Source: Thermoanaerobaculia bacterium (GTDB lineage: Bacteria > Acidobacteriota > Thermoanaerobaculia > UBA5066). From it: DNA of 59,267 bases. Below are positions 1 to 59,267 of this stretch, in pieces. The translations under genes and the position numbers were made by a program. Under the pieces are notes generated by a model. The model did no database searches. It was not told where the DNA came from and saw only the letters and a list, made by a program, of their open reading frames with translations. The stretch is taken from contig JBGPDK010000002.1 of assembly GCA_041482235.1 (NCBI GenBank), positions 1 to 59,267 of the forward strand, given 5' to 3'. Within the stretch, counting starts at the first letter, position 1, and each line of letters opens with the position of its first letter.

Positions 1-639
1 CGCGACCTCCTCGGCTCGATGAAGCTCTTCGGCTTCTTCCTCGCGGTGCTGAACATCGTCCTCGAATTCCGGCACAAAGACCGCTCCCTCGGACCGTTCC
101 TGATGCCGGCGGCCCTCGTGTTCCTCCTTCTCGCGGCGCTCCAGACGTCGCCCGTGCGCCCGAACGCTCCCGCGCTCAAGGGGCCGATCTTCGCGCTCCA
201 CGTGACGCTCAACATGCTCGCGTATGCCGCGTTCGCGGTCGCCTGCGCGCTGTCGCTGCTCTATGTCGTCGTGGGGCGTTCGCTCAAGAAGAGAGCCTTC
301 TCAGGGCCCGCCTCGCGACTCCCGAGCCTCTCCTACCTCGAGCGGGCGAACCGCACGTCGCTGTCATTGGGCATCGCGTCGCTCTCGGTCGGGCTTCTGC
401 TCGGGCTTTTCTGGGCCTCGCGCATGTGGAAGGGAGAGCACCCGCTGTGGGCGCTCGACCCGAAGATCTGGTTCGCGCTCGCGACGCTCGCGTTCTACAT
501 TTTCGTCCTCGCGCGCGCCCGCCGGGGCGCGGCGCCGGTGTCGACGGCGCGCCTCTCGATCGCCGGGTTCGTGCTCGTTCTCCTCTCGTACACCGCGGTC
601 AACGTCCTCGTCAGCAAGCTCCACGACTTCACGTCATGA
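1..639 (+). CDS. cytochrome c assembly protein, CcsA/HemX-like (5' partial)
   Basis: Polytopic hydrophobic protein with a degenerate W-rich ...PLWALDPKIW... motif. The frame is open from nt 1, so the ATG at 19 is probably internal. Its stop overlaps the hemA ATG (ATGA at 636-639), the usual position of HemX-type genes. Confidence 0.6.
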   Translation, partial: RDLLGSMKLFGFFLAVLNIVLEFRHKDRSLGPFLMPAALVFLLLAALQTSPVRPNAPALKGPIFALHVTLNMLAYAAFAVACALSLLYVVVGRSLKKRAFSGPASRLPSLSYLERANRTSLSLGIASLSVGLLLGLFWASRMWKGEHPLWALDPKIWFALATLAFYIFVLARARRGAAPVSTARLSIAGFVLVLLSYTAVNVLVSKLHDFTS

Positions 640-1907
640 ACCTCCTCTTCGTCGGCTGGAATCACCGCGCGGCGCCTCTCGATCTGAGAGAGAGACTCGC
701 CTTCACGCCGGAGAAGGCCCGCGAGGCGCTCGACGGCCTTTTCGCGGAGCACATCCTGTCCGAGGGCGCGATCGTCTCCACATGCAACCGCGCCGAGATC
801 TATGGAATCTCCGCCCGCGAGGACGGCCTCGACGCGCTCGCCGGCTTCTTCTCGCGGTTTCACCACGTGGACGACGCGCTCCTCAGGCAGACGGCGCTCT
901 CGGGCCATGGCGACGCCACGGTTCGGCACCTTTTTCGCGTCGCCGCGGGCCTCGATTCGATGGTTCTCGGCGAGGCGCAGATCCTCGGACAGATCCGTGA
1001 AGCGCACCGCCTCGCGACGGCGGCGGGCACGGTGCGCACCGTGACGAACCGGCTTTTCATGAACGCCCTCGAGTGCGGCAAGCGCGTGCGGGCCGAGACG
1101 GCGCTCGGCCAGAAGCCCACGTCCGTCGCGGGCCTCGCGCTCGCCCTCGCCGGGCGTATCTTCGAGTCGCTCAAGGGCCGGAAAGTTCTCCTCATCGGCG
1201 CGGGCGAGACCGCCGAGCTCACGGCCCGGCTCCTCGCCGACGACGGCGTGTCGGAGATTCTCGTCGCGAACCGCTCGCACGAGAGAGGCGAGGCCCTCGC
1301 GGCGGCCGTCCGCGGGAGGGCGGTGCGGTGGGAAGACCGCGCCCGGGTGGCGGCGGGGGTCGACCTCGTCCTCTGCGCAACGAACGCGACCGAGCCCGTT
1401 CTCACGGCCGGGGCCCTGCGCACGGCGCTTCACGGGACGCCTCGGCGCGGCCCCCTCCTCGTTCTCGACCTCGCCGTGCCGCGCGACGTCGAGCAGGAGG
1501 TCGGGGAGCTCTCCGACGTCTACCGTTACGACCTCGACGGGCTCGAGGAGATGGCCGCCGCGAACTCGCGGGCGCGCGCGAACGAGGTGCCGCGCGCGGA
1601 GGCCATCGTCGAGGAATGCGTCCTGAAGTTCCAGGAGTGGTGGGGCGGGCTCCTGCAGGGCGATGTCGTGCGCGGCCTGAGGGAGAAGCTCGAGAGCATC
1701 CGCCTGGCCGAGCTCGAGAAATACGCGGGCAAGCTCGGCGCGATGGGCGGGTCGGAGAGAGCCGCCGTCGAGCGCCTCACGGAGACGCTCGTCGCGCACA
1801 TCCTCCACGATCCGATGGTGGGCTTGAAGGAAGGCGACGGCTCCGAGCGCCTCGAACGCGCCGCCGCGGTGCGCGCTCTGTTCCGCCTCGACGAAAGGCC
1901 GAAATGA
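636..1907 (+). CDS. hemA: glutamyl-tRNA reductase
   Basis: Internal start MNLLFVGWNHRAAPLDLRERLAF. It has the STCNRAEIY active-site block, LGEAQILGQ and the NADPH fold VLLIGAGETAE. The long upstream part of ORF 426..1907 is Arg/Pro-rich read-through. Confidence 0.9.
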   Translation: MNLLFVGWNHRAAPLDLRERLAFTPEKAREALDGLFAEHILSEGAIVSTCNRAEIYGISAREDGLDALAGFFSRFHHVDDALLRQTALSGHGDATVRHLFRVAAGLDSMVLGEAQILGQIREAHRLATAAGTVRTVTNRLFMNALECGKRVRAETALGQKPTSVAGLALALAGRIFESLKGRKVLLIGAGETAELTARLLADDGVSEILVANRSHERGEALAAAVRGRAVRWEDRARVAAGVDLVLCATNATEPVLTAGALRTALHGTPRRGPLLVLDLAVPRDVEQEVGELSDVYRYDLDGLEEMAAANSRARANEVPRAEAIVEECVLKFQEWWGGLLQGDVVRGLREKLESIRLAELEKYAGKLGAMGGSERAAVERLTETLVAHILHDPMVGLKEGDGSERLERAAAVRALFRLDERPK

Positions 1908-2893
1908 CGGCCACCGCCGCCAGGCGCCCGCTCCGGATGGGAACGCGCGCCAGCGCGCTGGCGCGCACGCAGTCGGGAGCGGTGGCCGCGGAGATCACGC
2001 GTGCCACCGGCCACCCCGTCGAGACCGTCATCGTGCGCACGCAGGGCGACCAGCTCTCGAGCGAGGGCAAGGCGCCTCCCGGCGGGGACGAGGCCGGTGT
2101 CTTCGTGCGCGCGCTCGATGAGGCGCTCTTACGGAACGAGATCGACTTCGCCGTCCACTCCCTGAAGGACGTGCCGACGACGGTGGTCCCGGGCCTCGTT
2201 CTCGCCGCCGTGCCCGCGCGCGCGGACGCCCGCGACGCGCTCGTCGTGGCGTCGCGTCACGAGGGCGTCGCGTCTCTCGCGGCGCTGCCGAAGGGAGCGC
2301 GCGTCGCGACGTCCAGCCCGCGGCGTATCGCCCAGCTCCTGCGGCTCCGCCCGGATCTCGTGGCCGTGTCGATGGCGGGCAACGTCGACACACGCCTCCG
2401 ACGCCTCGAGGAGGGACGGGCCGACGCCCTCCTCCTCGCGTGTGCCGGCCTCGACCGGCTCGGCAAGGGAGGCGTCATCACGTGCCGGCTGGAGCGTGAC
2501 GAGATGCTCGGGGCGCCCGCGCAGGGCGCCCTCGGTGTCGGTTGTCGGGCGGACGACGCCGAGACGATCGCCGCGTTGAAGGCGATGGACCACCAGCCCA
2601 CGCGAGCTGCCGCCGAGGCCGAGCGTGAGCTTCTGCAGTTTCTCAGAGGGGGTTGTCGGGCGCCTGTCGGCGCCCGAGGATTCTTAGGAGGTGAAGAGGG
2701 CCGCCAGACCTTGAAGCTCACCGGTCGCGTTCTCTCGCTGGATGGCCGGGAGTGCCTCGAAGACGAGATGAACGCGCCCCTGGCTGATTTGCTCTCTAGG
2801 AAAATCTTCCTCGGCCGTGCCCTCGCCGAGCGCCTTCTCGCGCGCGGCGCAGCGCGGCTCATCGACGCGGCGCGCGAGCGGACGCCGGGGTGA
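1904..2893 (+). CDS. hemC: porphobilinogen deaminase (hydroxymethylbilane synthase)
   Basis: LRMGTRASALARTQ N-terminus, HSLKDVPT, TSSPRRIAQL, GNVDTRLRRL and the GGC cofactor cysteine block. ATGA overlap with hemA. Confidence 0.9.
   Translation: MTATAARRPLRMGTRASALARTQSGAVAAEITRATGHPVETVIVRTQGDQLSSEGKAPPGGDEAGVFVRALDEALLRNEIDFAVHSLKDVPTTVVPGLVLAAVPARADARDALVVASRHEGVASLAALPKGARVATSSPRRIAQLLRLRPDLVAVSMAGNVDTRLRRLEEGRADALLLACAGLDRLGKGGVITCRLERDEMLGAPAQGALGVGCRADDAETIAALKAMDHQPTRAAAEAERELLQFLRGGCRAPVGARGFLGGEEGRQTLKLTGRVLSLDGRECLEDEMNAPLADLLSRKIFLGRALAERLLARGAARLIDAARERTPG
2676..2702 (+). repeat. AT-rich repeat copy, forward arm, inside hemC
   Basis: GAGGATTCTTAGGAGGTGAAGAGGGCC matches the consensus GAAGATTTTCTTAGAAAGGTGAATAGGGCC. 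Translated in frame as GFLGGEEG. Confidence 0.7.
2786..2812 (-). repeat. AT-rich repeat copy, reverse arm, inside hemC
   Basis: The reverse complement reads GAGGAAGATTTTCCTAGAGAGCAAATC. Translated in frame as DLLSRKIFL. Confidence 0.75.
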
Positions 2894-3672
2894 GCGGCAG
2901 GATTCTGCTCCTGCGCTCCGGCTCGGCCGAATCCGATGACGCTCTTCCCCCGGACGTGACCGTACTTCATACGCATTCCGTCGCGCCGCGTCCCGAGGGC
3001 GTCGCCGAGGCGCTCGCGTTCGACGCGCGCGGAGCGACGCTCGTCATCTCGTCGAAGGAGACGGTCAGGGTTTTTGAGTCCAGGGAAGATTGGCTCCCTC
3101 TCTTGAGCTCCCCTTTCGCGCAGATGCTTGCGGTGGGGGAGGGCACGGGGGATTTGCTTAGAAAGGTGAATACGGGCGAGCGGCGCGACGGCACTCCTCG
3201 CGGAGCTTCAACCTACAGTGGGGCTTCCGAGACGCAGATCGTTGTTCCGACGGTCCCGGGAGCCGCGGGGGTCATTCACTTTCTAGGAAAATCTTCGGTT
3301 CCCTCTCAAGTGCGCATCCTGTGGCCGCGCGGGTCGGACGCGGCGGCTGGTCCGCTGGAGGAAGTTCGCGCCCTTGGCGTGGCGCTCTCTGCCCCTGTCG
3401 TCTACGTCAAGCGCGCGCTCGCGCCGTCCGAGCTGGACCCCTCCGTCCTCGCCGATTTCCACGCCGGGCGCTTTTCGGCCGTCGCCGTGGGCTCGACGGC
3501 CGGCTTGGATGCCCTCCTCGCGGCCGTCTCGGCGCCTCCGCACGTAAGATGGGGCGTGCTCGGGCCCGAGACCGCGAAGGCCGTGGTGGCTCGCGGACTT
3601 CCCGATCCTCTGGTTCCGGCGCACGCGCGCCTCACCGATCTCCTCGAACTCCTCCGGAAGGAAACACGATGA
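2890..3672 (+). CDS. hemD: uroporphyrinogen-III synthase
   Basis: A 260 aa two-lobed HemD-like protein placed between hemC and hemB. GTGA and ATGA overlaps on either side. The family is weakly conserved, so the call leans on context. Confidence 0.7.
   Translation: MSGRILLLRSGSAESDDALPPDVTVLHTHSVAPRPEGVAEALAFDARGATLVISSKETVRVFESREDWLPLLSSPFAQMLAVGEGTGDLLRKVNTGERRDGTPRGASTYSGASETQIVVPTVPGAAGVIHFLGKSSVPSQVRILWPRGSDAAAGPLEEVRALGVALSAPVVYVKRALAPSELDPSVLADFHAGRFSAVAVGSTAGLDALLAAVSAPPHVRWGVLGPETAKAVVARGLPDPLVPAHARLTDLLELLRKETR
3147..3177 (+). repeat. AT-rich repeat copy, forward arm, inside hemD
   Basis: GGGGATTTGCTTAGAAAGGTGAATACGGGC. Translated as DLLRKVNTG. Confidence 0.8.
3267..3298 (-). repeat. 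AT-rich repeat copy, reverse arm, inside hemD
   Basis: The reverse complement reads CCGAAGATTTTCCTAGAAAGTGAATGACCCC, the best match to the consensus. Translated as HFLGKSSV. Confidence 0.85.
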
Positions 3673-4640
3673 GCTTTCCCCTCCACCGCTACCGCCGCCT
3701 GAGGCGCTCCGAGAGCCTGCGGACGCTCGTCCGGGAGACTTCCCTCGCCCCTTCGGACTTCATCGCGCCGCTCTTCGTCGTGCCCGGGCGCGGCGTGCGC
3801 CAGCCCGTGCCGTCCATGCCGGGCATCGACCGCGTGTCGCCCGATCTCGCAGCGAAGGACGTGAAGGCGCTCGCGTCGCTCGGCGTTCTTTCCGTGATCC
3901 TGTTCGGGATCCCCGAGGACAAGGACGCGGTGGGAACGTCCTCCGCCGACAACGAGGGCCCGGTCTGCCAGGCCGTGCGGGCGATCAAGGCCGAGAATCC
4001 GGCGACCGTCGTCATGACGGACGTATGCCTCTGCGAATACACCGATCACGGCCATTGCGGCGTCATCGCGCACGACGCGGTGGACAACGATGCGACGCTT
4101 CCCCTCCTCGCGGCCGAGGCGCTCGCTCACGCGAAGGCGGGCGCGGACGTCGTCGCGCCGTCCGACATGATGGACGGGCGCGTCGGGGCGATCCGCGTGG
4201 CCCTCGACGGCGCGGGTTATCGCGACGTGGCGCTTCTCGCGTACGCCGCGAAGTACGCCTCGGGTTTCTACGGCCCGTTCCGCGAGGCCGCCGAGTCGAC
4301 GCCGTCCTTCGGCGACCGCCGCGCCTACCAGATGGATCCGGCGAACGTGCGCGAAGCCGTCAAGGAGGTCCTTTCCGACGTCGAGGAGGGCGCGGACCTC
4401 GTGATGGTCAAGCCGGCGCTTTCGTATCTCGACGTCGTCCGCGCGGCGAAGGAGGCCACGCTCGTGCCGCTCGCCTGCTACAACGTGTCGGGCGAGTACG
4501 CGATGGTGAAGGCGGCCGCCGCGAACGGCTGGATCGACGGCAAGCGCGTGACGCTCGAGATCCTGACCTCGATGAAGCGCGCGGGGGCGGACCTCATCCT
4601 CACCTATCACGCGAAGGAAGCCGCCCAATGGATCGGATGA
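3669..4640 (+). CDS. hemB: porphobilinogen synthase (delta-aminolevulinate dehydratase)
   Basis: MSFPLHRYRRLRRSESLR N-terminus, CLCEYTDHGHCG metal site, APSDMMDGRV, YAAKYASGFYGPFR and YQMDPAN blocks. Confidence 0.9.
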   Translation: MSFPLHRYRRLRRSESLRTLVRETSLAPSDFIAPLFVVPGRGVRQPVPSMPGIDRVSPDLAAKDVKALASLGVLSVILFGIPEDKDAVGTSSADNEGPVCQAVRAIKAENPATVVMTDVCLCEYTDHGHCGVIAHDAVDNDATLPLLAAEALAHAKAGADVVAPSDMMDGRVGAIRVALDGAGYRDVALLAYAAKYASGFYGPFREAAESTPSFGDRRAYQMDPANVREAVKEVLSDVEEGADLVMVKPALSYLDVVRAAKEATLVPLACYNVSGEYAMVKAAAANGWIDGKRVTLEILTSMKRAGADLILTYHAKEAAQWIG

Positions 4641-6004
4641 AGAAAGATTCTCTTGGAAAGAAAGAGGGGGCGGCGGCCCCCGCTCGAAAGCGCACCCGCA
4701 GAACCGTACAGTCCGCGGCGCTGTTCGCGCGGGCTCGGCTGCGCATGCCGGGTGGCGTGAGCAGCCCCGTGCGCTCGTTCGCGTCCGTCGGCGGGACGCC
4801 GTTTTTCGTGAAGAAGGGCCGCGGAGCGACGCTGATCGACGCCGACGGGAACCGCTACGTGGACTGGGTCATGTCCTACGGCCCGCTCCTGTTCGGGCAC
4901 GCCCATACCCCGATCTTGTCGGCCGTCCGAAGAGCCCTGCCCCGCGGCACGTCATACGGCGCTCCTACCCGGGGCGAGGTGGAGCTCGCCGAACGCGTCA
5001 CGAAGGCGTTTCCCTCGATGGAGAAGGTGCGGTTCGTGTCCTCCGGCACGGAAGCCGCGATGAGCGCGGTGCGCCTCGCGCGCGGCGCCACGGGCCGCGA
5101 TCTCATCCTGAAGTTCGCGGGCTGCTACCACGGGCACGCCGACTCGTTCCTCGTCTCCGCGGGCTCCGGCGTCGCGACGCTCGGGATTCCCGGCTCGCCC
5201 GGCGTCCCCGGCTCTCTCGCCGGCCTCACGCTCACGGCGCGGTACAACGACCTCGCCTCGGTCGAGGCGCTCTTCGCCGCGCACCCGAAGCGCATCGCGG
5301 TGATCGCGGTCGAGCCGATCGCCGCCAACATGGGGGTCGTGGCGCCCGCGCCGGGGTTTCTCGAGGGCCTCCGCGCGATCGCCCAGCGCGAGGGCGCGCT
5401 GCTGCTTTTCGACGAGGTCATCAGCGGATTCCGCGTCGCGAAGGGCGGCGCGCAGGAGTTGTACGGAGTCCGTTCCGACCTCACCTGCCTCGGAAAGATC
5501 CTCGGGGGCGGACTGCCGGTCGGGGCGTATGGCGGCCGCGCGGACCTCATGGCGAAGGTCGCGCCGGACGGCCCCGTCTATCAGGCCGGGACACTCTCGG
5601 GAAACCCGCTCGCCATGGCGGCGGGGAAAGCGATGCTCGATTCCCTCACGCCCGCCGCTTACGCGAAGCTCGAGAAGACCGCGGTTGCGCTCGAACGCGG
5701 GATGAACGGCGCCGCGAGGAAGCTGGGCGTCGGGAACCGCGTCGTGATCAACCGCGTGGGGTCGATCCTCACGCCGTTCTTCACGAAGGGTCCCGTCACG
5801 AACTTCGACGAGGCGAAGAAGTCCGACCTCGAGGCGTTCAGGCGGTGGTTCCACGCGCTCCTCGGAAACGGCGTCTTCGTCGCGCCGGCGCAGTTCGAGG
5901 CCATGTTCGTCTCGACCGCCCACACGCCCCGCGACGTCGCGGCCACCGTGAAGGCGCACGAGGCCGGCCTCAGGGAGGCCTTCGGTTTGACGGCCGGCGG
6001 GTGA
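4637..6004 (+). CDS. hemL: glutamate-1-semialdehyde 2,1-aminomutase
   Basis: PGGVSSPVRSF, YGPLLFGHAH, FDEVISGFRV and LGKILGGGLPVGAYGG (PLP lysine block). I chose the start at the ATGA overlap with the hemB stop. An ATG at 4628 is the alternative. Confidence 0.88.
   Translation: MKKDSLGKKEGAAAPARKRTRRTVQSAALFARARLRMPGGVSSPVRSFASVGGTPFFVKKGRGATLIDADGNRYVDWVMSYGPLLFGHAHTPILSAVRRALPRGTSYGAPTRGEVELAERVTKAFPSMEKVRFVSSGTEAAMSAVRLARGATGRDLILKFAGCYHGHADSFLVSAGSGVATLGIPGSPGVPGSLAGLTLTARYNDLASVEALFAAHPKRIAVIAVEPIAANMGVVAPAPGFLEGLRAIAQREGALLLFDEVISGFRVAKGGAQELYGVRSDLTCLGKILGGGLPVGAYGGRADLMAKVAPDGPVYQAGTLSGNPLAMAAGKAMLDSLTPAAYAKLEKTAVALERGMNGAARKLGVGNRVVINRVGSILTPFFTKGPVTNFDEAKKSDLEAFRRWFHALLGNGVFVAPAQFEAMFVSTAHTPRDVAATVKAHEAGLREAFGLTAGG
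4639..4670 (+). repeat. degenerate AT-rich repeat copy at the hemB/hemL junction
   Basis: GAAGAAAGATTCTCTTGGAAAGAAAGAGGGGG encodes the non-conserved hemL N-terminal extension KKDSLGKKEG. Confidence 0.5.
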
Positions 6005-7275
6005 GGCCCTCGCTCGACGCCCTCCGGGAGGAAGCGAGGTCGCTCGACCGCGAGGACCCGCTCGCGCGGTTTCGCGAGGAGTTCGTCATCGACGAGGAGG
6101 GCCCTCTCTATCTCGACGGGAACTCCCTCGGGCGCCTCCCGAAGCGCACCGCCGCGCTCGTCGAGCGCGCCGTGAGCGCCGAGTGGGGCTCGCGCCTCGT
6201 GCGCGGCTGGAACGAGGGCTGGATGGACGCGCCGCGCCGCGTGGGCGACAAGCTCGCGCGCGTCCTCGGCGCGGGTCCCGGCGAGGTCGCGGTCTCGGAC
6301 GCGACGAGCGTGAACCTCTTCAAGCTCGCCGTCGCCGCGCTCCGCGCGCGCCCCGAACGAAGGACGATCGTCACGGACGCGCTCAACTTCCCCTCGGACC
6401 TCTATGTCCTCGGCGGCGCGGCGGACCTTCTCGGCGCCGGCCGGCGCGTCGCCGTCGTGCCCGCGCGCGATGGAATCGGGGTCGATGCCGCGGACCTCGA
6501 CGCGGCGATCACCCAGGACACCGCGCTCGTCTCGCTCTCCCACGTGGCATACAAGAGCGGCTTCCTCCACGACATGGAGGCCGTCACGTCACGCGCGCAC
6601 GCCGAGGGCGCGCTCGTCCTGTGGGACGTGAGTCATTCCGCGGGCGCCGTTCCGGTCGAGCTCGAAGCCTCCGGCGCGGACCTCGCGGTGGGATGCACGT
6701 ACAAGTACCTGAACGGCGGGCCGGGCGCCCCCGCGTTCCTCTATGTCCGGCGCTCTCTCCAGCAGGAGCTCGAAAACCCGATCCACGGCTGGTTCTCGCG
6801 GCACGAACCCTTCTCTTTTCACGAGAGCTACGAGCCGGCGCGCGATCTCTCGCGGTTCCTCGTGGGCACGCCGCCGATCCTCTCGCTCGCCGCGGCAGAG
6901 GCGGGAGTGGATCTCGCGCTCGAGGCGGGGATCGACCGCGCGCGGGCGAAGTCGGTCGCGCAGGGGAAGTTCCTCGTGCGTCTCTGGGAGGCTCTTCTCG
7001 AGCCGCACGGCGTCACCCTGAGGTCGCCGCGAGAGGCCGCCCGGCGGGGCTCTCACGTCTCGTTCGGGCATCCCGAGGGCCTCGCCATCGACCGCGCGCT
7101 CATCGAGGAAATGGACGTCATTCCCGATTTCCGGCCGCCGGACGTGATCCGCTTCGGATTCGCGCCTCTCACCACGCGCTTCGAGGACCTCGCAGAAGGA
7201 ATCAGGCGCTTCCGGCGCGTGCTCGACGAGGGGCGCTGGCGGCGTTACACGGACGCGAAACCGGCCGTCACGTGA
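6001..7275 (+). CDS. kynU: kynureninase-like class V PLP-dependent enzyme
   Basis: DREDPLARFREEF...LYLDGNSLG N-terminus, SHVAYKSGF, WDVSHSAGAVP and CTYKYLNGGPGAPAF are typical kynureninase blocks. GTG start in a GTGA overlap with hemL. Confidence 0.65.
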   Translation: MRPSLDALREEARSLDREDPLARFREEFVIDEEGPLYLDGNSLGRLPKRTAALVERAVSAEWGSRLVRGWNEGWMDAPRRVGDKLARVLGAGPGEVAVSDATSVNLFKLAVAALRARPERRTIVTDALNFPSDLYVLGGAADLLGAGRRVAVVPARDGIGVDAADLDAAITQDTALVSLSHVAYKSGFLHDMEAVTSRAHAEGALVLWDVSHSAGAVPVELEASGADLAVGCTYKYLNGGPGAPAFLYVRRSLQQELENPIHGWFSRHEPFSFHESYEPARDLSRFLVGTPPILSLAAAEAGVDLALEAGIDRARAKSVAQGKFLVRLWEALLEPHGVTLRSPREAARRGSHVSFGHPEGLAIDRALIEEMDVIPDFRPPDVIRFGFAPLTTRFEDLAEGIRRFRRVLDEGRWRRYTDAKPAVT

Positions 7276-7436
7276 GAAAAGGCGGAAAAAGCTAAACCTG
7301 AGGGTTGTCTTGTTCAGGAAAGGGGTATCCTCCCCGCGCAACGCGGCCTCCGGATCCCGTTTTGGGGTATTCCATGAAGAAGTCCCCGCATCGCTGGCCA
7401 GCACCCGGATCGCCGGCGCTTGTTCCTCCTAGTCAT

Positions 7437-7454
7437 TTGATGCAACTGAATCAA
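7437..7454. promoter_or_regulatory. inverted repeat TTGAT-N8-ATCAA upstream of the cytochrome cluster (candidate operator)
   Basis: TTGATGCAACTGAATCAA is a perfect 5+5 inverted repeat about 110 nt upstream of the mtrC-like ATG. The half-sites are those of CRP/FNR boxes, but the spacer is 8 rather than 4. Confidence 0.25.
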
Positions 7455-7549
7455 AGCGGCGCGTGCGACAGGCCGCTACCCTGAGAAGCGAATGAAAACC
7501 ACCACTTTCACCGAGCGTCGGTTCGTTTAACGTTCCCTTCATTTCCGGC

Positions 7550-7556
7550 AAGGAGG
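7550..7556 (+). promoter_or_regulatory. ribosome-binding site of the mtrC-like gene
   Basis: AAGGAGG lies 6 nt upstream of the ATG at 7563. Confidence 0.6.
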
Positions 7557-7562
7557 CTGACC

Positions 7563-9677
7563 ATGTCACTGGCATCTCGTACGGTTCTCACATTCGTCGC
7601 TGGTCTCGTCGCGGTGCCCATGACACCGGTGACGCGCACCAGCCCCTCGACCGCGCCCGTCGCCCGCGAGGAGGTTCCCGTCGCGTATAACGCGACGCAG
7701 AAGGAGTTCTTCCTCGCGCCCGACCAGTTCTCGTTCCTGAGGCCCGGTCTGAACCTGAAGATCGCGTCGGTCACGAACTTCGGCCCCGGCCAGAAGCCGG
7801 TCGTCGAGTTCTTCATGACCGACGACCTCAAGCAGCCCCTCGATCGCACCGGCGGCCTCACGCCGGGCGTCGTCTCCCTCCGGTTCATCCCGGCCGTCTG
7901 GGACGCGACGAATAAGTACTACACGAACTACATCGGCTTCAACGCGGACCCCGCTAAGAACGCGAACCCGGGCCGTGACAACACGGGCGCCTACCAGGAG
8001 CTCGAGACCGGCCACTACAAGTACACGTTCGCGAACGCTCTCCCGGCCACGATGGACCCGTCCAAGCCGCATACGCTGGCCGCCATGGGCTCGCGCAACA
8101 CGACGGACTTCGTCGGGAAGCAGTACTACGCGGTCCCGCAGTACGTCGACTTCGTCCCGTCCACGAACGCGGCCGCGACGACGTGGAACGCCTCGACGCT
8201 CGCGAAGTGCAACTCTTGTCACGACCCGCTCGCGCTGCACGGCGGCAACTACCGCGACCTCAAGACGTGCGCGATGTGCCACAACCCGAACAACATGAGG
8301 GACACGATCCCCGCTTCCGGGGGCGAGCCGGCCGAGGACCGCGGCCGGTACAACGGCCAGATCTTCTGGCACCGCATCCACGCGGGGCTGGAAGAGGAGG
8401 TCGTTCCGGGCATGACGTACCCGCAGGACATCCGCAATTGCGAGACCTGCCACGACCCGGCAGCGGCCGGCGGCGCGAGCTGGTACACGAAGCCCTCGAG
8501 AGCGGCCTGCGGCTCGTGCCACAGCGACGTGAACTTCGTCACGGGCGCGAACCACTCGAACGTCGGCCCGGCGGCCGACGGCACCTGCGCCGACTGCCAC
8601 ACCCCGCAGGGCAGCGTCGAGTGGGACGCCGGCATCAAGAACGCCCACGTCGTTCCGCTCCACTCGGCCCAACTCAAGGGCTACACGGCCACGATCCTCT
8701 CGGTTTCGAACGCGGGCCCCGGCAAGAAGATCACCGTCACCTTCAAGCTCCAGAACGGCGACGGCTCCTTCGTCGACCCGGGCGTCTACAAGGTCGCCGC
8801 GAACGGTTCGATCAGCATCAAGCTCGGCGGACCGACGTCCGACTACACGAACGTCGGCATGCTCGCGGCGGGCCAGCCCTTCAGTGAAGCCGTCCAGACC
8901 GCGACGTACAACGCCACGACCGGTATCGCGACGTACACGTTCACGAACGCGATCCCGGCCGCGGCCAAGGGCACGTACACCGTCTCGATCGACACGCGCC
9001 GCTCGGTCACGCTCAATCCGGCCCCCACGAAGGGACCGACGTCGGTCAACGAAGGCGCCCCGAACCAGCCCTTCTCCTTTGCGGTCACGGGGACGACGGT
9101 CGTTCCGCGCCGCACGTCCGTCCTCCTCTCGAAGTGCAACGCCTGCCACCAGGACCTCAAGGTCCTCTTCTCGCACGGCAACCAGCGCATCACGATCGAG
9201 CACTGCGTCATCTGTCACAACCCGAACGGCAGCGACATCGGCCGCCGCGCCGCGGACGGCTCCCAGAACCCGCCCGAGTCCATCGAGTTCGCGCGCATGA
9301 TCCACCGCATCCACACGGGCGAGAATCTGACGCAGGACTACACGATCTTCGGCTTCGGCGGCACCCCCGCGAACTTCAACGACGTCAAGTACCCCGGCGA
9401 CCGCCGGAACTGCCTCGCCTGCCACGTGAACGCGGCTGCCGTCGCGCTTCCGCTCCCGATCACGAACCAGCCGGTCGTCACGGATCGCGACTTCTTCTCG
9501 CCGCGCGGCTCGGCGACCGCCGCCTGCACGGGCTGCCACGACAGCCGCGACGTCGCCGCACATGCGTTCCTCAACACGGCGTTCTTCCCGAAGGACCCGA
9601 CCGCACCCGCCGAGGCCTGCGGAACCTGCCACGGAGCCGGAGCCGAATTCGCCGTCGACAAGGTCCACGCCCGCTAA
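7563..9677 (+). CDS. decahaem c-type cytochrome, MtrC/OmcA-like
   Basis: 10 CXXCH sites (CNSCH, CAMCH, CETCH, CGSCH, CADCH, CNACH, CVICH, CLACH, CTGCH, CGTCH). They are arranged as a haem-free beta-rich region, 5 haems, a second haem-free region and 5 haems, which is the four-domain MtrC/OmcA layout. N-terminal hydrophobic signal and strong RBS. Confidence 0.8.
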   Translation: MSLASRTVLTFVAGLVAVPMTPVTRTSPSTAPVAREEVPVAYNATQKEFFLAPDQFSFLRPGLNLKIASVTNFGPGQKPVVEFFMTDDLKQPLDRTGGLTPGVVSLRFIPAVWDATNKYYTNYIGFNADPAKNANPGRDNTGAYQELETGHYKYTFANALPATMDPSKPHTLAAMGSRNTTDFVGKQYYAVPQYVDFVPSTNAAATTWNASTLAKCNSCHDPLALHGGNYRDLKTCAMCHNPNNMRDTIPASGGEPAEDRGRYNGQIFWHRIHAGLEEEVVPGMTYPQDIRNCETCHDPAAAGGASWYTKPSRAACGSCHSDVNFVTGANHSNVGPAADGTCADCHTPQGSVEWDAGIKNAHVVPLHSAQLKGYTATILSVSNAGPGKKITVTFKLQNGDGSFVDPGVYKVAANGSISIKLGGPTSDYTNVGMLAAGQPFSEAVQTATYNATTGIATYTFTNAIPAAAKGTYTVSIDTRRSVTLNPAPTKGPTSVNEGAPNQPFSFAVTGTTVVPRRTSVLLSKCNACHQDLKVLFSHGNQRITIEHCVICHNPNGSDIGRRAADGSQNPPESIEFARMIHRIHTGENLTQDYTIFGFGGTPANFNDVKYPGDRRNCLACHVNAAAVALPLPITNQPVVTDRDFFSPRGSATAACTGCHDSRDVAAHAFLNTAFFPKDPTAPAEACGTCHGAGAEFAVDKVHAR

Positions 9678-9688
9678 CGAGGCAAGGT

Positions 9689-10600
9689 GTGAAAAAGCTC
9701 TCGCTCGGGGCCCTCGCCGCCGCCGCCCTCGCCGTTCTCACGGCGGGGGCCGCGGTGGCCCAGGCTCCGGCTACCCCGGCTCCTGCGAAGGTGGAAGCCG
9801 GCCCCGCGTGCGCCGACTGCCACGACGAGGCCAAGATCTTCGCGGGCAACCCCCACACGCGCGGCTACCGCGCCGCCCACGGCGGAGCGGCCAGCGGCGC
9901 GGTCTGCGCCACGTGTCACGGCGACGGGACGAAGCACCTGGAGGCTGGAGGGGACAAGACCCTCATCAAGAGCCTTCACGGCCGTTCCGGCGCCGACGCG
10001 TGCGCGACCTGTCACAAGCAGTCCGCGGAGCGCTCGTCTTTCAAGACGGGCGTGCACGCGTCGTCCGAGGCGGTCAACTGCCTCTCCTGCCACTCGATCC
10101 ACAAGTCGAACGCGAAGCAGGCCAGCCTGCTCGTCTCCGAACCGACGACGCTGTGCGCAACCTGCCACCAGGACGCGGCTTCGTCCTTCCGGACGCTTCC
10201 GTACGCGCACAAGCTGAAAGAGGGCGCGCTCTCGTGCGTGTCCTGCCACGACCCGCACGGCCGCTCGGCCAGGCACGCGGTGAAGGAGACGAGGGCCGGC
10301 GAACCCGGCTGCGTCTCCTGCCACGCGGAGGTGCGCGGTCCCTTCGTCTTCCCACACGTCAGCGGTACCACCGGCGACTGCACGAGCTGCCACATTCCGC
10401 ATGGCTCCTCGTATCCCCACCAGCTGCAGCGGGCGACGATCGCCGCGCAGTGCCTCGAATGTCACTCGACGCTCTCGGCGGGGACTCTGGGTTCGCAGCC
10501 GCCTTCTTTCCACAATATCTCGCTGCCGCGCTACCGGAACTGCACGACCTGCCACGTCGCCGTGCACGGTTCCCAGCGCTCGCCGCAGCTCTTCAAGTAA
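9689..10600 (+). CDS. periplasmic decahaem c-type cytochrome, MtrA/DmsE family
   Basis: 303 aa with 10 CXXCH sites, a signal peptide (LAVLTAGAAVAQA), and the size and haem density typical of MtrA/DmsE. GTG start with GAGG 6 nt upstream. Confidence 0.85.
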   Translation: MKKLSLGALAAAALAVLTAGAAVAQAPATPAPAKVEAGPACADCHDEAKIFAGNPHTRGYRAAHGGAASGAVCATCHGDGTKHLEAGGDKTLIKSLHGRSGADACATCHKQSAERSSFKTGVHASSEAVNCLSCHSIHKSNAKQASLLVSEPTTLCATCHQDAASSFRTLPYAHKLKEGALSCVSCHDPHGRSARHAVKETRAGEPGCVSCHAEVRGPFVFPHVSGTTGDCTSCHIPHGSSYPHQLQRATIAAQCLECHSTLSAGTLGSQPPSFHNISLPRYRNCTTCHVAVHGSQRSPQLFK

Positions 10601-10609
10601 GGACGGCCG

Positions 10610-12550
10610 ATGCGAACATTCCGCTCCGCCTTCCTCGTCGCCGCTCTCGCCTCGACCCTCGGTTCGGCCGGCGTCGCCAGTGCCCAGGCGATTCCCTTCG
10701 ACATCGAGGTCGGGTACCGCTTCGTCAGCATCATCGGCAGCGAGGAGTCCTATCGCTCCCAGATCAACGAGCGCGAAGGATTTCTCGTGCGCAGCCTCCA
10801 CATCGGAGCCGACGGCCAGTCTGACGGTTTCCGAGCGATCGACCACCTGCGGATCGACGGCTCCGAGCTCGGAGTCGGCCCCGCCGGCTCCCTGCGTCTC
10901 GACGCGGGCCTCACCGGCGCCTACCGTCTGCGGTTCTCGTACCGGCACCTCGACCAGTTCAGCGCCCTCGCCGGTTTCGCGAATCCGCTCGGCGCCGCGA
11001 TCGGCCAGCAGACGTGGGACCGCACCCGGAACATGGTGGACGTCAACCTCGAGCTTTTGCCGGGGGCCGTCGTCACGCCTCTCGTCGGGTACACCTCGAA
11101 CCTCCTGAACGGTCCGGGCCGCTCGACATTCACCGTGGGCCAGGACGAGTTCCGCCTCGGCCAGGATCTCAAGGTCAATGACCAGGAGTTCCGCGTCGGC
11201 GCCGGCTTCCACGCGGGACCGGTATCCGGCGAATTCCTCCAGGGGTGGCGCCGATACCACGAGATCGAGAAGCTCAGCCTCTTCCCCGGCGCGGGCGCTG
11301 GCAACGATCCGGGCACGGTCCTCGACAAGAACGTGAGCCTCTCGACCCTGACGCGTTCGAGCGTGACCGACGTCAACAGCCCGACGAGTTCGCTGTTCCT
11401 GCGCGGCTTCGCGACCGACGCGGTCCAGCTCATCGGTTTCTACGTCCGCTCGAACGCGGGCGCGGACAGCACGGACCAGGAGAGTCTCAATGGCTCTCTC
11501 GTCTCGTTCGAGCTGTCCCGTTTCTTCACCGGCCTGATCGACAACTCCTCCTCGCGCGTTCAGAACACGGTCTGGCGCGCGGGCGCTCGCCTCGAATGGC
11601 ACGTCCTCGACGGCATCGACGTGACGGGCGGCTACGTGCGCCGCCATGCCTCATGGGACGGCCAGGACCTCGTGAGCAGCCTGTTCACGGGGACGTCGAC
11701 CTTCACGGGCTTCACGCTCGCGGACATCCAGACGATTCTCAACGCCCAGACCTCGGTCGACCGCGTCGAGGACGTGTTCGACGCTCAGGTTTCCGCGAAA
11801 GTCTTCGGGCCTTTTGGCGTCCGTGCGGGCTATTCGCGGATCCAGCAGGACCTCACGGTCACGCAGGACCCGTCGGAGATCATCATCCCCGGCGGCCAGG
11901 GGGGGGACTTCACCCGCGACATCAACCGCCTCGAGGGCGCCCTCACGTTTGCGTCCGGGTCCTTCTTCGCGGCCGGCGAAGCGTCGTGGGACGACGCGAA
12001 CCAGTCGATTCTCCGCACCGACTACCTCACCCGCAATCGCGAGCGCGTGCGCGTCACCTGGAAGGGATTCCCGTGGCTCACGCTCGGCGCGACCGGTCTG
12101 TGGGTCGACCAGAAGAACGACACGCTCGGCATCAACTCGAAGGGCAGCTCGCGGCAGTACACGGGCGATCTCACGCTCATGCCGGTCAAGGTGCTGAGGC
12201 TCCACGCGGGCTACGGCAAGCTGCAGGCCGACAATTCGATTCCGATCCGTGCACCGCAGGACTTCACGGTGCTCGCCTCCGTCAACAGGGAGGACGGCGA
12301 GCTGTGGGAGGCCGGAGTCGGCGTCACGCTCGACAAGAAGGTCGCGATCGACGGATTCTGGACGCGTTTCGCGAACGAGGGCTCCTACCAGTACCGGCTC
12401 TACCGCGGCGGCGCGCGCGTCGATTTCGACGCCACCGCTCACGTTGGACTCATCGGCGAATGGTCGGTCGACCGGTATCTCGACTTTCAGATCGCGACGT
12501 CCAGCTTCCGAGCCAACCGTTATGGCGTGTACCTCAAGTGGCACCCCTGA
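10610..12550 (+). CDS. outer-membrane beta-barrel protein, MtrB/PioB-like by context
   Basis: Signal peptide (ASTLGSAGVASAQA), 646 aa, and alternating hydrophobic/polar beta-strand pattern throughout with an aromatic-rich C-terminus (YGVYLKWHP). No haem sites and no cysteine. It immediately follows the MtrA-like gene. Confidence 0.6.
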   Translation: MRTFRSAFLVAALASTLGSAGVASAQAIPFDIEVGYRFVSIIGSEESYRSQINEREGFLVRSLHIGADGQSDGFRAIDHLRIDGSELGVGPAGSLRLDAGLTGAYRLRFSYRHLDQFSALAGFANPLGAAIGQQTWDRTRNMVDVNLELLPGAVVTPLVGYTSNLLNGPGRSTFTVGQDEFRLGQDLKVNDQEFRVGAGFHAGPVSGEFLQGWRRYHEIEKLSLFPGAGAGNDPGTVLDKNVSLSTLTRSSVTDVNSPTSSLFLRGFATDAVQLIGFYVRSNAGADSTDQESLNGSLVSFELSRFFTGLIDNSSSRVQNTVWRAGARLEWHVLDGIDVTGGYVRRHASWDGQDLVSSLFTGTSTFTGFTLADIQTILNAQTSVDRVEDVFDAQVSAKVFGPFGVRAGYSRIQQDLTVTQDPSEIIIPGGQGGDFTRDINRLEGALTFASGSFFAAGEASWDDANQSILRTDYLTRNRERVRVTWKGFPWLTLGATGLWVDQKNDTLGINSKGSSRQYTGDLTLMPVKVLRLHAGYGKLQADNSIPIRAPQDFTVLASVNREDGELWEAGVGVTLDKKVAIDGFWTRFANEGSYQYRLYRGGARVDFDATAHVGLIGEWSVDRYLDFQIATSSFRANRYGVYLKWHP

Positions 12551-12585
12551 ACCGGACGCAGAGTCGAAGAAGAAAGGGTCATGAC

Positions 12586-12915
12586 ATGAACAAGGTACGT
12601 CTTGGAGTCGTCTCGCTCGCCTCGGCCGTCGCGCTCGTCGCCGGTTCAGCTCTGGCGACCATGGACTCGCAGAAGCAGATGGGTGCGACCTATCCCAACG
12701 CCCCCAAGGCGAAGTGCGGCACCTGTCACACGAAGGCGATGCCCAAGAAGGGCGAGGCGGACGTCAACGCTTACGGCAAGGCTCTCGGGGCGACGAAAAA
12801 GGACACCACGTACGACTTCGCGAAGATCGAGAAGCTGGACAGCGACGGCGACGGCGTCTCGAACCTCGACGAGATCAAGAAAGGGACGAACCCGGGCGAT
12901 CCCGCGTCGAAGTAG
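12586..12915 (+). CDS. small secreted monohaem c-type cytochrome with a C-terminal EF-hand-like calcium loop
   Basis: Signal peptide, a single CGTCH, and DSDGDGVSNLDE, which matches the 12-residue EF-hand/TSP3-type loop pattern. Confidence 0.7.
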   Translation: MNKVRLGVVSLASAVALVAGSALATMDSQKQMGATYPNAPKAKCGTCHTKAMPKKGEADVNAYGKALGATKKDTTYDFAKIEKLDSDGDGVSNLDEIKKGTNPGDPASK

Positions 12916-12924
12916 GATCGGGGG

Positions 12925-14172
12925 ATGAGGTTCGGGGGCGTTCTCGCCGCGTTTCTGCTCACGGCCGCCCCCCTTCAGGCGGCGGCGCCGCCCCCGAAGC
13001 CTCCCGCCAACGAAGATTGTCTCGCCTGCCACGAAGACCCGTCCGCGAAACGCGCCAACGGGTCTCCCGTTCTCGTCGACAGGGCGGCCTTCGCCGCCTC
13101 CGTCCACGGAGCCGCCGGCGCGTCCTGCGTCGACTGCCACCAGGACCTCGCGAAAACTGCCGATTTTCCCCACCCCGAAAAGCTCGCTTCCGTGGACTGC
13201 GCGTCCTGTCACGCGTCGGAAGTCGCGGACTACGAGAAGAGCGTTCACGCCGCCGAACGCGGGAAATCGAAGGCCAGCAAGGCTGCGTGGTGCACGGACT
13301 GCCACGGCATCCACGACATCCGGCCGTCGAAGGACCCCGCGTCGCGCACGAACCACTTCAACCTTCCGACGACCTGCCTGAAATGCCACGGGAATCTCGC
13401 GGTCGTGCCGGGCGCTGGCGGACCTCCCGTGAATCAGCCGGCACTCTTCCACGACAGCATCCACGGCCGCGCGCTCGAGAAGAGCGGTCTGAAGTTCGCC
13501 CCGAATTGCTCGAATTGCCACGGGGCGCATGCGATCCGCAATCCGAAGACTGACGCCGAGAGCTCGGTCTACCGGACGAAGATCCCCGCGACCTGCGGCA
13601 ACTGTCACGAGAAGATCCTCGCGGAGTACAGCGACTCGATCCACGGGACCCAGCTTGCGAAGGGCAACCCGAAGGTGCCCGTCTGCTCCGACTGTCACAC
13701 GGCGCACGCCATCACGGCTGTCACCGATGTGCGCCGCCTCGCGATTCTCCACCAGTGCGGGGGCTGTCACGAGTCCTCGCTCGCGACCTATCGCGATACC
13801 TATCACGGCCAGGTGAACGCGATGGGCTTCTCCCGCATCGCGACCTGCGCCGACTGCCACACGGCGCACCAGATCCATCCGGCCGGCGACCCGCGGGCCT
13901 CGGTCGCGCCCGCGAATCGCCTGGGCACGTGCCAGAAATGTCATGCCGGGGCGACAGCGAACTTCTCCCGTTACGACCCGCACGCGAACACCCACGACAA
14001 GGGACGGAGCCGCCTGCTGTGGGCTACGGCCCTCTTCATGAAGATCCTCCTCGCCGGAGTCTTCGCGTTTTTCGGAATTCACACGGTTCTCTGGTTCCCC
14101 CGGTCTCTGAAGGCGCGCGCCGCCGAGGGCCGAGGCGGCCGCAGAGCGGGTAAGGGACACGGAGCGCCATGA
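12925..14172 (+). CDS. 11-haem c-type cytochrome with a C-terminal membrane anchor
   Basis: Signal peptide, 11 CXXCH sites and one C-terminal TM helix (LLWATALFMKILLAGVFAFFGIHTVLWF). ATGA overlap with the following b-type cytochrome gene. Confidence 0.8.
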   Translation: MRFGGVLAAFLLTAAPLQAAAPPPKPPANEDCLACHEDPSAKRANGSPVLVDRAAFAASVHGAAGASCVDCHQDLAKTADFPHPEKLASVDCASCHASEVADYEKSVHAAERGKSKASKAAWCTDCHGIHDIRPSKDPASRTNHFNLPTTCLKCHGNLAVVPGAGGPPVNQPALFHDSIHGRALEKSGLKFAPNCSNCHGAHAIRNPKTDAESSVYRTKIPATCGNCHEKILAEYSDSIHGTQLAKGNPKVPVCSDCHTAHAITAVTDVRRLAILHQCGGCHESSLATYRDTYHGQVNAMGFSRIATCADCHTAHQIHPAGDPRASVAPANRLGTCQKCHAGATANFSRYDPHANTHDKGRSRLLWATALFMKILLAGVFAFFGIHTVLWFPRSLKARAAEGRGGRRAGKGHGAP

Positions 14173-15011
14173 TGACGGAGAAGGCCCCCGCGGCGGACGG
14201 CAGAGTCTGGGTCCGGCGCTTCGACCGGTTCGACCGCTCGCTGCACATTCTCCTGATGGCGAGCTTTCTGGGTCTCTCGCTGACCGGCGTGCCGCTGCTG
14301 TTTTCGGACAGGCCCTGGGCCGCGGGCCTCTCGCGTCTCTTCGGCGGGTTCCGGGCGGCGGCGACTCTGCACCGCGTCTTCGCCGCCGGGATGCTGCTGT
14401 GCTTCGGAAGCCATCTCGCGCGCCTCGCGAAGCGGCTCTTCGGAGACAAGGAGTACGAGATTCTGTGGGGGCCGTCCTCCCTCGTTCCGCAGCCACGGGA
14501 CTTCATGGAGCTCGTGCACCACGTACGCTGGTTCCTCGGCCGGGGTGCGCGACCGCGTTTCGACCGCTTCACCTACTGGGAGAAATTCGATTACTGGGCC
14601 GTGTTCTGGGGCATGGGGATCATCGGGGGCTCCGGACTGATTCTCTGGGCCCCGAAGTTCTGGGCGCGCTTCCTGCCGGGGGACCTGTTCAACATCGCGC
14701 TCCTCATCCACGGCGAGGAGGCGCTTCTCGCGGTCGTTTTCATCTTCACGATTCACTTCTTCAACGGCCACCTGAGGCCCGAAAAGTTCCCGATGGACAC
14801 GGTCATCTTCACGGGCGTTCTGCCGCTCGAGGAGCTGAAGCACGAGCGGCCCTCCGAGTACGATCGGCTCGTGGCGGAGGGCGGCGTCGAGCGCCTCGCG
14901 TCTCCGGCGCCGACCGCCGATCGCGTCTTCAAGAGCCGGATCATCGGGACGATCGCGGTTTCCCTGGGCCTCCTCCTCGTTGCGTTTACACTCATCGCTC
15001 TGTTGAGCTGA
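14169..15011 (+). CDS. membrane b-type cytochrome (FdnI/HydC-like Ni/Fe-hydrogenase b-type cytochrome family)
   Basis: Four or five TM helices with conserved His residues ([52 protein letters not shown]). Coupled to the 11-haem gene. Confidence 0.7.
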
Positions 15012-15033
15012 ACCGGCGTCGAGGAGGAGTCAC

Positions 15034-16488
15034 ATGAGCGCAGGAACCGGCGGCCGTCTGGCCGGGTGGCTGAGGCCGATCTTCTACCTGGGGCGCAACC
15101 GCGCCTCGCAGCTCGGCGTCGGACTCACGACGAGCGCCGCCGTCACGCTGATCGGCTTCTGGCTCTTCGAGGTCACGAACTCCAAACCCGTCCATCCGTA
15201 TTCGGGCATCCTGTTCATCCTCGTTCTCCCGTTCGTCTTCCTCATGGGACTCGTCCTCATCCCGATCGGGATTCTCTTCGAGCGCCGCCGGCTGCGCCGG
15301 GCGGGTCAACTTCCCACGGTTTACCCGAAAATCGACCTGGCCGATTCGAACCTCCGGCACGCGGGCATCCTCATCGCCGGCCTGACGGTGGCAAACGTCG
15401 TGATCCTGAGCCTCTCGGCCTACGTGGGCGTCGAGTACATGGACTCCGCGCGTTTCTGCGGGCTCACGTGCCACACGGTCATGGCGCCCGAGTTCACGGC
15501 ATACCTCGACTCGCCTCATTCGCGCGTCGCCTGCACGAGCTGTCACATCGGCCCGGGAGCCCCGTGGGTCGTGAAGGCGAAGGTGGACGGCGTGAGGCAG
15601 GTCATCGCGGTCACGTTCGGCACGTACGCGCGTCCGATCCCGTCTCCCGTGCACACGCTGCGTCCCGCCCGGGCGACCTGCGAACAGTGCCACTGGCCGC
15701 AGAAATTCCAGGGCGACAAGCTCAAGATCATCTCCAAGTTCGGCGACGACGAGAAGAACACGCCGACGAAAACGGTCCTCCTCCTGAAGCTGGGAGGTCG
15801 CATGGGGTCCCGGGCCACAGGGATCCACGGCCGGCACCTCGACGACAAGGAGCGGATCTCGTACCTCACCTCGAACCCGCGCCGCGAGGTCATTTCCTCG
15901 GTGACCTACCTCGGCGACGACGGAAAGCCGGTGGAGTTCGCGTCGACCGAGGTGAAGGCGACACGCGAGGAGGCACGCACGGGCGAGAGACGGACGATGG
16001 ACTGCATCGACTGCCACAACCGGCCCACGCACGCGTTCCAGCTCCCGGAACGCGCGGTGAACGAGGCCATGGCGGCCGACCGCATCAGCCCCGAGCTGCC
16101 GTTCATCCACAAGAAATCGATCGAGCTCCTGAAGATCGCCTATCCGACGCGCGAGGCCGCTTTCGAGCGATTGGAGAAGGACCTCACGGAGTTCTACAAG
16201 ACCAGGTATCCCGACGTGTACCAGACCCGCCGTGCGTCCGTCGAAACCGCGGCACGCGAGGTCCAGCGGATTTACGGGCGAAACGTGTGGCCCGAGATGA
16301 GGATCACCTGGGGAACGCACCCGAACCACATCGGCCACGAGGACTTCCTCGGGTGCTTTCGCTGCCACGACGGCAGCCACAAAGCGGCCGACGGGCGCGT
16401 CATCTCGGCCGAATGCGACGCCTGCCACGCCCTGCTCGCGCAGGACGAGACGAATCCGAAAGTGCTCGCGGATCTCGGCATCCGTTGA
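15034..16488 (+). CDS. membrane-anchored multihaem cytochrome, NapC/NirT-like
   Basis: Three N-terminal TM helices, then FCGLTCH (CX3CH) plus five CXXCH sites (CTSCH, CEQCH, CIDCH, CFRCH, CDACH). The [14 protein letters not shown] block is typical of this family. Confidence 0.75.
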
Positions 16489-16554
16489 CCGGTCCTCTTT
16501 GAAACAGGTGCATCATGGGAGAGGGAGGGGTCAAGACCCCACCCTGTAGGTACC

Positions 16555-17493
16555 GTGGACCTCACGACCTCGTACCTGGGGCTCAAGCTGGCCCATCCGC
16601 TCGTGCCGGGCGCGTCTCCTCTCTCCAGGGAGCTCGATTCGGTCCTTCGCCTCGAGGATGCCGGCGCGCCCGCGATCGTGCTGCACTCGCTCTTCGAAGA
16701 GCAGATCTCGGCCGATCCCCTCCGCACGCAGCGAACGCCCACGGACCCGGTCGGCTACCTCGAGCACCTGAACCGGGTCAAAGAGTCCGTCCACGTTCCG
16801 GTCATCGCGTCGCTCAACGGCACGACCGACGAGGGCTGGACCTCGTTCGCGAGTCTCGTCGAGCAGGCGGGGGCCGACGCGCTCGAGCTGAACATCTATC
16901 ACCTCTCGACGAGCCTCTGGACGAGCGGCGCGACGCTCGAGGCCTACACGCTCGACACGGTTCGCGCCGTGCGCTCTCTCGTCTCGATCCCGGTCGCGGT
17001 GAAGATCTTCCCCAATTTCTCCTCGATCGCGTCGCTCGCGCGGCAGTTCGAGGAGATCGGCGCGAACGGGCTCGTCCTCTTCAACCGCAGCTACCAGCCG
17101 GACATCGACCTCGAGACGCTGGAGGTCGTGCCCGATCTGCGCCTCTCGAGCTCGAGCGAGCTGCTGCCGCGTCTCTACTGGATCACGACGCTCTTCGGCC
17201 GCGTGGACCTGTCGTTGGCCGTGACGGGCGGCGTCCACACGGGAGCGGACGCCCTGAAGGCGATTCTCGCCGGGGCGGACGTCGTTCAGATGGTCTCGGC
17301 TCTTTTCCAGGGCGGTCCCGGCCACCTGAACGTCGTGCGCAAGGAGGTGGAGCAGTGGCTCGAGTGCCACGGCCACTCCTCCCTCAGCGAGGTTCGGGGC
17401 TGCATGAGCCTCGAGCGGCGGGAGGATGCCAGCTCGTCCACCCGCGCCGGGTTCGTGCAGGTTCTCCAGCGGGGAATGCGCCCGGCACCTTAG
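16555..17493 (+). CDS. dihydroorotate dehydrogenase-like protein (class 1 DHOD/DHPD fold)
   Basis: TSYLGLKLAHPLVPGASP N-terminus, IASLNG, ELNIY and GGVHTGADALKAILAGA are TIM-barrel flavoenzyme blocks. GTG start. Confidence 0.75.
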   Translation: MDLTTSYLGLKLAHPLVPGASPLSRELDSVLRLEDAGAPAIVLHSLFEEQISADPLRTQRTPTDPVGYLEHLNRVKESVHVPVIASLNGTTDEGWTSFASLVEQAGADALELNIYHLSTSLWTSGATLEAYTLDTVRAVRSLVSIPVAVKIFPNFSSIASLARQFEEIGANGLVLFNRSYQPDIDLETLEVVPDLRLSSSSELLPRLYWITTLFGRVDLSLAVTGGVHTGADALKAILAGADVVQMVSALFQGGPGHLNVVRKEVEQWLECHGHSSLSEVRGCMSLERREDASSSTRAGFVQVLQRGMRPAP

Positions 17494-17529
17494 CGCCCCT
17501 ACCCAGGAGAGAGGCTTTGGAGCGGGAGG

Positions 17530-18195
17530 TCAGATCCAGCCGCGCCGGAACGCGAGCGCCACGGCCTCGACCTGGCTGTGGACCTCGAGCTTGCGAAGGA
17601 CGTTCTGGATGTGATTCCTCACGGTCGCGTGCGAGAGGTTCAGCTTCGCCGCGATGTTGAGCGCCGCGTAGCCGTTCGACAGCAACATCACGATCTCCCG
17701 CTCGCGCGAGCTGAGCGGAGAGACGGAGATCGGCGGGTCGATGGGAGGGAGGCCGGCCGGCTCGCGCACGGCCGAGCGCAGTGACGAAATGAGGGTGTCG
17801 AGGCTGGGCCCCTCGGTCTCGAGGAAGTGCATGAGCACCGCGAACGACGGACCCGCGGCGGGCAGCGGAATGGCGCGGACGATGAGCTTGACCGGCGTGG
17901 AAGCCCCTTTTTTCTTGACGTCGAGGAGGTAGGGCCTCACGTCGTCGCCCGCGATGGCCGAGACGACGACGGGGCACTCCTGCGTGCAGTACAGGTTGCC
18001 GAACACATCGCGCCCAGCGAGGACGTCGAAACACATCTTGCCGAGCACTTCGTCGGCGGACCAGCCCAGCGCTTTTGTCGCGCCTTCGTTCCAGTAGACG
18101 ATGCGGTCGTGGCGGTCCATGCCATACGCCGGGGCCTTCGAGTCGGCGATGAGCTCGAGCGCGTCCCGGACGGGCAGGGAGAGGGGAGAGGGCAT
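17530..18195 (-). CDS. PAS domain / LuxR-type HTH transcriptional regulator
   Basis: N-terminal PAS-like region (IVYWNEGATKALGWSADEVLGK) and a C-terminal LuxR HTH (LSSREREIVMLLSNGYAALNIAAKLNLSHATVRNHIQNVLRKL). Confidence 0.8.
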   Translation of the reverse strand: MPSPLSLPVRDALELIADSKAPAYGMDRHDRIVYWNEGATKALGWSADEVLGKMCFDVLAGRDVFGNLYCTQECPVVVSAIAGDDVRPYLLDVKKKGASTPVKLIVRAIPLPAAGPSFAVLMHFLETEGPSLDTLISSLRSAVREPAGLPPIDPPISVSPLSSREREIVMLLSNGYAALNIAAKLNLSHATVRNHIQNVLRKLEVHSQVEAVALAFRRGWI

Positions 18196-18222
18196 GGCGC
18201 CTATTCTGTCAGAAAAACGCGC

Positions 18223-20049
18223 TCAGGAGTTGAGGTCCCGCGCGGGATCGAATTGCTCGAACAGGCGGGCGAGCAGGAATACTCCCCCTGCCGCTTCGGC
18301 CAGGACCGGCAAGGCCGCGAGAATCGCAGCGATGGGCAGCGACCAGAAGCCCAGCGGCCTGAAGGCGAAAAAGATCAGCGGCGCGGCCAGAAGTGCCGCC
18401 GGGACGAGGGCGAGGGCGAGAACGAGCGACGTGCCGAGAAACGAGAGCACCCGGAGACCCGACTGCTCGAGGCCCACGGCGCGCCTTCTGCCCGCCGGAA
18501 ACCAGGCCGGAAAAGCGAGGACAGACGCGTTCTGAACCACGAGGGCGAGCGCGACGAGGGCGGGGAGGAAAACGGCCATCGTCAGGGCGACGGGGACGAG
18601 CACTTCGAACCGCAGGAACGGGGCCACGGTGCCGGGCGCCGCGACGGCTGTCCCGAGAAACGCTCCACGCACCAGGCGTCCGGCGCCGATCGCGAGGGCA
18701 ATCGCGATTCCTCCCCAGCCGTAGAGAACCGCGACCACGGCCGGTGCGGCGAGCTCGGCGAGGACGAGACGCTCTGCCGGGAGCGGCCAGGTTCTGAGGA
18801 CCGCCGCGTACTCGAGGTCTCCGCGCAGGTCGATCCGGAAGCCGAGGGTCGTGACGAGGGCGAGGACCGCGGTCACGCTCAGGCACGTCGCGCTTCCGAT
18901 CGCGGCCCCGGCATCGGCCGTCGGCGCCGTCAGGAGGGCGGACGCTACGAAGCACGCAGCCGCGACAGACCCCACGATCACGGTCTGGCGGGCGAGGCTC
19001 GCTCGTTTCCAGGCGAGGAGATTTTTCCACACGATCGCGAGCTCGGGCCGCCCGCGTGGCGCCAGAGCGAACGGCACGATGCCGCGGCGCCTCTCGGAGG
19101 GCGGGGCCTCGAGCCGGCCCGACTCGCGGCGGGCGCGCTGGGCAGCGCGCCGCGAGGCGTGGGCGAGCGTGGCCTCCTCGAACCGGCCGGCCGTGAGCGC
19201 CACACACGCGTAGAGGAGGGCCAGGAGGCCGAGGGCGGGCGGGAGGGCGAGGGAGAACGCGCGGGCGTTGGGGGCCAGAAGCGGAGCGAGGATCCAACGG
19301 AACGGGGTGAGAAGAGTGAACGGGGCGGTGCCGAAAGGCCCCGTTCGGAGCGCCGCGACGAACGTGCCCAGAGACACGACCGACCCGCTCTTGAGGCCGG
19401 ATGTTCCCGCGAGGAGGCCGGTCCCGAGACTCCAGAGGAGCATTCCGAGAGCGCCCACGGTGAGCGCGAAGGCCGCGGTCTTCGTGGCGCGGCGGGAGGC
19501 CGGCGGAAGCTCGTTCCATCGTGCCTTCGTGAAGGCGAGCGCGAGGTTATGAAGGTTGACCGCCGTCAGCAGCAGCCAGAGTCCGGCGCCGGTCAGAATC
19601 GCCGTGCCGCCCCCGCTGCGGCCCGACACGACGGTGATGACCAGCGCACTGAACAGGACGGGAAGCTGCGCCTTCAGGAGGGCGTAATGGAGGAGGGCGC
19701 GGCGCGGAACGGGGGCCGGGAAGAGAAACTGGATCTCGGCCTCCGACAGCCCGAGCGACGGCTGGCCCCTTCGGAAGAGCCAGGTCAGGAGCGCGACGAC
19801 GGCCAGCGCGGCCGCGCCGGCGAGCATCAGGAGCTCGCCCGCGTGCGCCGGCAGGCGCGGGGGCGCCGGCGGGCCTCCGGACCGGCTGCCCGGCCTCGTG
19901 AAGAGCATGGCGAAGTACGCGGCGCCGAGGAGGAATCCGACCATGTACCGCGGCTCGCGGAGGCGGCCGACCTTCTTCCGCGCGGCGTTCTTCAGCATCC
20001 GCCCGGCGGCGAACAGGACGAGGGAGAAGGGCGCGGACGGCGCGCTCAC
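18223..20049 (-). CDS. polytopic membrane protein, putative ABC exporter permease
   Basis: 608 aa with at least 10 hydrophobic segments. Overlaps the upstream ABC ATPase gene by 4 nt. Confidence 0.6.
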   Translation of the reverse strand: MSAPSAPFSLVLFAAGRMLKNAARKKVGRLREPRYMVGFLLGAAYFAMLFTRPGSRSGGPPAPPRLPAHAGELLMLAGAAALAVVALLTWLFRRGQPSLGLSEAEIQFLFPAPVPRRALLHYALLKAQLPVLFSALVITVVSGRSGGGTAILTGAGLWLLLTAVNLHNLALAFTKARWNELPPASRRATKTAAFALTVGALGMLLWSLGTGLLAGTSGLKSGSVVSLGTFVAALRTGPFGTAPFTLLTPFRWILAPLLAPNARAFSLALPPALGLLALLYACVALTAGRFEEATLAHASRRAAQRARRESGRLEAPPSERRRGIVPFALAPRGRPELAIVWKNLLAWKRASLARQTVIVGSVAAACFVASALLTAPTADAGAAIGSATCLSVTAVLALVTTLGFRIDLRGDLEYAAVLRTWPLPAERLVLAELAAPAVVAVLYGWGGIAIALAIGAGRLVRGAFLGTAVAAPGTVAPFLRFEVLVPVALTMAVFLPALVALALVVQNASVLAFPAWFPAGRRRAVGLEQSGLRVLSFLGTSLVLALALVPAALLAAPLIFFAFRPLGFWSLPIAAILAALPVLAEAAGGVFLLARLFEQFDPARDLNS

Positions 20050-20762
20050 GCGGCGCCCGTGACGCGCAGGAAGATCTCCTCGAGCGACGCGTCCCCGCCC
20101 GCGCCCGCGCGGATCTCGTCGAGCGTGCCGGAGAGCACGGCCTTCCCGCGCGAGAGGACGAGGACGCGCCCGCAGATCTCCTCCACGAGCGGAAGCAGAT
20201 GCGACGACACGATGACGGCGGCCCCCGCCGCGGCGCGGCGGACGATCGTCTGTTTCATCCTCCGGATGCCGCCCGGGTCGATGCCGGTGAGCGGCTCGTC
20301 GAAGACGAGGACCTCCGGATCGTGGAGAAGGCCGCAGGCCACGACGAGCTTCTGCTTCATGCCCCGCGAGAGCTCGGCGGGCAGCGCGCGCTCCTTGCCC
20401 GTCAGCTCCAGCTCCTCGAGGAGAGATCGCGCGCGCGGCCCGGCGTCGGCCACCCCGAACATGCGCGCGGTGAACGCGAGGTGGTCCTCGACGGTGAGGT
20501 ACTCGAAGAGGCGCGGTTCGTCCGGCATGAACGCGAGGCGGCGCCGCGCCTCGACGGGCCGCGCGGCGAGGTCGAACCCGGCGATCCTGATCGTGCCGGC
20601 ATTCGGCGGCAGGATTCCCGCGAGACAGCGCAGCGTCGTCGTCTTCCCGGCGCCGTTCGGGCCCACGAGCCCGAGGACCTCTCCGCGCGCGACGCGGAAG
20701 CTGAGGCCGTCCACCGCCGTGAGGTTCTGGTAAGCCTTGACGAGGCCTTCGACTTCGATCAC
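20046..20762 (-). CDS. ABC transporter ATP-binding protein
   Basis: Walker A GPNGAGKTT, signature LSRGMKQK and Walker B VLVFDEP. Confidence 0.9.
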   Translation of the reverse strand: MIEVEGLVKAYQNLTAVDGLSFRVARGEVLGLVGPNGAGKTTTLRCLAGILPPNAGTIRIAGFDLAARPVEARRRLAFMPDEPRLFEYLTVEDHLAFTARMFGVADAGPRARSLLEELELTGKERALPAELSRGMKQKLVVACGLLHDPEVLVFDEPLTGIDPGGIRRMKQTIVRRAAAGAAVIVSSHLLPLVEEICGRVLVLSRGKAVLSGTLDEIRAGAGGDASLEEIFLRVTGAA

Positions 20763-20822
20763 CGGGCCGGAGTGTACGGAAAAGGGCGAAGTCCGCCCTC
20801 GCTGACGCTACACTTCCGATGC

Positions 20823-21995
20823 ATGCCGCGCCTCACGCTCCAGACGGCGGGCGAGTCCCACGGCCCGCTCCTGACGGGCCTCGTCACGGGGCTCCCCGCC
20901 GGCCTCAGGATCGACGTCGCGGCGTTGAACGCCGACCTCGCGCGGCGGCAGCACGGTTACGGGCGCGGCGGCCGCATGAAGATCGAGAAGGACGAGGCGC
21001 GGTTCACGGGCGGACTCCGCGGCGGCGAGACCCTCGGCAGCCCGATCGCCTTCGAGATCGCGAATCGCGACCACGGCGTGTGGGAGAAGGTCATGGACCC
21101 CGTGGACATGGACCCCGAGGCGGCGGCGAAGCGCCGGCTCACGTCGCCGCGGCCCGGGCACGCGGACCTCGCGGGCGGACTCAAGTACGGCCGGCGCGAT
21201 CTGCGGGATGTCCTCGAGCGCGCCAGCGCGCGCGAATCCGCGGCGCGCGTGGCGGCCGGCGCTCTGTGCCGGCAGCTCCTCCTCGCGCTCGGAATGCGCG
21301 TGAAGAGCGGCGTGCTCTCGATCGGGGATGTCGCGGTGCCGGAGGGGCCGCGCTCTTACGAGGATCTCGACGGGGTCGACGAAACCTCGCCGTTCCGGCT
21401 CGTGGACCGGGGCGTCGAGGGGGCCATGAAGGCCGCGGTCGACGCGGCGGCGAAGGCCGGCGACACGCTGGGCGGGACGATTCTCGTCGGCGCCCGCGGC
21501 GTTCCGCCGGGCCTCGGCTCGCACGTCTCGTGGGAAGACAAGCTGGACGGGCGGATCGCGCGCGCGTTGATGTCGATCCCGTCCGTGAAGGCCGTCTCGC
21601 TGGGGGAAGGGGTCGCCAACGCGTTCCGACGCGGCTCCGCCGCGCACGACGCCATCATCCACGAGCCGGAGCACGGGTTCTCCCGCACGTCGAACCGCGC
21701 CGGCGGCCTCGAGGGGGGAATCACGAACGGCGAGGACGTGCTTGCGACGCTCTATCAGAAGCCCATCTCCACGCTCCGCGACGGCCTTCCTTCCGTGGAC
21801 ATCGAGACGAAGCAGCCGCACCGCGCGCAGTACGAGCGCTCGGACGTGACGGCCGTGCCGGCGTGCGGCGTCATCGGAGAGGCCATGCTCGCCTTCGTCC
21901 TCGCGGACGCGCTCCTGGAGAAGACGGGGGGGGATTCGATGGAAGAAGTGAAGAGGAACTTCGAAGGGTTCGTGAAGGCGCAGAAACAGTACTGA
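20823..21995 (+). CDS. aroC: chorismate synthase
   Basis: LQTAGESHG N-terminus, RRQHGYGRGGRMKIE, RPGHADLAG and ERSDVTAVPA blocks. Internal ATG of ORF 20199..21995. Confidence 0.9.
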   Translation: MPRLTLQTAGESHGPLLTGLVTGLPAGLRIDVAALNADLARRQHGYGRGGRMKIEKDEARFTGGLRGGETLGSPIAFEIANRDHGVWEKVMDPVDMDPEAAAKRRLTSPRPGHADLAGGLKYGRRDLRDVLERASARESAARVAAGALCRQLLLALGMRVKSGVLSIGDVAVPEGPRSYEDLDGVDETSPFRLVDRGVEGAMKAAVDAAAKAGDTLGGTILVGARGVPPGLGSHVSWEDKLDGRIARALMSIPSVKAVSLGEGVANAFRRGSAAHDAIIHEPEHGFSRTSNRAGGLEGGITNGEDVLATLYQKPISTLRDGLPSVDIETKQPHRAQYERSDVTAVPACGVIGEAMLAFVLADALLEKTGGDSMEEVKRNFEGFVKAQKQY

Positions 21996-22001
21996 GCATT
22001 T

Positions 22002-22034
22002 CGAAGAGAATTTTCTTAGAAGGGTAAGAAACCG
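22002..22034 (+). repeat. AT-rich repeat copy, forward arm, downstream of aroC
   Basis: CGAAGAGAATTTTCTTAGAAGGGTAAGAAACCG starts 7 nt after the aroC stop. Confidence 0.8.
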
Positions 22035-22038
22035 ACCC

Positions 22039-23178
22039 GTGGACTTCGACCTGGAATTCCCTTCCAAGAAATCTTCCATCCAGTTCAATCACGCCGCGAT
22101 CTGCCCGCTGCCGGCGCGCGCGGCGGCCGCGCTCGGGGCCTACGCGCGCAACCTGACGGAGCGCGGGGGCCTCGACTGGCGCGACTGGCCGAAGAAAGCC
22201 GACGAGGTCCGCGCCCTCGCGGCGCGTCTCGTCGGCGCGGACGAGCGCGTGGGGGGAGCCGGCTCGATCTCCATCGTGCCGAACACGACATGGGGCCTCG
22301 ACGTCGTGGCGCAGGGCCTCGAATTTTCGCCGGGCGACTCGGTCGTCACGGCGGCCTCGGAGTTCCCGGCGAACCTCTCGCCGTGGGTCGCGCTCGAGAA
22401 AAAGGGCGTGAAGGTGCGCCGCATCCCGACGCGGGACGGGGCGTTCGCCGCCGAAGATGTCGCGGCCGTCTGCGACGCCACGACGCGGCTCGTCTCCGTC
22501 TCGCTCGTGGCGTTTCACACGGGCTTCCGCGCGCCTGTCGAAGCGCTCGGCGCCTTCTGCCGCGGGCGCGGCATCGTCTTCGGCCTCGACGGCATCCAGG
22601 GCGTGGGCGCCCAGAGCGTGGACGTGGCGGCCTGGAACGTGGACTTCCTGTCGGCGGACGGGCACAAATGGATGCTCGGGCCGGAAGGCTGCGGCGTCCT
22701 CTTCACGACTCCGGAGCTGCGCGCGCGCCTCGCGCCGCCGCCCGGCTGGACGAACCTCAAACGCGCGCACGGGGCGGACTTCCGCGTCCCGGACAAGCCC
22801 GAATACCTCTCCGACGGCGCCCGATTCGAGCCGGGCGCTCTTCCGACGCCGGGTTTGTACGCGCTCGCGGCGTCGCTCGCGCTTCTCCTCGAGATCGGCA
22901 TTCCCGAGGTGGAGCGCCGTATCGCGCGCACGCTCGACGTTCTCGTCATGGGTCTCCCGCGCCTCGGCTTCACGCCGGTCCTGTTCGCCGGCCCGCCGCG
23001 CTCTGGCATCCTCGCGGCGCGCCCCCCCGCGGGCAGGGACGCACGGTACTTCCAGAAGCGTCTCGCGGATGAGAACGTCGTCGTGTCTGCCCGCGAAGGG
23101 TTCGTTCGCTTCTCGCCCCACGTCGGGAACGACGAGGCGGAGGCGGAGCGAATCCTCGGGCTGCTGAAAGGGCTTTAG
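22039..23178 (+). CDS. aminotransferase class V-fold PLP-dependent enzyme (cysteine desulfurase/SufS-like fold)
   Basis: FNHAA N-terminal block and SADGHKWMLGPEG (PLP lysine). The GTG start lies inside a repeat element, so the start is uncertain. Confidence 0.75.
   Translation: MDFDLEFPSKKSSIQFNHAAICPLPARAAAALGAYARNLTERGGLDWRDWPKKADEVRALAARLVGADERVGGAGSISIVPNTTWGLDVVAQGLEFSPGDSVVTAASEFPANLSPWVALEKKGVKVRRIPTRDGAFAAEDVAAVCDATTRLVSVSLVAFHTGFRAPVEALGAFCRGRGIVFGLDGIQGVGAQSVDVAAWNVDFLSADGHKWMLGPEGCGVLFTTPELRARLAPPPGWTNLKRAHGADFRVPDKPEYLSDGARFEPGALPTPGLYALAASLALLLEIGIPEVERRIARTLDVLVMGLPRLGFTPVLFAGPPRSGILAARPPAGRDARYFQKRLADENVVVSAREGFVRFSPHVGNDEAEAERILGLLKGL
22053..22081 (-). repeat. AT-rich repeat copy, reverse arm, in the first codons of the class V PLP enzyme gene
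   Basis: The reverse complement reads GGATGGAAGATTTCTTGGAAGGGAATTCC. Translated as EFPSKKSSI just before the conserved FNHAA. Confidence 0.75.
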
Positions 23179-23230
23179 ATTTCGGACCCGTCCGTTTCGT
23201 GCAGGCGTCGGTTCATCGGGCCACGGTCTG

Positions 23231-23260
23231 CAAAGTTTCTTAGAAGGTGAATAGGGCCGG
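23231..23260 (+). repeat. solitary AT-rich repeat copy between convergent genes
   Basis: CAAAGTTTCTTAGAAGGTGAATAGGGCCGG ends 9 nt before the M23 peptidase stop codon. Confidence 0.8.
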
Positions 23261-23268
23261 GTCCGCGG

Positions 23269-24258
23269 TCAGCGCGCGGAAAGGGGCAGTTCGGGCAGGT
23301 CCGGAGGCGTCGGCCCGGCACGGAGCTCGGCGGCGCCGATCCAATCGACGTCGAGCACGAAGATCCTCGGGTCGCGGGGCACCCAGCGCCCGTTCACGAG
23401 CCGGTGAACCTCGTAATGAAGCCGGGGCGTGACGGCGAATCCCGTCGTGCCCACACGGCCGATTGGTCCGCCGCGCGCAACGCGCTGGCCCTTCTTTACG
23501 AGGGGCACGGCGAGGTGGCCATAGATCGTGCGCGTGCGGGCGTCGTGGGCCAGCACGACGATCGTGCCGAGGCGGCGCCAGATCGCGTCCGCGTGGCGTG
23601 AGACCGGGCCTGCGTGCAGGACGAGGCCGGCGGCGGGCGCTGTCACGAGCGCTCCGGCGGGGGACGCGAGCGTCAGCCCCGCGCAGAATTCGTCCCGGCG
23701 CGTGACCTCCGACGCATGCCAGCCGAACAGCTCGATCGGCACGGAGGACGAGGGCTCGACGGGAGCCCGGGAGGGTACGGAAACCGGGTCGAAGCCCGCG
23801 GGCAGCGGGCCCGGCAAGGCCGCGAGACGCCGCCGAAACAGCTCGAACACGCGAACGCGCCGGGCGAGGCTCGCGGTCTCCCGTTCCATCGCCGCGGGAG
23901 TCGCCGGCCCGGCCTCTCCGGGTTCCGCTGGGAATCCGTCGGGCAGCGGGATCTCGAGGATCGCGCCGACACGGGCGAGGAACAGCTCGTCGGCCGCGAG
24001 GCGGTTGCCGAGGGCGAGCGTACGCCGCCCAACCGACGCGAACGACTCTGCGCCCCGCTGCGCGGTCGCACGGATCGCCAGGCGGTCGGCGGCGTCCATG
24101 GCGTCCGAAACGACATGAGGCGCGCCCGCGAGGCCCAGGACGATGGAGGCCCCGCACAAGAGGAGGAATCCCGCGAGGGCGGCGCCGCCGAGCGGCCCGA
24201 TCTCGAGCGAGCGGCTCCTCTTGCCCGCGTTCCCCGGATGCACGCGCAGGAGACTCAT
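23269..24258 (-). CDS. M23 family metallopeptidase
   Basis: C-terminal LytM block HDARTRTIYGHL...GRVGTTGFAVTPRLHYEV with one N-terminal TM. I chose the start at the ATGA overlap with the upstream gene (MSLLRVHPG) rather than the ATG at 24408. Confidence 0.8.
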   Translation of the reverse strand: MSLLRVHPGNAGKRSRSLEIGPLGGAALAGFLLLCGASIVLGLAGAPHVVSDAMDAADRLAIRATAQRGAESFASVGRRTLALGNRLAADELFLARVGAILEIPLPDGFPAEPGEAGPATPAAMERETASLARRVRVFELFRRRLAALPGPLPAGFDPVSVPSRAPVEPSSSVPIELFGWHASEVTRRDEFCAGLTLASPAGALVTAPAAGLVLHAGPVSRHADAIWRRLGTIVVLAHDARTRTIYGHLAVPLVKKGQRVARGGPIGRVGTTGFAVTPRLHYEVHRLVNGRWVPRDPRIFVLDVDWIGAAELRAGPTPPDLPELPLSAR

Positions 24259-26264
24259 GGCGCCCCCGGGCGCGTCGCGGGGCCGGATCCGATCTGGATG
24301 CCGAGGAGACGGGGGTCGCGGCGCGACGCGGGGCGGAAGGGCTGCACGACGTGGATCCGGAAGACGCCGCGAGCCCCGGGGGGAACGGTGACCTCGAGCC
24401 TTTTCCATTCGCCCGCCGGCAACGTCACGCGACCTCGCGGGATGTCGTCGAAAAACACGTCGAGGGCCGCTGGTCGCCCATCAGGTCGCCCGTTCTTGAC
24501 CTGCAGCGCGAGCACGATGGACCCGGATTCCGCCGAAAGCGCCGGAACGGAGACGGGCCAGGCCGCCGACTCGCCGGTCCATCGGAAGGGCCGGCCGCCG
24601 GGCTCGTGCTCCAGGTCGAAGACGCCTGCGCTCGAGGCATGACGGAACGCGGCCTCCGCGCTCCGGGTTTCCCGGTCCCGCGCGGCGACGCCCCCGATCG
24701 TGCAGACGAGAGCGCCCGCGAGAACGACGGGGACGACCGCCTCGAGGAATCGCCCCGTTCGGCCGTCCTCGCGGAGCGGGAGCCGGGCGGCGAGGAGGCC
24801 GACGAGCGCGGCGATCTCGGAATAGACGAGGTGGGAGCCGAACAGGAACACGACGAGCAGCCCGATCATCGACGCCGCGGCCGCGGCGCGCGCGACGGCC
24901 TCGTCATCGTGGGAATCGCCTTCGAGCGTGAGGGCGCGGCCCGCGGCGCGCGTGACGCCGAGGAGAAGAAGGACGAGCAGCGACGCGCCGGAGAGGCCCG
25001 ACTCGGCGAGGGTTCCGAGATAAAGGGACGGCGGGTGGTCGGTCGCGTGCACGGTGCGGCCCAGCGCCTTCGAGGCGAGATCGGGAAACACCATGTGAAA
25101 CGAACCGAGGCCGATGCCCGCGACCGGGTGCGTGCGAAACGCCTCCCACGCGACTTCGTACAGCAAGAGACGGCCCGGGGTCTCCTCGAACGGGGTCGGC
25201 TGCGAGCTGAAAGGCGCTTCGAGCCGGGCGAGAAGGGCCGAGCGGACGGCTCCGCGATTCGGCCAGGAGAGCGCCGCCGCGAAGACGAGCGCGGAGAGGA
25301 TTGCCAGGGCGCCGATCGTTCCGGCCACGCGCCGCCGGGCGCCGACGCCGCCACCCGCCGCGAGCCGGGTGAGCCCCCACAGGACGAAGACGAGGGTCGC
25401 CGTGACGGTGCCAACGAGCCCCGCGCGGGAGCCCGCATCGGCCAGGACCACCAGGAGCGCCGCCCCGGCCGCCGAAGCGACGAGCCTGCGGGCGATGCTT
25501 CCCGTCGCCGCGAGGGCGAGCAGAGGAACGACGAGGAGCGCGACCGCGACGCCGGCCGCCGACGGGTCGGTAAAGGTGCTCTGCGCCCGGTGCCACTCCG
25601 CCCACCGCTTTGAGCGCAGGAGCGGCAGCGCGCCCGTCTTCTGAAGCAGCGCCACTCCGCCGGCGAGGAGGGCGCACGCGAAAAGCGCCCGGTCCAGCAC
25701 CGCCGCGCGCGCTTCGGCCACGAAGCGCGCGGCGATCCGGTACATGCCCGCCGCCACGAACAGGGGAAGCAGGGCGCCGAGGACACCCGGCAGAATCTGG
25801 CTTGCATCCTCGCCCAGGAGGTTCACCGCGTAGGGGGGAGAGACACCGCGTGAGAGGAGGTAGCTCGTGCGCAGGCCCACGAACGCCGCGGCGCCGGACA
25901 CTGCCGAGACCGCCGCGAACGCTCGAAAGGGCCCGAGGAGCGGCGGGCGCCGGGCGGGCGGGTGCGTGTCGTAGAGATCCTTCAGGCTCGCGCCGGCGAA
26001 ATACCCGAAGAGGACGAGCGGCGTGGCGGCCAGGGGCTCGTTCGCGCCAAAGGCGAGCGCGGAGACGCCGCCGAGCGCCGCGGCCGAGAACGCGAGCACG
26101 AACGCGGGCCGGGGCGCCGCGAGCGCCGCGGCGAAGAGCGCGAGTGCCGTGAGGGCCACGGCCGTGCGATAGCCGGGGAAGGGCGGCAGCAAGAGCGGCA
26201 GGGCGAACCCGAGGAGAGTCGCCCAGCCAAGGCAGGACAGGAGCGCCGCCGCCGTGCGGCTCAC
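24255..26264 (-). CDS. O-antigen ligase/polymerase-like (Wzy_C) membrane protein with a C-terminal extracytoplasmic domain
   Basis: At least 10 TM helices, a large-loop motif FRTHPVAGIGLGSFHMVF and a ~130 aa soluble tail. GTGA overlap with the upstream paralogue. Confidence 0.65.
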   Translation of the reverse strand: MSRTAAALLSCLGWATLLGFALPLLLPPFPGYRTAVALTALALFAAALAAPRPAFVLAFSAAALGGVSALAFGANEPLAATPLVLFGYFAGASLKDLYDTHPPARRPPLLGPFRAFAAVSAVSGAAAFVGLRTSYLLSRGVSPPYAVNLLGEDASQILPGVLGALLPLFVAAGMYRIAARFVAEARAAVLDRALFACALLAGGVALLQKTGALPLLRSKRWAEWHRAQSTFTDPSAAGVAVALLVVPLLALAATGSIARRLVASAAGAALLVVLADAGSRAGLVGTVTATLVFVLWGLTRLAAGGGVGARRRVAGTIGALAILSALVFAAALSWPNRGAVRSALLARLEAPFSSQPTPFEETPGRLLLYEVAWEAFRTHPVAGIGLGSFHMVFPDLASKALGRTVHATDHPPSLYLGTLAESGLSGASLLVLLLLGVTRAAGRALTLEGDSHDDEAVARAAAAASMIGLLVVFLFGSHLVYSEIAALVGLLAARLPLREDGRTGRFLEAVVPVVLAGALVCTIGGVAARDRETRSAEAAFRHASSAGVFDLEHEPGGRPFRWTGESAAWPVSVPALSAESGSIVLALQVKNGRPDGRPAALDVFFDDIPRGRVTLPAGEWKRLEVTVPPGARGVFRIHVVQPFRPASRRDPRLLGIQIGSGPATRPGAP

Positions 26265-28117
26265 GGCGGGTCCCCCGTCGCGAGGCGGACGGCGAGCCGG
26301 CGGAAGTCGGAGCTGCCGGTGAGCTCGTGCGGCACGAATGTGGGACTCCCGCTCACGCGGAGCACCTGCGCGCCGCGGGGAACGGTCACCGTGAGATCCC
26401 GCGAGGAGGCGCCGGGAAGCTCGAAAGGCGCCTTGCTCCGGCCGTCCACGTCGATTGCGAGCGTCACGGGAAGTCCGTCCGGCCGCGCATTTTCAACGCG
26501 GAACGACACGGAGGTCTCACCCGGAAGAAGCCTGCGGCAGGCCCGCGGACCGCTCCAGCGGAACGGACTCGGCGAAGGGCCCGGGCCATACAGGCCGATC
26601 CAGCGCCCGAGCCGGAACGGCGCCGACGGGCGGGCCGTGGGCAGGACCGCGACGAAGGCTCCGAGCACTCCCGCCGCCACCAGGAGGCCCGCGATGTGGT
26701 CGCCGCGCGCGGGCTCATCCCCGGAGACCGGTACGCGCGCCTCCGCGCGCGGCACGAAGAGAAGGCCCGCGACGAGGCTCGAGAGGAGGCCGATCTCGGG
26801 AAACCGCAGGTGCGAGCCGGTCTGGCAGGCCACGACGAGTCCGAGGAGCGCGGCGCCGGCGGCGCGCGCCGTCGGATCGAGCGCCGTCTTCGCGAAGGCC
26901 GCCCCCCACGCGCGGGCGAGGAGCGGGGAGACCGCGGCGAACGCGAGAATGAGCCCGGGCAGCCCGAACTCGGCGGCGACCTCGAGGATGGCGTTCGTCG
27001 CGCTGTCCGTCACGGCGATCTCGCCGTGACGGCGCGCGTACGCGCCCGGGAACTCATATGGAAAACCGGCGAGACCGATTCCCGAGAGCGGCTCGTCCCA
27101 ACTCATCTCGAGCGCCGTCCGCCAGAAGACCGTGCGATGGTTCGCGAGGTCGGCGAAGCTGGACGAGGAGAGGCCGGCGCCAAGACGTTGAAGAAGACCG
27201 CCCACCGCGATGCCTCCGCCGCGCGGCAGGGCGGGAACGAGCGCAGCGGCGGCGATCAGGGCGGCCGCCAGGGTCGCCAGGAGGACCTTCCCGGAAACGA
27301 GACGGGCGCGCGCGAGCCCGATCGCCCCCGCCACAACCGCCGTCGCGGCGAGAAGGAGGCCCGTGCGGGAGCCCGAGGATTCGAGCGCGAGGGGTGCCGC
27401 GGCGAGTGCCACGAGCGCCGCGCCCCGCCGGACCACGTCCGTTGAGGTTCCGCGGCGAGCCAGCGCCGCGATGAGGAGAGGCACGAGGAGGCCGATGCCG
27501 ACCCCGAGGGCGTTCGGGTCCGTAAACGTCCCGGTACGGCGGTGCAACCGGGACCACGGGTCGGAGGACGGCTCGAACCAGCTCGTGGCCGCGATGGCGA
27601 AGGCGGCTGCAGCGCCCGCCGCCGTCGCGAGGAGGAGGCGGTCGCGGCCCTCGGGTGAGCGGGACAGGCGCGAGAAGACCTCGAGTGCGAGGAGCAGGAG
27701 CGCGAGGCCGAGAAACGCGAGGATCGCGTCGCGGCTCCTCCCGGCCGCCGTCATGCCGAGCGCATTCACGGGCAGCGGCTCGACCCGCCCGCGGAAGAGG
27801 AGATAGAGAGTCTCGCCGCGCGCGACGGACGCGGCGGCTGAGCCCGCCGCGAGCACGAGAAAGGCGCCGGCGAACCGGAGAAGGCGGGGCGGGAGAAGCG
27901 AGCGCTCATCGCGCCTGAAGGTGCCCGCGAGCGCGCTTCCGAGGACGGCGAACGCCAGAGCGTACAGGGCGGGAGTCCCGGCCCCGTCGCCGAGGAGACG
28001 CGCGAGGCCCGGCGCTAGAGGCGCGAGAAACGCGAGGCAGAGCGAGGCGATCTGCGGGCTGAAAAAGCCGAGCGCGAGTCCGGCGGCCGCGAGACCCAGC
28101 GTGCCGCCGCGCGTCAC
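26261..28117 (-). CDS. O-antigen ligase/polymerase-like (Wzy_C) membrane protein, paralogue
   Basis: Same architecture (WDEPLSGIGLAGFPYEF loop, soluble tail). The frame stays open up into carB (ORF 26261..30052), but no ATG or GTG exists between 28117 and the carB stop. GTG at 28117 gives M-TRGGT followed by a TM helix. Confidence 0.55.
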   Translation of the reverse strand: MTRGGTLGLAAAGLALGFFSPQIASLCLAFLAPLAPGLARLLGDGAGTPALYALAFAVLGSALAGTFRRDERSLLPPRLLRFAGAFLVLAAGSAAASVARGETLYLLFRGRVEPLPVNALGMTAAGRSRDAILAFLGLALLLLALEVFSRLSRSPEGRDRLLLATAAGAAAAFAIAATSWFEPSSDPWSRLHRRTGTFTDPNALGVGIGLLVPLLIAALARRGTSTDVVRRGAALVALAAAPLALESSGSRTGLLLAATAVVAGAIGLARARLVSGKVLLATLAAALIAAAALVPALPRGGGIAVGGLLQRLGAGLSSSSFADLANHRTVFWRTALEMSWDEPLSGIGLAGFPYEFPGAYARRHGEIAVTDSATNAILEVAAEFGLPGLILAFAAVSPLLARAWGAAFAKTALDPTARAAGAALLGLVVACQTGSHLRFPEIGLLSSLVAGLLFVPRAEARVPVSGDEPARGDHIAGLLVAAGVLGAFVAVLPTARPSAPFRLGRWIGLYGPGPSPSPFRWSGPRACRRLLPGETSVSFRVENARPDGLPVTLAIDVDGRSKAPFELPGASSRDLTVTVPRGAQVLRVSGSPTFVPHELTGSSDFRRLAVRLATGDPP

Positions 28118-28206
28118 GGATGACGTCGAGGCTGGAAAGGTTCCGAAGGCGAGGGCCAGGAGGACGATCGTCGCGCCGAAGGCGAGGGCCCCGCGGCGCG
28201 CCGGGC

Positions 28207-31200
28207 TCAGACGCGTACCTCTTCCTGGAGCGGAGCGTAGGCGAGGGCGCCCGCGGCGCGGGCGCGAATGGCTTCGAGCGCCGCCGAGGCGGCCGAGAGC
28301 GTCGTCAGACACGGCACGTCGCGGTCGAGCGCCGCGCGGCGGATCGCGACCTCGTCGTAAAACGACTCCTTGCCGAGCGGCGTGTTCACGATGAGATCGA
28401 CGCTGCCGTTGATCATGAGATCCACGATGTTCGGGCGGCCCTCGTTCACCTTGAGCACCGTTTCCGCCGTGAGGCCGCCTTTCGCGAGCGCCCGGGCGGT
28501 GCCGGTCGTGGCGAGGAGGCGAAAGCCCAGCGCGTCGAGCTCGCGCGCGAGCGGCAGCAGCGCGTCCTTGTCGCCGTCGTGAACCGAGAGGAAGGCGTTG
28601 CCCTTCTCGGGCAGCCGGAGGCCGGCGCCGAGCGCGGCCTTCAGGAATGCGAGGCCGAAGCTCCGGTCGCGCCCCATGACCTCGCCGGTCGAGCGCATCT
28701 CCGGGCCGAGAATCGTGTCCACGCCCTCGAAGCGCCGGAACGGGAACACGGGCGCCTTGATGGAGAAACCGAGGACGGGCGGCTCTTCGGTGAGGCCGAC
28801 ACCCGGAAGCGTCTCGCCGAGGCAGAGGCGCGCGGCGAGGCGCGCGAACGGCACGCCCGTGGACTTTGCCACGAACGGCACCGTGCGCGAGGCCCGGGGG
28901 TTCACCTCGAGGACAAAGAGTTCGCCCCCGCGGATCGCGTACTGCACGTTCATGAGGCCCACGACCCCGAGCGCCTGCCCGAGCCTGACCGTGGCCTGGC
29001 GGATCTCGCCGAGCGCCGCGCGCGGCACGCGCCGGTAAGGTGGCAGGACGGCGTACGAGTCGCCCGAGTGGATGCCCGCCTCTTCGATGTGCTGCATGAC
29101 GCCCGCGATCACGACGTGCTCGCCGTCGCCGAGAGCGTCGACGTCGAGCTCGTAGGCGTCCTCGAGGAAGCGATCGATGAGGACGGGACGGTCCGGGAAG
29201 GCGGCGATTGCCTCCTCGAGGACCTTTTCGAGGGCTTCTTCGTCGTAAGCGATTCTCATCGCCCGCCCGCCGAGCACGTAGCTCGGCCGGACGAGAAGCG
29301 GAAAGCCGAGGCGGCGCCCGACTTTGAGGCCCGCGACGACGTCTCGGGCGGCTCCCCACGGCGGAGCTTGCAGGTTCAGGTCGCGAAGCAGGTCGCCGAA
29401 CCGCTCGCGATCCTCTGCGCGATCGATCGCGTCCGGAGACGTGCCGAGGATCGGGACACCGGCGGCCTCGAGCGCCTTCGCGAGCTTCAGCGGCGTCTGG
29501 CCGCCGAACTGCACGAGAACGCCCTTCGGCGTCTCGCGTTCGACGACCGCCAGGACGTCCTCGAGAGAAAGGGGCTCGAAATAGAGCCGGTCGGACGTGT
29601 CGTAGTCCGTCGAGACCGTCTCGGGATTGCAGTTGATCATCACGGACTCGTAGCCGGCGCCGGTGATCGCTTCGGCCGCGTGGACGCAGCAATAGTCGAA
29701 TTCGAGGCCCTGACCGATCCGGTTCGGGCCGGAGCCGAGCACGATGACCTTCTCCTTGTCCGGGGAATCGGTTTCGTCTTCGGTCTCGTAGCAGGAGTAG
29801 AGGTACGGCGTCCGCGATTCGAATTCCGCCGCGCACGTGTCGACGCGGCTGAAGACGGGCGTCACGCCGCGGCGCGTCCTCGCCGCGCGCACGTCCGCGG
29901 CCGTCGATCCCGTCAGGAGCGCGAGATCGGGGTCCGAGAAGCCGTTCCGTTTGGCGCTGCGGAGGAGATCCGCGTCGTCGAGCGCCCTCGCGCCCGCCGC
30001 GCGCACGTCGCGCTCGATGGAGAGCGCCTCCTGGAAGCGGTCGAGGAACCACGGGTCGATGCTCGTGACGTCGGCGACGGTCGCCACCGGCGTGCCGGCG
30101 CGAAGGGCCGCGAGGACCGCGAAGATCCGCTCAGGCCGCGCGACGCGGAGAGCTTCGGGCTTCGGCGGAGCCGGCGGCGAGGCGGAGGGCGGGTCGATCC
30201 ACCCGGTGCGTCCCGTCTCGAGGGAGCGCAGCGCCTTCCCGAACGACTCGGCGAACGTGCGTCCGAGAGCCATGACCTCGCCCACGGACTTCATCTGGAC
30301 GCCGAGCGTCGTGTCGGCGCCGGGAAACTTCTCGAACGCGAAGCGCGGGATCTTCACGACGACGTAGTCGAGCGTGGGCTCGAAGGAGGCCGGCGTCTTC
30401 TTCGTGATGTCGTTCGGGATCTCGTCGAGCCGATACCCCACCGCGAGGAGCGCGGCGATCTTCGCGATCGGGAACCCGGTCGCTTTCGAGGCGAGCGCGG
30501 AAGAACGCGAGACGCGCGGGTTCATCTCGATGACGATCCGGCGCCCGGTCTTCGGGTGGACGGCGAACTGGATGTTCGAGCCGCCCGTCGCGACGCCGAC
30601 GGCGCGAATGACCTTTTTCGCGTCGTCACGCATGGCCTGATACTCCACGTCCGAGAGCGTCATTTGCGGCGCGACGGTGATGGAGTCGCCCGTGTGGACG
30701 CCCATCGGGTCGAGGTTCTCGATGGAGCACACGACGACGAACGTATCGGCCGCGTCGCGCATGACCTCGAGCTCGAACTCCTTCCACCCGAGGACCGATT
30801 CCTCGATGAGGATCTCGTGGACGGGGGAGAGCGTGAGCCCGCGCCTGACGATGGCGTCGAAGTCGTCCTTGTTGAAGGCGATTCCGCCGCCCGTGCCCCC
30901 GAGCGTGAAGGATGGGCGGACGACGACGGGATAGCCGAACGGCGCCGCGAGGGCGCGCGCCTCTTCGAGGGTCTTCGCGATCCCCGAGAGCAGGACGTCG
31001 ACTCCGGCTCCCTGCATGGCCTGTTTGAAGAGAAGGCGGTCCTCGCCGAGTCTGACCGAGCGCACGGACGCGCCCAGGGACTCGACGCCGTGCCTCGCGA
31101 GGACGCCGGCTTCGTCGAGGGCCACTGCGAGGTTGAGCGCCGTCTGCCCGCCGACGGTCGGCAGGAGCGCGTCCGGCTTCTCCTGCGCGATGATCGCCGC

Positions 31201-31422
31201 GACGGTGTCGCGCTCGAGGGGCTCGATGTACGTCGCGTCCGCGAACTCCGGGTCCGTCATGATCGTCGCGGGATTCGAGTTCACGAGGACGACGCGGTAG
31301 CCCTCGCGGCGGAGCGCCCGGCAGGCCTGCGTGCCGGAATAGTCGAACTCGCAGCCCTGGCCGATCACGATCGGCCCCGAGCCCAGCACGAGAATCGACT
31401 TGATGTCCGTCCGTTTCGGCAT
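28207..31422 (-). CDS. carB: carbamoyl-phosphate synthase large subunit
   Basis: 1071 aa. [25 protein letters not shown]-terminus, a duplicated ATP-grasp half ([21 protein letters not shown]) and an MGS-like C-terminus. Confidence 0.95.
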
Positions 31423-31534
31423 CGGTGGCGCAGTTTACGGGAAGCGCGCCGGAATCCCTCTGGCGCCGCGGCGGGGCGCGAAGTAGAGTCCCGCGAGTTT
31501 CGAAGAGCAACAGGAAGGACTACGTCGTCGTGCG

Positions 31535-31954
31535 GTGATGGGACTCCTCGATGCGCTCATGAAAGAGGTCGGTGCCGCGGTGGGCGGCGCCGACCCCGCG
31601 CGCCAGGGCCTCGCGAGCGAGCTCTGCAACATGGTCACGGGACGGGGCGGCCCGGGCCTCCAGAGCCTCGTGGATCTCTTTTACCAGAAGGGACTCGGCG
31701 ACGAGATCTCCTCGTGGATCTCGAGGCATCCGAATCTGCCGATCACGCCGCAGCAGATTTCCAGCGTTCTCGGCGACGAAAAGGTGAAGGAGCTTGCGAA
31801 AAAGGCCGGGATCTCCAGCCAGGACGCGAGCGAGGCGATCTCCCAAATGCTCCCTCGGATCGTCGACATGGCGACGCCGAGCGGTCAGATGCCGGGGGGT
31901 GCGATGGCTGGGGGCGGCATCCTCGACGCGATCTCGGGGATCTTCAAGAAGTGA
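31535..31954 (+). CDS. YidB family protein (DUF937)
   Basis: GLLDALM...GLQSLVDLFYQKGLGDEISSWIS...PITPQQISSVLG...LAKKAGIS matches the remembered YidB pattern. Confidence 0.7.
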   Translation: MMGLLDALMKEVGAAVGGADPARQGLASELCNMVTGRGGPGLQSLVDLFYQKGLGDEISSWISRHPNLPITPQQISSVLGDEKVKELAKKAGISSQDASEAISQMLPRIVDMATPSGQMPGGAMAGGGILDAISGIFKK

Positions 31955-31971
31955 CCTGGATGTGTCGCCGG

Positions 31972-32580
31972 CTAGAACGTCCGCGTGTATACGTACGTGA
32001 AGCCCGTGGCCCGGCACTTCTTGACGGGGGGCTGGAATTTCACCCCCAAAACCTCGCTCTTCGCCATCTCGGCGCGCTCCGGCGAGCCCGTCTCGTTCGT
32101 CACGACACGCACGGCCTTCACGTCGCCCCTTTCGTCGACGTCCGCCTCCACGACGACCTTGCCCCGGGCTCCCGGCGCGCCGGCTTCGGACATGTGGAGC
32201 ATCGGCGGCAGGAGAAGCAGCTCGCGGCGGTCCGCCAGGCAGCCGTCGTCTTTCTTGACCAGATCGCGGCGCACCCACCCGATCTGCGCGTTGGCCAGCT
32301 TCACGCGTAGCCAGCCGACCTTTTCATCCAGGAAGGTCATTCGGTCTCCCTTCTTCAGGCGGCCGAGCGCCGCCGAGGAAGCGGCCGGCGACTTTCTCAG
32401 ATTCGCGGTCTTCGCCGCGACGACATAGACCGCGCCGGTCGAGGTCGTGTCGGACGGTTTCTCCGGCGTTTCGGCCGGCACTCTCTCCGGCGCGGGAGCC
32501 GGCGGAGGCGGGGCGGAGGCGCACCCGAAAAGACCGGCCGCGAACGCCGCGGCCGCGGCCGCCGCGAGCGCGCGCTTCAT
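31972..32580 (-). CDS. lipoprotein with an SH3-like domain and a TonB-C-like domain
   Basis: Lipobox LFGC after [16 protein letters not shown], an SH3b-like block (ANLRKSPAASSAALGRLKKGDRMTFLDEKVGWLRV) and a TonB_C-like tail. Only the last 202 aa of ORF 31972..34512 are used. Confidence 0.6.
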   Translation of the reverse strand: MKRALAAAAAAAFAAGLFGCASAPPPPAPAPERVPAETPEKPSDTTSTGAVYVVAAKTANLRKSPAASSAALGRLKKGDRMTFLDEKVGWLRVKLANAQIGWVRRDLVKKDDGCLADRRELLLLPPMLHMSEAGAPGARGKVVVEADVDERGDVKAVRVVTNETGSPERAEMAKSEVLGVKFQPPVKKCRATGFTYVYTRTF

Positions 32581-34715
32581 CGCGGGGAGCCTCCGATCGT
32601 CTTCGCGAGGAAGGCGAGCTGGTCCGTGGCCTCTTCGATGAGCTTCGCCGTAGGCTTGCCGGCGCCGTGGCCCGCTCGTGTCTCGACGCGGATCAGGATC
32701 GGCGCGTCGCCCGCCTGCGCTTCCTGAAGCGCCGCCGCGTACTTGAAGGAGTGCGCGGGGACGACCCGGTCGTCGTGGTCGGCGGTCGTGACGAGGACGG
32801 GCGGATACGCGGTGCCCTTCCGGATGTTGTGGAGCGGAGAGTACGGGTAGATGAACTTGAACTGGTCGGAGTTCTCCGCCGAGCCGTACTCGCTCGTCCA
32901 CGCCCAGCCGATCGTGAACTTCTGGAAGCGGAGCATGTCCATGACGCCCACCGAAGGAAGAGCCGCGCCGAACAGCTCCGGATGCTGGTTCAGGGTCGCG
33001 CCCACGAGGAGGCCCCCGTTCGAGCCGCCCGCGATCGCGAGCTTCTTCGCCGACGTGACCTTGTTCGCGATGAGCCACCGGGCCGCGGCCGCGAAGTCGT
33101 CGAAGACGTTCTGCTTCTTCTCGAGCATCCCGGCCCTGTGCCACTCCTCGCCGTACTCCGAGCCGCCGCGCAGGCATGCCTGCGCGTAGACGCCGCCGCG
33201 CTCGACGAACGCGAGATTCTTCACGGAGAACGACGGCAGCATCGGGATGTTGAAGCCGCCATACGCGAAGAGCATCGCGGGGTTCGTGCCGTCCCACTTC
33301 GTGCCCTTTTTCGCGACGAGGAACATCGGCACGGCCGTGCCGTCCTTGCCCGGGTAGAAGACCTGCTTCGTCTCGAACGCGGCCGGGTCGAAGTCCACCC
33401 GGGGCTTCCGGAAGATCGTCGCGGTCGCCGTCGCCAGGTCGAGCCGGAAGACGGTCGAGGGGTACGTGAAGGACGTGAACGAGAAGAACGTGTCCTTGTC
33501 GGCCAGGCGGCCCGCGAACCCGCTCACCGTGCCGAGGGCGGGCAGCGCGACCTCCTTCGCTGGCTTGCCGTTGCGGCCGTAGAGACGGACGCGCTCGGAG
33601 CCGTCCTGCATCGTGACGGCGACAAACCGGCCGCCGACCGAGTGGATGCTCTGGAGCACGGAGTCCCCCTCGGGGATCACGTTCATGAGGACTGGTGCCG
33701 GAGCCGCGAGGTCCACGGAGATGAGCCGGCCGCGCGGGGCGCCCCGGTCCGTGCGCAGGTAGGCCGTCGTCCCCTCGCTGTCGACCCAGCTCCACCGCGA
33801 TTCGAAGTCGTCGAAGAGCTTGAGGAAGGGCGAGCCTTCGCGAGAAAGATCCTTTACCCAGAGCCGGTTCTTTCCGCTCGAGCCGCGCGAGATGGACAGC
33901 ACGAGCCAGCGCCCGTCCTCCGAGACGCGCACCTGATGGAGGAAGTTCGGATCCTCCGGGGCGTGGACGAGGACGTCGGTCGCCTGCGGCGTGCGCAGCC
34001 GGTGGAAGTAGACCTTCTGGTTCTTCACGACGGCGTCCAGCTCGCGGCCGGAGGGGGGCGCGTCGTAACGAGCATAGTAAAAGCCTCTGCCGTCGGCCGT
34101 GAAGGCGGGCGACGAACCCCGCACCCACGTAAGGACGTCGCTGGTATTCCGACCGGTCTCGACGTCGAGGACGCGCCACTCCTGCCAGTCCGAGCCGGCC
34201 GAGGCGACGGCGTACGCGAGGCTTTTCCCGTCTCGGGAGATCGCCGTGCCGGCGAGGGCCACGGTGCCGTCCTTCGAAAGGCCGTTCGGGTCGAAGAGCA
34301 CGCGGGGCGCGGCCCCGTCGGCGTCCACGACATGGAGGACCGCCTGATTCTGAAGGCCGTCGTTGCGGGAATAGAAGAGGCGTCCGCCTTCCCGCACCGG
34401 CGTCGAGAAGCGCTCGTAGTTCCAGAGCTTCGTGAGCCGCTCGTGGATCGCCGCGCGTTCCGGAATGGCGTCGAGAAAGGCGCGCGTCACCGTGTTCTCG
34501 GCGTCGATCCACGCGCGCGTCGCCGGCGCATCCGGGTCCTCGAGCGGGCGGAAGGGATCGCTTACCAGGGTCCCGTGGTAGTCGTCCGTCTGCTCGGCGT
34601 GCGGCGCCCTGGGGTATGCGGGCCGGGCGGAGGCTCCGGCCGCGGCGAGGCCCTGCGCGGCGAGAACGCCGACGGAAAGGGACAGCGCGAGGGTCCGGAT
34701 GGGCGCGTGATGCAT
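32577..34715 (-). CDS. prolyl oligopeptidase (S9A family)
   Basis: DDYHG...DPFRPLED N-terminus, beta-propeller region, catalytic GGSNGGLL serine block and a C-terminal DHDDRV. I chose the start at [12 protein letters not shown] (signal peptide). Confidence 0.85.
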
Positions 34716-34759
34716 GTAACTGATCCTATCGCGGGGGCCCGGCGGTACCATCCCCCGGC

Positions 34760-36136
34760 ATGTCACGAACCATCGCGATTCACAAGTTCGGCGGGACGTC
34801 GCTGGGTGACGCTTCCCGCATCCGCAACGCCGCCCGGCTCCTCGCCTCCGCGCGCCGGCGGCGGCCCGTGGTGGCCGTCGCGTCGGCCATGGGAGGCGTG
34901 ACGGACGTCCTCCTTCAGGCCGCGCGCGACGCCGAGCGCGGCCGCATCGGTCTCGCCCGCAGGGCCGTCGACGCGCTGCACGCGCGCCACGCCGCTGCCG
35001 CCAGAGAGCTGGGCGTGCGCTTCGAGGCGGCGCCGCTGCGCGAGCTTTCCGCCGCCCTCGAAGGCGTGGCCCTTCTCCGCGAGCGCACCGCCCGCGTGAC
35101 CGACCTCGTCTCCTCGTTCGGCGAGCGACTTTCTGCGCCGCTTCTCGCGGCCGCGCTCGCGAAAGCCGGCGTTCCGGCGCGCGCCGTCGACGCCCGCGAG
35201 ATGCTCGTCACCGACGATCGCCACGGCGCGGCCACGTGCGACCGCAAGCGGAGCGACCCGCGCGTGAGGCGCCGCCTGCGCCCGCTTCTGTCGAGCGGCG
35301 TCCTGCCCGTCGTGACGGGCTTCATCGCCCGAAGCTCGAAGGGCGAGACGACGACACTCGGCCGCTCCGGCTCGGACACGACGGCCGCTCTCCTCGGGGC
35401 CGCTCTCCTGGCCCGCGAGGTCGTGATCTGGACGGACGTGGACGGCGTCCTCTCGGCCGACCCCCGTCTCGTGAAGGGAGCCCGCCTCCTCCCGCGCCTC
35501 TCCTATCTCGAAGCGGCGGAGATGACGTTCTTCGGCGCGAAGGTCCTGCATTTCCCGGCGGTGCTCCCCGCGATCGCGGAGGGGATCCCGCTCGTCATCC
35601 GAAATTCCTTCCGGCCGGAGATCCGCGGCACCACGATCACCGCGAAGGGCGACGGTGCAAAGGGCATCCGCGCCGTCACGGCGGTCCCGGGGATGTGCCT
35701 GCTTTCCCTGGACGGGCGCGGGATGACGGGCATCCCCGGCATCGCGGCCCGCGTGTTCTCGGCCACCGCCCGGCTCGGCGTCTCGGTCGTCATGTTCTCG
35801 CAGGCGTCCTCGGAGCAGAACATCGCGCTCGTGATCCCGGAGGGCGACCGCGCCCGCACCGTGGCGGCGCTGGAGCAGGAGTTCCGCTGGGAGCGTCTCA
35901 CGGGCTCGATCGAAGCCGTGAACGCGCGCGCGCCGATCGCGGTCGTCGCGGCGGTGGGAGAGGGAATGCGCGGCACCCCCGGGATTGCCGCGAAGGTCTT
36001 CGCGGCCGTCGCGCGGGCGAAGGTCAACGTCGAGGCCATCGCGCAGGGCTCCTCGGAGTGCAACATCAGCTTCGCCGTGGACGGGAAGGACCGGGACAAA
36101 GCGGTCAGGGCGTTGCATCGGGTGGTTGCGATTTGA
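34760..36136 (+). CDS. lysC: aspartate kinase
   Basis: IHKFGGTSLG N-terminus, GRSGSDTTA, VIWTDVDGVLSADPR and two C-terminal ACT repeats. Confidence 0.9.
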   Translation: MSRTIAIHKFGGTSLGDASRIRNAARLLASARRRRPVVAVASAMGGVTDVLLQAARDAERGRIGLARRAVDALHARHAAAARELGVRFEAAPLRELSAALEGVALLRERTARVTDLVSSFGERLSAPLLAAALAKAGVPARAVDAREMLVTDDRHGAATCDRKRSDPRVRRRLRPLLSSGVLPVVTGFIARSSKGETTTLGRSGSDTTAALLGAALLAREVVIWTDVDGVLSADPRLVKGARLLPRLSYLEAAEMTFFGAKVLHFPAVLPAIAEGIPLVIRNSFRPEIRGTTITAKGDGAKGIRAVTAVPGMCLLSLDGRGMTGIPGIAARVFSATARLGVSVVMFSQASSEQNIALVIPEGDRARTVAALEQEFRWERLTGSIEAVNARAPIAVVAAVGEGMRGTPGIAAKVFAAVARAKVNVEAIAQGSSECNISFAVDGKDRDKAVRALHRVVAI

Positions 36137-37098
36137 TGCGAGGGGGGAGTGGATCCGTTTCGGTGTTCGCTCCCGCGTCCGTCGCGAACTTCGGAGTCGG
36201 CTTCGACGTGCTCGGGGCGGCGCTGGACGGGCCGGGCGACAGGATCGCCGCCCGGCTCTCTCGCGCGCCTGGCGTGAGGGTCGTCTCGATCACGGGCGAC
36301 GGCGGGCGCCTCCCGCGGAATCCGAGGCGCAACACCGCGGCCGTCGCCGCCATGGCGGTCCTCGCGGAATTCGGCGGCCGCCGCGACGGAATCGAGCTGT
36401 CTCTCGAGAAGGGACTGCCGTTTTCGAGCGGGCTCGGATCGTCCGCAGCCTCGGCCGCCGCCGGCGCTTTCGCCGCCGCCCTCCTTCTCGGCGTGCCCGA
36501 CCGCACGAAGCTCCTCGGCGCGGCGCTGAAGGGGGAGCACGCGGCCGACGGCTCGTGGCACGGCGACAACGTGTTCGCCGCGCTTCTGGGCGGGATCGTC
36601 CTCGTGCCCTCCTCGGACCCCGGCGTCACCCTGGCGCCCTTCGCGCTGCGCGTGCCGGCGCGCCTCCGCCTCGTGCTCGTCCATCCCGACCTCGAGCTGC
36701 CCACGCGCCTCTCGCGCGGCGTCCTGCCGCGGACGATTCCGATGGGTGCGCATTCCAGGCACGCCGGCGCCCTCGCGCGCCTCGTGCTCGCGCTCTCCTC
36801 GGGGGATCTCGCCGCGGCCGGAGAGTGCCTCCTCGCGGACCGGCTCGTGGACCCGAAGCGCATTCCGCTGGTGCCGGGCGGACGCGCCGCTCTCGACGCG
36901 CTCCTCGAGGCGGGCGCGTACGGCGCCTGCCTCGCGGGAGCCGGGCCGTCCCTCGTCGCTCTCACCGAAGAGTCAGCGGACGCGGAGAGGATCGGCCGGG
37001 CGGCCGTGGCGAAATGGAAGCGCGCGGGGATCGCGGCGCACGCCCGCGTGCACGACATCGACAGGCTCGGCACGAGGCGCGCCGGGAGGCGCGCGTGA
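36136..37098 (+). CDS. thrB: homoserine kinase
   Basis: APASVANFGVGFDVLG N-terminus and the GHMP kinase motif GLPFSSGLGSSAASAAA. 1-nt overlap (TGATG) with lysC. Confidence 0.85.
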   Translation: MRGGSGSVSVFAPASVANFGVGFDVLGAALDGPGDRIAARLSRAPGVRVVSITGDGGRLPRNPRRNTAAVAAMAVLAEFGGRRDGIELSLEKGLPFSSGLGSSAASAAAGAFAAALLLGVPDRTKLLGAALKGEHAADGSWHGDNVFAALLGGIVLVPSSDPGVTLAPFALRVPARLRLVLVHPDLELPTRLSRGVLPRTIPMGAHSRHAGALARLVLALSSGDLAAAGECLLADRLVDPKRIPLVPGGRAALDALLEAGAYGACLAGAGPSLVALTEESADAERIGRAAVAKWKRAGIAAHARVHDIDRLGTRRAGRRA

Positions 37099-38396
37099 CC
37101 GGGCTCTCTTCGCTCCGATGCGTCGCCTGCTCGGCGACGTTTCCGCTCGCCGGGGTGCGCACGGCCTGCACGGCCTGCGGTGGCCTCCTCGACGTCATCT
37201 CGGACCTCCGCGCGTTCGGCCGCACCGGCGCGGCGTGGCAGGAGCTCTTCGACCGGCGGCGCGCGGCTTCGACGTCGGAGGCGACGCGGCCGTTCGAAAC
37301 GAGCGGCGTCTGGCGTTTCCGCGAGCACGTTCTCCCGGATCTTGCGGAGGGCGGCATCGTGAGCAAGCCCGAGGGCGCGACACGGCTCTACTCGGGCGGC
37401 GCGCTCGGCGAAGAGCTCTCTCTGGCCCGCCTCTTCGTGAAGCACGAGGGCGAGAATCCGACGCTGTCCTTTAAGGACCGCGGCATGACCGCGGGCGTTT
37501 CGTGGGCGCGCGCTTCGGGTTTCACGGCTGTCGCCTGCGCCTCGACCGGCGACACGTCCGCGGCGCTCGCCGCGTACGCCGCCGCGGTGCCCGGCATGCG
37601 AGCGGTCGTGCTCCTCCCCCACGCGAAGATCACGGACGAACAGCTCAGTCAGGCCCTCGCGTATGGGGCCACGACGCTCGGTCTCGACACGGACTTCGAC
37701 GGCTGCATGCGGCTCGTCGCCGAGCTGACCGCCGCGCGGCCCGTCCTCCTCCTGAACTCGAAGAACCCGGTGCGGATCGAGGGACAGAAGACCATCGGGT
37801 GGGAGGCCATTCAGGATCTCGGCTGGCGCGTGCCCGACTGGATCGTCGTGCCGGTCGGGAACGCGGGCAACCTCTCGGCGATCGGCAAGGGCCTGAGGGA
37901 GTGGCTCGAGCTCGGCGTGATCGGGAAGAAACCGCGCCTGGCGGGAATCCAGGCGTCGGCCGCGGATCCCTTCTACCAGTCGTTCCGGAATGGATTCACC
38001 GAGCGCGTGACCTGCGTCGCAGGCGATACGGCGGCTTCGGCGATCCGCATCGGCGCGCCCGTGTCACATCCCAAGGCCGAGCGCGAGATCCGGTTTTTCG
38101 ACGGCGTCGTGGAAAGCGTGACAGAGGCCGAGCTGCTCGACGCGTTCGCGCTCGCGAACCGCCACGGCCTTGCGATCTGCCCGAACTCGGCGGTCGCGCT
38201 CGCGGGTGCCGCGAAGCTCCGGCAGGCCGGCATGATCCGGCAGGACGACCTCGTCGTCGTCGTCGCGACCGCGCATGCGCTCAAGTTCTCGGGAACGATG
38301 TCCGCGTACCACTGCGGAGACGGCCGCCTCGCGAATCCTCCGCACCGCCTGCCGGCGACGCTCGACGCCATCCTCGAGGCGCTGGGGGAGAGCTAG
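37095..38396 (+). CDS. thrC: threonine synthase
   Basis: N-terminal Cys-rich zinc-ribbon-like LRCVACSATF...CTACGG, the PLP lysine block NPTLSFKDRGM and STGDTSAALAAYAA. GTGA overlap with thrB. Confidence 0.9.
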   Translation: MTGLSSLRCVACSATFPLAGVRTACTACGGLLDVISDLRAFGRTGAAWQELFDRRRAASTSEATRPFETSGVWRFREHVLPDLAEGGIVSKPEGATRLYSGGALGEELSLARLFVKHEGENPTLSFKDRGMTAGVSWARASGFTAVACASTGDTSAALAAYAAAVPGMRAVVLLPHAKITDEQLSQALAYGATTLGLDTDFDGCMRLVAELTAARPVLLLNSKNPVRIEGQKTIGWEAIQDLGWRVPDWIVVPVGNAGNLSAIGKGLREWLELGVIGKKPRLAGIQASAADPFYQSFRNGFTERVTCVAGDTAASAIRIGAPVSHPKAEREIRFFDGVVESVTEAELLDAFALANRHGLAICPNSAVALAGAAKLRQAGMIRQDDLVVVVATAHALKFSGTMSAYHCGDGRLANPPHRLPATLDAILEALGES

Positions 38397-39133
38397 CCGC
38401 CCGTCGGACCCTCGCCCTCGAAACTGCGGATGAGCATGAGGGTCGTCGTGCCGATCTCGAACTCCGTGCGGTTGTCGAGCTCGGCGCGGCCCACGCGCTG
38501 GTCGTTCACGTAGGTGCCGTTCGTGGAGTTGAGATCCGCGACGAAGACGTGCTCGTCCATGACCTCGATCGCCGCGTGCTGTCGCGAGCACTGGATGTCG
38601 GCGACGACGATGTCGGCGTTCGCGCGGCCGATCACGACGCGCGGCTTGTCGATCTCGAAGATCCGGCCCGAATCAGGGCCCGAGATGCAGGCGAGAGAGA
38701 GCCGCTGGTCGGCGGGCAGGCGCAGCGGGCGCGCCGTCTGCCGCGTCGCGCCTGCCACGGGCATGCGGTCGGTCGGGCCGGCGCGCGCCCCGATCGGACC
38801 CGTGGTTTCGCCCGAAGCCGGCGCCACGCTCGCCGTGCCCGGTGCTGCGGCGGCCATCGGCACCACGCGCGCGGGCGCCCCGGGAATCGCGGCCGGCGAG
38901 CTCCTGCGCTTGCGGGCCTCCGTGAGCGCGGTCTCGTCGAGTGAGAACTCGTCGGGCGAGGGGCCGGCCGCCGAACGCGGCGCCGAAACGTCGGGTGCGA
39001 GAGCCACGGCCGGATTGCGGATCTCGAACACGGTCGTGCACTTCGTGCACTTGATTCTCTTCGCCGTCGCGCTGCCGAAACGCGACTCGTCGTAATGGTA
39101 GCGAGCCTGGCACGACGAGCACTGGATGATCAC
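38393..39133 (-). CDS. zinc-ribbon (MJ0042-type) plus FHA domain protein
   Basis: N-terminal IIQCSSCQARYHYDE...IKCTKCTTVFEI, a Pro/Ala-rich linker and a C-terminal FHA block (VVIGRANADIVVADIQCSRQHAAIEV...FVADLNSTNGTYVN). GTG start at 39133. Confidence 0.75.
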   Translation of the reverse strand: MIIQCSSCQARYHYDESRFGSATAKRIKCTKCTTVFEIRNPAVALAPDVSAPRSAAGPSPDEFSLDETALTEARKRRSSPAAIPGAPARVVPMAAAAPGTASVAPASGETTGPIGARAGPTDRMPVAGATRQTARPLRLPADQRLSLACISGPDSGRIFEIDKPRVVIGRANADIVVADIQCSRQHAAIEVMDEHVFVADLNSTNGTYVNDQRVGRAELDNRTEFEIGTTTLMLIRSFEGEGPTGG

Positions 39134-39182
39134 GCGAAAGAACTCCCGTTTCGCGTCATTAGAGCCTGTCCCGCGTCGCCGA

Positions 39183-40352
39183 TCAAGCCCGTACGACCGC
39201 CCCGAAGCGCGCCACGACGCGCGGAACCACGTCGAGAAGCCGGTCGACGTCCTCCTCGCGCGAGGTCCGTCCGAAGGAGAATCGGAGAGTCGCGCGCGCG
39301 TCGGCGGGCGACAGGCCGAGAGCGAGGAGGACGCGGCTCGGGGAGGTCGTGCCCGCGTGGCAGGCGGAGCCCGCCGACACCGCGATCCCCTCGAGGTCGA
39401 GGGCCGCCACGAGCGTCTCGGCCTCCGTGCCGGGGAACAGCGCGGAGGTGGCGGTGGGAAGGCGGGAGCCGCCCGCCGCGTGAATTCTCGCGGCCGGGAT
39501 GCGGGAGAGGAGGCCGGCCTCGAACCGGTCACGGAGGGCCGTGAGACGCGCTGCCTCCGAGGAGAGTCGCGCCGACGCGAACCGGATGGCCGCGCCGAGG
39601 CCGACGATGGCCGGCACGTTCTCGGTCCCGCCCCGCCGTCCCCTTTCCTGTGCGCCTCCGGTGGCGACGGGCTGAAGCCGAACCCCTTTCCGCACGAAGA
39701 GGGCGCCGGCGCCCTTCGGGCCGCCAAACTTGTGCGCGGTGAGCGAGAGGAAATCGACGCCGAGCGCCCGCGCGTTCACCGGGATCTTTCCGACCGCCTG
39801 CACGGCGTCCGTATGGACGACGACCCCGGCCGCCCGGGAGAGCGCCGCGAATTCCGCGAGAGAGTCGAACACCGCTCCCGTCTCGTTGTTCGCGAGGATG
39901 GCGGACACCAGCGCCATGTGCCGGCCGAGGGAGGGGAAGGCGGCGGCTCGAGGCACGCCGCGAGCGTCCACGGGAATCTCCACCGGCTCGAATCCGTCCG
40001 GACGAAGCGAGAGCGCCGCCTGCCGGACGGCCTCGTGCTCGGCCGCTGTGAAGGAAACGCGCACGCGAGACGGTTCGACGTCGCGGGCCGCGCGCGCTCC
40101 TCCCCGAACGGCGAGGAGGTCGGCCTCGGTGCCTCCGGAAGTGAATACGATTTCCGCAGGCTCGGCGCCAAGAGCCCGCGCCACATCGGCACGAGCGGCT
40201 TCGACCGCCTCCCGCGCGGCCCGGCCCGGGCCGTGGGTGGAGGAGGGATTCGCGGCCAGGCCCTCGAGCCACGGTCGCATCGCCTCGAGCACTTCGGGGT
40301 CGAGGGGTGTCGTGGCATGGTGGTCGGCGTAGACGCGGGTGTCGGCGTGCAA
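39183..40352 (-). CDS. cysteine desulfurase (NifS/IscS-like)
   Basis: VYADHHATTPLDPEV N-terminus, the PLP lysine block LSLTAHKFGGPKGAGALF and the active-site loop SAGSACHAG. Confidence 0.85.
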   Translation of the reverse strand: MHADTRVYADHHATTPLDPEVLEAMRPWLEGLAANPSSTHGPGRAAREAVEAARADVARALGAEPAEIVFTSGGTEADLLAVRGGARAARDVEPSRVRVSFTAAEHEAVRQAALSLRPDGFEPVEIPVDARGVPRAAAFPSLGRHMALVSAILANNETGAVFDSLAEFAALSRAAGVVVHTDAVQAVGKIPVNARALGVDFLSLTAHKFGGPKGAGALFVRKGVRLQPVATGGAQERGRRGGTENVPAIVGLGAAIRFASARLSSEAARLTALRDRFEAGLLSRIPAARIHAAGGSRLPTATSALFPGTEAETLVAALDLEGIAVSAGSACHAGTTSPSRVLLALGLSPADARATLRFSFGRTSREEDVDRLLDVVPRVVARFGAVVRA

Positions 40353-40522
40353 GAAACCGGACCTCCGAACGGCGGATTGTAGGGGTGTCCGCCGCCGGAA
40401 AACCCAAGACTCAGGCCCTCGTACGTATTAGAGGACGTTGAGACGTGGAATCTGTCTTGCGAGCGATTTCCCAGCGGAGGCCCCGCGAGGGAGAATCGGA
40501 GCCGCTGCGGGAGGTTGCGAGG

Positions 40523-43500
40523 ATGCGGTCGGGCTGGTCGTTCGTGCGAGTCATCGCCCTCCTGGCCGCCGCCCGGGCCGGCGCCGACACTCCGGCCGCC
40601 TCTCCGTCGCCGGTGCCCGCGCTCCCGACCCCGCCGCCGCTCGTGGCGGTGAACCCGCCCGCCCCCGTGCCGCAGGCCGCTCGCGGCCCCGAGGCGCTCA
40701 GGCTCTTCGGGCGTCTCGACGACGACCGCTCGGCGGTGTTCATCGCATCGGGACCACCCGATGCCCGTGTCACGGTGCATTGCCCGGACACCTTCCGGAC
40801 TCTCGAAATCTGGACCTATCTCCAGCACCCCACGCTCGGGGCGAACGCGCGCATCCTCTTCTACCCTGAATCGCCCACGGGCTCGTACCGCTATTGGACC
40901 GTGCTCGAAGGCGAGCCGGTGCTGCTGGGGCCGTCCGCGAAGGGGACTCTCTCGGCGATCGAGGCCGATCGCGGGGCGTGCGCGGATACGCTTCTCGTCG
41001 TCTCCGCGGTCAAGGACATCGCGCGGCGCCAGGGCGACAACAACGGCGGGCTCGCCGAGCGCGGCGCGCTCGCGGTGCCGCACCTGCTGCCGCCCGCGGG
41101 CGCGAAGCCGGAGGCGCCGCCGGCTCAGCTCGTTTCGAACAAGCCGCTCGCGGGCAAGGAGCGCAAGAAGCTGCTGGCCGACCTGCCGGAGAAGTACCGG
41201 CAATTCCTCACGGACGTCGAGCCGATCATCACGGAGGTCGAGCGCGACACGCTGCTGAAGCTGGGAGAGGACTATCAGCGCGAGCATTTCATCGACGACT
41301 TCTGGAAGCGCCGCTCGCTCGCGCCGGACGGCATGCGCATCGCTTTCCGCGACATCTACGAGCTGCGCCTTCAGCAGGTCAAGGAGCACTTCCGCAACGT
41401 GAATACGGACCAGGGGCGCATCTACCTCGTGAACGGCCCGCCGGACGGCGTCCGCAAGATCGACTGCCAGGACGTCTATTGGCCGATCCAGCTCTGGTAC
41501 TACGAGCGGCTCGAGTCGCTTCGCCTCTCGAAGGTCGTTCTCCTCTTCTACCAGCCGTTCGGGGCGGGCGACTACCGCCTGTGGACGCCGCTCGACGGGC
41601 CGCAGGCAATCGTCGCCGGCGGCCTTCCGGGCGCGTTCGGCGCCGGCGCGGCCCGCCGTGTGGACTTCAACCGCTGCCCGGAGGTGCGGGAGGTGCAGGG
41701 CGCGCTCAACTCCGTTGCGGCGACGTTCGGGCAGGCGGGTGCGCTGAAGCTGGCCGACGACATCCGCCAGGGACCGAAGCCCGACGTCGAAGGCGCGGAC
41801 CGCATCCTCCAGATGACAACGGACATCCAGACGGGCACGGCGGCGCTTCCGGTGCAGCGTGTATTCCGCTTCCCGGAGGCGGTCGGCAGCCGGATCCGCA
41901 TGGAGCTTGCGGTGCTTCTCGAGCGCGAGTCGCTCACGAAGAAGCAGATCGGCGAGGAGACGTTTTTCGACGTCGACGTCGTCGGCGAGGTCGTACGCGA
42001 CGGCCGCCTCATCGACAACTTCCGCTACAGGTTCGACTTCCCCACGTCCACGGTGAGCGGCCCGTTCGTCCCGCTCACGGTCGAGCGCGACCTCTACCCG
42101 GGCGAATACCGCTTGAAAGTGAAGGTCTCCGACGCGAACCGCAACGCCGCGGCTCTCATCAGCGAAAAGCTCAAGGTGCCCGACACGCCCGATGCCGTGA
42201 TTTCGCCCGAGGAGAAGACCGCGCGCGAGGCGGCCCGCAAGGCCGTGACCGAGCTCGTCGAGAACAGCGGCCCGAAGAGCTCGCTCTCGCTGATCCCGAT
42301 CGCCCGCGAGATCGCGACGGGCCTCATCCGGTTCGAGACGCGCGCGTCGTCGAACGACATCTCGTTCACCGAGTTCTACCTGAACAACACGCGGATCGTG
42401 ACGAAACGGCGGCCCCCGTTCGCGGCGGACCTCGACCTCGGCGAGCTGCCGCGCAAGCACGTCGTGAAGGTGATCGGCTACACGAAGGACGGGAAGCCCA
42501 TCGCGCAGGACGAGGTCACTCTCAACGAGGGGCGCGAGGCCTTCCGTCTGCGCATCATGCAGCCCGCGAAGGGCGTGAAGCTCGAGGGCGCGACGCGCAT
42601 CGTGGCCGACATCGCGGTGCCGGAGACGAAGCGGCTCAAACAGGTGGAGTTCTACGTCAACGACCGGCGTGCCGCGGTCCTCTACCAGGAGCCTTTCCAG
42701 CAGGTCGTGGACGTGCCGCGGAGCCAGGAGCTCGGTTTCCTGCGCGCCGTCGCGACGCTCGACGACGGCTCGGCGACGGAGGACGTGCGGTACTACAACG
42801 CGCCGAAGTACCTCTCCGAGGAGAACGTCAAGGCCATCGAGCTCTACACGAGCGTCTTCGCCAAGGGCCGGCCCGTCGCGGGCCTCGCGAAGGAGAATTT
42901 CTCGGTTCTCGAGGACAACGTGCCGCAGACGCTCGACGGCTTCGAGGTCGTGACGAACCTGCCGCTCTCGCTCGGCATCGGCGTGGACACGTCCGGCTCG
43001 ATGGAGGAGTCCATCGTCGAGGCGCAGAAGGCGGCCGTGGAGTTCCTCAAGGACGTCATGACGAAGCGCGACCGCTGCTTTCTCGTGACCTTCGACAACG
43101 AGCCCCAGCTCGTCTCCCGCTTCACGACGGATCGCGACCGGCTCGGACAGGCGCTCGCGGGCCTCCGCGCCCAGGGCTCCACGGCGCTGTGGGACGCGCT
43201 CGTGTACGGCCTCTATCAGTACCAGGGCACCCGAGGCCGCAAGGCGTACGTCATCCTGACCGATGGCGAGGACCGCGCCTCACATTTCACGTTCGAGGCC
43301 GCGCTCGACTACGCGAAGAAGACGGGCGTCGCCGTCTACTTCATCGGACTGAGGATCGGCTCGACGCAGCTCGAGGTGAGGCACAAGCTCAATCGCGTCG
43401 CGAAGGAGACGGGCGGCACCGTCTATCACGTCGACTCCGCGAAAAACCTCGGAAAAATCTACGCCGAGATCAACGAGGAGCTGCGCAGCCAGTACCTCCT

Positions 43501-43609
43501 TTCGTTCGTGCCCCAGAACAAGTCCGTGTCGAACCAGTGGCGGAAGATCGAGGTGAAGATGACGCCCTCGAACCTCTCCGCCCGGACGATCAGCGGCTAC
43601 TATCCATAG
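40523..43609 (+). CDS. large secreted VWA domain protein with a GWxTD-like N-terminal domain
   Basis: Signal peptide MRSGWSFVRVIALLAAARAGA. FWKRRS...NTDQGRIYLVNGPPD...QLWYYE resembles GWxTD domains. C-terminal VWA with MIDAS residues (GVDTSGSM ... ILTDGED). An ATG at 40445 is an alternative start. Confidence 0.7.
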   Translation: MRSGWSFVRVIALLAAARAGADTPAASPSPVPALPTPPPLVAVNPPAPVPQAARGPEALRLFGRLDDDRSAVFIASGPPDARVTVHCPDTFRTLEIWTYLQHPTLGANARILFYPESPTGSYRYWTVLEGEPVLLGPSAKGTLSAIEADRGACADTLLVVSAVKDIARRQGDNNGGLAERGALAVPHLLPPAGAKPEAPPAQLVSNKPLAGKERKKLLADLPEKYRQFLTDVEPIITEVERDTLLKLGEDYQREHFIDDFWKRRSLAPDGMRIAFRDIYELRLQQVKEHFRNVNTDQGRIYLVNGPPDGVRKIDCQDVYWPIQLWYYERLESLRLSKVVLLFYQPFGAGDYRLWTPLDGPQAIVAGGLPGAFGAGAARRVDFNRCPEVREVQGALNSVAATFGQAGALKLADDIRQGPKPDVEGADRILQMTTDIQTGTAALPVQRVFRFPEAVGSRIRMELAVLLERESLTKKQIGEETFFDVDVVGEVVRDGRLIDNFRYRFDFPTSTVSGPFVPLTVERDLYPGEYRLKVKVSDANRNAAALISEKLKVPDTPDAVISPEEKTAREAARKAVTELVENSGPKSSLSLIPIAREIATGLIRFETRASSNDISFTEFYLNNTRIVTKRRPPFAADLDLGELPRKHVVKVIGYTKDGKPIAQDEVTLNEGREAFRLRIMQPAKGVKLEGATRIVADIAVPETKRLKQVEFYVNDRRAAVLYQEPFQQVVDVPRSQELGFLRAVATLDDGSATEDVRYYNAPKYLSEENVKAIELYTSVFAKGRPVAGLAKENFSVLEDNVPQTLDGFEVVTNLPLSLGIGVDTSGSMEESIVEAQKAAVEFLKDVMTKRDRCFLVTFDNEPQLVSRFTTDRDRLGQALAGLRAQGSTALWDALVYGLYQYQGTRGRKAYVILTDGEDRASHFTFEAALDYAKKTGVAVYFIGLRIGSTQLEVRHKLNRVAKETGGTVYHVDSAKNLGKIYAEINEELRSQYLLSFVPQNKSVSNQWRKIEVKMTPSNLSARTISGYYP

Positions 43610-43627
43610 GCCGTATCCTCGGCGGCC

Positions 43628-44209
43628 GTGACGCCGCCGATCCTCCTCGCCTCCTCTTCCCCCCGCCGCCGCGAGATCCTCGCGTCTCTGGGTCTGACAT
43701 TTACCGTGCGCGCCTCGAACGTCGACGAGTCGCTCCTCCCGGGCGAGGGCGCCTTCGACGCGGCCGAGCGCCTCGCGCGCGCGAAAGCCGGCGAGGCGGC
43801 CGCGGGCGCGCCCGACGTCCTCGTCGTCGCAGCCGACACGCTCGTGGTCCTCGAAGGCGTCGCGCTCGGAAAGCCGAGAGACCGCGCCGACGCCCAGCGG
43901 ATGCTCGGCGCGCTCGCCGGGCGCGCACACGACGTCGTGACGGGTGTGGCCTGCGCGCTCGGCGGCCGGATCGTCTCGGGCCGCGAGACGACGCGCGTCG
44001 TCTTCGCGGCGATGTCGGGCGCCGAGATCGCGGCGTACGCCGCGACGGGGGAGCCCGACGACAAGGCGGGCGCGTACGCCATGCAGGGAGTCGGAGGCTT
44101 CTTCGTCGAGCGCGTGGAGGGAAGCCCGTCGAACGTCGTGGGCCTTCCGGTGCGGCTCCTCTACAGGCTCGCGTCGCGGCTCGGGGTGAATCTCGCGGTC
44201 AGACCCTGA
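43628..44209 (+). CDS. maf: Maf family nucleoside triphosphate pyrophosphatase
   Basis: ILLASSSPRRREIL, KAGAYAMQG and GSPSNVVGLP blocks. GTG start. Confidence 0.85.
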   Translation: MTPPILLASSSPRRREILASLGLTFTVRASNVDESLLPGEGAFDAAERLARAKAGEAAAGAPDVLVVAADTLVVLEGVALGKPRDRADAQRMLGALAGRAHDVVTGVACALGGRIVSGRETTRVVFAAMSGAEIAAYAATGEPDDKAGAYAMQGVGGFFVERVEGSPSNVVGLPVRLLYRLASRLGVNLAVRP

Positions 44210-44693
44210 TCGCGGGAAACTCGCCGGTCGTGTCCCGCGCCGCGGCGCGCGCGTTCTGGAGCACGCCCGCGAACACGAGGTTGCCTCTGAGGGTCGCTGC
44301 GCCCGCGCGGACCTTGAGCGGGCGCGCCACGGGCCCTTTCCCCTCGCCCCACGGCCCGAACGTCTCGCCGATGCGCGCCACCATCAGTTTGCAGGCTTCG
44401 AGGTCCGCCTCGACGAGGAGCGCGAGGAACTCGTCGTCCTCCCAGCGAAAGAGGTAGTCCGTCGAGCGGAGGTCCGCGAGAAGCGTGTTCGCGATCGTTC
44501 GCACGATGCCGTTGACGGTGTCGGCCGGTTCCTCGCGCACGAAAGGGGCCCAGTTCACGAGGACGACGGAAAGCACGGATAGCGCGACGTTGTATCGCTG
44601 CGCCCTTTCCAGCTCGCGCTCGATCATCTCGTCGAAGAAAGCCCGGCTGTACGCCCCCGACCGGGTATCCCGGATGAGAAGCTGAGGGACCAT
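44199..44693 (-). CDS. stand-alone GGDEF-like domain protein with a degenerate active site
   Basis: DTRSGAYSRAFFDEMIERELERAQRY resembles the start of a GGDEF domain, and the GG(D/E)EF position reads WEDDEF. There is no sensor domain. Converges on maf with an 11-nt overlap. Confidence 0.6.
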   Translation of the reverse strand: MVPQLLIRDTRSGAYSRAFFDEMIERELERAQRYNVALSVLSVVLVNWAPFVREEPADTVNGIVRTIANTLLADLRSTDYLFRWEDDEFLALLVEADLEACKLMVARIGETFGPWGEGKGPVARPLKVRAGAATLRGNLVFAGVLQNARAAARDTTGEFPAIRV

Positions 44694-44772
44694 GACGGCA
44701 TCCTACCAAGGCGGGGCCCCGGAGCCGGTGAAGTTTCCTCGCCGGCCCGGTCTGTCGTAGTCTGAACGAAGC

Positions 44773-46521
44773 ATGACGATGCCTGAGAAGCCCGCGCCCC
44801 TCCCGCTCGCCGAGTTCGTCGCCGCCGCCCGCGGCGCCGTTCCGGCCGATCTCGTCCTCAAGGGAGCCCGCATCGTCAACGTGCTCACGGGCGAGATCCA
44901 CGACGGGACGGTAGGCGTGAAGGGCGACCGGATCCTCGGGTTCGGCGACTATCGCGCGGCGCGAAAGGACGACGAGATCGACCTCAAGGGCTCTTACATC
45001 GCTCCCGCGCTCTGGGACGCGCATCTGCACGTCGAGTCCACCATGACGACGCCGGCCACGTTCGCGCGCCTCGCCGCCGCGCACGGCACGGCGGCGGTGG
45101 TCACCGATCCGCACGAGATCGCCAACGTGAGGGGCGTTCCGGGGATCCGGGCCTTCCTCGAGGCCGCGGCGGGCCTTCCCGTCGACGTTTTCGTCATGCT
45201 GCCGTCGTGCGTGCCGTCCACGCACCTCGAAACGGCGGGCGCCGTGCTTTCGGCGTCCGACCTCGCCCCGCTCTACGGTCTCCCGAACGTCCTCGGCCTC
45301 GCCGAGATGATGAACGTGCCCGGCTTCCTCCTCGGCGACCCCGGCGTCGCCGCGAAAATCGAGGACGCGCGCCGCCGCCGGGTCCCCATCGACGGCCACT
45401 CGCCGCTCCTCTCCGGGCTCGACCTGAACGCGTACATCGGCGCCGGCATCCGCTCCGACCACGAGTGCCTCTCGCGCGCCGAAGCGCACGAGAAGGTGCG
45501 CCGCGGCATGGACATCTGGATTCGCGAGGGCACGGCGGCGAAGAACCTCGACGACCTCCTGCCGCTCGTGAGCCCCTCGAACTCCGAGCGCTTCGCTTTC
45601 GCGACCGACGACCGGCACCCGTGGGACCTCCTCGCGCACGGGCACCTCGACCACCACGTGCGCCGGTCCATCGCGCTCGGCCTCGACCCGGTGATCGCGA
45701 TCCGTCTCGCCTCCTGGTCGTGCGCGCGCCACTACGGTTTCACCGACCGCGGCGCGGTCGCGCCCGGCTTCCGGGCCGACCTCCTGACGTTCGAGCGGCT
45801 GGACGACTTCCGGCCGGATCTCGTCGTGCTTGGCGGGCGGCGCGTCGCGAAGGGCGGCCGCCTCCTCGAGGAGATCCCGGGCGCGCCGATGGAAGCGGGG
45901 CCCGGATTCCGGCTCGAAGGCTTCGACCGCTCGCGCCTCCGCCTCCCGGCGTCCGAAGGCGCCTCGCTGCGCGTCATCGAGGTGCGCGCGGGGTCGCTCG
46001 CGACGGGCGCGTCGACGGAGCCCGCCCGGGTCGTGGACGGGGCCGCCGCGGCGGACGTCTCGCGCGACCTCCTGAAGCTCGCCGTCGTCGAGCGGCACCG
46101 GGGCACGGGCAACGTCGGCGTCGCCTTTGCGCGCGGCTTCGGCCTGAAGCGCGGCGCCATCGCGTCGTCGGTCGCGCACGATTCGCACAACGTCGTCGTC
46201 GTGGGCGCCGACGACGCCTCGATGGAGACGGCCGTGCGCCGCGTCGCGGCGATCGGCGGCGGCGTCGTCGTGGCCGAAGGCGCCGAGGCCCTCGCCGAGG
46301 TCGCCCTGCCGGTGGCGGGCCTCATGTCGAACGCGCCGATGGCGGACGTGGACGCCGCCGAGCGGCGGGCGAACGAGGCCGCGCGCGCGCTCGGGGGCAC
46401 GATGGATCATCCCTTCATGACGCTCGCGTTCCTTGCGCTGCCCGTCATCCCCGAGCTGAAGCTCACGGACCGCGGTCTCGTCGATGTCGGCAAGTTCGAC
46501 TTCGTGAGCCCCGTCGCGTGA
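44773..46521 (+). CDS. ade: adenine deaminase
   Basis: 582 aa amidohydrolase with WDAHLHVESTM, TDPHEIANV, IDGHSP and SVAHDSHNVVVVG blocks. Confidence 0.85.
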   Translation: MTMPEKPAPLPLAEFVAAARGAVPADLVLKGARIVNVLTGEIHDGTVGVKGDRILGFGDYRAARKDDEIDLKGSYIAPALWDAHLHVESTMTTPATFARLAAAHGTAAVVTDPHEIANVRGVPGIRAFLEAAAGLPVDVFVMLPSCVPSTHLETAGAVLSASDLAPLYGLPNVLGLAEMMNVPGFLLGDPGVAAKIEDARRRRVPIDGHSPLLSGLDLNAYIGAGIRSDHECLSRAEAHEKVRRGMDIWIREGTAAKNLDDLLPLVSPSNSERFAFATDDRHPWDLLAHGHLDHHVRRSIALGLDPVIAIRLASWSCARHYGFTDRGAVAPGFRADLLTFERLDDFRPDLVVLGGRRVAKGGRLLEEIPGAPMEAGPGFRLEGFDRSRLRLPASEGASLRVIEVRAGSLATGASTEPARVVDGAAAADVSRDLLKLAVVERHRGTGNVGVAFARGFGLKRGAIASSVAHDSHNVVVVGADDASMETAVRRVAAIGGGVVVAEGAEALAEVALPVAGLMSNAPMADVDAAERRANEAARALGGTMDHPFMTLAFLALPVIPELKLTDRGLVDVGKFDFVSPVA

Positions 46522-47489
46522 TCGTCGACTGCGGCATCTACGACGGCGGCATCCGCCGCCCCGGCACGTTCTCGTTCGAGCAGGCGTTCGAAGCTTCGAA
46601 GGGCCCGGGGACGTATGTCTGGCTGGGTCTCTACGAGCCGACGGAAGGGGAATTCGCGTCGGTGAGGTCCGCGTTCGAGCTCCACGAGCTCGCCGTCGAG
46701 GACGCGCTCAAGGCCCACCAGCGCCCCAAGCTCGAGGTGTACGACGACACGCTGTTCGTCGTGATCAAGACGGCGCGTTACGTCGACCGCGAGGAGGTCG
46801 TGACGCTCGGCGAGATCCTCCTTTTCGTCGGGGCGAACTTCGTCGTCGTCGTGCGCCACGGCGAGGGGAGCCCGCTCGTCGAGACCCGAAAGAGAGTGGA
46901 GAAGAGGCCCGAGCTTCTCGCGTGCGGCCCCGGCGCCGTCCTCTGGGCGATCGTCGATCACGTCGTCGACGACTACCTCCCGGTTTTGCACGGCCTCGAG
47001 CGCGACATCGACGAGGTCGAGGACGCCGTGTTCTCGCCGAAGGAGGACAACCCGGCGGAACGGATCTACTTCCTCAAGCGCGAGCTCATGGAGTTCCTGC
47101 GCGGGGTGCGCCCGCTGCTCGACCCGCTCGACCGGCTCGCCCGCGGGAACTTCGCCCTCCTGCACGAGGACGTGCGCCCGTACTTCCGAGACGTCAACGA
47201 CCATCTCGTTCGCGTCGTGGAGCAGCTCGAGGGAGACCGCGACCTCCTGACGAGCATCCTGCAGTCCAACCTGACGCAGCTCTCGATCAGGCAGAACGAG
47301 GACATGCGGAAGATCTCCGCGTGGGCGGCGATCCTCGCGGTGCCGACGATGATCGCGGGGATCTACGGGATGAACTTCCAGCACATGCCCGAGCTGAAGT
47401 CCCCTTGGGGCTACCCCTTCGCGCTCTCTCTCATGCTCGCCGTCTGCGGCGGACTCTGGAAGGCGTTCAAGCGGTCGGGCTGGCTGTAG
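46518..47489 (+). CDS. corA: magnesium/cobalt transporter CorA
   Basis: Soluble N-terminal domain (WLGLYEPTEGEF...LHELAVEDA), two C-terminal TM helices and the YGMNF signature. GTGA overlap with ade. Confidence 0.85.
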   Translation: MIVDCGIYDGGIRRPGTFSFEQAFEASKGPGTYVWLGLYEPTEGEFASVRSAFELHELAVEDALKAHQRPKLEVYDDTLFVVIKTARYVDREEVVTLGEILLFVGANFVVVVRHGEGSPLVETRKRVEKRPELLACGPGAVLWAIVDHVVDDYLPVLHGLERDIDEVEDAVFSPKEDNPAERIYFLKRELMEFLRGVRPLLDPLDRLARGNFALLHEDVRPYFRDVNDHLVRVVEQLEGDRDLLTSILQSNLTQLSIRQNEDMRKISAWAAILAVPTMIAGIYGMNFQHMPELKSPWGYPFALSLMLAVCGGLWKAFKRSGWL

Positions 47490-47501
47490 GAAGAAAGGAC
47501 G

Positions 47502-47969
47502 TCATTTCACAGCGGGGCCGCCGCCGAACATGGCGCGGCGCTGCTGTTTGTGGGCGGCGATCCATCCGTCCAGCTTCGCCCGCTGCTCGGGCGTGAGCAC
47601 CGCGTCGATCTCGGCCCGCGCGGCCTTCATCTTGGCCGCGGCGGTCTGGCCGTCCGCCCTCAACCTCAGGAACGCGGCGCCCACGACTGCGGGGTCCGGG
47701 TTCGCCACGGAGGCGGCGGCCTTCAGGGCTTCGCGGTCCGCCTTCGCCTGCGCGTGGAAGGCAACGGCCTCGTCCTTGTGCGAAACGAGAATGGCCTTGA
47801 CGCTGTCCTTCTGGTCGTCGGTCAGGTCCAGCGTCGCCATTGCCGCGCGGATCCCGCGTACGAAACGTCCGGGCGCGGGTTGAGCGAAGGCCGTCCCGGC
47901 CGCGAGGGCGCCGGCCACCAGCAGGGCCCCGGCACCGAAGAGCTTCTTCTGGAATGTGTTGTGGTTCAT
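47502..47969 (-). CDS. periplasmic Spy/CpxP-family (LTXXQ motif) protein
   Basis: Signal peptide (GALAAGTAFA) and two LTxxQ motifs (LDLTDDQKD, VLTPEQRAKLD). I chose the internal ATG, which has AAGGA upstream. Confidence 0.7.
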   Translation of the reverse strand: MNHNTFQKKLFGAGALLVAGALAAGTAFAQPAPGRFVRGIRAAMATLDLTDDQKDSVKAILVSHKDEAVAFHAQAKADREALKAAASVANPDPAVVGAAFLRLRADGQTAAAKMKAARAEIDAVLTPEQRAKLDGWIAAHKQQRRAMFGGGPAVK

Positions 47970-48012
47970 TTTTCCGTCCTTGCGGCGGGCTTGATGTCCG
48001 CCGACAGGGATG

Positions 48013-48039
48013 AGACGCACGGACCGCGGGAACGTTTAC
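48013..48039 (-). promoter_or_regulatory. candidate ECF-type promoter (GTAAAC-N16-CGTCT) for the Spy-like gene
   Basis: The minus strand reads GTAAACGTTCCCGCGGTCCGTGCGTCTCA, an AAC ... CGTC arrangement with a 16-nt spacer. It lies just after the anti-sigma stop, about 45 nt upstream of the Spy-like ATG. Confidence 0.3.
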
Positions 48040-48043
48040 GTCC

Positions 48044-48796
48044 TCAGAACCTCTCCCCCACGAGCACGATCGCGCCCGTGGGCTTCGCGACGCCTCCCTT
48101 CGGCTCGACGGAGACCGCGAACTTCACGGGCGCCTCCCCGAGGTTCTCCTGCTTCGAGATCGGGATGACGGTCGCACCGTCCGCGCGCGCGTCGAAGGTG
48201 CCGGCGGGGACGGGCTGGTCGCCCACGAAGGCCCACAGCTCGTAGCTCTGCTCGAGCGGCAGCGGGGGGAGCCCGCTGACCCAGAGGATTCCCTGCTTCG
48301 ACTCCGGATGCCACAGGAGCTTCGCCCTCGCGTTCGGGTTCGCCTCGAGACCCTTCAGCAGAGCGATCTGCACGCGCGGATCCTTCAGCCACGCGACCTC
48401 GTGCTCCTTCTCCTTCAGCTCGCGGTCCCTGTCGTGGAGCATCCCCTCGAGCTGCGCGACGTTCGCGCGCGTCGCGCCGAGGTCGGCGCGCGTCGCATAC
48501 CAGAGCGCTCCGAACGCGGCGGCAAGCATGAACGACGCGGCCACGCCGAGCGCCCAGATCATCGTCGTCAGGCCGCGGTCCGGCATCGCGGGAGTGTCAG
48601 GAGGGCCGGGGGCCGCCTGGTCCTCTCCCTGGATCCGCCAGAGGACGCGCCCCTTCAGCTCGGGTGGAGGCGCGACCTCGGGCGGCGCGGGCGCACCCTC
48701 TTCCGTCGCGTCCAGCTCGGCCGTGAGGGCGTCGCACCACGCCGCGAGGTCGGCCGCGAGCAGGGAGGCCCGGGGGTCGATGCGGTCGTCAGCCAC
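48044..48796 (-). CDS. anti-sigma factor (RskA-type C-terminal domain)
   Basis: One TM (MIWALGVAASFMLAAAFGALWY) and a periplasmic RskA-like block (YELWAF...PAGTF...FAVSVEPKGG). Overlaps the sigma gene by 8 nt. Confidence 0.7.
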   Translation of the reverse strand: MADDRIDPRASLLAADLAAWCDALTAELDATEEGAPAPPEVAPPPELKGRVLWRIQGEDQAAPGPPDTPAMPDRGLTTMIWALGVAASFMLAAAFGALWYATRADLGATRANVAQLEGMLHDRDRELKEKEHEVAWLKDPRVQIALLKGLEANPNARAKLLWHPESKQGILWVSGLPPLPLEQSYELWAFVGDQPVPAGTFDARADGATVIPISKQENLGEAPVKFAVSVEPKGGVAKPTGAIVLVGERF

Positions 48797-49352
48797 GGCC
48801 GGCCCCTCCTTCCCCCGCGGCGATCGCCTTGAGCTTCGCGAGACCCGAGCGCGTGCGGCTCTTCACCGTGCCGAGCGGCTCGTTCAGGCGTTCGGCGATC
48901 TCTTCCTGGGTGAAGCCGTCGAAGTACGCGAGGCGAAGGACCGCCTGCTCGTTCGAGGACAGCTTGCCGAGGCAGCGCCCGACGTAGTCGCGCAGCGCGG
49001 CGGCCTCCTGCCCGCCGTCGCTCGCGCCCGCGCGATCGAGCGACTCGTCCGGTGCGGCCGAAAAGCGCTGCTCGACCGAGCGCCGGCTGCGCCAGCGGTC
49101 GAGGGCGCGGCTTCGCGCGATCGTGAACAGCCACGTCTTCACCGACGCGCGCGTCGCGTCGAAACGGCCCGCGTCGCGCCACACCTGAACAAAGACCTCC
49201 TGCAGCACGTCTTCCGCATCCCTCGCGTCCTTGAGGATACGAACGCAGAAGCCGAAAAGGACCGGCGCGTACCGGTCATAGAAGAGGCCGAACGCGTCGC
49301 GGTCGCCCGCGGCGATCCGCGCGAAGAGCTCGGGGTCGGCCAGCGCGCTCAC
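48789..49352 (-). CDS. ECF-type sigma-70 family RNA polymerase sigma factor
   Basis: Region 2 (DAEDVLQEVFVQVWR) and region 4 HTH (VLRLAYFDGFTQEEIAERLNEPLGTVKSRTRSGLAKL). The GTG start at 49352 gives 187 aa. The longer ORF to 49469 would collide with the parC start. Confidence 0.85.
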   Translation of the reverse strand: MSALADPELFARIAAGDRDAFGLFYDRYAPVLFGFCVRILKDARDAEDVLQEVFVQVWRDAGRFDATRASVKTWLFTIARSRALDRWRSRRSVEQRFSAAPDESLDRAGASDGGQEAAALRDYVGRCLGKLSSNEQAVLRLAYFDGFTQEEIAERLNEPLGTVKSRTRSGLAKLKAIAAGEGGAGRG

Positions 49353-49467
49353 GATGAACTCGCGGGCAGCGTGACCGCCCGACCGAAAGGTGTCAAGCAC
49401 CGGGTGTGTACGGAACCGCCGCGGCGTGCGGTTTGACGCCCCCGGACGGGGCCGGTACCGTCGCCTC

Positions 49468-51792
49468 ATGTCGAAGAGAAAGCTCTCCTCCGCGGGCGGC
49501 CAGTCGCCCCTGCCGTTCGACGCCGAGATCCCGCTTCCCGAAGAGGCCCGGCGCCGGTACCTGAACTACGCGCTGTCGGTCATCACGTCGCGCGCGCTCC
49601 CGGACGTGCGAGACGGCCTGAAGCCGGTGCAGCGGCGGATCCTCTTCGCGATGTTCCAGAACCTGCACCTCACGCCGGACGCGAAGTTCAAGAAGTCCGC
49701 CTCGGTCGTGGGCGACGTCATCGGCAAGTATCACCCGCACGGCGACGTGGCGATCTACGACGCGATGGTGCGCATGGCGCAGCCCTTCTCGCTGCGCGCG
49801 CCGCTCGTGGACGGGCACGGCAACTTTGGCTCCCTCGACGGCGATTCGGCGGCGGCCTACCGATACACCGAGGCGCGGCTGCGCCCGCTCGCGATCGAGC
49901 TTCTCTCCGAGATCCGAAAGAACACGGTCGACTGGCGCCCGAACTTCGACGGTGTCCATTTCGAGCCGGTCGTCCTGCCGGCCCGCTATCCGAACCTGCT
50001 CATCAACGGCGCGACGGGCATCGCCGTGGGCATGGCGACGTCGATCCCGCCGCACAATCCCGTCGAGGTGCTCGACGCCGCGATCGCGGGCGTGGACGAC
50101 GCCGATTCCGATCCGCTGAAGTACATCAAGGGCCCGGACTTTCCGACGGGCGGGCTCCTCGTCTCCGGCAAGCGCGAGCTGCGCGCGATCTACGAGACGG
50201 GGCAGGGCACGCTCAAGCTGCGCGGCGAGTGGGAGGTCGAGGACGCGGCGCGAGGAGCCCAGACGATCGTCATCACGTCGATCCCCTACGCGCAGGAGAA
50301 GGCCTCGCTCGTCGCGAAGATCGCGGACGTCATCCTCGAACGCAGGCTGCCGGCCCTCGTGGACGTGCGCGACGAGTCCACCGAGGACGTGCGCATCGTC
50401 CTCGAGATCAAGCGCGAGACCGACGCCGCGCTCGTCATGACGTACCTCTACAAGCACACGCCGCTCGAGTCGACGGTGCCCGTGAACCTGACCTGCCTCG
50501 TCCCGACGGCGAATCCCGACGTGTGCGAGCCCGCGCGCCTTCCGCTCGCCGCGATCCTCCGGCACTTCCTCGACTTCCGCTTCGAGACGGTGCGGCGTCG
50601 GTTCGTCTTCGACCTCGAGGAGCTGAGGCGGCGCATCCACCTCCTCAAGGGCTTCATCGTCATCTACGACGCGCTCGACGAGGCGATCCGCATCATCCGC
50701 AAGTCCGACGGCAAGGCCGACGCCGCCGGGAAGCTCATGACGCGCTTCTCGCTCGACGAGGAGCAGGTCGAGGCGATCCTCGAGACGAAGCTCTACAAGC
50801 TCGCGCGGCTCGAGATCGACGCGATCCGCGCGGAGCTGAAGGAGAAGAAGGTCGAGGCCGCGGCGATCGAGGCGATCCTCAAGGCGCCGAAGAGGCTCTG
50901 GAACGAGGTGAAGGGTGAGCTCGCCGAGGTGCGAGAGACGCTCGCGGGCGAGCGGCGGAGGACGAAAGTTTCCGCGAGCGTCGAGGAGCCCACGTACGAC
51001 GCCGAGGCTTTCATCCAGCACGAGGACACGTACGCCGTCGTGTCGCAGGACGGCTGGCTGAAGCGCCAGCGCGAGATGAAGGACCCGAAGTCCACGCGCC
51101 TGAGGGAAGGCGACGAGGTCCTCGCGGTCCTGCAGGGCTCCACGAAGGAGCCGGGTGTCCTCTTCTCAAATCACGGCACCGCGTACGTGCTGAGGCTCAA
51201 CGACGTGCCGCCCTCGACGGGCCACGGCGAGCCCGTGCAGAAGCTCTTCAGGTTCGGAGACGGCGAAAGGGTCGTCGCCGCGCTCTCCCTCGACCCGCGC
51301 ATCACGCGGCCCAGGAACGTCACGCTCCTCGCCGTCACGCGGCGGGGGCTCGTCTTTCGCTTCTCGGCGGATCCGCTCCGCGAGGTCACGACGCGGGCTG
51401 GCCGGCGCTTCGCGAAGCCCGCAAAGGGCGACGAGATCGCCTCCGTGTTCGTCTGCGACGAGAAGGACCTCGTGGCCCTCGCGTCCGAGAAAGGCCGCGC
51501 GATCCTCTTCCCGGCGTCCGAGGTCCCCGTCCTCGCGGGGCCGGGGAAGGGCGTCCTCGGCTTCAAGCTCGCGCCGGACGACCGCCTCGTCGGCGCGGCC
51601 CTGTTCGGCGACGACGAGAAACGCGCCCAGCTCGTCCTCGTCAACACGAAAGGCACCGAGCACGCCGTGACGAAAAGGTACGCCACGGTTTCACGTGGGG
51701 GCAAGGGCTTCGAGCTCATCAAGCGCGACCGGCTCGTGAAGGCGCTGCCGCCGGACCTCGTTCTCGTAGACTTCGAGGGGAAGGGGGGCTGA
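49468..51792 (+). CDS. parC: type IIA topoisomerase subunit A (ParC/GyrA family, ParC-like)
   Basis: [47 protein letters not shown] and the catalytic Tyr block [10 protein letters not shown]. The YLNY, KPVQRRI and AKFKKSA variants resemble ParC more than GyrA. No B subunit is adjacent. Confidence 0.8.
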
Positions 51793-52643
51793 TGGAGGTC
51801 GTCCTCGCCGAGAAGTACGGGTTCTGCGCCGGGGTGCGCGTGGCGGACAAGCTCGTCCGCATCGCGGCGGCGAAGGGCCAGAAGGGGGCGATCTTCGGGC
51901 AGGTCGTGCACAACGAGAGCGTCGAGAACGAGATGGCCCGGCTCGGCTTTCCCACGGTCCAGGATCTCGCCGGCGCGAGGGCGCACGAGGCGCGCATCGT
52001 CTTCTCGGCGCACGGCGTCGCGCCGTCCGTGCGCGCCGAAGCGGCGTCGCTGGGCCTCACGACCATCGACACGACGTGCAAGTTCGTGACGGACATCCAC
52101 AAGGAGATCACGAAATCGCTTCAGGACGGCTGTTTCATCGCGCTCCTCGGACAGGCGGATCACCGCGAGGTCGTCGGATACACGAAGGATCTCGACCCCG
52201 CGCGCTACCGCGTCTTTTACAGGCTCGAAGAGGTGACGTCCTTCGACTGGTCGCGCGTCCCGCGCGTCAAGATCGTCTTCCAGACCACCATCAACTCCGA
52301 GTCCTTCGCGCCGCACGTCGAGGAGATCCGCCGCCGCGTCGCGGACACGCGCATCGCCGACACGATCTGTTACGCGACGAAGGAGAACCAGGACGCCCTG
52401 CGCGTCCTCTGCGACGACGCCTCCATCGACGCGATCGTCGTCATCGGCGGGAAGAACAGCAAGAACACGAAGGAGCTCGCGCGCATCGCACAGGCGAAGA
52501 AGCCGACGTTCCTGATCGGGACGGCCGCGGAGCTCGACCTCGCCAGGCTCGCCGGAATGAAGAAGATCGGCGTCTCGGCGGGAGCGTCGACGCCGGACTA
52601 CGATGTCGAGGCCGTGATCGAAAGGCTCGAGGCCGCACCGTGA
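51792..52643 (+). CDS. ispH: 4-hydroxy-3-methylbut-2-enyl diphosphate reductase
   Basis: [22 protein letters not shown] and the TCKFVT and ICYAT cysteine blocks. 1-nt overlap with parC. Confidence 0.9.
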
Positions 52644-54034
52644 GCGCTCCTGAAATCGCCCCGTCGTCCTCCCAGCCGCCCGCGGCCAACGAGGGATTTG
52701 CCACGCTCGAAACGGTTTTCGAGGCTCTCGGGCGCGCGGCCATCGTCCTGGACAGCGAGTTCCGGATCCTGCGCGCCAGCTTCACCCTCGACGAGATCGC
52801 GGGCCCTGGGACGGTGGCCTCCATGCTCGGAAGGCCGATCGAGGAGCTGGTCGGCGCGAAACTGTTCGGGCCCGCCGACACGCTGCGCGAGGCCCTGACG
52901 AACGGGCGGCGGGAGGAGGGCCGTCGCGCCGTCCTGCGCTGCGGCGCGGGCAGCGCCCGGCTCGTCTCGCTGACGGCGGCCGTGATCCCGCAGCACGTCT
53001 CGAACCACTGTGATCCGCGCGCCCGGTATCTCGTCGTGGTTCGGCCCGCCGAGGACGACGACAGCCTTCTGCAGAGCATGATCGCCTCGCACGGCCTCGT
53101 GGCCCGCTCGCCGGCGATGCTGCGGATCGTCCATCTCGTCGAGTCGCTCTCCCAGAGCACCGCCACGGTCCTGATCACGGGCGAGAGCGGCACCGGCAAG
53201 GAGGTCATCGCCCGGACGCTGCACGTGAACTCGCTCCGCAGCACGGGCCCGTTCGTGGCGGTCAACTGCGGGGCCCTGGCGGGCGAACTGCTCGAAAGCG
53301 AGCTGTTCGGCCACGTGAAGGGCGCGTTCACGGGAGCGGTGAGGGACCGCGTCGGACGGCTGGAGCTGGCGCGCGGCGGCACGATCTTCCTCGACGAGAT
53401 CGGGGACGTGCCGCTGCACCTGCAGGTCAAGCTCCTGCGCGTCCTGCAGGAGCGGCAGTTCGAGCGCGTCGGTGAGAGCACGCCGCGCACGATGGATGCA
53501 CGGATCATCGCCGCGACGAACCAGGACCTCCTGGAGATGATCCGGGCGGGGCGTTTCCGTGAGGATCTCTACTACCGCCTGCGCGTCGTCCCGATCCACC
53601 TTCCGCCGCTGCGTGAGAGGCCGGAGGACATCGCCCTCATCGCACAGCACCTCCTCGCGCACATCGGCGGCCGCGCGGGCCGGGCGCTGCGCCTCTCGCC
53701 CGACACGCTGAACGTGCTGGAGACCTGCCCCTGGCCCGGAAACGTTCGCGAGCTCGAGAACGCGCTGGAATACTCGGTCGCGCTCTGCGCGGGTCAGACG
53801 ATCCAGATCGAGGACCTCCCGCCGGAACTCCGCAGGGCGGAGTCTTCGTCTCCGTCTTCGGAGGCGTTGACGCCGCCCACTGTGTCACTGGCCGAGTCTC
53901 CCCCCCACCCCGAACGCGAGCGGATCGTGAAGGCGCTAGCGTCACATCGCTGGAACCGGCATCGCGCCGCGCAGGCCCTCGGCGTGAGCCGCAGCACGCT
54001 CTGGAGGCGCATGCGCGAGCTGGGGATCGAGTGA
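52640..54034 (+). CDS. sigma-54-dependent transcriptional activator (PAS, AAA+, Fis-type HTH)
   Basis: PAS-like N-terminus, Walker A GESGTGKE, the GAFTGA sigma-54 contact loop and a C-terminal HTH ([24 protein letters not shown]). GTGA overlaps on both sides. Confidence 0.85.
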
Positions 54035-54432
54035 GCTCGCGGCGCGACTTTCTGGGTGAGCTCTGGCGCTGGACGGGAGGCGCGCTCCTTTTCGCCTCGG
54101 CGCTGATCCTGCATCGCGTCCTGCGCGCGGCCGCGCCGGCTCCGCGCGAGACGACCCTCTCGCCCGAGGCGGTCTCGCGGGCGATCGCGGAGGGCGGAGC
54201 GGAGCTGGGGGGTCTCTTCGTCACCGGCCCGCCGTCGGCGCCGACGGCTCTCTCGCTCACTTGTACGCACCTCGGCTGCCGCGTGCGGCCGGCGTCCTCC
54301 GGCGGTTTTGCCTGTCCGTGTCACGGCAGCCGCTTCGCCGTCGACGGCAAACGAACTTTTGGACCGGCCCGGGCGCCCCTTGCGCGCGCTTCTCTCGAGC
54401 GGCGTGGAGCCTCGTGGGTGACGCGGCTCTGA
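54031..54432 (+). CDS. Rieske [2Fe-2S] protein with a TAT-like N-terminus
   Basis: SRRDFLG twin-arginine-like start plus the CTHLGC ... CPCHGS cluster boxes. Confidence 0.85.
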
Positions 54433-55301
54433 CGGAAGCTCCGGCCGGCGGAGCGAGGTCCTCGTCCGGCGACCTCGGGCGGCTCGCCTTCGGATTCCTC
54501 GCGGTCAGCGCCCTGAGCGGTCTCGCGCTCGTCCCCTTCTTCTCGCCGGCGCACGCTCTCGAAAGCCTCGAGCGCCTCCACGGCGGCATGCCGTGGGGAT
54601 TCTTCCTGCGGGCGCTTCATGCCTACTCGAGCTTCGGCCTTCTCGTGACGGCGGTGGCCCACCTCGTTCAGGTCCTCGCGCGGCGGACCGAGCGCCAGCT
54701 CTCGGCCGGCTCGTGGTGGCGTTCCGTCCTCCTTCTTCCGCTGACGCTCCTCGCGCTCCTGAGCGGCTTCGTCCTGCGAGGCGATGCGGCGGCCGCCGAG
54801 GCCCTGCCCGTCGGGAGCCGGATTGCCGAGACGGTGCCTCTCATCGGGCCGGAGCTCCAACGCCTTCTCCTCGGAGTGATACCGGGAGACCTGGGCGCGA
54901 TCTCCCTCCATCACGCCGGGACGCTCACGCTCCTCCTCTGGCTCATCACGGCCGAGCACGGCCGGCGCCTCGTCCCTGACGCGCGCTCGCTGGTCCTCGC
55001 GGGCCTCGTGTCGGCGTCGCTGGCGGGGACGGTGCCCTTGCCGCTCGGTCCGCCTCCGGGCGCGTTTTCCGGCGGGGCCGCGCGGGTCCTTCTCGGCCCC
55101 TGGTATCTCCTCGGGCTGCAGGGCGCCCTTGTCGACCTGCCGGTTCCTTCGGCCTGGCTGGCTCCGCTTCTCCTCGTTCTCCTTCTCGGTTTCGTCCGGC
55201 ACGCGGACCGCGCGCGCAGACTCGTCGTGGTGCTCCTCGCGGGGTGGGTTGCCGCCTACGCGGCTTTCACCGTGCGGATCCTGCTGCTCGCGAGGAACTG
55301 A
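54414..55301 (+). CDS. cytochrome b (bc/b6f-type, single fused polypeptide)
   Basis: Multiple TM helices with haem-ligand His ([34 protein letters not shown]) and a PWY motif ([10 protein letters not shown]) at the PEWY position. GTG start overlaps the Rieske gene end. Confidence 0.7.
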
Positions 55302-55332
55302 ACGGTACACGTCTTGCTGTTCGGAGGGCCGA

Positions 55333-57084
55333 GTGTTCCGAACGTTCGCTCTCGTCTCCGCGGCGCTCGCCGCCCTTCTCGGCTTCCTCGTGGCCTCGGG
55401 CCGCGAAGCGGATCGCACGCGCGGGACCGGAAGGGGTCCCGACCACGCCGGAGGACGAACCGAACGGTGCGTGAGCTGCCACGTGAAGCCGGACGAGGAT
55501 CCCGGCGGCGCACATTCGAGGGCCGCTCTCGGCTGCGCGTCGTGCCATCTCGGAAATCCACTGGCGTTCGGGAAGGCGCGCGCGCACGAGGGGCTCGAGC
55601 GCGAGCCCGGCGCGCTCTCCACGGTGGCCGTGACCTGCGGCCGGGAAGGGTGTCACGCGAGAGAATCCGCGCGCGTCGCCACGTCGCCGATGACCCGCGC
55701 GAGCGGGATCGTGTCGGTCGACCGCTTCGCCTTCGGCGAGATCCCCTCTCCGGATTCCACCGAGACCGTCGCCGACATCCTCGCGGCCGCCCGCCCGACG
55801 CCTGCCGAGCTCCACCTCAGAAAGCTGTGCGCCGGCTGTCACCTCGGAGCGCGGCGCGCGAATCGCGACGATGCGATTCACGGGAACGGCTCGGGCTGCG
55901 CGGCCTGCCACGTCGCCCGGCTGGAGAAGGGCGATCCGCCGCGCGCACACCCGCCCATCGACGCCCGTGTCCCGAACGACCGCTGCTTCGCCTGCCACAG
56001 CCGGAGCGGCCGCATCAGCCTGACCTACGAAGGTCTCGCCGAAGTCGAGCCGCACCAGATTGCCGGTGGGCCGCTGCCGTGCCCGGCACCCTTGAAGCTC
56101 GCCGACGGCCGCCCCGCTTGCCGCATGGCGCCCGACGTCCATCAGGTCGCGGGGATGTCCTGCATCGACTGCCACCTGCACACGGAGCTCATGGGCGACG
56201 GGACGGCGCGAACGCACGAGGAGGAGCAGGTCGAGATCACGTGCGAGGCCTGCCACGGGCCCGTCCGCGAGGGGGGCGAGGTCGCGTGGAGCGAGGTCAA
56301 AGACGAGATCAGCTTAGAAATTCAGAAGAGAGAAAGACGAAGAGAAGAGGAAGATTTTCTTAGAAAGGGGAGTGAGGGCCGCGCGCCCGATGGAGCGGCC
56401 CGCCTCGGGCGGGCTGAGCCCCCCGACTGGACCCTTTCTAAGAAATCTTCTTCTCATGCTGCCCCGCCCGATGCACGCGTGCGCCTCGGTCGACGCGGCA
56501 CTCCCCTCCTAAACCTTCTAAGAAGATCTTCTTCTTCTCTTTCTTCGTCTTCTTCCTCATCCGACTGGATTCTCGTGCGCAAGCTCGATGGCGTCGTCTT
56601 GCAGGTGAAGCAGACGCCGCGCGATGCGAACCATGCGCGGAAGGGGCACGAGCGCCTGTCGTGCAGCGCCTGCCACACGGCGTGGGCGCCGAGGTGCGAC
56701 ACGTGCCACACGAGCTTCGACGCGGCGCGCACGCAGTGGGACTTCGCGGCGGGGAAGCCGACGGCCGGCGCGTGGACGGAGCGCTCGGAGGGCTTTTCGT
56801 GGGGACCGCCGCTCCTGGGCGTCCGCGCGGACGGAAGGATCGTTCCCGCGGCCCCGGGGATGATCCTCGACATAGAAAGGACGGCGGCGGGCGGCGGGAA
56901 GACATCGCGCCGGCTGCTCGCGCCGATGGAGCCGCATGCGACGGGGAAGAAGGCCCGCACCTGCGAGAGCTGCCACCGGTCCCCGGCCGCGCCGGAATTC
57001 GAGGCGGGCACGCGGACCGGATTCCGCGGCCTCGACGCAGCCGAGCGGAGGCGCGTGGCGGCCGCCCGGGTCGAGCCCCGCTAG
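55333..57084 (+). CDS. multihaem c-type cytochrome (10 CXXCH plus one CX4CH) carrying repeat-derived inserts
   Basis: N-terminal TM/signal (ALVSAALAALLGFLVA) and 10 CXXCH sites plus CGREGCH. An ~85 aa low-complexity segment (KRERRREEE ... SSSSLSSSSSSS) between haems 7 and 8 coincides with AT-rich repeats. Confidence 0.75.
   Translation: MFRTFALVSAALAALLGFLVASGREADRTRGTGRGPDHAGGRTERCVSCHVKPDEDPGGAHSRAALGCASCHLGNPLAFGKARAHEGLEREPGALSTVAVTCGREGCHARESARVATSPMTRASGIVSVDRFAFGEIPSPDSTETVADILAAARPTPAELHLRKLCAGCHLGARRANRDDAIHGNGSGCAACHVARLEKGDPPRAHPPIDARVPNDRCFACHSRSGRISLTYEGLAEVEPHQIAGGPLPCPAPLKLADGRPACRMAPDVHQVAGMSCIDCHLHTELMGDGTARTHEEEQVEITCEACHGPVREGGEVAWSEVKDEISLEIQKRERRREEEDFLRKGSEGRAPDGAARLGRAEPPDWTLSKKSSSHAAPPDARVRLGRRGTPLLNLLRRSSSSLSSSSSSSDWILVRKLDGVVLQVKQTPRDANHARKGHERLSCSACHTAWAPRCDTCHTSFDAARTQWDFAAGKPTAGAWTERSEGFSWGPPLLGVRADGRIVPAAPGMILDIERTAAGGGKTSRRLLAPMEPHATGKKARTCESCHRSPAAPEFEAGTRTGFRGLDAAERRRVAAARVEPR
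56323..56380 (+). repeat. extended forward arm (purine tract plus AT-rich repeat) inside the 10-haem cytochrome gene
   Basis: CAGAAGAGAGAAAGACGAAGAGAAGAGGAAGATTTTCTTAGAAAGGGGAGTGAGGGCC. It pairs imperfectly over about 55 nt with 56491-56548. Confidence 0.85.
56429..56459 (-). repeat. AT-rich repeat copy, reverse arm (inner) inside the cytochrome gene
   Basis: The reverse complement reads GCATGAGAAGAAGATTTCTTAGAAAGGGTCC. Translated as TLSKKSSSH. Confidence 0.8.
56491..56548 (-). repeat. extended reverse arm (AT-rich repeat plus pyrimidine tract) inside the cytochrome gene
   Basis: The reverse complement reads GAGGAAGAAGACGAAGAAAGAGAAGAAGAAGATCTTCTTAGAAGGTTTAGGAGGGGAG. Translated as LLNLLRRSSSSLSSSSSSS. 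Confidence 0.85.
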
Positions 57085-57227
57085 ACCCTCGCGACATGGT
57101 GTTTCACGCCCGCGCCGCGGCCTGAAACATTTCATCCCGCGAAGAGACGTTTCGTTTCAAGAAATCGCGCTTTCGGCCGCTTTGCGCATGGCTCAGTTCT
57201 TGAAGTGGCGCTCCCGAGGAGAAGTAC

Positions 57228-59267
57228 ATGACGGCCACGCGGCGCGAGTTCATTCAGATCAGCGGCGCGGGCTTCGGAGCCGCCGTCGCCGGATCCGGCC
57301 TCGTGACGAAGTGGTGGGGGTTCGACGCCGACGTCGTCCACGACCCCGGCACGGACGGCGACACCGTTGTCCCGACGTTCTGCGAGCTGTGCTTCTGGAA
57401 GTGCGGCGTCCTCGCACACGTGAAAAGCGGCCGCGTCACGAAGATCGTCGGCAATCCCGAGCACCCTCTTTCGAAGGGGCGGCTCTGCCCGCGCGGCACC
57501 GGAGGGATGGGCCTCCTGTACGACCCGGACCGGCTGAAGACGCCGCTGCTGCGCAAGACGGGGAAGAGGGGCGACCAGACATTCGAGGAGGTCTCCTGGG
57601 AGAAGGCGCTCGACTTCACGGCCGAGAAACTCCTGAAGATCAAGAGGGAGTTCGGGCCGGACAAAGTCGCGCTCTTCTCGCACGGCTACGGCGGCTCGTT
57701 TTTCAAGCACCTCCTCTTCGCTTATGGATCGGGCAACGTCACGGCTCCGTCCTACGGGCAGTGCCGCGGCCCGCGCGAGGTCGGCTTCCAGCTGACGTTC
57801 GGATCGCCGGTCGGTTCACCCGAGGTCCTCGACATCGGCAACAGCCGCTGCCTGACGCTGATGGGCTCGCACCTCGGCGAGAACATGCACAACACGCAGG
57901 TCCAGGACTTCGCGCGCGCGATCGCGAAGGGGGCGACCGTCATCGTCGTCGACCCGCGCTTCTCGACCGCCGCGGGCAAGGCGCGGTACTGGCTTCCCAT
58001 CAAGCCCGGAACCGACCTCGCTCTCCTCCTCGCCTGGATGCACGTCATCGTGGCCGAGGGGCTCTACGACCGCGACTACGTCGAGAAATACACGACTGGC
58101 TTCGACGAGCTCAAGAAACACGTCGAAGGCAGAACTCCGGAGTGGGCGTTCACGGAGACCGGCATCGCTCCCGAAACGATCATCGAGACGGCCCGCGTCA
58201 TCGCGGGCGCGCGCCCCGCTTCGCTCGTCCACCCCGGCCGCCACACGACCTGGTACGGCGACGACACGCAGCGCTCGCGGGCGGTCGCCATCCTCAACGC
58301 GCTCCTCGGCTCCTGGGGCAGGCGCGGGGGCTTCTTCATTCCGGCCTCGATGCCGCTTCCGAAGTATCCCGTCCCCGACTATCCCGAGACGCCGAAGACC
58401 ACGCAGGACCACCCCGACGGCGTCGTCTACCCCTTCGCCGACGAGGTCCTTTCGCACGGCATCTGCGACGCCACGACCCCCGGCCGCTTCGCCGCGAAAG
58501 GAGGCCCCGTCAAGGGCTGGATGGTCTACGGGACGAACCTCCTGCAGGCGCTTCCCCAGCGTCCGCGCGTCATCGAGTCCATCCAGAATCTGGACCTGCT
58601 CGTCGCGATCGACGTCCTCCCGGCGGAAATCACCGGCTATGCGGACGTCGTTCTTCCGGAGGCGACGTACCTCGAGCGCTGGGACGACGTGGGATCGACC
58701 CCTTGGTCGGAGCCGTTCCTGTCGATCCGTCAGCCGGCGGTTCCGCCGCTGTACGAAAGCAAGCCCGGCTGGTGGATCGCGAAGGAGCTCGCGAATCGCA
58801 TGGACCTTGGGCGCTACTTCCCCTGGAACGATCCCGAGGCGATGGTCAAAGAGCGCGTGACGAAGGGCGGGTACGACTTCGCCCTCCTCAAGCGGACGGG
58901 CGTCCTCAAGGGCAAGGCCGTGCCAATCACGATCGAGGACGGCCTCGAGCTCGGCTTCAAGACGCCGTCGAGGAAAATCGAGATCTACTCGAAGCAGATG
59001 GCGGACGCGGGTCTCCCGCCGCTCCCCGACTACACCCGGCATTCGCAGCCCGCCGACGGGCAGTTCCGTCTCCTCTTCGGGCGGACGCCGACGCACACGT
59101 TCGGCCGCACGACGAACAACCGCCTCCTCTCCGAGGTCTACTCGGAAAACGACGTCTGGCTGACCGCGACCCTGGCGACGGAACGGGGGTTGATCGACGG
59201 CGAGAACGTCGTCCTCGTGAACGAGGACGGCGAGAGATCCGCACCCGCGCGCGTGAAGGCCACCGCC
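57228..59267 (+). CDS. molybdopterin oxidoreductase catalytic subunit, PsrA/PhsA-like (3' partial; not in the supplied ORF track)
   Basis: My own translation is open for 680 codons to the window edge. TAT signal TRREFIQISGAGFGAAVAG and the N-terminal 4Fe-4S motif CELCFWKCGV...GRLCPRG. DMSO-reductase-family blocks are VALFSHGY, TVIVVDPRFS, KPGTDLALLLAW and DVVLPEATYLERWD. GAGGAG RBS upstream. Confidence 0.85.
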   Translation, partial: MTATRREFIQISGAGFGAAVAGSGLVTKWWGFDADVVHDPGTDGDTVVPTFCELCFWKCGVLAHVKSGRVTKIVGNPEHPLSKGRLCPRGTGGMGLLYDPDRLKTPLLRKTGKRGDQTFEEVSWEKALDFTAEKLLKIKREFGPDKVALFSHGYGGSFFKHLLFAYGSGNVTAPSYGQCRGPREVGFQLTFGSPVGSPEVLDIGNSRCLTLMGSHLGENMHNTQVQDFARAIAKGATVIVVDPRFSTAAGKARYWLPIKPGTDLALLLAWMHVIVAEGLYDRDYVEKYTTGFDELKKHVEGRTPEWAFTETGIAPETIIETARVIAGARPASLVHPGRHTTWYGDDTQRSRAVAILNALLGSWGRRGGFFIPASMPLPKYPVPDYPETPKTTQDHPDGVVYPFADEVLSHGICDATTPGRFAAKGGPVKGWMVYGTNLLQALPQRPRVIESIQNLDLLVAIDVLPAEITGYADVVLPEATYLERWDDVGSTPWSEPFLSIRQPAVPPLYESKPGWWIAKELANRMDLGRYFPWNDPEAMVKERVTKGGYDFALLKRTGVLKGKAVPITIEDGLELGFKTPSRKIEIYSKQMADAGLPPLPDYTRHSQPADGQFRLLFGRTPTHTFGRTTNNRLLSEVYSENDVWLTATLATERGLIDGENVVLVNEDGERSAPARVKATA

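Follow-up and report, generated by a model that had tools for sequence, protein, structure and literature searches.

The window analysed here, a stretch of 59,267 nucleotides of a Thermoanaerobaculia genome, contains the genes hemC and hemD, the junction between hemB and hemL, the aroC region and a gene for a multihaem cytochrome. Genes and spacers of this stretch harbour copies of a short AT-rich repeat, here termed arms, that occur in forward (+) and reverse (-) orientation (Table 1). An arm runs from a purine-rich tail through GAAGATTTTCTTAGAAGGG to (T)GAATAGGG. Its near-invariant core, TTTCTTAGAAGGG, is a 5+1+5 quasi-palindrome and lies within a consensus of ~27 nt with purine-rich flanks.

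Table 1 Positions of the genes, arms and associated segments discussed in the text
Feature	Positions	Strand	Remarks
hemC	1904-2893		identity from Pfam and PDB matches
hemC arm 1	2676-2702	+	GAGGATTCTTAGGAGGTGAAGAGGGCC; GFLGGEEG; tail-less type; 8.3 bits
Native HemC domain-3 codons between the arms	2703-2785	+	aligns to PDB 4mlq and motif-free orthologues
hemC arm 2	2786-2812	-	reverse complement GAGGAAGATTTTCCTAGAGAGCAAATC; DLLSRKIFL; 14.9 bits
hemD	2890-3672		identity from Pfam and PDB matches
hemD low-GC patch, degenerate, arm-like	3068-3115	+	includes window-specific 6-codon insert
hemD arm 1	3147-3177	+	GGGGGATTTGCTTAGAAAGGTGAATACGGGC; DLLRKVNTG; 31.9 bits
hemD extra segment between the arms	3181-3231	+	lineage-specific, 16-19 codons
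hemD arm 2	3267-3298	-	reverse complement CCGAAGATTTTCCTAGAAAGTGAATGACCCC; HFLGKSS(V); 30.6 bits
Solo decayed forward arm, hemB stop / hemL start junction	4641-4685	+	24.6 bits
Arm cluster after aroC stop, into start of next gene	21989-22085
aroC cluster, weak reverse arm	21989-22015	-
aroC cluster, forward arm	22005-22035	+
aroC cluster, reverse arm	22051-22085	-
Solo forward arm between convergent genes	23227-23256	+	35.7 bits
Four in-frame arms in multihaem cytochrome gene	56304-56555
Cytochrome, partial forward arm	56304-56330	+
Cytochrome, forward arm	56340-56376	+
Cytochrome, inner reverse arm	56425-56456	-
Cytochrome, reverse arm with Ser tail	56505-56555	-

Copies, distribution and geometry of the arm family

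A generic repeat finder applied to the whole window was overwhelmed by GC-rich chance matches and was replaced by scans for low-GC patches and for fuzzy motif matches, by which the arms were located. The fuzzy scan with a 16-mer (up to 3 edits) gave 11 matches in the window and 0-1 in shuffled sequences; an nhmmer profile of the arm was not more sensitive. A weight matrix of 27 columns, trained on 171 copies that all came from outside the window, detected 13 window copies at ≥8 bits (Markov-1 null mean 0.18, maximum 2) and 11 at ≥10 bits (null 0), the weakest being arm 1 of hemC. A preceding sequence-only reading of this DNA had described four inverted copies in hemC and hemD and at least 11 clear copies in the window, and had taken them for members of a dispersed repeat family. 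The four copies were found exactly where it had placed them, the total agrees with our counts, and the family is genuine, with weight-matrix copies far above the null and further copies outside the window. The same reading had held that the DNA and not a peptide is conserved. This view is confirmed, since arms occur in at least three reading frames; the four hemC and hemD copies are translated without a stop in differing phases.

Clusters of window copies lie at 2.7-4.7, 22-23 and 56.3-56.6 kb, leaving a gap of 33 kb, and the density of the motif is ~0.2 per kb. Such clustering is also compatible with local duplication.

The family was seen in ~24 metagenome-assembled genomes (MAGs) of Thermoanaerobaculia/Acidobacteriota. 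A 19-nt pattern matched more than 117 stretches, ~100 of which belong to GC-rich MAGs of this group; the remaining matches are chance hits in AT-rich genomes. More distant relatives are without the motif, with zero matches in the related loci L004, L124 and L129. A phage origin was considered and rejected: just two matches were obtained, both in AT-rich viral contigs and probably due to chance. A literature search for repeats in Thermoanaerobaculia returned nothing. Well inside long ORFs of high GC3 lie 86 of 238 copies (36%), compared with 70% of random positions, i.e. the arms are depleted in ORFs. Their orientation there, 56:30, is the 2:1 ratio expected from the arm's own stop codons. Besides the genes of the window, MeaB, PheT, TyrS, ProA, an alpha/beta hydrolase, DUF1015 and a GluQRS-like gene serve as hosts, and the earlier suggestion that haem biosynthesis genes might be selected as locations is not upheld, as this range of hosts indicates no special link.

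Neighbouring arms less than 400 nt apart (n=85) are mostly convergent, with 67 pairs in +-, 5 in -+, 11 in -- and 2 in ++ arrangement. The core-to-core spacing has its mode at 74-76 nt. This mode is chiefly a property of intergenic pairs, which form the majority; intragenic pairs range from 67 to 195 nt, and no helical phasing of the spacings was found. In 11 orthologous pairs the identity was ~0.83 for the arms, ~0.72 for the centres between them and ~0.79 for the flanks.

Intragenic and intergenic sites compared with relatives

Compared with HemC of B. megaterium (PDB 4mlq), the window HemC has only 3+6 additional residues, located where the arms are; the 28 residues that separate the arms align as native HemC. 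As judged by these alignments the intervening stretch belongs to no inserted element. Arm 1 overlays a native '..LEG..' strand and brings in 3-4 codons net; relatives read arm 2 as PSKKS and, after it, a Ser-rich tail whose length varies. The proposal that domain 3 of HemC is barely longer than usual, and that the arms are overlays on native codons instead of a single 130-bp insertion, is thereby borne out, and two further features that had been pointed out in hemD, some 20 extra residues between the arms and another low-GC patch, were likewise recovered. The extra residues correspond to the segment that follows arm 1 and was measured against L123, L122, L004 and L124; the patch has an arm-like counterpart at the matching position in L122. 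Arm 1 of hemD overlays a native 'ELR/EALK' helix with a length change of -1 codon in L123, and arm 2 replaces native 'EHLKGKK' at a net cost of +1 codon.

In the cytochrome gene the two outer arms lie over native RDLLRQ and WNLRPS, and the codons can be followed through relatives. Those of the forward arm read CGC GAC CTC CTC CGG in the outgroup L129, CGG GAT CTT CTG AGA in L127, and GAA GAT TTT CTT AGA in the window and in L128; those of the reverse arm changed from AAC CTC CGC CCT TCG to AAC CTT CTA AGA AAT TCC. The two cores are 74 nt apart in L128 and enclose 26 native codons without any indel. The 'proto-arm' of L127 could also be a decayed arm and not an intermediate. The inner reverse arm adds ~30 residues and seems to belong to a tandem duplication. 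The tail-bearing reverse arm of hemC, and likewise that of the cytochrome gene, is present in a wider set of relatives than its forward partner; the two pairs were apparently gained stepwise. On the HemC tree, alleles with arm 1 and ancestral-like alleles are scattered, which suggests recombination between lineages. Overlay on native codons was also observed in ProA, the alpha/beta hydrolase and the GluQRS-like gene, and the net change per intragenic arm amounts to 0-4 codons. Intragenic arms thus look as if they had been written over the original codons and not inserted.

Codons ending in A or T remained A/T-ending across species in 82% of cases within arms, compared with 42% elsewhere in hemC and hemD (odds ratio 6.1, the species pairs not being independent). 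This test was used because a comparison of identical codons (0.71 vs 0.67) is uninformative in view of the strong codon bias. Two partners resemble each other no more than randomly chosen arms do, i.e. there is no covariation between them. An origin of partner arms by template switching or quasi-palindrome copying was rejected, as private variants are not common to both partners.

The spacers present a different picture in part. No arm is present at the hemB/hemL junction of L001, L002 and L004; L123 has a single arm there, and L003 and L122 have complete pairs. The arms at this site come with 45-200 nt of additional DNA that three relatives lack, so that in spacers, at least, DNA does get inserted. 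At the sites orthologous to the solo arm between the convergent genes, full pairs are found in L015 and L022.

Possible origins and functions of the arms

The overwritten codons and the facing pairs make the motif look like the recognition site of a putative factor and not like a jumping element. We therefore favour, with a probability of about 0.4, the reading that the arms are a clade-specific signal in duplex DNA that is recognised in trans by this factor, is acquired in situ and is favoured in the form of convergent pairs. From the sequence comparisons, new arms appear to arise in place through base substitutions and short indels, at positions where a native peptide already resembles an open translation of the motif (DLLRK, FLEGE, LLRKSS or PSKKS), and to gain length afterwards when the purine-rich part slips locally or is duplicated in tandem. 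Each arm is drawn to the family consensus and not to its partner, arms are retained across species at the nucleotide level, and most of them stand in convergent pairs with a preferred core-to-core distance of ~75 nt. The attractor is presumably a DNA-binding protein or complex that occupies two sites in head-to-head arrangement and might be of the architectural, topological or roadblock type, as are host proteins that bind REP/BIME sequences. The hemC and hemD copies, and intragenic ones in general, would then represent sites that the proteins could afford, not insertions that they survived. Several points speak against this reading: helical phasing is missing, the spacing mode is chiefly intergenic and would be explained equally well by the insertion of a complete unit, DNA was inserted along with the arms at the hemB/hemL junction, the 'proto-arm' of L127 may be a decayed one, and the window copies are clustered. 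Nor is it obvious of what use hundreds of protein sites should be, even inside essential genes.

A complete unit of this kind is the subject of the strongest alternative, in which the family is mobile but non-autonomous, like REPINs, MITEs or RPEs, and arm, centre and arm form an element of ~110 nt that is moved by a transposase encoded elsewhere. Intragenic copies would be in-frame survivors and solo arms decayed elements. Convergent doublets with a sharp spacing mode, singlets and tandem clusters are reminiscent of REPINs, and the depletion in ORFs, the residues added with the inner cytochrome arm and the extra DNA at the hemB/hemL junction, with arms in some lineages and empty sites in others, fit as well. 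We nevertheless consider a mobile element unlikely. A centre common to non-orthologous copies was not found above background among 63 elements, several per genome, not even within one genome; the centres form no hairpin (folding z-score ~0), and the 5+1+5 core is unable to form a REP-type hairpin alone. Over ~1 Mb of sampled loci, neither a recurring long arm-to-arm unit nor an autonomous element between distant arms nor any recurring spacing of these was detected. The same loci yielded no transposase and, in a regex search confined to HUH plus YxxNPxxA, no RAYT-like ORF. Finally, no clear target duplication is visible at the hemB/hemL junction, and the arms of hemC, hemD and the cytochrome gene flank native sequence and sit on native codon positions. 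Of the earlier assumption of a mobile REPIN- or RPE-like family, the inverted doublets thus stand, whereas mobility is not supported, given the missing common centre, the lack of a RAYT-like ORF in the ~1 Mb sampled and the arms on native codons.

Pairing of the arms in single-stranded RNA or DNA, with an effect on mRNA stability, processing, antisense termination or translation, appears improbable. The arms are paired with each other in the minimum-free-energy fold of 38 of 40 elements and also in hemC and hemD, the latter with a folding z-score of -2.8. The +- polarity places a purine-rich arm 5' and a pyrimidine-rich arm 3' on both strands, some pairs lie directly 3' of stop codons, and the antisense strand at 4664-4681 resembles a terminator, in which a GC hairpin precedes the T-rich complement of an arm. 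The forward arm further resembles a Shine-Dalgarno sequence and the reverse arm the 3' tail of 16S rRNA, for which the sampled loci contain no rRNA gene for comparison. However, partners exhibit neither covariation nor extra complementarity, mismatches on the sense strand have no bias for G·U over A·C (40 vs 38), and the hemC fold is no better than that of shuffled sequences (z-score -0.7). The sequence itself is conserved, which pairing alone would not require, and long-lived solo arms exist. Rfam 15 gave no match at gathering score in the whole window and near the arms only far sub-threshold, hairpin-like matches; a scan for promoters and terminators at the hemC and hemD arms gave nothing. 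The sequence-only reading had offered protein-binding or RNA-pairing sites as an alternative to mobility. Its first half fits the data better than mobility does; RNA pairing gets no support, since covariation and G·U bias are both absent.

An uptake signal comparable to USS or DUS would spread by biased DNA uptake and recombination, a molecular drive that fixes motif-improving mutations also within genes. In its favour are the substitutions at peptide-compatible sites (the cytochrome series, the overlays in hemC and hemD), the restriction of the family to one clade, the maintained AT-rich codons of the arms and the scattered hemC alleles, with the inter-lineage recombination that they suggest. 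The strong polarity of the pairs and their preferred spacing do not follow from such a drive, the purine tails and tandem duplications would have no role in it, and the copies are too sparse and, in 59 kb of contiguous sequence, too clustered when compared with known uptake signals, which are more even; we regard this explanation, too, as rather improbable.

An intragenic inverton, in which the arms are recombinase sites and the enclosed segment flips to recode or silence the gene, is very improbable: inverted arms do flank short intragenic segments and the inverted hemC segment would remain open, but the inverted hemD segment acquires two stop codons, all 120 HemC and 112 cytochrome orthologues have the native orientation, most pairs are outside genes, and 80-130 bp is a very short distance for the synapsis of recombinase sites.

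Relation to known repeat families and implications

REPINs are inverted, extragenic doublets with an over-represented spacing of 71 or 110 bp, a spacer with hairpin potential and compensatory changes, near-identical populations and a tie to a RAYT gene (Bertels & Rainey 2011, PMC3116915). The present family shares with REP/REPIN sequences the conserved arms of 20-30 nt, mostly arranged as inverted doublets at a fixed distance (here ~75 nt core-to-core), a spacer that is less conserved than the arms, the occurrence of singlets and tandem clusters, and the character of a lineage-specific, vertically inherited and long-lived family. It differs in that 36% of the copies reside in ORFs, among them hemC, hemD, PheT, TyrS and ProA, that the centres are unstructured, without covariation and unrelated between copies, that intragenic arms arise on native codons, and that the regex search for RAYT over ~1 Mb of sampled loci gave no match. 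An RPE enters a gene as a whole element of ~100-150 bp, by which the protein gains a conserved peptide (Ogata et al. 2000, 2002, via PMC10969869). A palindromic repeat that is read in frame within unrelated housekeeping genes and leaves them intact is common to both cases; the present arms, however, are read in any of three frames and replace native residues at a net change of 0-4 codons, and the sequence between them belongs to the host gene itself in hemC, hemD and the cytochrome gene. MITEs have inverted arms, too, but the target-site duplication typical of them is not clearly visible at the hemB/hemL junction, and their internal sequence is conserved and derived from an IS, whereas that of the present family is not conserved.

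The uptake signals of Pasteurellaceae (USS) and Neisseriaceae (DUS) have cores of 9-12 nt, are distributed fairly evenly at ~1 per kb, and form tight terminator hairpins where they occur as inverted pairs. They resemble the present motif as clade-specific, over-represented sequences that enter coding regions by substitution at peptide-compatible positions, are kept against the base composition of the genome and occur in inverted pairs. The consensus of ~27 nt, the low density of clustered copies and the strong polarity of pairs ~75 nt apart set the present family apart. REP clusters of the BIME type are extragenic and are bound by IHF and DNA gyrase; inverted short repeats at a set distance are found in both families, in the present one as putative binding sites. 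Apart from their extragenic location, BIMEs have an unrelated motif. HIP1 of cyanobacteria is likewise a short palindromic motif that is enriched in genes via codon choice and conserved at orthologous positions; it is a perfect palindrome of 8 nt without pairing, tails or preferred spacing, and its function is debated.

We know of no described repeat family that combines a REPIN-like architecture with an evolution like that of uptake signals. It is conceivable, if somewhat doubtful, that both are united here in a new type of genome-wide signal: a polar motif of ~27 nt that would be written in situ by recoding peptide-compatible codons, essential genes included, and would be selected or driven into convergent pairs ~75 bp apart, where two sites would be read jointly by a putative clade-specific factor. 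Should the in-situ reading hold, a signal of ~27 nt can be imposed on essential genes via peptide compatibility, with proteins and signal co-adapting; to our knowledge, short uptake sequences are the main case of such imposition described to date. The family would also point to a DNA-reading factor specific to the Thermoanaerobaculia, a widespread uncultured lineage of soil and sediment, for which the motif would provide a ready diagnostic tag in metagenomes. Together with their Ser-, Glu- or Lys-rich tails the arms give rise to low-complexity inserts of variable length in housekeeping proteins. Spurious N-terminal extensions are a further consequence, for instance at hemL and at the aminotransferase gene that starts at 22039, and inserts and extensions of this kind can mislead annotation and alignment.

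The repeat family in the window and its relatives

Copies of the AT-rich motif, here called arms (forward, purine-rich; reverse, its reverse complement), stand in a window of ~70% G+C. A/T-rich stretches are otherwise rare, as the sequence-only reading had stated: a scan for 24-nt segments with ≤37.5% G+C detected only 19 patches in 59 kb, and the motif is present in about half of them. Its estimate of at least 11 copies also held, with 11 matches to a 16-mer at ≤3 edits compared with 0–1 in shuffles. A weight matrix of 27 columns, built from 171 copies that all came from outside the window, gave 13 matches at ≥8 bits (Markov-1 null mean 0.18, maximum 2) and 11 at ≥10 bits (null none). The four hemC and hemD copies were verified in coordinates and sequence and are open in frame (GFLGGEEG, DLLSRKIFL, DLLRKVNTG and HFLGKSSV); the initial observation as a whole is thus confirmed. 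Orthologous copies recur in independent NCBI, ENA and JGI assemblies, which rules out an assembly artefact. The weight-matrix matches are grouped at 2.7–4.7 kb, 22–23 kb and 56.3–56.6 kb, and no copy of ≥8 bits lies within the 33 kb spanning 23.3–56.3 kb.

The arm consensus runs from ~20 purine-rich nt through GAAGATTTTCTTAGAAGGG to (T)GA(A/G)T(A/G)GGG, and its T-T-T-C-T-T-A-G-A-A-R-G-G stretch is 92–100% conserved. The exact pattern GAAGATTT(N0-1)CTTAGAARGG, scanned over one genome per GTDB species, matched at least 117 stretches. Among the matches listed, ~100 stretches belong to roughly 24 GC-rich Thermoanaerobaculia/Acidobacteriota MAGs and the remainder occur one each in AT-rich genomes, as chance predicts; viral contigs gave two matches, both AT-rich. 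HemC homologues likewise place the window in Thermoanaerobaculia (phylum Acidobacteriota). The hem regions of the relatives L001, L002, L003, L122 and L123 hold 3–8 copies apiece, and zero copies were found in the more distant relatives L004 and L124 and in the Holophagales-like outgroup L129.

Multihaem c-type cytochrome genes are abundant at 7400–17000 and 55100–57100 of the window (CxxCH-coding direct repeats D2, D17, D18); these regions adjoin a complete hemA-hemC-hemD-hemB-hemL cluster.

Arms inside genes

The hemC arms had been described as patches overlaying native codons of a slightly lengthened protein, and this description is borne out. Compared with B. megaterium HemC (PDB 4mlq), only +3 and +6 residues are gained at the two arms, and the intervening 28 residues match native domain 3 in the alignment, which leaves no single 130-bp insertion. 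Among 120 HemC homologues, distant relatives are without either arm ('GALATLEG--DVLRLRG ... CVSVGAAIAVG'). Arm 2 is present in nearly all ingroup sequences and arm 1 (GF[LF]EGEEG) in most. In the subgroup of the window arm 2 encodes DLLSKKIFLG; otherwise it gives PSxPSKKS and then a Ser-rich tail that is 0 to ~50 residues long. By codon alignment, arm 1 lies over native '..LEG..' codons (net +4 codons). The ancestral-like allele without arm 1 is dispersed among arm-1-bearing lineages over three clades of the NJ tree (P0060-62, P0079, P0085-98), a scatter that may point to repeated gain or to exchange by recombination from one lineage to another. In the homologues P0052, P0046 and P0051, tandem reverse-arm arrays (PS.KS repeated) form Ser-rich inserts of up to ~50 residues in domain 3, and such arrays represent large length polymorphisms of an essential enzyme.

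In hemD, codon alignment places arm 1 over native 'ELR/EALK' (in L123 without length gain) and arm 2 over native 'EHLKGKK' (net +1 codon). The window, L001, L002 and L003 keep these arms, rare codons CTT, AGA and AAT included. Across five species, A/T-ending codons of hemC/hemD are conserved as A/T-ending at 82% in arms vs 42% elsewhere (odds ratio 6.1, on pairwise counts that are not independent). The extra residues noticed between the hemD arms do form a segment (RRDGTPRGASTYSGASE, 3181–3231), slightly smaller (16–19 codons) than the ~20 residues proposed; it is present in the window, L001, L002 and L003 and absent from L123, L122, L004 and L124, and its 'TCA ACC TAC AGT GGG GCT' is nearly invariant at the DNA level. 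The low-GC patch at 3068–3115 likewise exists and holds a window-specific 6-codon insert. At the same place L122 has an arm-like GTTTTCCTGGAAGGGAAGAAGGGG (~6545), and arms seem to arise recurrently in this region. Further downstream in hemD, GTA AGA TGG (V R W, 3544–3552) with its two rare A-ending codons is identical in all five aligned species, including motif-free L004, and may reflect a separate nucleotide-level constraint.

The clearest series of arm codons across relatives is found in the cytochrome gene (Table). Among 112 orthologues, outgroups read ISRDLLRQ-RGET-RPPEERV-RLGR-RGTPLWNLR-PS-G-SGW; the forward arm EEDFLRKGSEG occupies exactly the position of RDLLRQRGE, and LWNLRPS has given way to the Ser-tailed reverse arm (LLNLLRRSSSS...). 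In the relative L128 the cores, the conserved middles of the arms, are 74 nt apart as in the family mode, with 26 intervening codons that are collinear with those of the outgroup. As in hemC, the tail-bearing reverse arm has the wider distribution and extends to relatives more remote than those with the forward arm. The window's extra inner arm (TLSKKSSS) sits in what looks like a tandem copy of the neighbouring native segment together with its arm (APDGAARLGR... vs APPDARVRLGR...). Upstream of the forward arm, the purine tail resembles a tandem arm that has decayed.

Arms overlay ordinary helices or strands also in MeaB, PheT, TyrS and DUF1015. Since these hosts, together with ProA, the hydrolase and the GluQRS-like enzyme, carry the same overlay, the special link to essential haem biosynthesis genes that had been proposed is not upheld. 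Inside ORFs, 56 arms are reverse and 30 forward; this matches the 2:1 ratio expected from stop codons, which close two frames of the forward arm and one of the reverse. Coding constraint filters the positions open to arms.

Table. Genes bearing arms, and cytochrome arm codons in the window and relatives
Feature	Window position	Remark
hemC	1904-2893	Pfam and PDB HemC matches
hemD	2890-3672	Pfam and PDB HemC matches
Multihaem cytochrome ORF	55129-57084	open through four arms
Forward arm, outgroup L129		CGC GAC CTC CTC CGG CAG
Forward arm, L127		CGG GAT CTT CTG AGA ATG
Forward arm, L128 = window		GAA GAT TTT CTT AGA AAG
Reverse arm, outgroup L129		AAC CTC CGC CCT TCG
Reverse arm, L127		AAT CTC CGG CGG TCA TCC
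Reverse arm, L128		AAC CTT CTA AGA AAT TCC
Reverse arm, window		AAC CTT CTA AGA AGA (TCT)n
ProA		arm overlay TTFKEIS
Alpha/beta hydrolase		arm overlay LSKNIRILFL
GluQRS-like enzyme		arm overlay LEDLLRKRMVY

Pair architecture and candidate explanations

Neighbouring arms less than 400 nt apart are arranged forward-then-reverse in 67 cases and reverse-then-forward in 5 (-- 11, ++ 2). Core-to-core distances have a mode at 74–76 nt and a tail to ~300 nt, with no 10.5-nt periodicity. The sharp mode is mainly due to pairs outside ORFs; where a single ORF contains both arms, the distances span 67–195 nt. The centre between arms measures 40–55 nt and is GC-rich (74%). This arrangement fits the description of REPINs (PMC3116915), in which doublets of inverted units stand at a fixed distance and the spacer is conserved less than the arms.

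Partner arms have no private variants in common: in the variable 14 nt on each side of the core, within-pair identity is not above between-pair identity, and arm-to-arm mismatches show no sense-strand G·U excess (40 vs 38). Individual arms therefore converge on the family consensus and not on their partners. This pull argues for recognition of the arm sequence itself in trans, and it argues against template switching as the origin of partner arms. The family combines a REPIN-like architecture with a mode of evolution like that of DNA uptake signals (USS/DUS). Our preferred reading, to which we give a probability of roughly 40%, is that the arms are a clade-specific recognition signal, read as duplex DNA by a putative factor. 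Arms would be gained in situ and lengthened by local slippage and duplication, and convergent pairing ~75 bp apart would be favoured.

That the pairs are a true mobile element, REPIN- or RPE-like as first suggested, is unlikely: the inverted-doublet architecture stood, the mobility did not, with centres unshared between non-orthologous copies and intragenic arms lying over native codons. At the hemB stop/hemL start junction the genes overlap without an arm in L001, L002 and L004; a solo forward arm and 45–60 extra nt are present in the window and L123, and full pairs with ~190–200 extra nt and unrelated centres in L003 and L122. New DNA therefore does come with arms in spacers. Insertion is also favoured by the depletion of copies in ORFs (36% vs 70% for random positions) and by the clustering of window copies around the 33-kb gap. 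However, centres are unalignable between copies, are common only to orthologous loci (all-against-all, 63 elements) and fold no better than shuffles (mean z-score ~0). No recurring long arm-to-arm distance points to an autonomous parent, and the 5+1+5 quasi-palindrome TTTCT-T-AGAAA is without self-hairpin capacity. RAYT/IS200-type signatures were not found either, which is weak evidence because only sampled loci (~1 Mb) were searched, by regular expression.

A function as an RNA or single-stranded DNA hairpin appears improbable. The partner comparison argues against the earlier RNA-pairing alternative, since selection on a stem is at odds with arms that follow the family consensus and lack a G·U excess. 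Uptake-signal drive is about as improbable as the hairpin, and an inverton is highly improbable.

Further observations on arm sequences

In forward orientation the arm (copy 1, 2683–2696, TTAGGAGGTGA; consensus AGAAAGGTGA) looks like a strong Shine-Dalgarno sequence, and the reverse arm is presumably like the 16S 3' end CACCTCCTTTCTAAG with CCT missing. On the minus strand at 4664–4681, a GC hairpin precedes the T-rich stretch complementary to the hemL-start arm, a combination that scores like a terminator of antisense transcripts. The called N-termini of an aminotransferase (MDFDLEFPSKKSS..., 22039–22085) and of HemL (MKKDSLGKKEG..., 4638–4685) are arm-encoded, and the repeat may shift start-codon annotation in the arm-bearing clade.

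Follow-up and report, generated by a model that had tools for sequence, protein, structure and literature searches.

Can a complete route for electrons, from the quinol pool to the outside of the cell, be encoded side by side in the genome of an acidobacterium? The question is raised by seven neighbouring genes (g1 to g7) in a 59,267-nucleotide stretch of DNA from the class Thermoanaerobaculia, the whole of which we call the window. Every part of this block is a known kind of component, and we consider it probable that together they encode a complete outward extracellular electron transfer (EET) pathway. The host is a soil or sediment acidobacterium of an uncultured lineage, known here from MAG relatives only.

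Layout and candidate control elements of the operon

The seven ORFs run on the + strand from 7563 to 16488 and form one operon. A preliminary description of this DNA had portrayed a tight, co-directional block with 37 CXXCH haem sites and one CX3CH. The ORF coordinates, the gaps (11, 9, 35, 9, -4 and 22 nt from g1 to g7; that is, 9-35 nt plus one overlap, a 4-nt ATGA shared by g5 and g6) and the motif count across g1-g7 all agree with it. A clear Shine-Dalgarno sequence (AGGAGG) lies 5' of g1 and of g7, and weaker purine-rich stretches are found at the other five starts. Internal terminator-like sites show no excess above chance within the block. The 37 CXXCH motifs are packed into about 2,940 aa, whereas all-frame ORFs in the rest of the window hold 11 in 54,637 aa (10 of these in one other cytochrome gene), a difference in density which argues that the haem clustering is not chance. 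Pfam/NCBIfam profile matches revealed no other terminal reductase gene within or beside the block.

Upstream, an 18-bp palindrome, TTGATGCAACTGAATCAA (7437..7454, unstranded), lies about 126 nt 5' of the g1 ATG. The window has a single copy, with 0 chance matches expected. Each of 14 related loci likewise has one copy, placed at -126 to -141, while the intergenic DNA around it diverges. We regard it as a candidate transcription-factor operator of the operon. A second inverted repeat (7512..7525, unstranded; CGAGC-GTCG-GTTCG in the window, consensus CGAAC-N4-GTTCG) is placed 3' of the palindrome and 5' of the ribosome-binding site. Its columns are invariant or nearly so in a 15-sequence upstream alignment, and it may be either an operator or a 5'-UTR hairpin. 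The conserved palindrome and the ribosome-binding site together point to a single regulated start for the operon. A PAS-LuxR (GerE) regulator gene (17530..18195, - strand; Pfam GerE 9.6e-17, PAS 1.5e-7) is convergent with the operon. A GerE-type gene is found 0.5-5 kb 3' of the g7 homologue in every locus of the seven-gene clade with a long enough contig; beside the sister-clade clusters no PAS-LuxR gene was found. The product of the window's gene is a candidate regulator only.

The outer-membrane trio and a small monohaem cytochrome

The first three genes follow the order of Shewanella MtrCAB/MtrDEF: surface decahaem, periplasmic decahaem, barrel. g1 (7563..9677, + strand) encodes a 704-aa decahaem cytochrome whose CXXCH motifs form two pentahaem blocks (216, 236, 293, 316, 342 and 525, 548, 617, 655, 686) with haem-free stretches between. 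It matches TIGR03507 at 414 bits (cut-off 209.3; residues 78-702, model 7-672 of 672) and PF22113 at 4.5e-48, and its closest solved structure is MtrF (3pmq, E 1.1e-38, residues 142-702). The MtrC/OmcA family membership behind the earlier claim of an MtrC-type surface decahaem is thereby upheld, and on this basis g1 is proposed to sit at the cell surface. However, neither g1 nor any of 38 orthologues with an intact start has a Cys in the N-terminal 45 residues. The lipobox that anchors Shewanella MtrC is therefore missing, which makes the surface localisation less certain.

g2 (9689, a GTG start, to 10600, + strand; 303 aa) was described as the periplasmic decahaem in the MtrA position. It carries 10 CXXCH and, like g3, g4 and g5, begins with a hydrophobic segment consistent with a signal peptide. 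Its TIGR03508 score of 184.4 bits is just below the 192.2 cut-off (model 4-256 of 258) and its closest solved structure is 6r2q chain A (E 8.5e-25), which supports an MtrA/DmsE-like assignment. We take this chain, from an entry entitled 'Structure of the Mtr complex', to be MtrA; its deposited molecule name is unrelated. Chain 6r2q_B is likewise taken as MtrB.

g3 (10610..12550, + strand) encodes a 646-aa protein with a predicted signal peptide and no Cys, equal in length to the MtrB chain. Its AF2 model (pLDDT 81.3, pTM 0.74) has 26 strands by DSSP. In Foldseek the best match is 6r2q_B (E 3.2e-14, TM 0.64/0.64), while 22-strand TonB receptors reach at most 0.49. At the sequence level, no direct match to MtrB/PioB was found in Pfam, NCBIfam or the PDB; PF11854 is weakly matched by 4 of 24 distant members of the g3 family, a transitive link to MtrB-type barrels. 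g3 thus models as a structurally MtrB-like barrel, as the large barrel first suggested for it would predict. On the two points where computation could have spoken against a conduit, then, the outcome is a 26-strand MtrB-like model for g3 and an OmcA/MtrC-family protein for g1.

The next gene, g4 (12586..12915, + strand), encodes a small secreted monohaem c-type cytochrome (109 aa, one CXXCH, a signal-peptide-like segment). Its C-terminus has a TSP3-like Asp-rich motif; profile matches are weak (TSP3_bac, and the model of the GEGP dihaem protein in its N-terminal part) and no solved relative was found. Sister-clade loci have one to three similar small genes after the barrel; where haem motifs were counted, each of these small ORFs carries one CXXCH. 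g4 is a candidate periplasmic electron shuttle.

The trio is widely kept: of 50 related Thermoanaerobaculia/Acidobacteriota loci, 48 have homologues of g1 and g2 5' of the barrel gene, an mtrC-A-B-like arrangement. Ortholog identity is lowest for g1 at the surface (53-82%) and highest for g7 in the inner membrane (70-96%), matching the conservation gradient of Geobacter and Shewanella EET proteins (PMC12977616).

Two inner-membrane modules and their linkage to the trio

g5 (12925..14172, + strand) encodes a 415-aa periplasmic cytochrome with 11 CXXCH and a single C-terminal hydrophobic segment (362-392), the predicted TM anchor. Within this helix, His386 of an FFG[IV]HT motif is invariant across all g5 orthologues. 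g6 (14169..15011, + strand; 280 aa) has no CXXCH and is assigned as an FdnI-type dihaem cytochrome b, the predicted quinol-site half. Hydropathy places three of its segments above threshold (24-46, 173-202, 253-280) and the AF2 model adds two, giving about five TM helices, within the four to five of the preliminary description. The sole significant PDB fold match of that model (pLDDT 84.6) is 1kqf_C (FdnI; E 7.2e-6, TM 0.77, rmsd 4.0), and all 33 sequences compared share His 26, 68, 82, 181, 196 and 201. PF01292 scores 25 bits against g6, below the 30.1 cut-off; most g6 homologues carry this domain.

In sister-clade loci the counterparts of g5 and g6 are a single fused protein, whose last 11 haems are spaced like those of g5 within 1-3 residues. 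The fused 19-haem orthologues also retain a TM-helix His at the corresponding place (motif G-T-H-T-A-L-W). These fusions and the FdnI fold favour the CbcL-type pairing proposed for the 11-haem and b-type proteins: by sequence and model, g5 and g6, translationally coupled by ATGA, are predicted to form a split CbcL-like bc unit. Published architecture and haem spacing were used to liken this unit to GSU0274 (CbcL), and g7 to GSU3259 (ImcH). Common to the unit and to CbcL/MtoC/MtrH are a multihaem domain, a His-bearing TM helix, an FdnI-type dihaem cytochrome b and a 1-1-1-0-2 His pattern over six helices. The split into two genes recalls CbcBA, but here the c-type gene comes first, and haem number differs (11, versus nine in CbcL and seven in CbcA).

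g7 (15034..16488, + strand; 484 aa) has three hydrophobic segments (27-47, 52-85, 107-134), five CXXCH and a CX3CH (CGLTCH at 142). The first reading as a NapC/NirT-like protein stands (PF03264, 41.9 bits, above the 24.1 cut-off; NrfH 2j7a_C, E 4.6e-6, residues 112-223), whereas its likeness to CymA gives way to an ImcH architecture. Published ImcH proteins have three TM helices, a CX3CH adjoining the TM domain and five to nine CX2CH, and g7 fits this definition. Its motifs (142, 167, 216, 324, 441, 461) follow those tabulated for GSU3259 (132, 156, 205, 311, 428, 448, plus 486) at near-constant offsets of +10 to +13 residues, and those of 'bacterium HR10' fall at 143, 167, 216, 323, 439 and 459. 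With GSU3259, g7 shares three N-terminal TM helices, a CX3CH immediately following TM3, the spacing of the first six motifs and a region resembling NapC/NirT/NrfH. It differs in lacking the seventh, C-terminal haem, as do ImcH homologues of Geothrix, Anaeromyxobacter and many Acidobacteria. By motif spacing against these tables, g7 thus has the architecture of an ImcH-type cytochrome. At the level of family and fold, the predicted roles of g1-g3 as surface cytochrome, wire and barrel hold, as do those of g6 and g7.

Do these modules belong with the trio? The block could instead be two neighbouring units, with g1-g3 (perhaps g4) as a conduit and g5-g7 as an ImcH/Cbc module feeding other periplasmic reductases. 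The g6 and g7 families are far commoner than the barrel family (at least 5,898 and at least 8,000 matches, versus 194 for the barrel), and their sequences are better conserved. In about one third of related loci (15 of 47) the trio stands without a g6/g7-like gene within 10 kb, and in several Desulfuromonadales imcH adjoins cbcL without mtr genes (adjacent locus tags, Tables S2, S3). The wider families and the 15 loci indicate that the inner-membrane modules are not obligate partners of the conduit. Against two units stand the common strand, the short gaps without terminator signal and the lack of another reductase gene. Moreover, the complete seven-gene order is kept in about 20 species-level genomes, and 28 of 47 loci have g6- and g7-like genes no more than 10 kb 3' of the barrel; in 4 others a g7-like gene is found at another place in the flank. 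The arrangement varies, being either unchanged in order, inverted or enlarged by additional fused modules, and this recurrence in rearranged forms, also in distant clades, argues for a functional rather than merely inherited linkage. We therefore hold separate units to be unlikely.

The proposed route and its place among known systems

We infer, from homology and conserved synteny, a complete route that has two points of entry and includes a shuttle. Menaquinol would be oxidized at the inner membrane by either module, g7 (ImcH-type) or g5/g6 (CbcL-like). Electrons would cross the periplasm possibly via g4, or directly off the long haem chain of g5, and be taken up by the g2 wire threaded inside the 26-strand g3 barrel. 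From g1 they would pass to acceptors outside the cell, such as Fe(III)/Mn(IV) minerals or humics. In Geobacter sulfurreducens, ImcH is required at potentials higher than about -0.1 V and CbcL at lower ones, and by analogy the two modules may serve acceptors of different redox potential. Several observations weigh against this proposal: the barrel lacks a direct MtrB match, g2 scores just under its cut-off, g1 has no lipobox, conduits of this kind are reversible and pairing with g6/g7 is not obligate (15/47).

Reversibility is known from the Mtr conduits of Shewanella, and the same hardware could run inwards, with Fe(II), a partner cell or a cathodic mineral as the electron source for reducing the quinone pool (the MtoAB-MtoC/PioAB type). 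CbcL/MtoC/MtrH homologues occur in Fe(II) oxidizers and have been proposed to work both ways, and the haem spacing of g5 resembles the MtoC-type pattern (Table S2). However, the known oxidizer clusters, mtoA-mtoB-mtoD-mtoC, list no MtrC-type gene, which loci of the window's type have in 48 of 50 cases. The cultured relative Thermoanaerobaculum aquaticum is an anaerobe that reduces Fe(III) and Mn(IV) (bioRxiv 10.1101/2020.10.01.322446). ImcH has so far been implicated in quinol oxidation only, and inward flow seems improbable. Least probable is a soluble or non-mineral acceptor in place of metal oxides (DMSO-type, organic disulfides, humic or flavin shuttles, interspecies transfer): the DmsE-model match of g2, the several acceptors served by Shewanella Mtr/Dms paralogues and the Acidobacteriota MAGs expressing mtrF-like genes linked to cable-bacteria interactions speak for it, but the block encodes no DmsAB-type catalytic subunit, g1 is a full-length MtrC/MtrF-type cytochrome and the departure from the best explanation lies solely in the terminal acceptor.

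Compared with Shewanella MtrCAB, the outward pathway would run through a barrel without direct MtrB/PioB sequence similarity and a lipobox-less g1, in an acidobacterium of about 70% GC. Shewanella encodes its inner-membrane partner, the tetrahaem CymA, at a separate locus, whereas this operon has ImcH-type and CbcL-type modules inside. The preliminary description suggested that the combined layout might be new, which holds in part. Clusters with several quinol oxidases are published: that of Rhodoferax ferrireducens has two cymA, mtrH (a CbcL homologue) and mtrABC (PMC6295460), and 'passenger' quinol dehydrogenases and periplasmic shuttles accompany mtrCAB across groups (Baker et al. 2022, PMC8805035). 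These clusters likewise join a conduit to more than one alternative quinol oxidase, including a CbcL type (MtrH), often with a small periplasmic cytochrome. Their NapC/NirT partner is CymA and their CbcL homologue is fused, in contrast to the ImcH-type protein and split 11-haem unit seen here.

MtrCAB in Acidobacteriota has also been published. In Baker et al. these are only Group 5 (Acidobacteriia/Bryobacterales), with no quinol oxidase beside mtrCAB (PMC8805035). Closer to the window, reports on Thermoanaerobaculia MAGs and T. aquaticum describe syntenic cytochrome/beta-barrel loci with extracellular and periplasmic multihaem cytochromes in the same class (Flieder et al.; Kato et al. 2022; bioRxiv 10.1101/2020.10.01.322446, PMC9671151). 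Such loci were proposed to explain Fe/Mn oxide reduction and to encode the only extracellular cytochromes of T. aquaticum, a cultured anaerobe able to reduce oxides of both Fe(III) and Mn(IV). As far as their text was available, these reports give no split into MtrC/A/B-like, ImcH-type and CbcL-type parts, no seven-gene operon and no palindrome. imcH is monocistronic in Geobacter, and a 2018 survey never found mtrAB adjoining it. An ImcH-type and a split CbcL-type module in one operon with an MtrCAB-type conduit was not found in the literature searched. In addition to this combination, the operon departs from the model systems in its divergent barrel sequence, its MtrC homologue without a lipobox and its conserved 18-bp palindrome.

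Layout and upstream region of the operon

Seven plus-strand genes, g1 to g7, occupy positions 7563-16488 of the window: g1 (7563-9677), g2 (9689-10600), g3 (10610-12550), g4 (12586-12915), g5 (12925-14172), g6 (14169-15011) and g7 (15034-16488). All seven reading frames were recovered exactly as the preliminary description had placed them, with g2 starting on GTG at 9689 and g4 starting at 12586. The gaps between successive genes are 11, 9, 35, 9, -4 and 22 nt, the negative value being the ATGA overlap of g5 and g6. Counted in the translations, g1 to g7 carry 10, 10, 0, 1, 11, 0 and 5 CXXCH motifs, and a single CX3CH (CGLTCH) lies at residue 142 of g7; the operon sum of 37 CXXCH and one CX3CH agrees exactly with the number proposed earlier. 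The rest of the window holds 11 CXXCH per ~54,600 aa of all-frame ORFs, 10 of these 11 within one other cytochrome gene, and the enrichment in the block is therefore not due to chance. By hydropathy, g2, g3, g4 and g5 have signal-peptide-like segments at the N-terminus; g5 also has a single C-terminal transmembrane (TM) segment (362-392), and g7 has three. The GC content of the block (0.655-0.689) is slightly under that of its flanks (~0.70).

The DNA upstream of g1 contains a perfect 18-bp palindrome, TTGATGCAACTGAATCAA (7437-7454), at a distance of 126 nt from the ATG. The window has no second copy, and 14 related loci each carry it once, perfectly conserved and in the corresponding position, with diverging intergenic DNA around it; its probable role is that of a promoter or a binding site for a regulator. 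Also conserved are a second inverted repeat, CGAAC-N4-GTTCG (7512-7525), a TACNCT box ~22 nt downstream of the palindrome and an AAGGAGG ribosome-binding site upstream of g1. Altogether, the region looks like a putative promoter of the whole block under activator or repressor control, and the adjoining conserved PAS-LuxR gene is one candidate regulator. The palindrome half-sites resemble FNR/CRP-type TTGAT/ATCAA, though with N8 spacing. An Rfam scan of the entire window gave no match, a scan for sigma-70-like promoter sites found none, and the number of terminator-like sites did not exceed chance expectation.

Haem-biosynthesis genes lie just upstream of the operon (1073-6004): a hemC-like gene (porphobilinogen deaminase), hemD and a class-III aminotransferase gene that we read as probably hemL-like. 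Only a kynureninase gene (5845-7275) separates them from the operon. Across the related loci with the full g1-g7 order (the seven-gene clade), this position is kept by hemD and the hemL-like gene, and in most cases by the kynureninase gene too. On the other side, 66 nt past g7 and on the same strand, is a dihydroorotate-dehydrogenase-family/FMN-dehydrogenase-like gene (16555-17493), which is kept in nearly every long-enough locus of the seven-gene clade and is not found beside the clusters of the sister clade (more distant loci with a larger or fused arrangement). A second respiratory module lies ~38 kb from the operon (52700-57084). Its genes encode a sigma-54 activator (~52700-54034), a cytochrome b of PetB type (54261-55301; PF00033, 9.3e-11) and a protein with 10 CXXCH (ORF 55129-57084). 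The module resembles the sigma-54-regulated Cbc-type bc complexes of Geobacter.

The predicted outer-membrane conduit

The first three genes were proposed to encode an MtrCAB-like conduit. For g1, the likeness to MtrC/OmcA is borne out over the full length of the family model: this protein of 704 aa scores 414 bits against TIGR03507 (OmcA/MtrC decahaem; cut-off 209.3) over model positions 7-672 of 672, and 163.5 bits (4.5e-48) against PF22113 (MtrC/MtrF domain II/IV; cut-off 30). Its best solved relative is Shewanella MtrF (3pmq; E 1.1e-38, residues 142-702). The ten CXXCH fall into two pentahaem regions (216-342 and 525-686), with residues 1-215 and 343-524 haem-free. Judged by these matches, g1 belongs to the OmcA/MtrC decahaem family and is a full-length MtrC/MtrF homologue. 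No lipobox Cys is present: neither g1 nor any of 38 orthologues with an intact start has a Cys in the first 45 residues, and the g1 N-terminus, MSLVSRTALTLLAGLVAVP, is kept within the seven-gene clade. The lipobox is a trait of Shewanella MtrC/OmcA proteins that lies outside the HMM definition. In four close relatives (loci L003, L004, L005 and L024), the N-terminal half of g1 (~residues 61-360) is just 45-53% identical, compared with 70-86% for the C-terminal half and 80-90% for adjoining genes, a contrast that points either to mosaic exchange or to rapid evolution in one part of this surface cytochrome.

The periplasmic component, g2, is a 303-aa protein with 10 CXXCH and a signal-peptide-like N-terminus, and its gene ends 9 nt 5' of g3. 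Against TIGR03508 (DmsE/MtrA), it aligns with model positions 4-256 of 258 and reaches 184.4 bits, slightly below the cut-off of 192.2. Among solved structures, the closest to g2 is 6r2q chain A, from the Mtr complex (E 8.5e-25); we take this chain to be MtrA, its deposited molecule name being unrelated. A Geobacter Pcc/Ext-type conduit in place of an Mtr-type one is ruled out, given the full-length MtrC/MtrF homology of g1 and the stronger score of g2 with the DmsE model (184 bits) than with the GSU2203 model (138 bits).

The barrel diverges from MtrB at the sequence level. A direct sequence link between g3 and MtrB was sought and not found: g3 has no Pfam or NCBIfam match at E<=0.01, and neither phmmer nor a 42-sequence profile matched any PDB chain, those of the Mtr complex included. 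The AlphaFold2 model built from the 42-sequence alignment (pLDDT 81.3, pTM 0.74) has 26 DSSP beta-strands, and its top Foldseek match in the PDB is 6r2q_B, presumably MtrB (E 3.2e-14, TM 0.64 in both directions; target of 649 residues, query of 646 aa). The runners-up are 22-strand TonB-dependent receptors with TM <=0.49. The expectation that g3 would form a large barrel of more than about 20 strands is thus upheld in the model, with an MtrB-like fold as the best match. A profile search over 1.84 billion representatives gathered 1,023 members of the g3 family, and PF11854 (MtrB_PioB) is weakly matched by 4 of 24 distant full-length members (best E 2.1e-5), which makes remote homology of g3 to MtrB/PioB plausible through these distant members; g3 itself fails PF11854.

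Neither of the two computational grounds for rejecting the conduit was found, as g3 models as a barrel and g1 resembles MtrC/OmcA.

Candidate inner-membrane partners and the monohaem protein

The last gene, g7, had been described as a three-TM NapC/NirT-like cytochrome, with CymA named as an example of NapC/NirT proteins. The NapC/NirT likeness stands: g7 scores 41.9 bits against PF03264 (NapC/NirT N-terminal; cut-off 24.1) at residues 112-198, and its sole solved relative is the quinol dehydrogenase NrfH (2j7a_C; E 4.6e-6, residues 112-223), the matched region spanning TM3 and the first three haem motifs. A CymA identity is ruled out. Against TIGR02161, g7 scores 19.3 bits where the cut-off is 310.6, and it has 484 aa, three TM helices and six haem motifs, compared with ~190 aa, one TM helix and four haems in CymA/NapC-NirT proteins.

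The better comparison is with ImcH, for which we took Levar 2014 and Zhong & Shi 2018 as the family reference. The latter authors define ImcH by three N-terminal TM helices, a CX3CH beside the TM domain and 5-9 CX2CH, with published TM ranges such as 13-35, 45-67 and 100-122 (PMC6295460). The hydrophobic segments of g7 are at 27-47, 52-85 and 107-134, its CX3CH is at 142 and its CXXCH are at 167, 216, 324, 441 and 461. In GSU3259, the ImcH of Geobacter sulfurreducens, the motifs are at 132, 156, 205, 311, 428, 448 and 486, and in a six-motif homologue from 'bacterium HR10' at 143, 167, 216, 323, 439 and 459 (PMC6295460 Table S3). The offset between g7 and GSU3259 is near-constant at 10-13 residues; g7 lacks the last (seventh) haem, and the other motifs are matched. 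The last haem is also missing in ImcH homologues of Geothrix, Anaeromyxobacter and many Acidobacteria (PMC6295460). As far as motif positions and TM layout can tell, g7 is of ImcH architecture, not CymA. No accession is shared between the cluster members of ten g7 homologues and Table S3 of PMC6295460.

The other candidate quinol-oxidizing unit is encoded by g5 and g6. By sequence, g6 has a sub-threshold Ni_hydr_CYTB/FdnI match, and its AlphaFold2 model (pLDDT 84.6) has a single significant fold match in the PDB, 1kqf_C (FdnI of E. coli formate dehydrogenase-N; E 7.2e-6, TM 0.77, rmsd 4.0 Å). His26, 68, 82, 181, 196 and 201 of g6 are invariant among 33 homologues. In the C-terminal TM anchor of g5, His386 is invariant within the motif FFG[IV]HT found in all g5 orthologues, and fused g5-g6 forms retain a His at the equivalent position. 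CbcL-type proteins have an FdnI-like fold and b-haem His residues placed one each in TM1-3 and two in TM5, a pattern fitted here by g5 His386 together with g6 His26, His68, His181 and His196. The gene structure differs: CbcL, MtoC and MtrH are single polypeptides with a 9-haem domain and a 6-TM dihaem b domain, whereas here the parts are divided between g5 (11 haems and one TM) and g6 (~5 TM) with the ATGA overlap.

In the sister clade, the g5/g6 orthologue is one fused protein with 19 haems and a cytochrome b, 38% identical to g5 and ~50% to g6, whose final 11 haems are spaced as in g5. Because of this fusion and shared haem spacing, g5/g6 is best regarded as a CbcL-like quinol oxidoreductase of bc type that is split between two genes; the earlier view of a CbcL-like multihaem and b-type cytochrome pair gains from both the FdnI fold and the invariant His pattern. 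A second fused unit, with 12 haems and a cytochrome b, adjoins the 19-haem unit in sister-clade loci. On one contig, independent gene calls with Pfam Ni_hydr_CYTB matches agree with this arrangement, and the second unit is split there into 595-aa and 297-aa proteins.

Between conduit and inner-membrane genes, g4 encodes a secreted monohaem protein of ~85 mature residues with an Asp-rich TSP3-like tail. It has no informative relatives in Pfam, NCBIfam or solved structures, and in the sister clade its place is taken by one to three g4-like genes. Its role as a periplasmic shuttle is a guess.

Distribution, precedents and proposed pathway

Homologues of the barrel bear Thermoanaerobaculia/Acidobacteriota MAG names. 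Scanning one genome for each GTDB species gave 68 loci, nearly all labelled Thermoanaerobaculia or Acidobacteriota; the Thermoanaerobaculum aquaticum genome is not among these 68. In tblastn with the seven proteins, g1- and g2-like genes are 5' of the barrel gene in 48 of the 50 loci with enough flank, and ~20 loci (barrel identity >=58%) have the complete g1-g7 order. Genes like g6 and g7 are <=10 kb downstream of the barrel in 28/47 loci, four further loci have a g7-like gene elsewhere in the flank (mostly upstream and divergent), and both are absent within 10 kb of the barrel in 15/47. This linkage persists, rearranged, in more distant clades, which suggests that the association of conduit and inner-membrane module is functional. 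Identity is highest for the inner-membrane proteins (g7, 70-96%) and lowest for the surface cytochrome (g1, 53-82%), and the same trend of conservation by location is known from extracellular electron transfer (EET) in Geobacter and Shewanella (PMC12977616).

Within the seven-gene clade, both flanks are syntenic, with hemD, the hemL-like gene and the kynureninase gene upstream and the dihydroorotate-dehydrogenase-like gene, the PAS-LuxR regulator and an ABC exporter downstream, which points to vertical inheritance. With these flanks shared across the clade and the block close to them in GC, we do not argue for recent horizontal acquisition.

Sister-clade clusters are larger (L026, L040, L046, L060, L063, L067 and L069; ~12,000-21,900 in each). 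Their order is mtrC-A-B, one to three tandem small genes (one CXXCH each where counted), the fused 12-haem and cytochrome b protein (~740 aa), an ImcH-type gene and the 19-haem unit. Where it is fused, the latter measures ~930-990 aa; it contains an internal duplication of 8 haems, and in L069 it is split. Cytochrome b-like genes occur farther downstream in L069, L026, L042 and L046, with a Rieske/cytochrome b pair in L069.

Several precedents bear on how new this layout is. Baker et al. found MtrCAB in Acidobacteriota (Group 5, Acidobacteriia/Bryobacterales), with no quinol oxidoreductase near mtrCAB (PMC8805035). Kato et al. place MtrABC genes in Acidobacteriota MAGs, a T. aquaticum cMAG included (PMC9671151), and Flieder et al. 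describe syntenic cytochrome/beta-barrel loci both in T. aquaticum and in MAGs of Thermoanaerobaculia (bioRxiv 10.1101/2020.10.01.322446). Rhodoferax ferrireducens has a cluster of mtrABC, two cymA and the CbcL homologue mtrH, and a 2018 survey never found mtrAB beside imcH (PMC6295460). Judging by locus tags, the genes for ImcH and CbcL homologues are neighbours or near-neighbours in Geoalkalibacter and in several MAGs of Desulfuromonadales and Syntrophus (e.g. A2X79_01185/01190 and A2X92_08560/08565; PMC6295460 Tables S2/S3), so imcH-cbcL linkage is recurrent outside Acidobacteriota. The suggestion that the combined layout was undescribed has to be narrowed: mtrABC with several quinol oxidases is known from R. 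ferrireducens, whose partners are two cymA and mtrH, whereas the ImcH-type and split CbcL-type partners at an mtr-type conduit are new against this background. New, too, are a barrel outside the MtrB/PioB model, an MtrC homologue without a lipobox across the family and a clade-specific operator-like palindrome. None of the few open-access and bioRxiv papers found on Thermoanaerobaculia with MtrC, ImcH or EET dissects the operon.

In the pathway that we propose, menaquinol would be oxidized by the ImcH-type g7 or the CbcL-like g5/g6 unit. Electrons would pass, perhaps via g4, to the MtrA-like wire (g2) inside the MtrB-like barrel (g3), and then to the MtrC-like surface cytochrome (g1) and extracellular acceptors. 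Outward flow is favoured because the MtrC homologue is conserved and because a cultured member of the class, T. aquaticum, reduces Fe(III) and Mn(IV) oxides (bioRxiv 10.1101/2020.10.01.322446). By analogy with G. sulfurreducens, g7 and g5/g6 might be used at different acceptor potentials. It is a real possibility, which we rate a little short of probable, that the operon is a minimal self-contained extracellular-respiration pathway of Thermoanaerobaculia, and the first case of an ImcH-type and a CbcL-type quinol oxidase being linked genetically to a defined conduit across the outer membrane (an MtrC without a lipobox, MtrA and an MtrB-like barrel of divergent sequence), with a dedicated monohaem shuttle and a clade-specific palindromic operator.

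In Geobacter, redundancy masks which partners ImcH and CbcL serve. If the proposal is true, the operon would offer a convenient setting in which to identify the partners, periplasmic and outer-membrane, that they actually serve. If functional, it would be an example of ImcH and CbcL-type modules devoted to a conduit of Mtr type, and its compact size (~9 kb) would allow it to be transferred whole to a heterologous host as a test of a complete pathway. Soils, peat, sediments and wastewater are rich in Thermoanaerobaculia, whose role in iron, manganese and humic cycling has been inferred mainly from generic multihaem cytochrome counts. The locus provides a concrete, widely conserved gene set in which an outer-membrane conduit of Shewanella type is combined with inner-membrane quinol oxidases of Geobacter type. 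Since the barrel escapes the MtrB/PioB model and the ImcH homologue is named just 'NapC/NirT family cytochrome c' in public records, this set would, if functional, provide improved markers of extracellular respiration for the Acidobacteriota.

Follow-up and report, generated by a model that had tools for sequence, protein, structure and literature searches.

Instability at quasi-palindromes and microsatellites arises through template switching and slippage. Dispersed palindromic repeats are usually attributed to transposition into non-essential DNA. Among the systems closest to the one considered here, REPINs are doublets of REP sequences that form hairpins and whose invariant 16-mers are separated by 71 bp in P. 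fluorescens GI (Bertels and Rainey 2011, PMC3116915), while Rickettsia palindromic elements and other intragenic MITEs have been reviewed (PMC10969869) and MITEs have also been described in Coxiella (PMC5896051). In contrast to the usual attribution, the repeat family described in this work has its pair of arms on the codons of essential genes. Our material was a 59,267-nt stretch of DNA from a Thermoanaerobaculia bacterium (GenBank assembly GCA_041482235.1, contig JBGPDK010000002.1, positions 1 to 59,267; hereafter the window), in which one copy of the element lies inside a multihaem cytochrome gene. We consider it reasonably probable that the repeat-bearing segment of this gene is the ancestral surface loop of the cytochrome, onto which a copy of a lineage-specific inverted-repeat element, found genome-wide, was later written in place.

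The gene (55333–57084, + strand; GTG start at 55333, stop at 57084) is identified by its open reading frame and by the Pfam families Cytochrom_c3_2, C7 and CIII as encoding a c-type cytochrome, which is membrane-anchored and carries 10 CXXCH sites; the protein homologue search returned 1361 homologues. It belongs to a Rieske / cytochrome b / cytochrome c / molybdopterin-oxidoreductase cluster, the gene order of which is the same in L054 and L055. The repeat-bearing segment is bounded by CEACH, the seventh canonical CXXCH site, and CSACH, the eighth. As originally described, the reading frame stays open across the whole segment, which is translated in frame and yields one charged, helix-like stretch and one of poly-Ser. 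Modelled with AlphaFold2 on alignment A1, the cytochrome has a mean pLDDT of 43, and the model does not place the loop. The gene is probably functional, with the conserved loop motif intact.

The left edge of the segment encodes DEISLEIQ (56302–56325, + strand). This interval includes AGCTTAGAAATTC (56311–56323), which had been taken for a partial copy of the element, and the family matrix, for which no copy from a cytochrome was used, gives 10.8 bits at 56299; the codon comparison with L012, L048, L054 and L055 and the stage series described below make it instead a descendant of the ancestral D-x-I-T/S-R-D-L-L-R (ITRDLLR) codons. It is followed by a purine (GAR)n microsatellite-like tract encoding KRERRREEE (56326–56352, + strand; TRF periods 6 and 11 at 56329–56354), which varies from 7 to 17 residues across the 33 orthologues measured, and by the left family arm GAAGATTTTCTTAGAAAGGGGAGTGAGGGCC (56350–56380, + strand, 40.8 bits), translated as EDFLRKGSEG. 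The GC-rich unit 1, RAPDGAARLGRAEPPDW (56381–56428, + strand), is an old tandem duplicate of the ancestral core, as seen from the direct repeat (56384–56411 versus 56465–92, spacing 81 nt, 75% identity) and the ungapped alignment of both units, and orthologue comparison finds it in some lineages only. The inner right-arm copy (56429–56459, − strand, 27.2 bits) was duplicated along with unit 1 and is read in another frame as TLSKKSSSH. The ancestral loop core APPDARVRLGRRGTPL (56461–56508, + strand) is native cytochrome sequence according to alignment A1 and 39 orthologue segments, is conserved out to Myxococcota and still encodes the ancestral RLGRRGTPL motif between the arms. The outer right arm GGCACTCCCCTCCTAAACCTTCTAAGAAGATCT (56497–56529, − strand, 38.5 bits), translated as GTPLLNLLRRS, lies in the codon series on ancestral GTPLWNLRP codons, and beyond it a pyrimidine (TCY)n tract (56524–56562, + strand; TRF period 3, 9.7 copies, 56527–56555) encodes the poly-Ser SSSSLSSSSSSS, which is hypervariable in orthologues (2–15 residues).

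The inverted repeat itself is real. Folded as RNA, 56300–56560 reaches −118.1 kcal/mol, whereas 200 dinucleotide shuffles average −87.3 ± 5.2 (z = −5.98), the DNA fold has z = −6.46, and in both cases 0 of 200 shuffles fold equally well. The outer arms, described originally as pairing imperfectly over about 55 nt, do form an outer stem of about that length in both folds, broken by internal loops of 8 nt and 4 nt; 56340–56365 and 56516–56541 are 92% complementary, and the inner arms 56356–56369 and 56432–56445 are 100% complementary. The accompanying description of a low-GC interval of about 240 nt is correct for the two arms, where 60-nt windows fall below 48% GC (56282–56381 and 56492–56585), but not for the centre between them, which is 63–69% GC, so that the interval is not uniform.

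The orthologues decide how this structure is to be read. In Holophagales and Myxococcota the equivalent ancestral loop or linker comprises about 35 residues, ITRDLLR...RLGRRGTPLWNLRP, and the repeat is absent: the segments are 70–81% GC, have no TTCTWAGAA and fold no better than shuffles (z from +2.0 to −0.7). The inter-haem segment has 125 residues here versus 73–79 in most of these orthologues, and the approximately 49 extra residues consist of about 13 on the left, 27 from the old tandem duplication and about 9 of poly-Ser. The original prediction that about 80 foreign residues had been inserted, nested or in tandem, is therefore abandoned, since what lies between the arms is the cytochrome's own ancestral sequence, and a linker of this kind in unrelated orthologues lacking any DNA-level inverted repeat was the outcome named beforehand as refuting the insertion reading.

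Intermediate states are found in a codon-level stage series that runs from L012/L048 through L054 and L055 to the derived state. At the same positions the score of a matrix trained on non-cytochrome copies only rises from about −30..−11 bits to −4, then to +7 to +12 and finally to +28 to +46. In the codon series the right arm clearly sits on ancestral codons. On the left side, the step from stage 2 to the derived state includes an abrupt gain of about 14 codons, which looks like the insertion of a single arm. Our first reading, in which DFLRK was the orthologue of ancestral RDLLR, was revised after the stage series; in the alternative alignment ISLEI would be the descendant of RDLLR and DFLRKG... 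the gain of about 14 codons, and both alignments of the left arm are possible from the sequences. In the neighbour-joining tree the ancestral-type P0010 falls within the derived clade and the derived P0013 lies beside the stage-2 forms, so the tree does not give a clean order of events, and there may have been recombination or repeated gain.

The cytochrome copy is one member of a dispersed family with the consensus GA-TTTCTTAGAAGG-GTGA ... TCAC-CTTCTAAGAAAATC, in which two conserved arms of about 15–25 nt, with the core TTTCTTAGAAGG, surround a locus-specific GC-rich core. The motif TTCTWAGAA occurs 5 times in the window versus 0.00 expected, and the window has 12 arms at 6 loci versus 1 match in 309 kb of non-clade loci. 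The suggestion that the same repeat family is present in the hem genes held up, with arms in hemC (2669 and 2778), in hemD (3143 and 3265) and after hemB (4638). The hemC copy is a weak convergent arm pair inside the C-terminal domain (2669–2814, + strand; 14.2 bits on + and 15.8 bits on −), spanned by Pfam Porphobil_deamC with about 6 extra residues. The hemD element (3143–3301, + strand) has the arms GATTTGCTTAGAAAGGTGAATA and TCATTCACTTTCTAGGAAAATC on native HemD helices, separated by an extra loop of 19 codons; the HemD alignment, used in a PDB profile search, had no match at E up to 0.01. A degenerate single arm lies directly 3' of the hemB stop codon (4638–4674, + strand, 18.1 bits), a short element occupies the space from the chorismate synthase stop to the class-V aminotransferase start (22001–22082, + strand; 36.3 bits on +, 22.4 bits on −), and another single intergenic arm has no detectable partner (23225–23261, + strand, 33.3 bits). 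Some single arms of the family are located 5–8 nt upstream of start codons; the left arm might conceivably imitate an extended Shine-Dalgarno sequence and the right arm the 3' tail of 16S rRNA, and none of the fetched loci has a 16S 3' end.

In 1.33 Mb of sequence the family has 262 matches, and in shuffles 0. Eighty metagenome contigs contain the element, about 75 of them high-GC, and the 72 analysable ones form 35 groups by core similarity, with the cytochrome on only 2 contigs, which gives at least 35 distinct metagenome loci. The family is absent from related clades and is specific to one Thermoanaerobaculia lineage. Neighbouring arm pairs are convergent in 97 of 106 cases and divergent in none, with a spacing peak at 76 nt centre to centre, and next to the apparently solo arms decayed partners were found on the correct side (p = 1e-5). 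Cores from different loci are unrelated, forming 35 groups at 70% identity or less, and the only recurring encoded peptides are the arm-derived xFLRK/xLLRK. In-frame copies occur in genes for the cytochrome, hisA, hemD, hemC, a short-chain dehydrogenase, a methyltransferase, DUF2400, a chromate transporter and SCO1. Rfam searches of the whole window at gathering thresholds and of 14 element-bearing loci at E up to 1 returned nothing relevant, and a search of the literature with the arm sequences as strings found unrelated eukaryotic primers and sites only.

The copies in unrelated genes repeat what is seen in the cytochrome. A hisA product with a complete element spans 223 residues versus 218 Pfam positions (5 extra), the short-chain dehydrogenase copy has 8 extra residues only, and in L137 a complete 84-nt element lies in hemD on the native DLLRRVNTGAVVVPEIPGAAGVIHFLRR, with approximately zero insertion relative to outgroups. 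In hisA, hemD and the cytochrome the arms overlie native coding sequence and lengthen it little or not at all, on sites that already encoded compatible residues (xDLLRxG ... xLLRx), and the changes at these loci were substitutions and short indels, not a cut-and-paste insertion. The DUF2400 copy has 33 extra residues relative to the Pfam model, which indicates that true insertions may also occur.

These observations bear directly on the most conventional explanation, a classical non-autonomous transposon resembling a MITE or a Rickettsia palindromic element, i.e., a palindrome of about 100–250 nt inserted once or twice in nested fashion and read in frame. The family is dispersed and clade-restricted, it has terminal inverted repeats and lies both between and inside genes; the added residues in DUF2400, a complete intergenic copy in L021 sharing an identical 26-nt arm with the cytochrome copy of the same L021, and the precedent of in-frame palindromic elements in Rickettsia (PMC10969869) would all suit it. 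However, the inter-arm sequence in the cytochrome is ancestral, and the minimal derived forms are only 7–10 residues longer than the ancestral ones while the element spans about 28 codons; hisA and hemD hold full elements at no added length and the cores are unrelated between loci; no flanking direct repeats were visible by eye at about 35 loci; and sister lineages carry proto-sites of intermediate score. We regard the transposon explanation as distinctly unlikely, and for the cytochrome locus it is largely refuted.

The appearance of the motif in coding sequence without indels, at residues that already fit, is instead expected of a molecular drive like that of uptake sequences, in which the arm core would be a signal for DNA uptake or recombination that accrues in place by mutation together with biased uptake and homologous replacement. 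Known uptake sequences behave likewise (PMC2817400), and the graded intermediate matches, the clade-specific and strong over-representation and the synonymous-site conservation point in the same direction. The strict convergent pairing at about 76 nt, with partners decaying together, is nevertheless foreign to uptake sequences, the density of about 1 locus per 10 kb is low compared with about 1 per kb for USS and DUS, the uptake signals of Pasteurellaceae and Neisseriaceae, and the adjoining microsatellite tracts are not explained. This drive seems unlikely to us. Synonymous-site conservation was also computed for hisA but set aside as evidence, because the loci had been chosen by the motif and the reasoning would be circular.

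The arm cores are under constraint at the nucleotide level. In 10 of 10 cytochrome orthologues, picked by protein similarity, CTT AGA AAG of the left arm and AAC CTT CTA AGA ... TCT of the right arm are identical, A/T third positions included; outside the element AT3 is 9%, with a pairwise identity of 0.66 at third positions, and it is the invariance of A/T third positions against this low AT3 that argues for such constraint. It could stem from an unrecognised function. The elements have no strand bias (21 of 35, p = 0.26) and genes carry both orientations, and polarity with respect to the RNA strand was ruled out, there being no fold asymmetry either. Hairpin-templated correction between the arms was likewise rejected: arm similarity within one element equals that between elements (p = 0.5), which argues against one arm correcting the other. 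The left and right tracts vary in length independently of each other (r = 0.03, n = 33 orthologues), and among repeat-bearing orthologues the fold z ranges from −0.8 to −7.3, so that the strength of the hairpin is not conserved. No evidence speaks for a role of the repeat in the cytochrome or for selection on the hairpin itself.

The same data make it quite improbable that the repeat is a functional cis-element, whether an mRNA stem recognised by RNase III or causing pausing or attenuation, or a translational brake made of rare codons (AGA, CTA, TTA) that would act between the two halves of the cytochrome. Such a role would account for a very stable stem in this genome, for the conservation of the arm cores and for arms built of codons seldom used in a genome of 70% GC. 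Yet unrelated genes and intergenic DNA carry the same arms, which also occur on the antisense strand, hairpin stability is not kept (L009, z = −0.8; L027, z = −1.2) and the tract lengths do not co-vary, and some lineages have the reading frame shifted or lack the whole loop.

Conserved inverted sites around locus-specific cores, as in the regulons of global invertases, also bring to mind an intragenic invertible or excisable segment, the arms being sites of a site-specific recombinase that switches many genes; each arm has the palindromic centre TTCTWAGAA, and L044/P0027 is without the whole region. Against this, the core has its native orientation in all of about 50 cytochrome proteins, 39 orthologue segments and 16 hisA contigs (a weak test, since assemblies represent the majority state), the L044 deletion ends well outside the arms, the sites lie about 65 bp apart, a very short distance for synapsis, and inversion of the core would destroy the essential enzymes encoded by hisA and hemD. 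We consider this explanation very improbable.

What the repeat does bring to the cytochrome gene is instability. Frameshifts are found in the related genomes L021, L028, L032, L045 and L008, the whole loop is deleted in L044/P0027, and the cytochrome differs from a 99%-identical relative by one codon in the Ser tract. The tracts and the hairpin constitute a hot spot for indels, frameshifts and deletions, in agreement with the original prediction. Tract-internal frameshifts in several long-read assemblies might also be taken as a sign of an assembly artefact or chimera at a low-complexity region, but the same architecture recurs in dozens of independent assemblies from differing projects and sequencing technologies, which leaves an artefact with a negligible probability.

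Taken together, the evidence suggests the following history for the cytochrome locus. Both edges of the loop acquired the element arms on pre-existing coding sequence in one Thermoanaerobaculia lineage; purine (GAR)n tracts then extended outward from the left arm and pyrimidine (TCY)n tracts outward from the right arm, and an old tandem duplication of 81–84 nt comprising the core plus the right arm produced the inner reverse copy. The arm cores may be kept constant by a sequence-specific process acting on nucleic acid, most likely at the level of DNA; no strand or transcription polarity was seen. The likeliest agent would be a trans-acting protein recognising the paired arms, as RAYT does for REPINs, although a regular-expression search for a RAYT-like ORF (HUH plus Y..NP motifs), which is a weak test, found none in the fetched loci, and there was none among the window genes scanned against Pfam. 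New copies would appear where the sequence is already arm-like, and a directional conversion or drive would bring them to the consensus. The element is presumably of no use to the cytochrome, its main local effect being instability driven by the hairpin and the microsatellites, and would be tolerated because the conserved loop motif is flanked and not replaced.

As for the family as a whole, we tentatively propose that it consists of previously undescribed REPIN-like inverted doublets that spread without movement of DNA, a sequence-specific, directional process stamping two convergent arms of about 15–25 nt some 76 nt apart onto sequence already present, the conserved coding parts of housekeeping genes included, and then holding them constant. 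The stamping could be an enzyme-guided conversion or an uptake/recombination drive that recognises the paired site, and hisA, hemD and the cytochrome would have been recoded around the arms. In our own assessment, any mechanism by which native sequence would twice receive a motif of 12 nt or more, at a preferred distance, is hypothetical, and this counts against what is otherwise the best explanation.

If the pattern is confirmed in complete genomes, repeat families may arise or spread by in-place conversion, which bears on the origin and persistence of elements of the REP/REPIN type. The family offers a testable system with a defined motif, a defined spacing, many loci and, at the cytochrome locus, evolutionary intermediates. 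Such elements also reshape proteins by charged and poly-Ser loops, duplications and loop loss, and their frameshift hot spots may be misread as pseudogenes or errors by annotation pipelines and MAG quality checks.

In comparison with the systems described so far, the family is closest in kind to the REPINs, though several of their defining features fail. A short conserved unit is present in many copies per genome, far above chance; the units form inverted doublets with a preferred spacing (about 76 nt here) and a predicted hairpin; the spacer is less conserved than the ends, and singlets resemble decaying doublets; and the family is clade-specific and vertically persistent. REPINs, however, are extragenic, whereas many copies here lie inside genes and are translated. 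REPINs move with their spacer as a unit, while the spacer of our coding copies is host gene sequence. The arm consensus GAAGATTTTCTTAGAAGGGTGAGTGA is without the GTAG or CGTC tag, microsatellite tracts adjoin the arms, and in the fetched loci the family is without a RAYT link.

The Rickettsia palindromic elements resemble our family in being palindromic repeats found in unrelated housekeeping genes, in frame and at tolerated positions, and terminal inverted repeats are shared with MITEs. Rickettsia palindromic elements nevertheless insert a conserved, element-encoded peptide, whereas here the arms replace native codons and the middle is native; unlike in MITEs, hisA, hemD and the minimal cytochrome forms have gained little or no length, with DUF2400 as a possible exception. 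With uptake sequences the family shares a lineage-specific motif that accrues in genes at compatible, weakly constrained residues and is then kept (Findlay and Redfield 2009, PMC2817400), but USS and DUS are single 9–12-mers in either orientation, at about 1 per kb, whereas our unit consists of two convergent arms that keep a fixed spacing and are flanked by tracts, with about 1 locus per 10 kb. The instability of quasi-palindromes and microsatellites leaves the recurrence of the same arm sequence at unrelated loci unexplained, while it does account for the variable (GAR)n/(TCY)n tracts, the 81-nt duplication, the frameshifts and the deletions among close relatives.

The cytochrome gene (55333, GTG, to 57084, stop; plus strand) belongs, by its homologues and Pfam matches, to a large multihaem family of the Acidobacteriota (Thermoanaerobaculia, Holophagales) and lies in a conserved cluster that runs sigma-54 activator, Rieske protein, cytochrome b, the cytochrome, molybdopterin oxidoreductase. 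Between its seventh (CEACH) and eighth (CSACH) haem sites two low-GC stretches (56282-56381 and 56492-56585; GC minimum 35-40%) enclose a centre of 63-69% GC. The original description of the inverted repeats holds, the outer arms (56340-65 / 56516-41) being 92% and the inner arms (56356-69 / 56432-45) 100% complementary. The reading frame indeed stays open throughout, and the minimum-free-energy fold of 56300-56560 beats dinucleotide shuffles both as RNA (z = -5.98) and as DNA (z = -6.46), none of the shuffles folding as well in either case.

The reading of this segment as a foreign insert of about 80 residues fails in part, because the window's APPDARVRLGRRGTPLLNLLRR is the same loop that its orthologues possess. 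Alignment of 33 homologues, together with the inter-haem segments of 39 orthologous loci from species-representative genomes, showed that in Holophagales, other Thermoanaerobaculia and Myxococcota/deltaproteobacteria this segment is mostly 73-79 residues long and contains a conserved loop, D-x-I-T/S-R-D-L-L-R-x-R-G-E-x-R-P-P-x-E-R-V-R-L-G-R-R-G-T-P-L-W-N-L-R-P. The loop DNA of these orthologues is 70-81% GC and contains no TTCTWAGAA, and their segments fold no better than shuffles (z +2.0 to -0.7), so that an equivalent loop lacking the inverted repeat exists in unrelated lineages. The window's segment, at 125 residues, is longer by about 49: some 13 make up the purine tract and arm on the left, 27 come from a tandem duplication and about 9 are poly-Ser.

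Four stages in the building of the locus can be read from the codon-level comparison and an ordered list of 50 cytochrome segments. The loop is GC-rich in the ancestral stage (loci L012 and L048); in the second its length is unchanged and the RDLLR codons have become GAT CTT CTG AGA or ATT CTC AGA, with TTCTSAGAA (L054/P0010 and L055/P0023); in the third NLLRISSS and a long Ser tract are present with no gain on the left side (proteins P0018, P0022 and P0023); and in the fourth, derived stage the left side carries E(E/G)DFLRKGxR.... A position matrix trained only on family copies outside the cytochrome (95th percentile of the null, -4.5 bits), taken at the same positions in all stages, gave about -30 to -11 bits for the ancestral stage, -4 bits for L048, +7 to +12 bits for L054 and L055 and +28 to +46 bits for the derived forms. 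The right arm, GGC ACT CCC CTC CTA AAC CTT CTA AGA AGA TCT, sits on the ancestral GTPLWNLRP codons, and the inner reverse copy stems from an old tandem duplication of the core plus right arm (period 81-84 nt), confined to some lineages, the two units of which are 57% identical ungapped and 75% over their best 28 nt. In a neighbour-joining tree built without the repeat segment, P0010, with its ancestral-type loop, is nested in the derived clade and the derived P0013 stands beside second-stage forms, which hints at recombination of the segment between lineages or at its repeated gain.

The tracts in the cytochrome are microsatellite-like according to TRF, and a relative at 99% identity differs by one Ser codon. 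Damage to the segment is seen in several related genomes. Compensated double frameshifts occur inside it in L008 and L021 and uncompensated ones, some perhaps long-read errors, in L028, L032 and L045; the entire loop is lost in L044/P0027, a cluster of 32 sequences. Since the frame and the RLGRRGTPL motif of the window's cytochrome are intact, it probably still functions. The position of the loop could not be read from the structure prediction, which was poor (pLDDT 43). At least three further multihaem cytochromes are encoded in the window (MtrC/MtrF-like, c7/c3-like and NapC/NirT-like, at 7485-9674, 12916-14169 and 15007-16485), which suggests that the organism specialises in extracellular or respiratory electron transfer.

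The arms are members of a family dispersed through the genome. At a threshold of at least 8 bits the family matrix found 12 arms at six loci of the window, compared with one match in 309 kb of non-clade loci: in hemC (2669 + / 2778 -), in hemD (3143 + / 3265 -), after the hemB stop (4638 +), as a pair at 22001 + / 22046 -, singly at 23225 + and four times in the cytochrome. The original remark that the family is also present in the hem genes was right; the hem operon (hemC, hemD, hemB) carries three separate copies or half-copies (2669-2814, 3143-3301 and 4638-4674), the hemC pair being weak (14-16 bits) and lying within the C-terminal domain. In the orthologue loci TTCTWAGAA is restricted to genomes with a derived-state cytochrome, where it is found outside the cytochrome as well; L021:800-990, for instance, is an intergenic copy that is complete and has both tracts. 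When metagenome contigs were scanned for the paired-arm pattern, 81 loci matched, about 75 on contigs of 66-73% GC; they represent at least 35 unrelated loci, and the cytochrome is present on two contigs only. The consensus reads [(GARGAR)n or (GGATTC)n] GA TTTCTTAGAAGG GTGAGTGA on the left, a variable, GC-rich core of about 45 nt, and CCATTCAC CTTCTAAGAAAATC [(TCTTCY)n or (AATCCG)n] on the right. Arm pairs are convergent, never divergent, with a centre-to-centre spacing of 64-95 nt (peak 76), and for about half of the arms that seem single a degenerate partner lies on the side where it is expected (Mann-Whitney p = 1e-5). No Rfam family matched the element.

Beside some copies hexamer arrays, (GGATTC)n / (GAATCC)n, replace (GAAGAG)n (left flanks of L072, L073, L080, L083, L118, L129 and L135; right flanks of L107, L109 and L111), and both kinds of tract have the look of the arm's first six bases expanded in tandem. 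Single left arms also lie in the gap that separates a stop codon from the start codon next downstream, as in AGAAAGGGG-N6-GTG (L004:17190-17240, L006:17210-17260, L009:17105-17155, L032:1650-1700), where, judged from sequence, they would provide a strong Shine-Dalgarno sequence; the arm is similar to the complement of the universal 16S 3' tail (AGAAAGGAGGTGA). Another conserved palindrome (CCGAATGGCCGATGTCAAGG ... CCTTGACATCGGTCATTCGGG), perhaps a regulatory hairpin or promoter region with no relation to the family, adjoins a single arm in two genomes (L002:50-140, L032:1740-1840).

In every coding case examined the arms fall on a pre-existing xLLRxG-like helix. A hisA-type gene with a full element is present on sixteen contigs; the element's arms encode VEDFLERG and (F)IHLLRK and its core the native ARAVVGSLPFLDRP, and the protein covers 223 residues where the Pfam His_biosynth model has 218 positions. 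HemD outgroups read ...TARALREAGAPDVTVPxxPGAAGIVELLA... and clade members ...TGDLLRKVNTG...VVPxxPGAAGVIHFLRKSS...; the hemD of L137 has a complete 84-nt element (GATTTGCTTAGAAGGGTGAAT...ATTCACTTTCTAAGAAGA) on this native stretch and no insertion, and the window's hemD loop has 19 codons more. Tandem DLLRKVNTG units occur in HemD of other relatives, the left-arm-encoded GDLLRKVNTG being duplicated or triplicated in P0123, P0126, P0131 and P0138 of the HemD alignment; the aligned sequences therefore show arm-associated duplication recurring at a second locus. The HemD homologue P0198 (319 aa) was called with an N-terminal extension, ...FQEIFFFSFSFSFLLFPRSSS, that looks like the translated pyrimidine tract of another element just upstream of hemD. 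In the SCO1/SenC-like gene of L077 the element occupies residues 47-76 and its core encodes the N-terminal transmembrane helix (GLLAGLAIVAAGGAAALLF), clearly one more case of functional host sequence. The short-chain dehydrogenase copy is longer by just 8 residues. The DUF2400 copy has 33 more, so that some of the copies may be true insertions.

The cytochrome arms are constrained at the nucleotide level and the hairpin is not. Among ten orthologues picked by protein similarity, and hence free of motif bias, GAA GAT TTT CTT AGA AAG and AAC CTT CTA AGA AAA TCT are nearly all identical, with CTT AGA AAG, AAC CTT CTA AGA and TCT the same in all ten, A/T third positions included; outside the element A or T fills only 9% of third positions, and pairwise identity at third positions is 0.66. 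Several tests speak against selection acting on the stem. Arms are no more similar within than between elements (permutation p = 0.5), and the length of the purine tract on the left shows no correlation with that of the Ser tract on the right (r = 0.03, n = 33). Among derived orthologues the fold z-score varies between -0.8 and -7.3. The two strands do not differ in how well they fold (21/35, p = 0.26), and both orientations of the element are found within genes. The exceptionally long stem in the window is therefore largely a by-product, both tracts happening to be long in this lineage. The best-supported mechanism, as we infer it, is that a sequence-specific process acting on DNA would keep the arms and that new copies would arise where the sequence is already arm-like, after which slippage and duplication demonstrably enlarge the locus.

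We file the family as a variant form within the dispersed palindromic repeats, because it matches three known systems in part. No RAYT was found for it, this being a weak test. The closest architecture is that of REPINs (PMC3116915), which likewise consist of conserved inverted doublets at a preferred spacing, with a spacer that is less conserved, a hairpin, and singlets that decay; unlike REPINs, however, our family is not confined to extragenic DNA, its spacers are either native or peculiar to the locus, and its arms carry no GTAG or CGTC tag. Translation in frame is a trait it shares with the Rickettsia palindromic elements (PMC10969869), but it does not insert a peptide that the element encodes. 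It resembles DNA uptake sequences (PMC2817400) in forming in place where the residues are compatible, and is set apart from them by its strict pairing, spacing and density.
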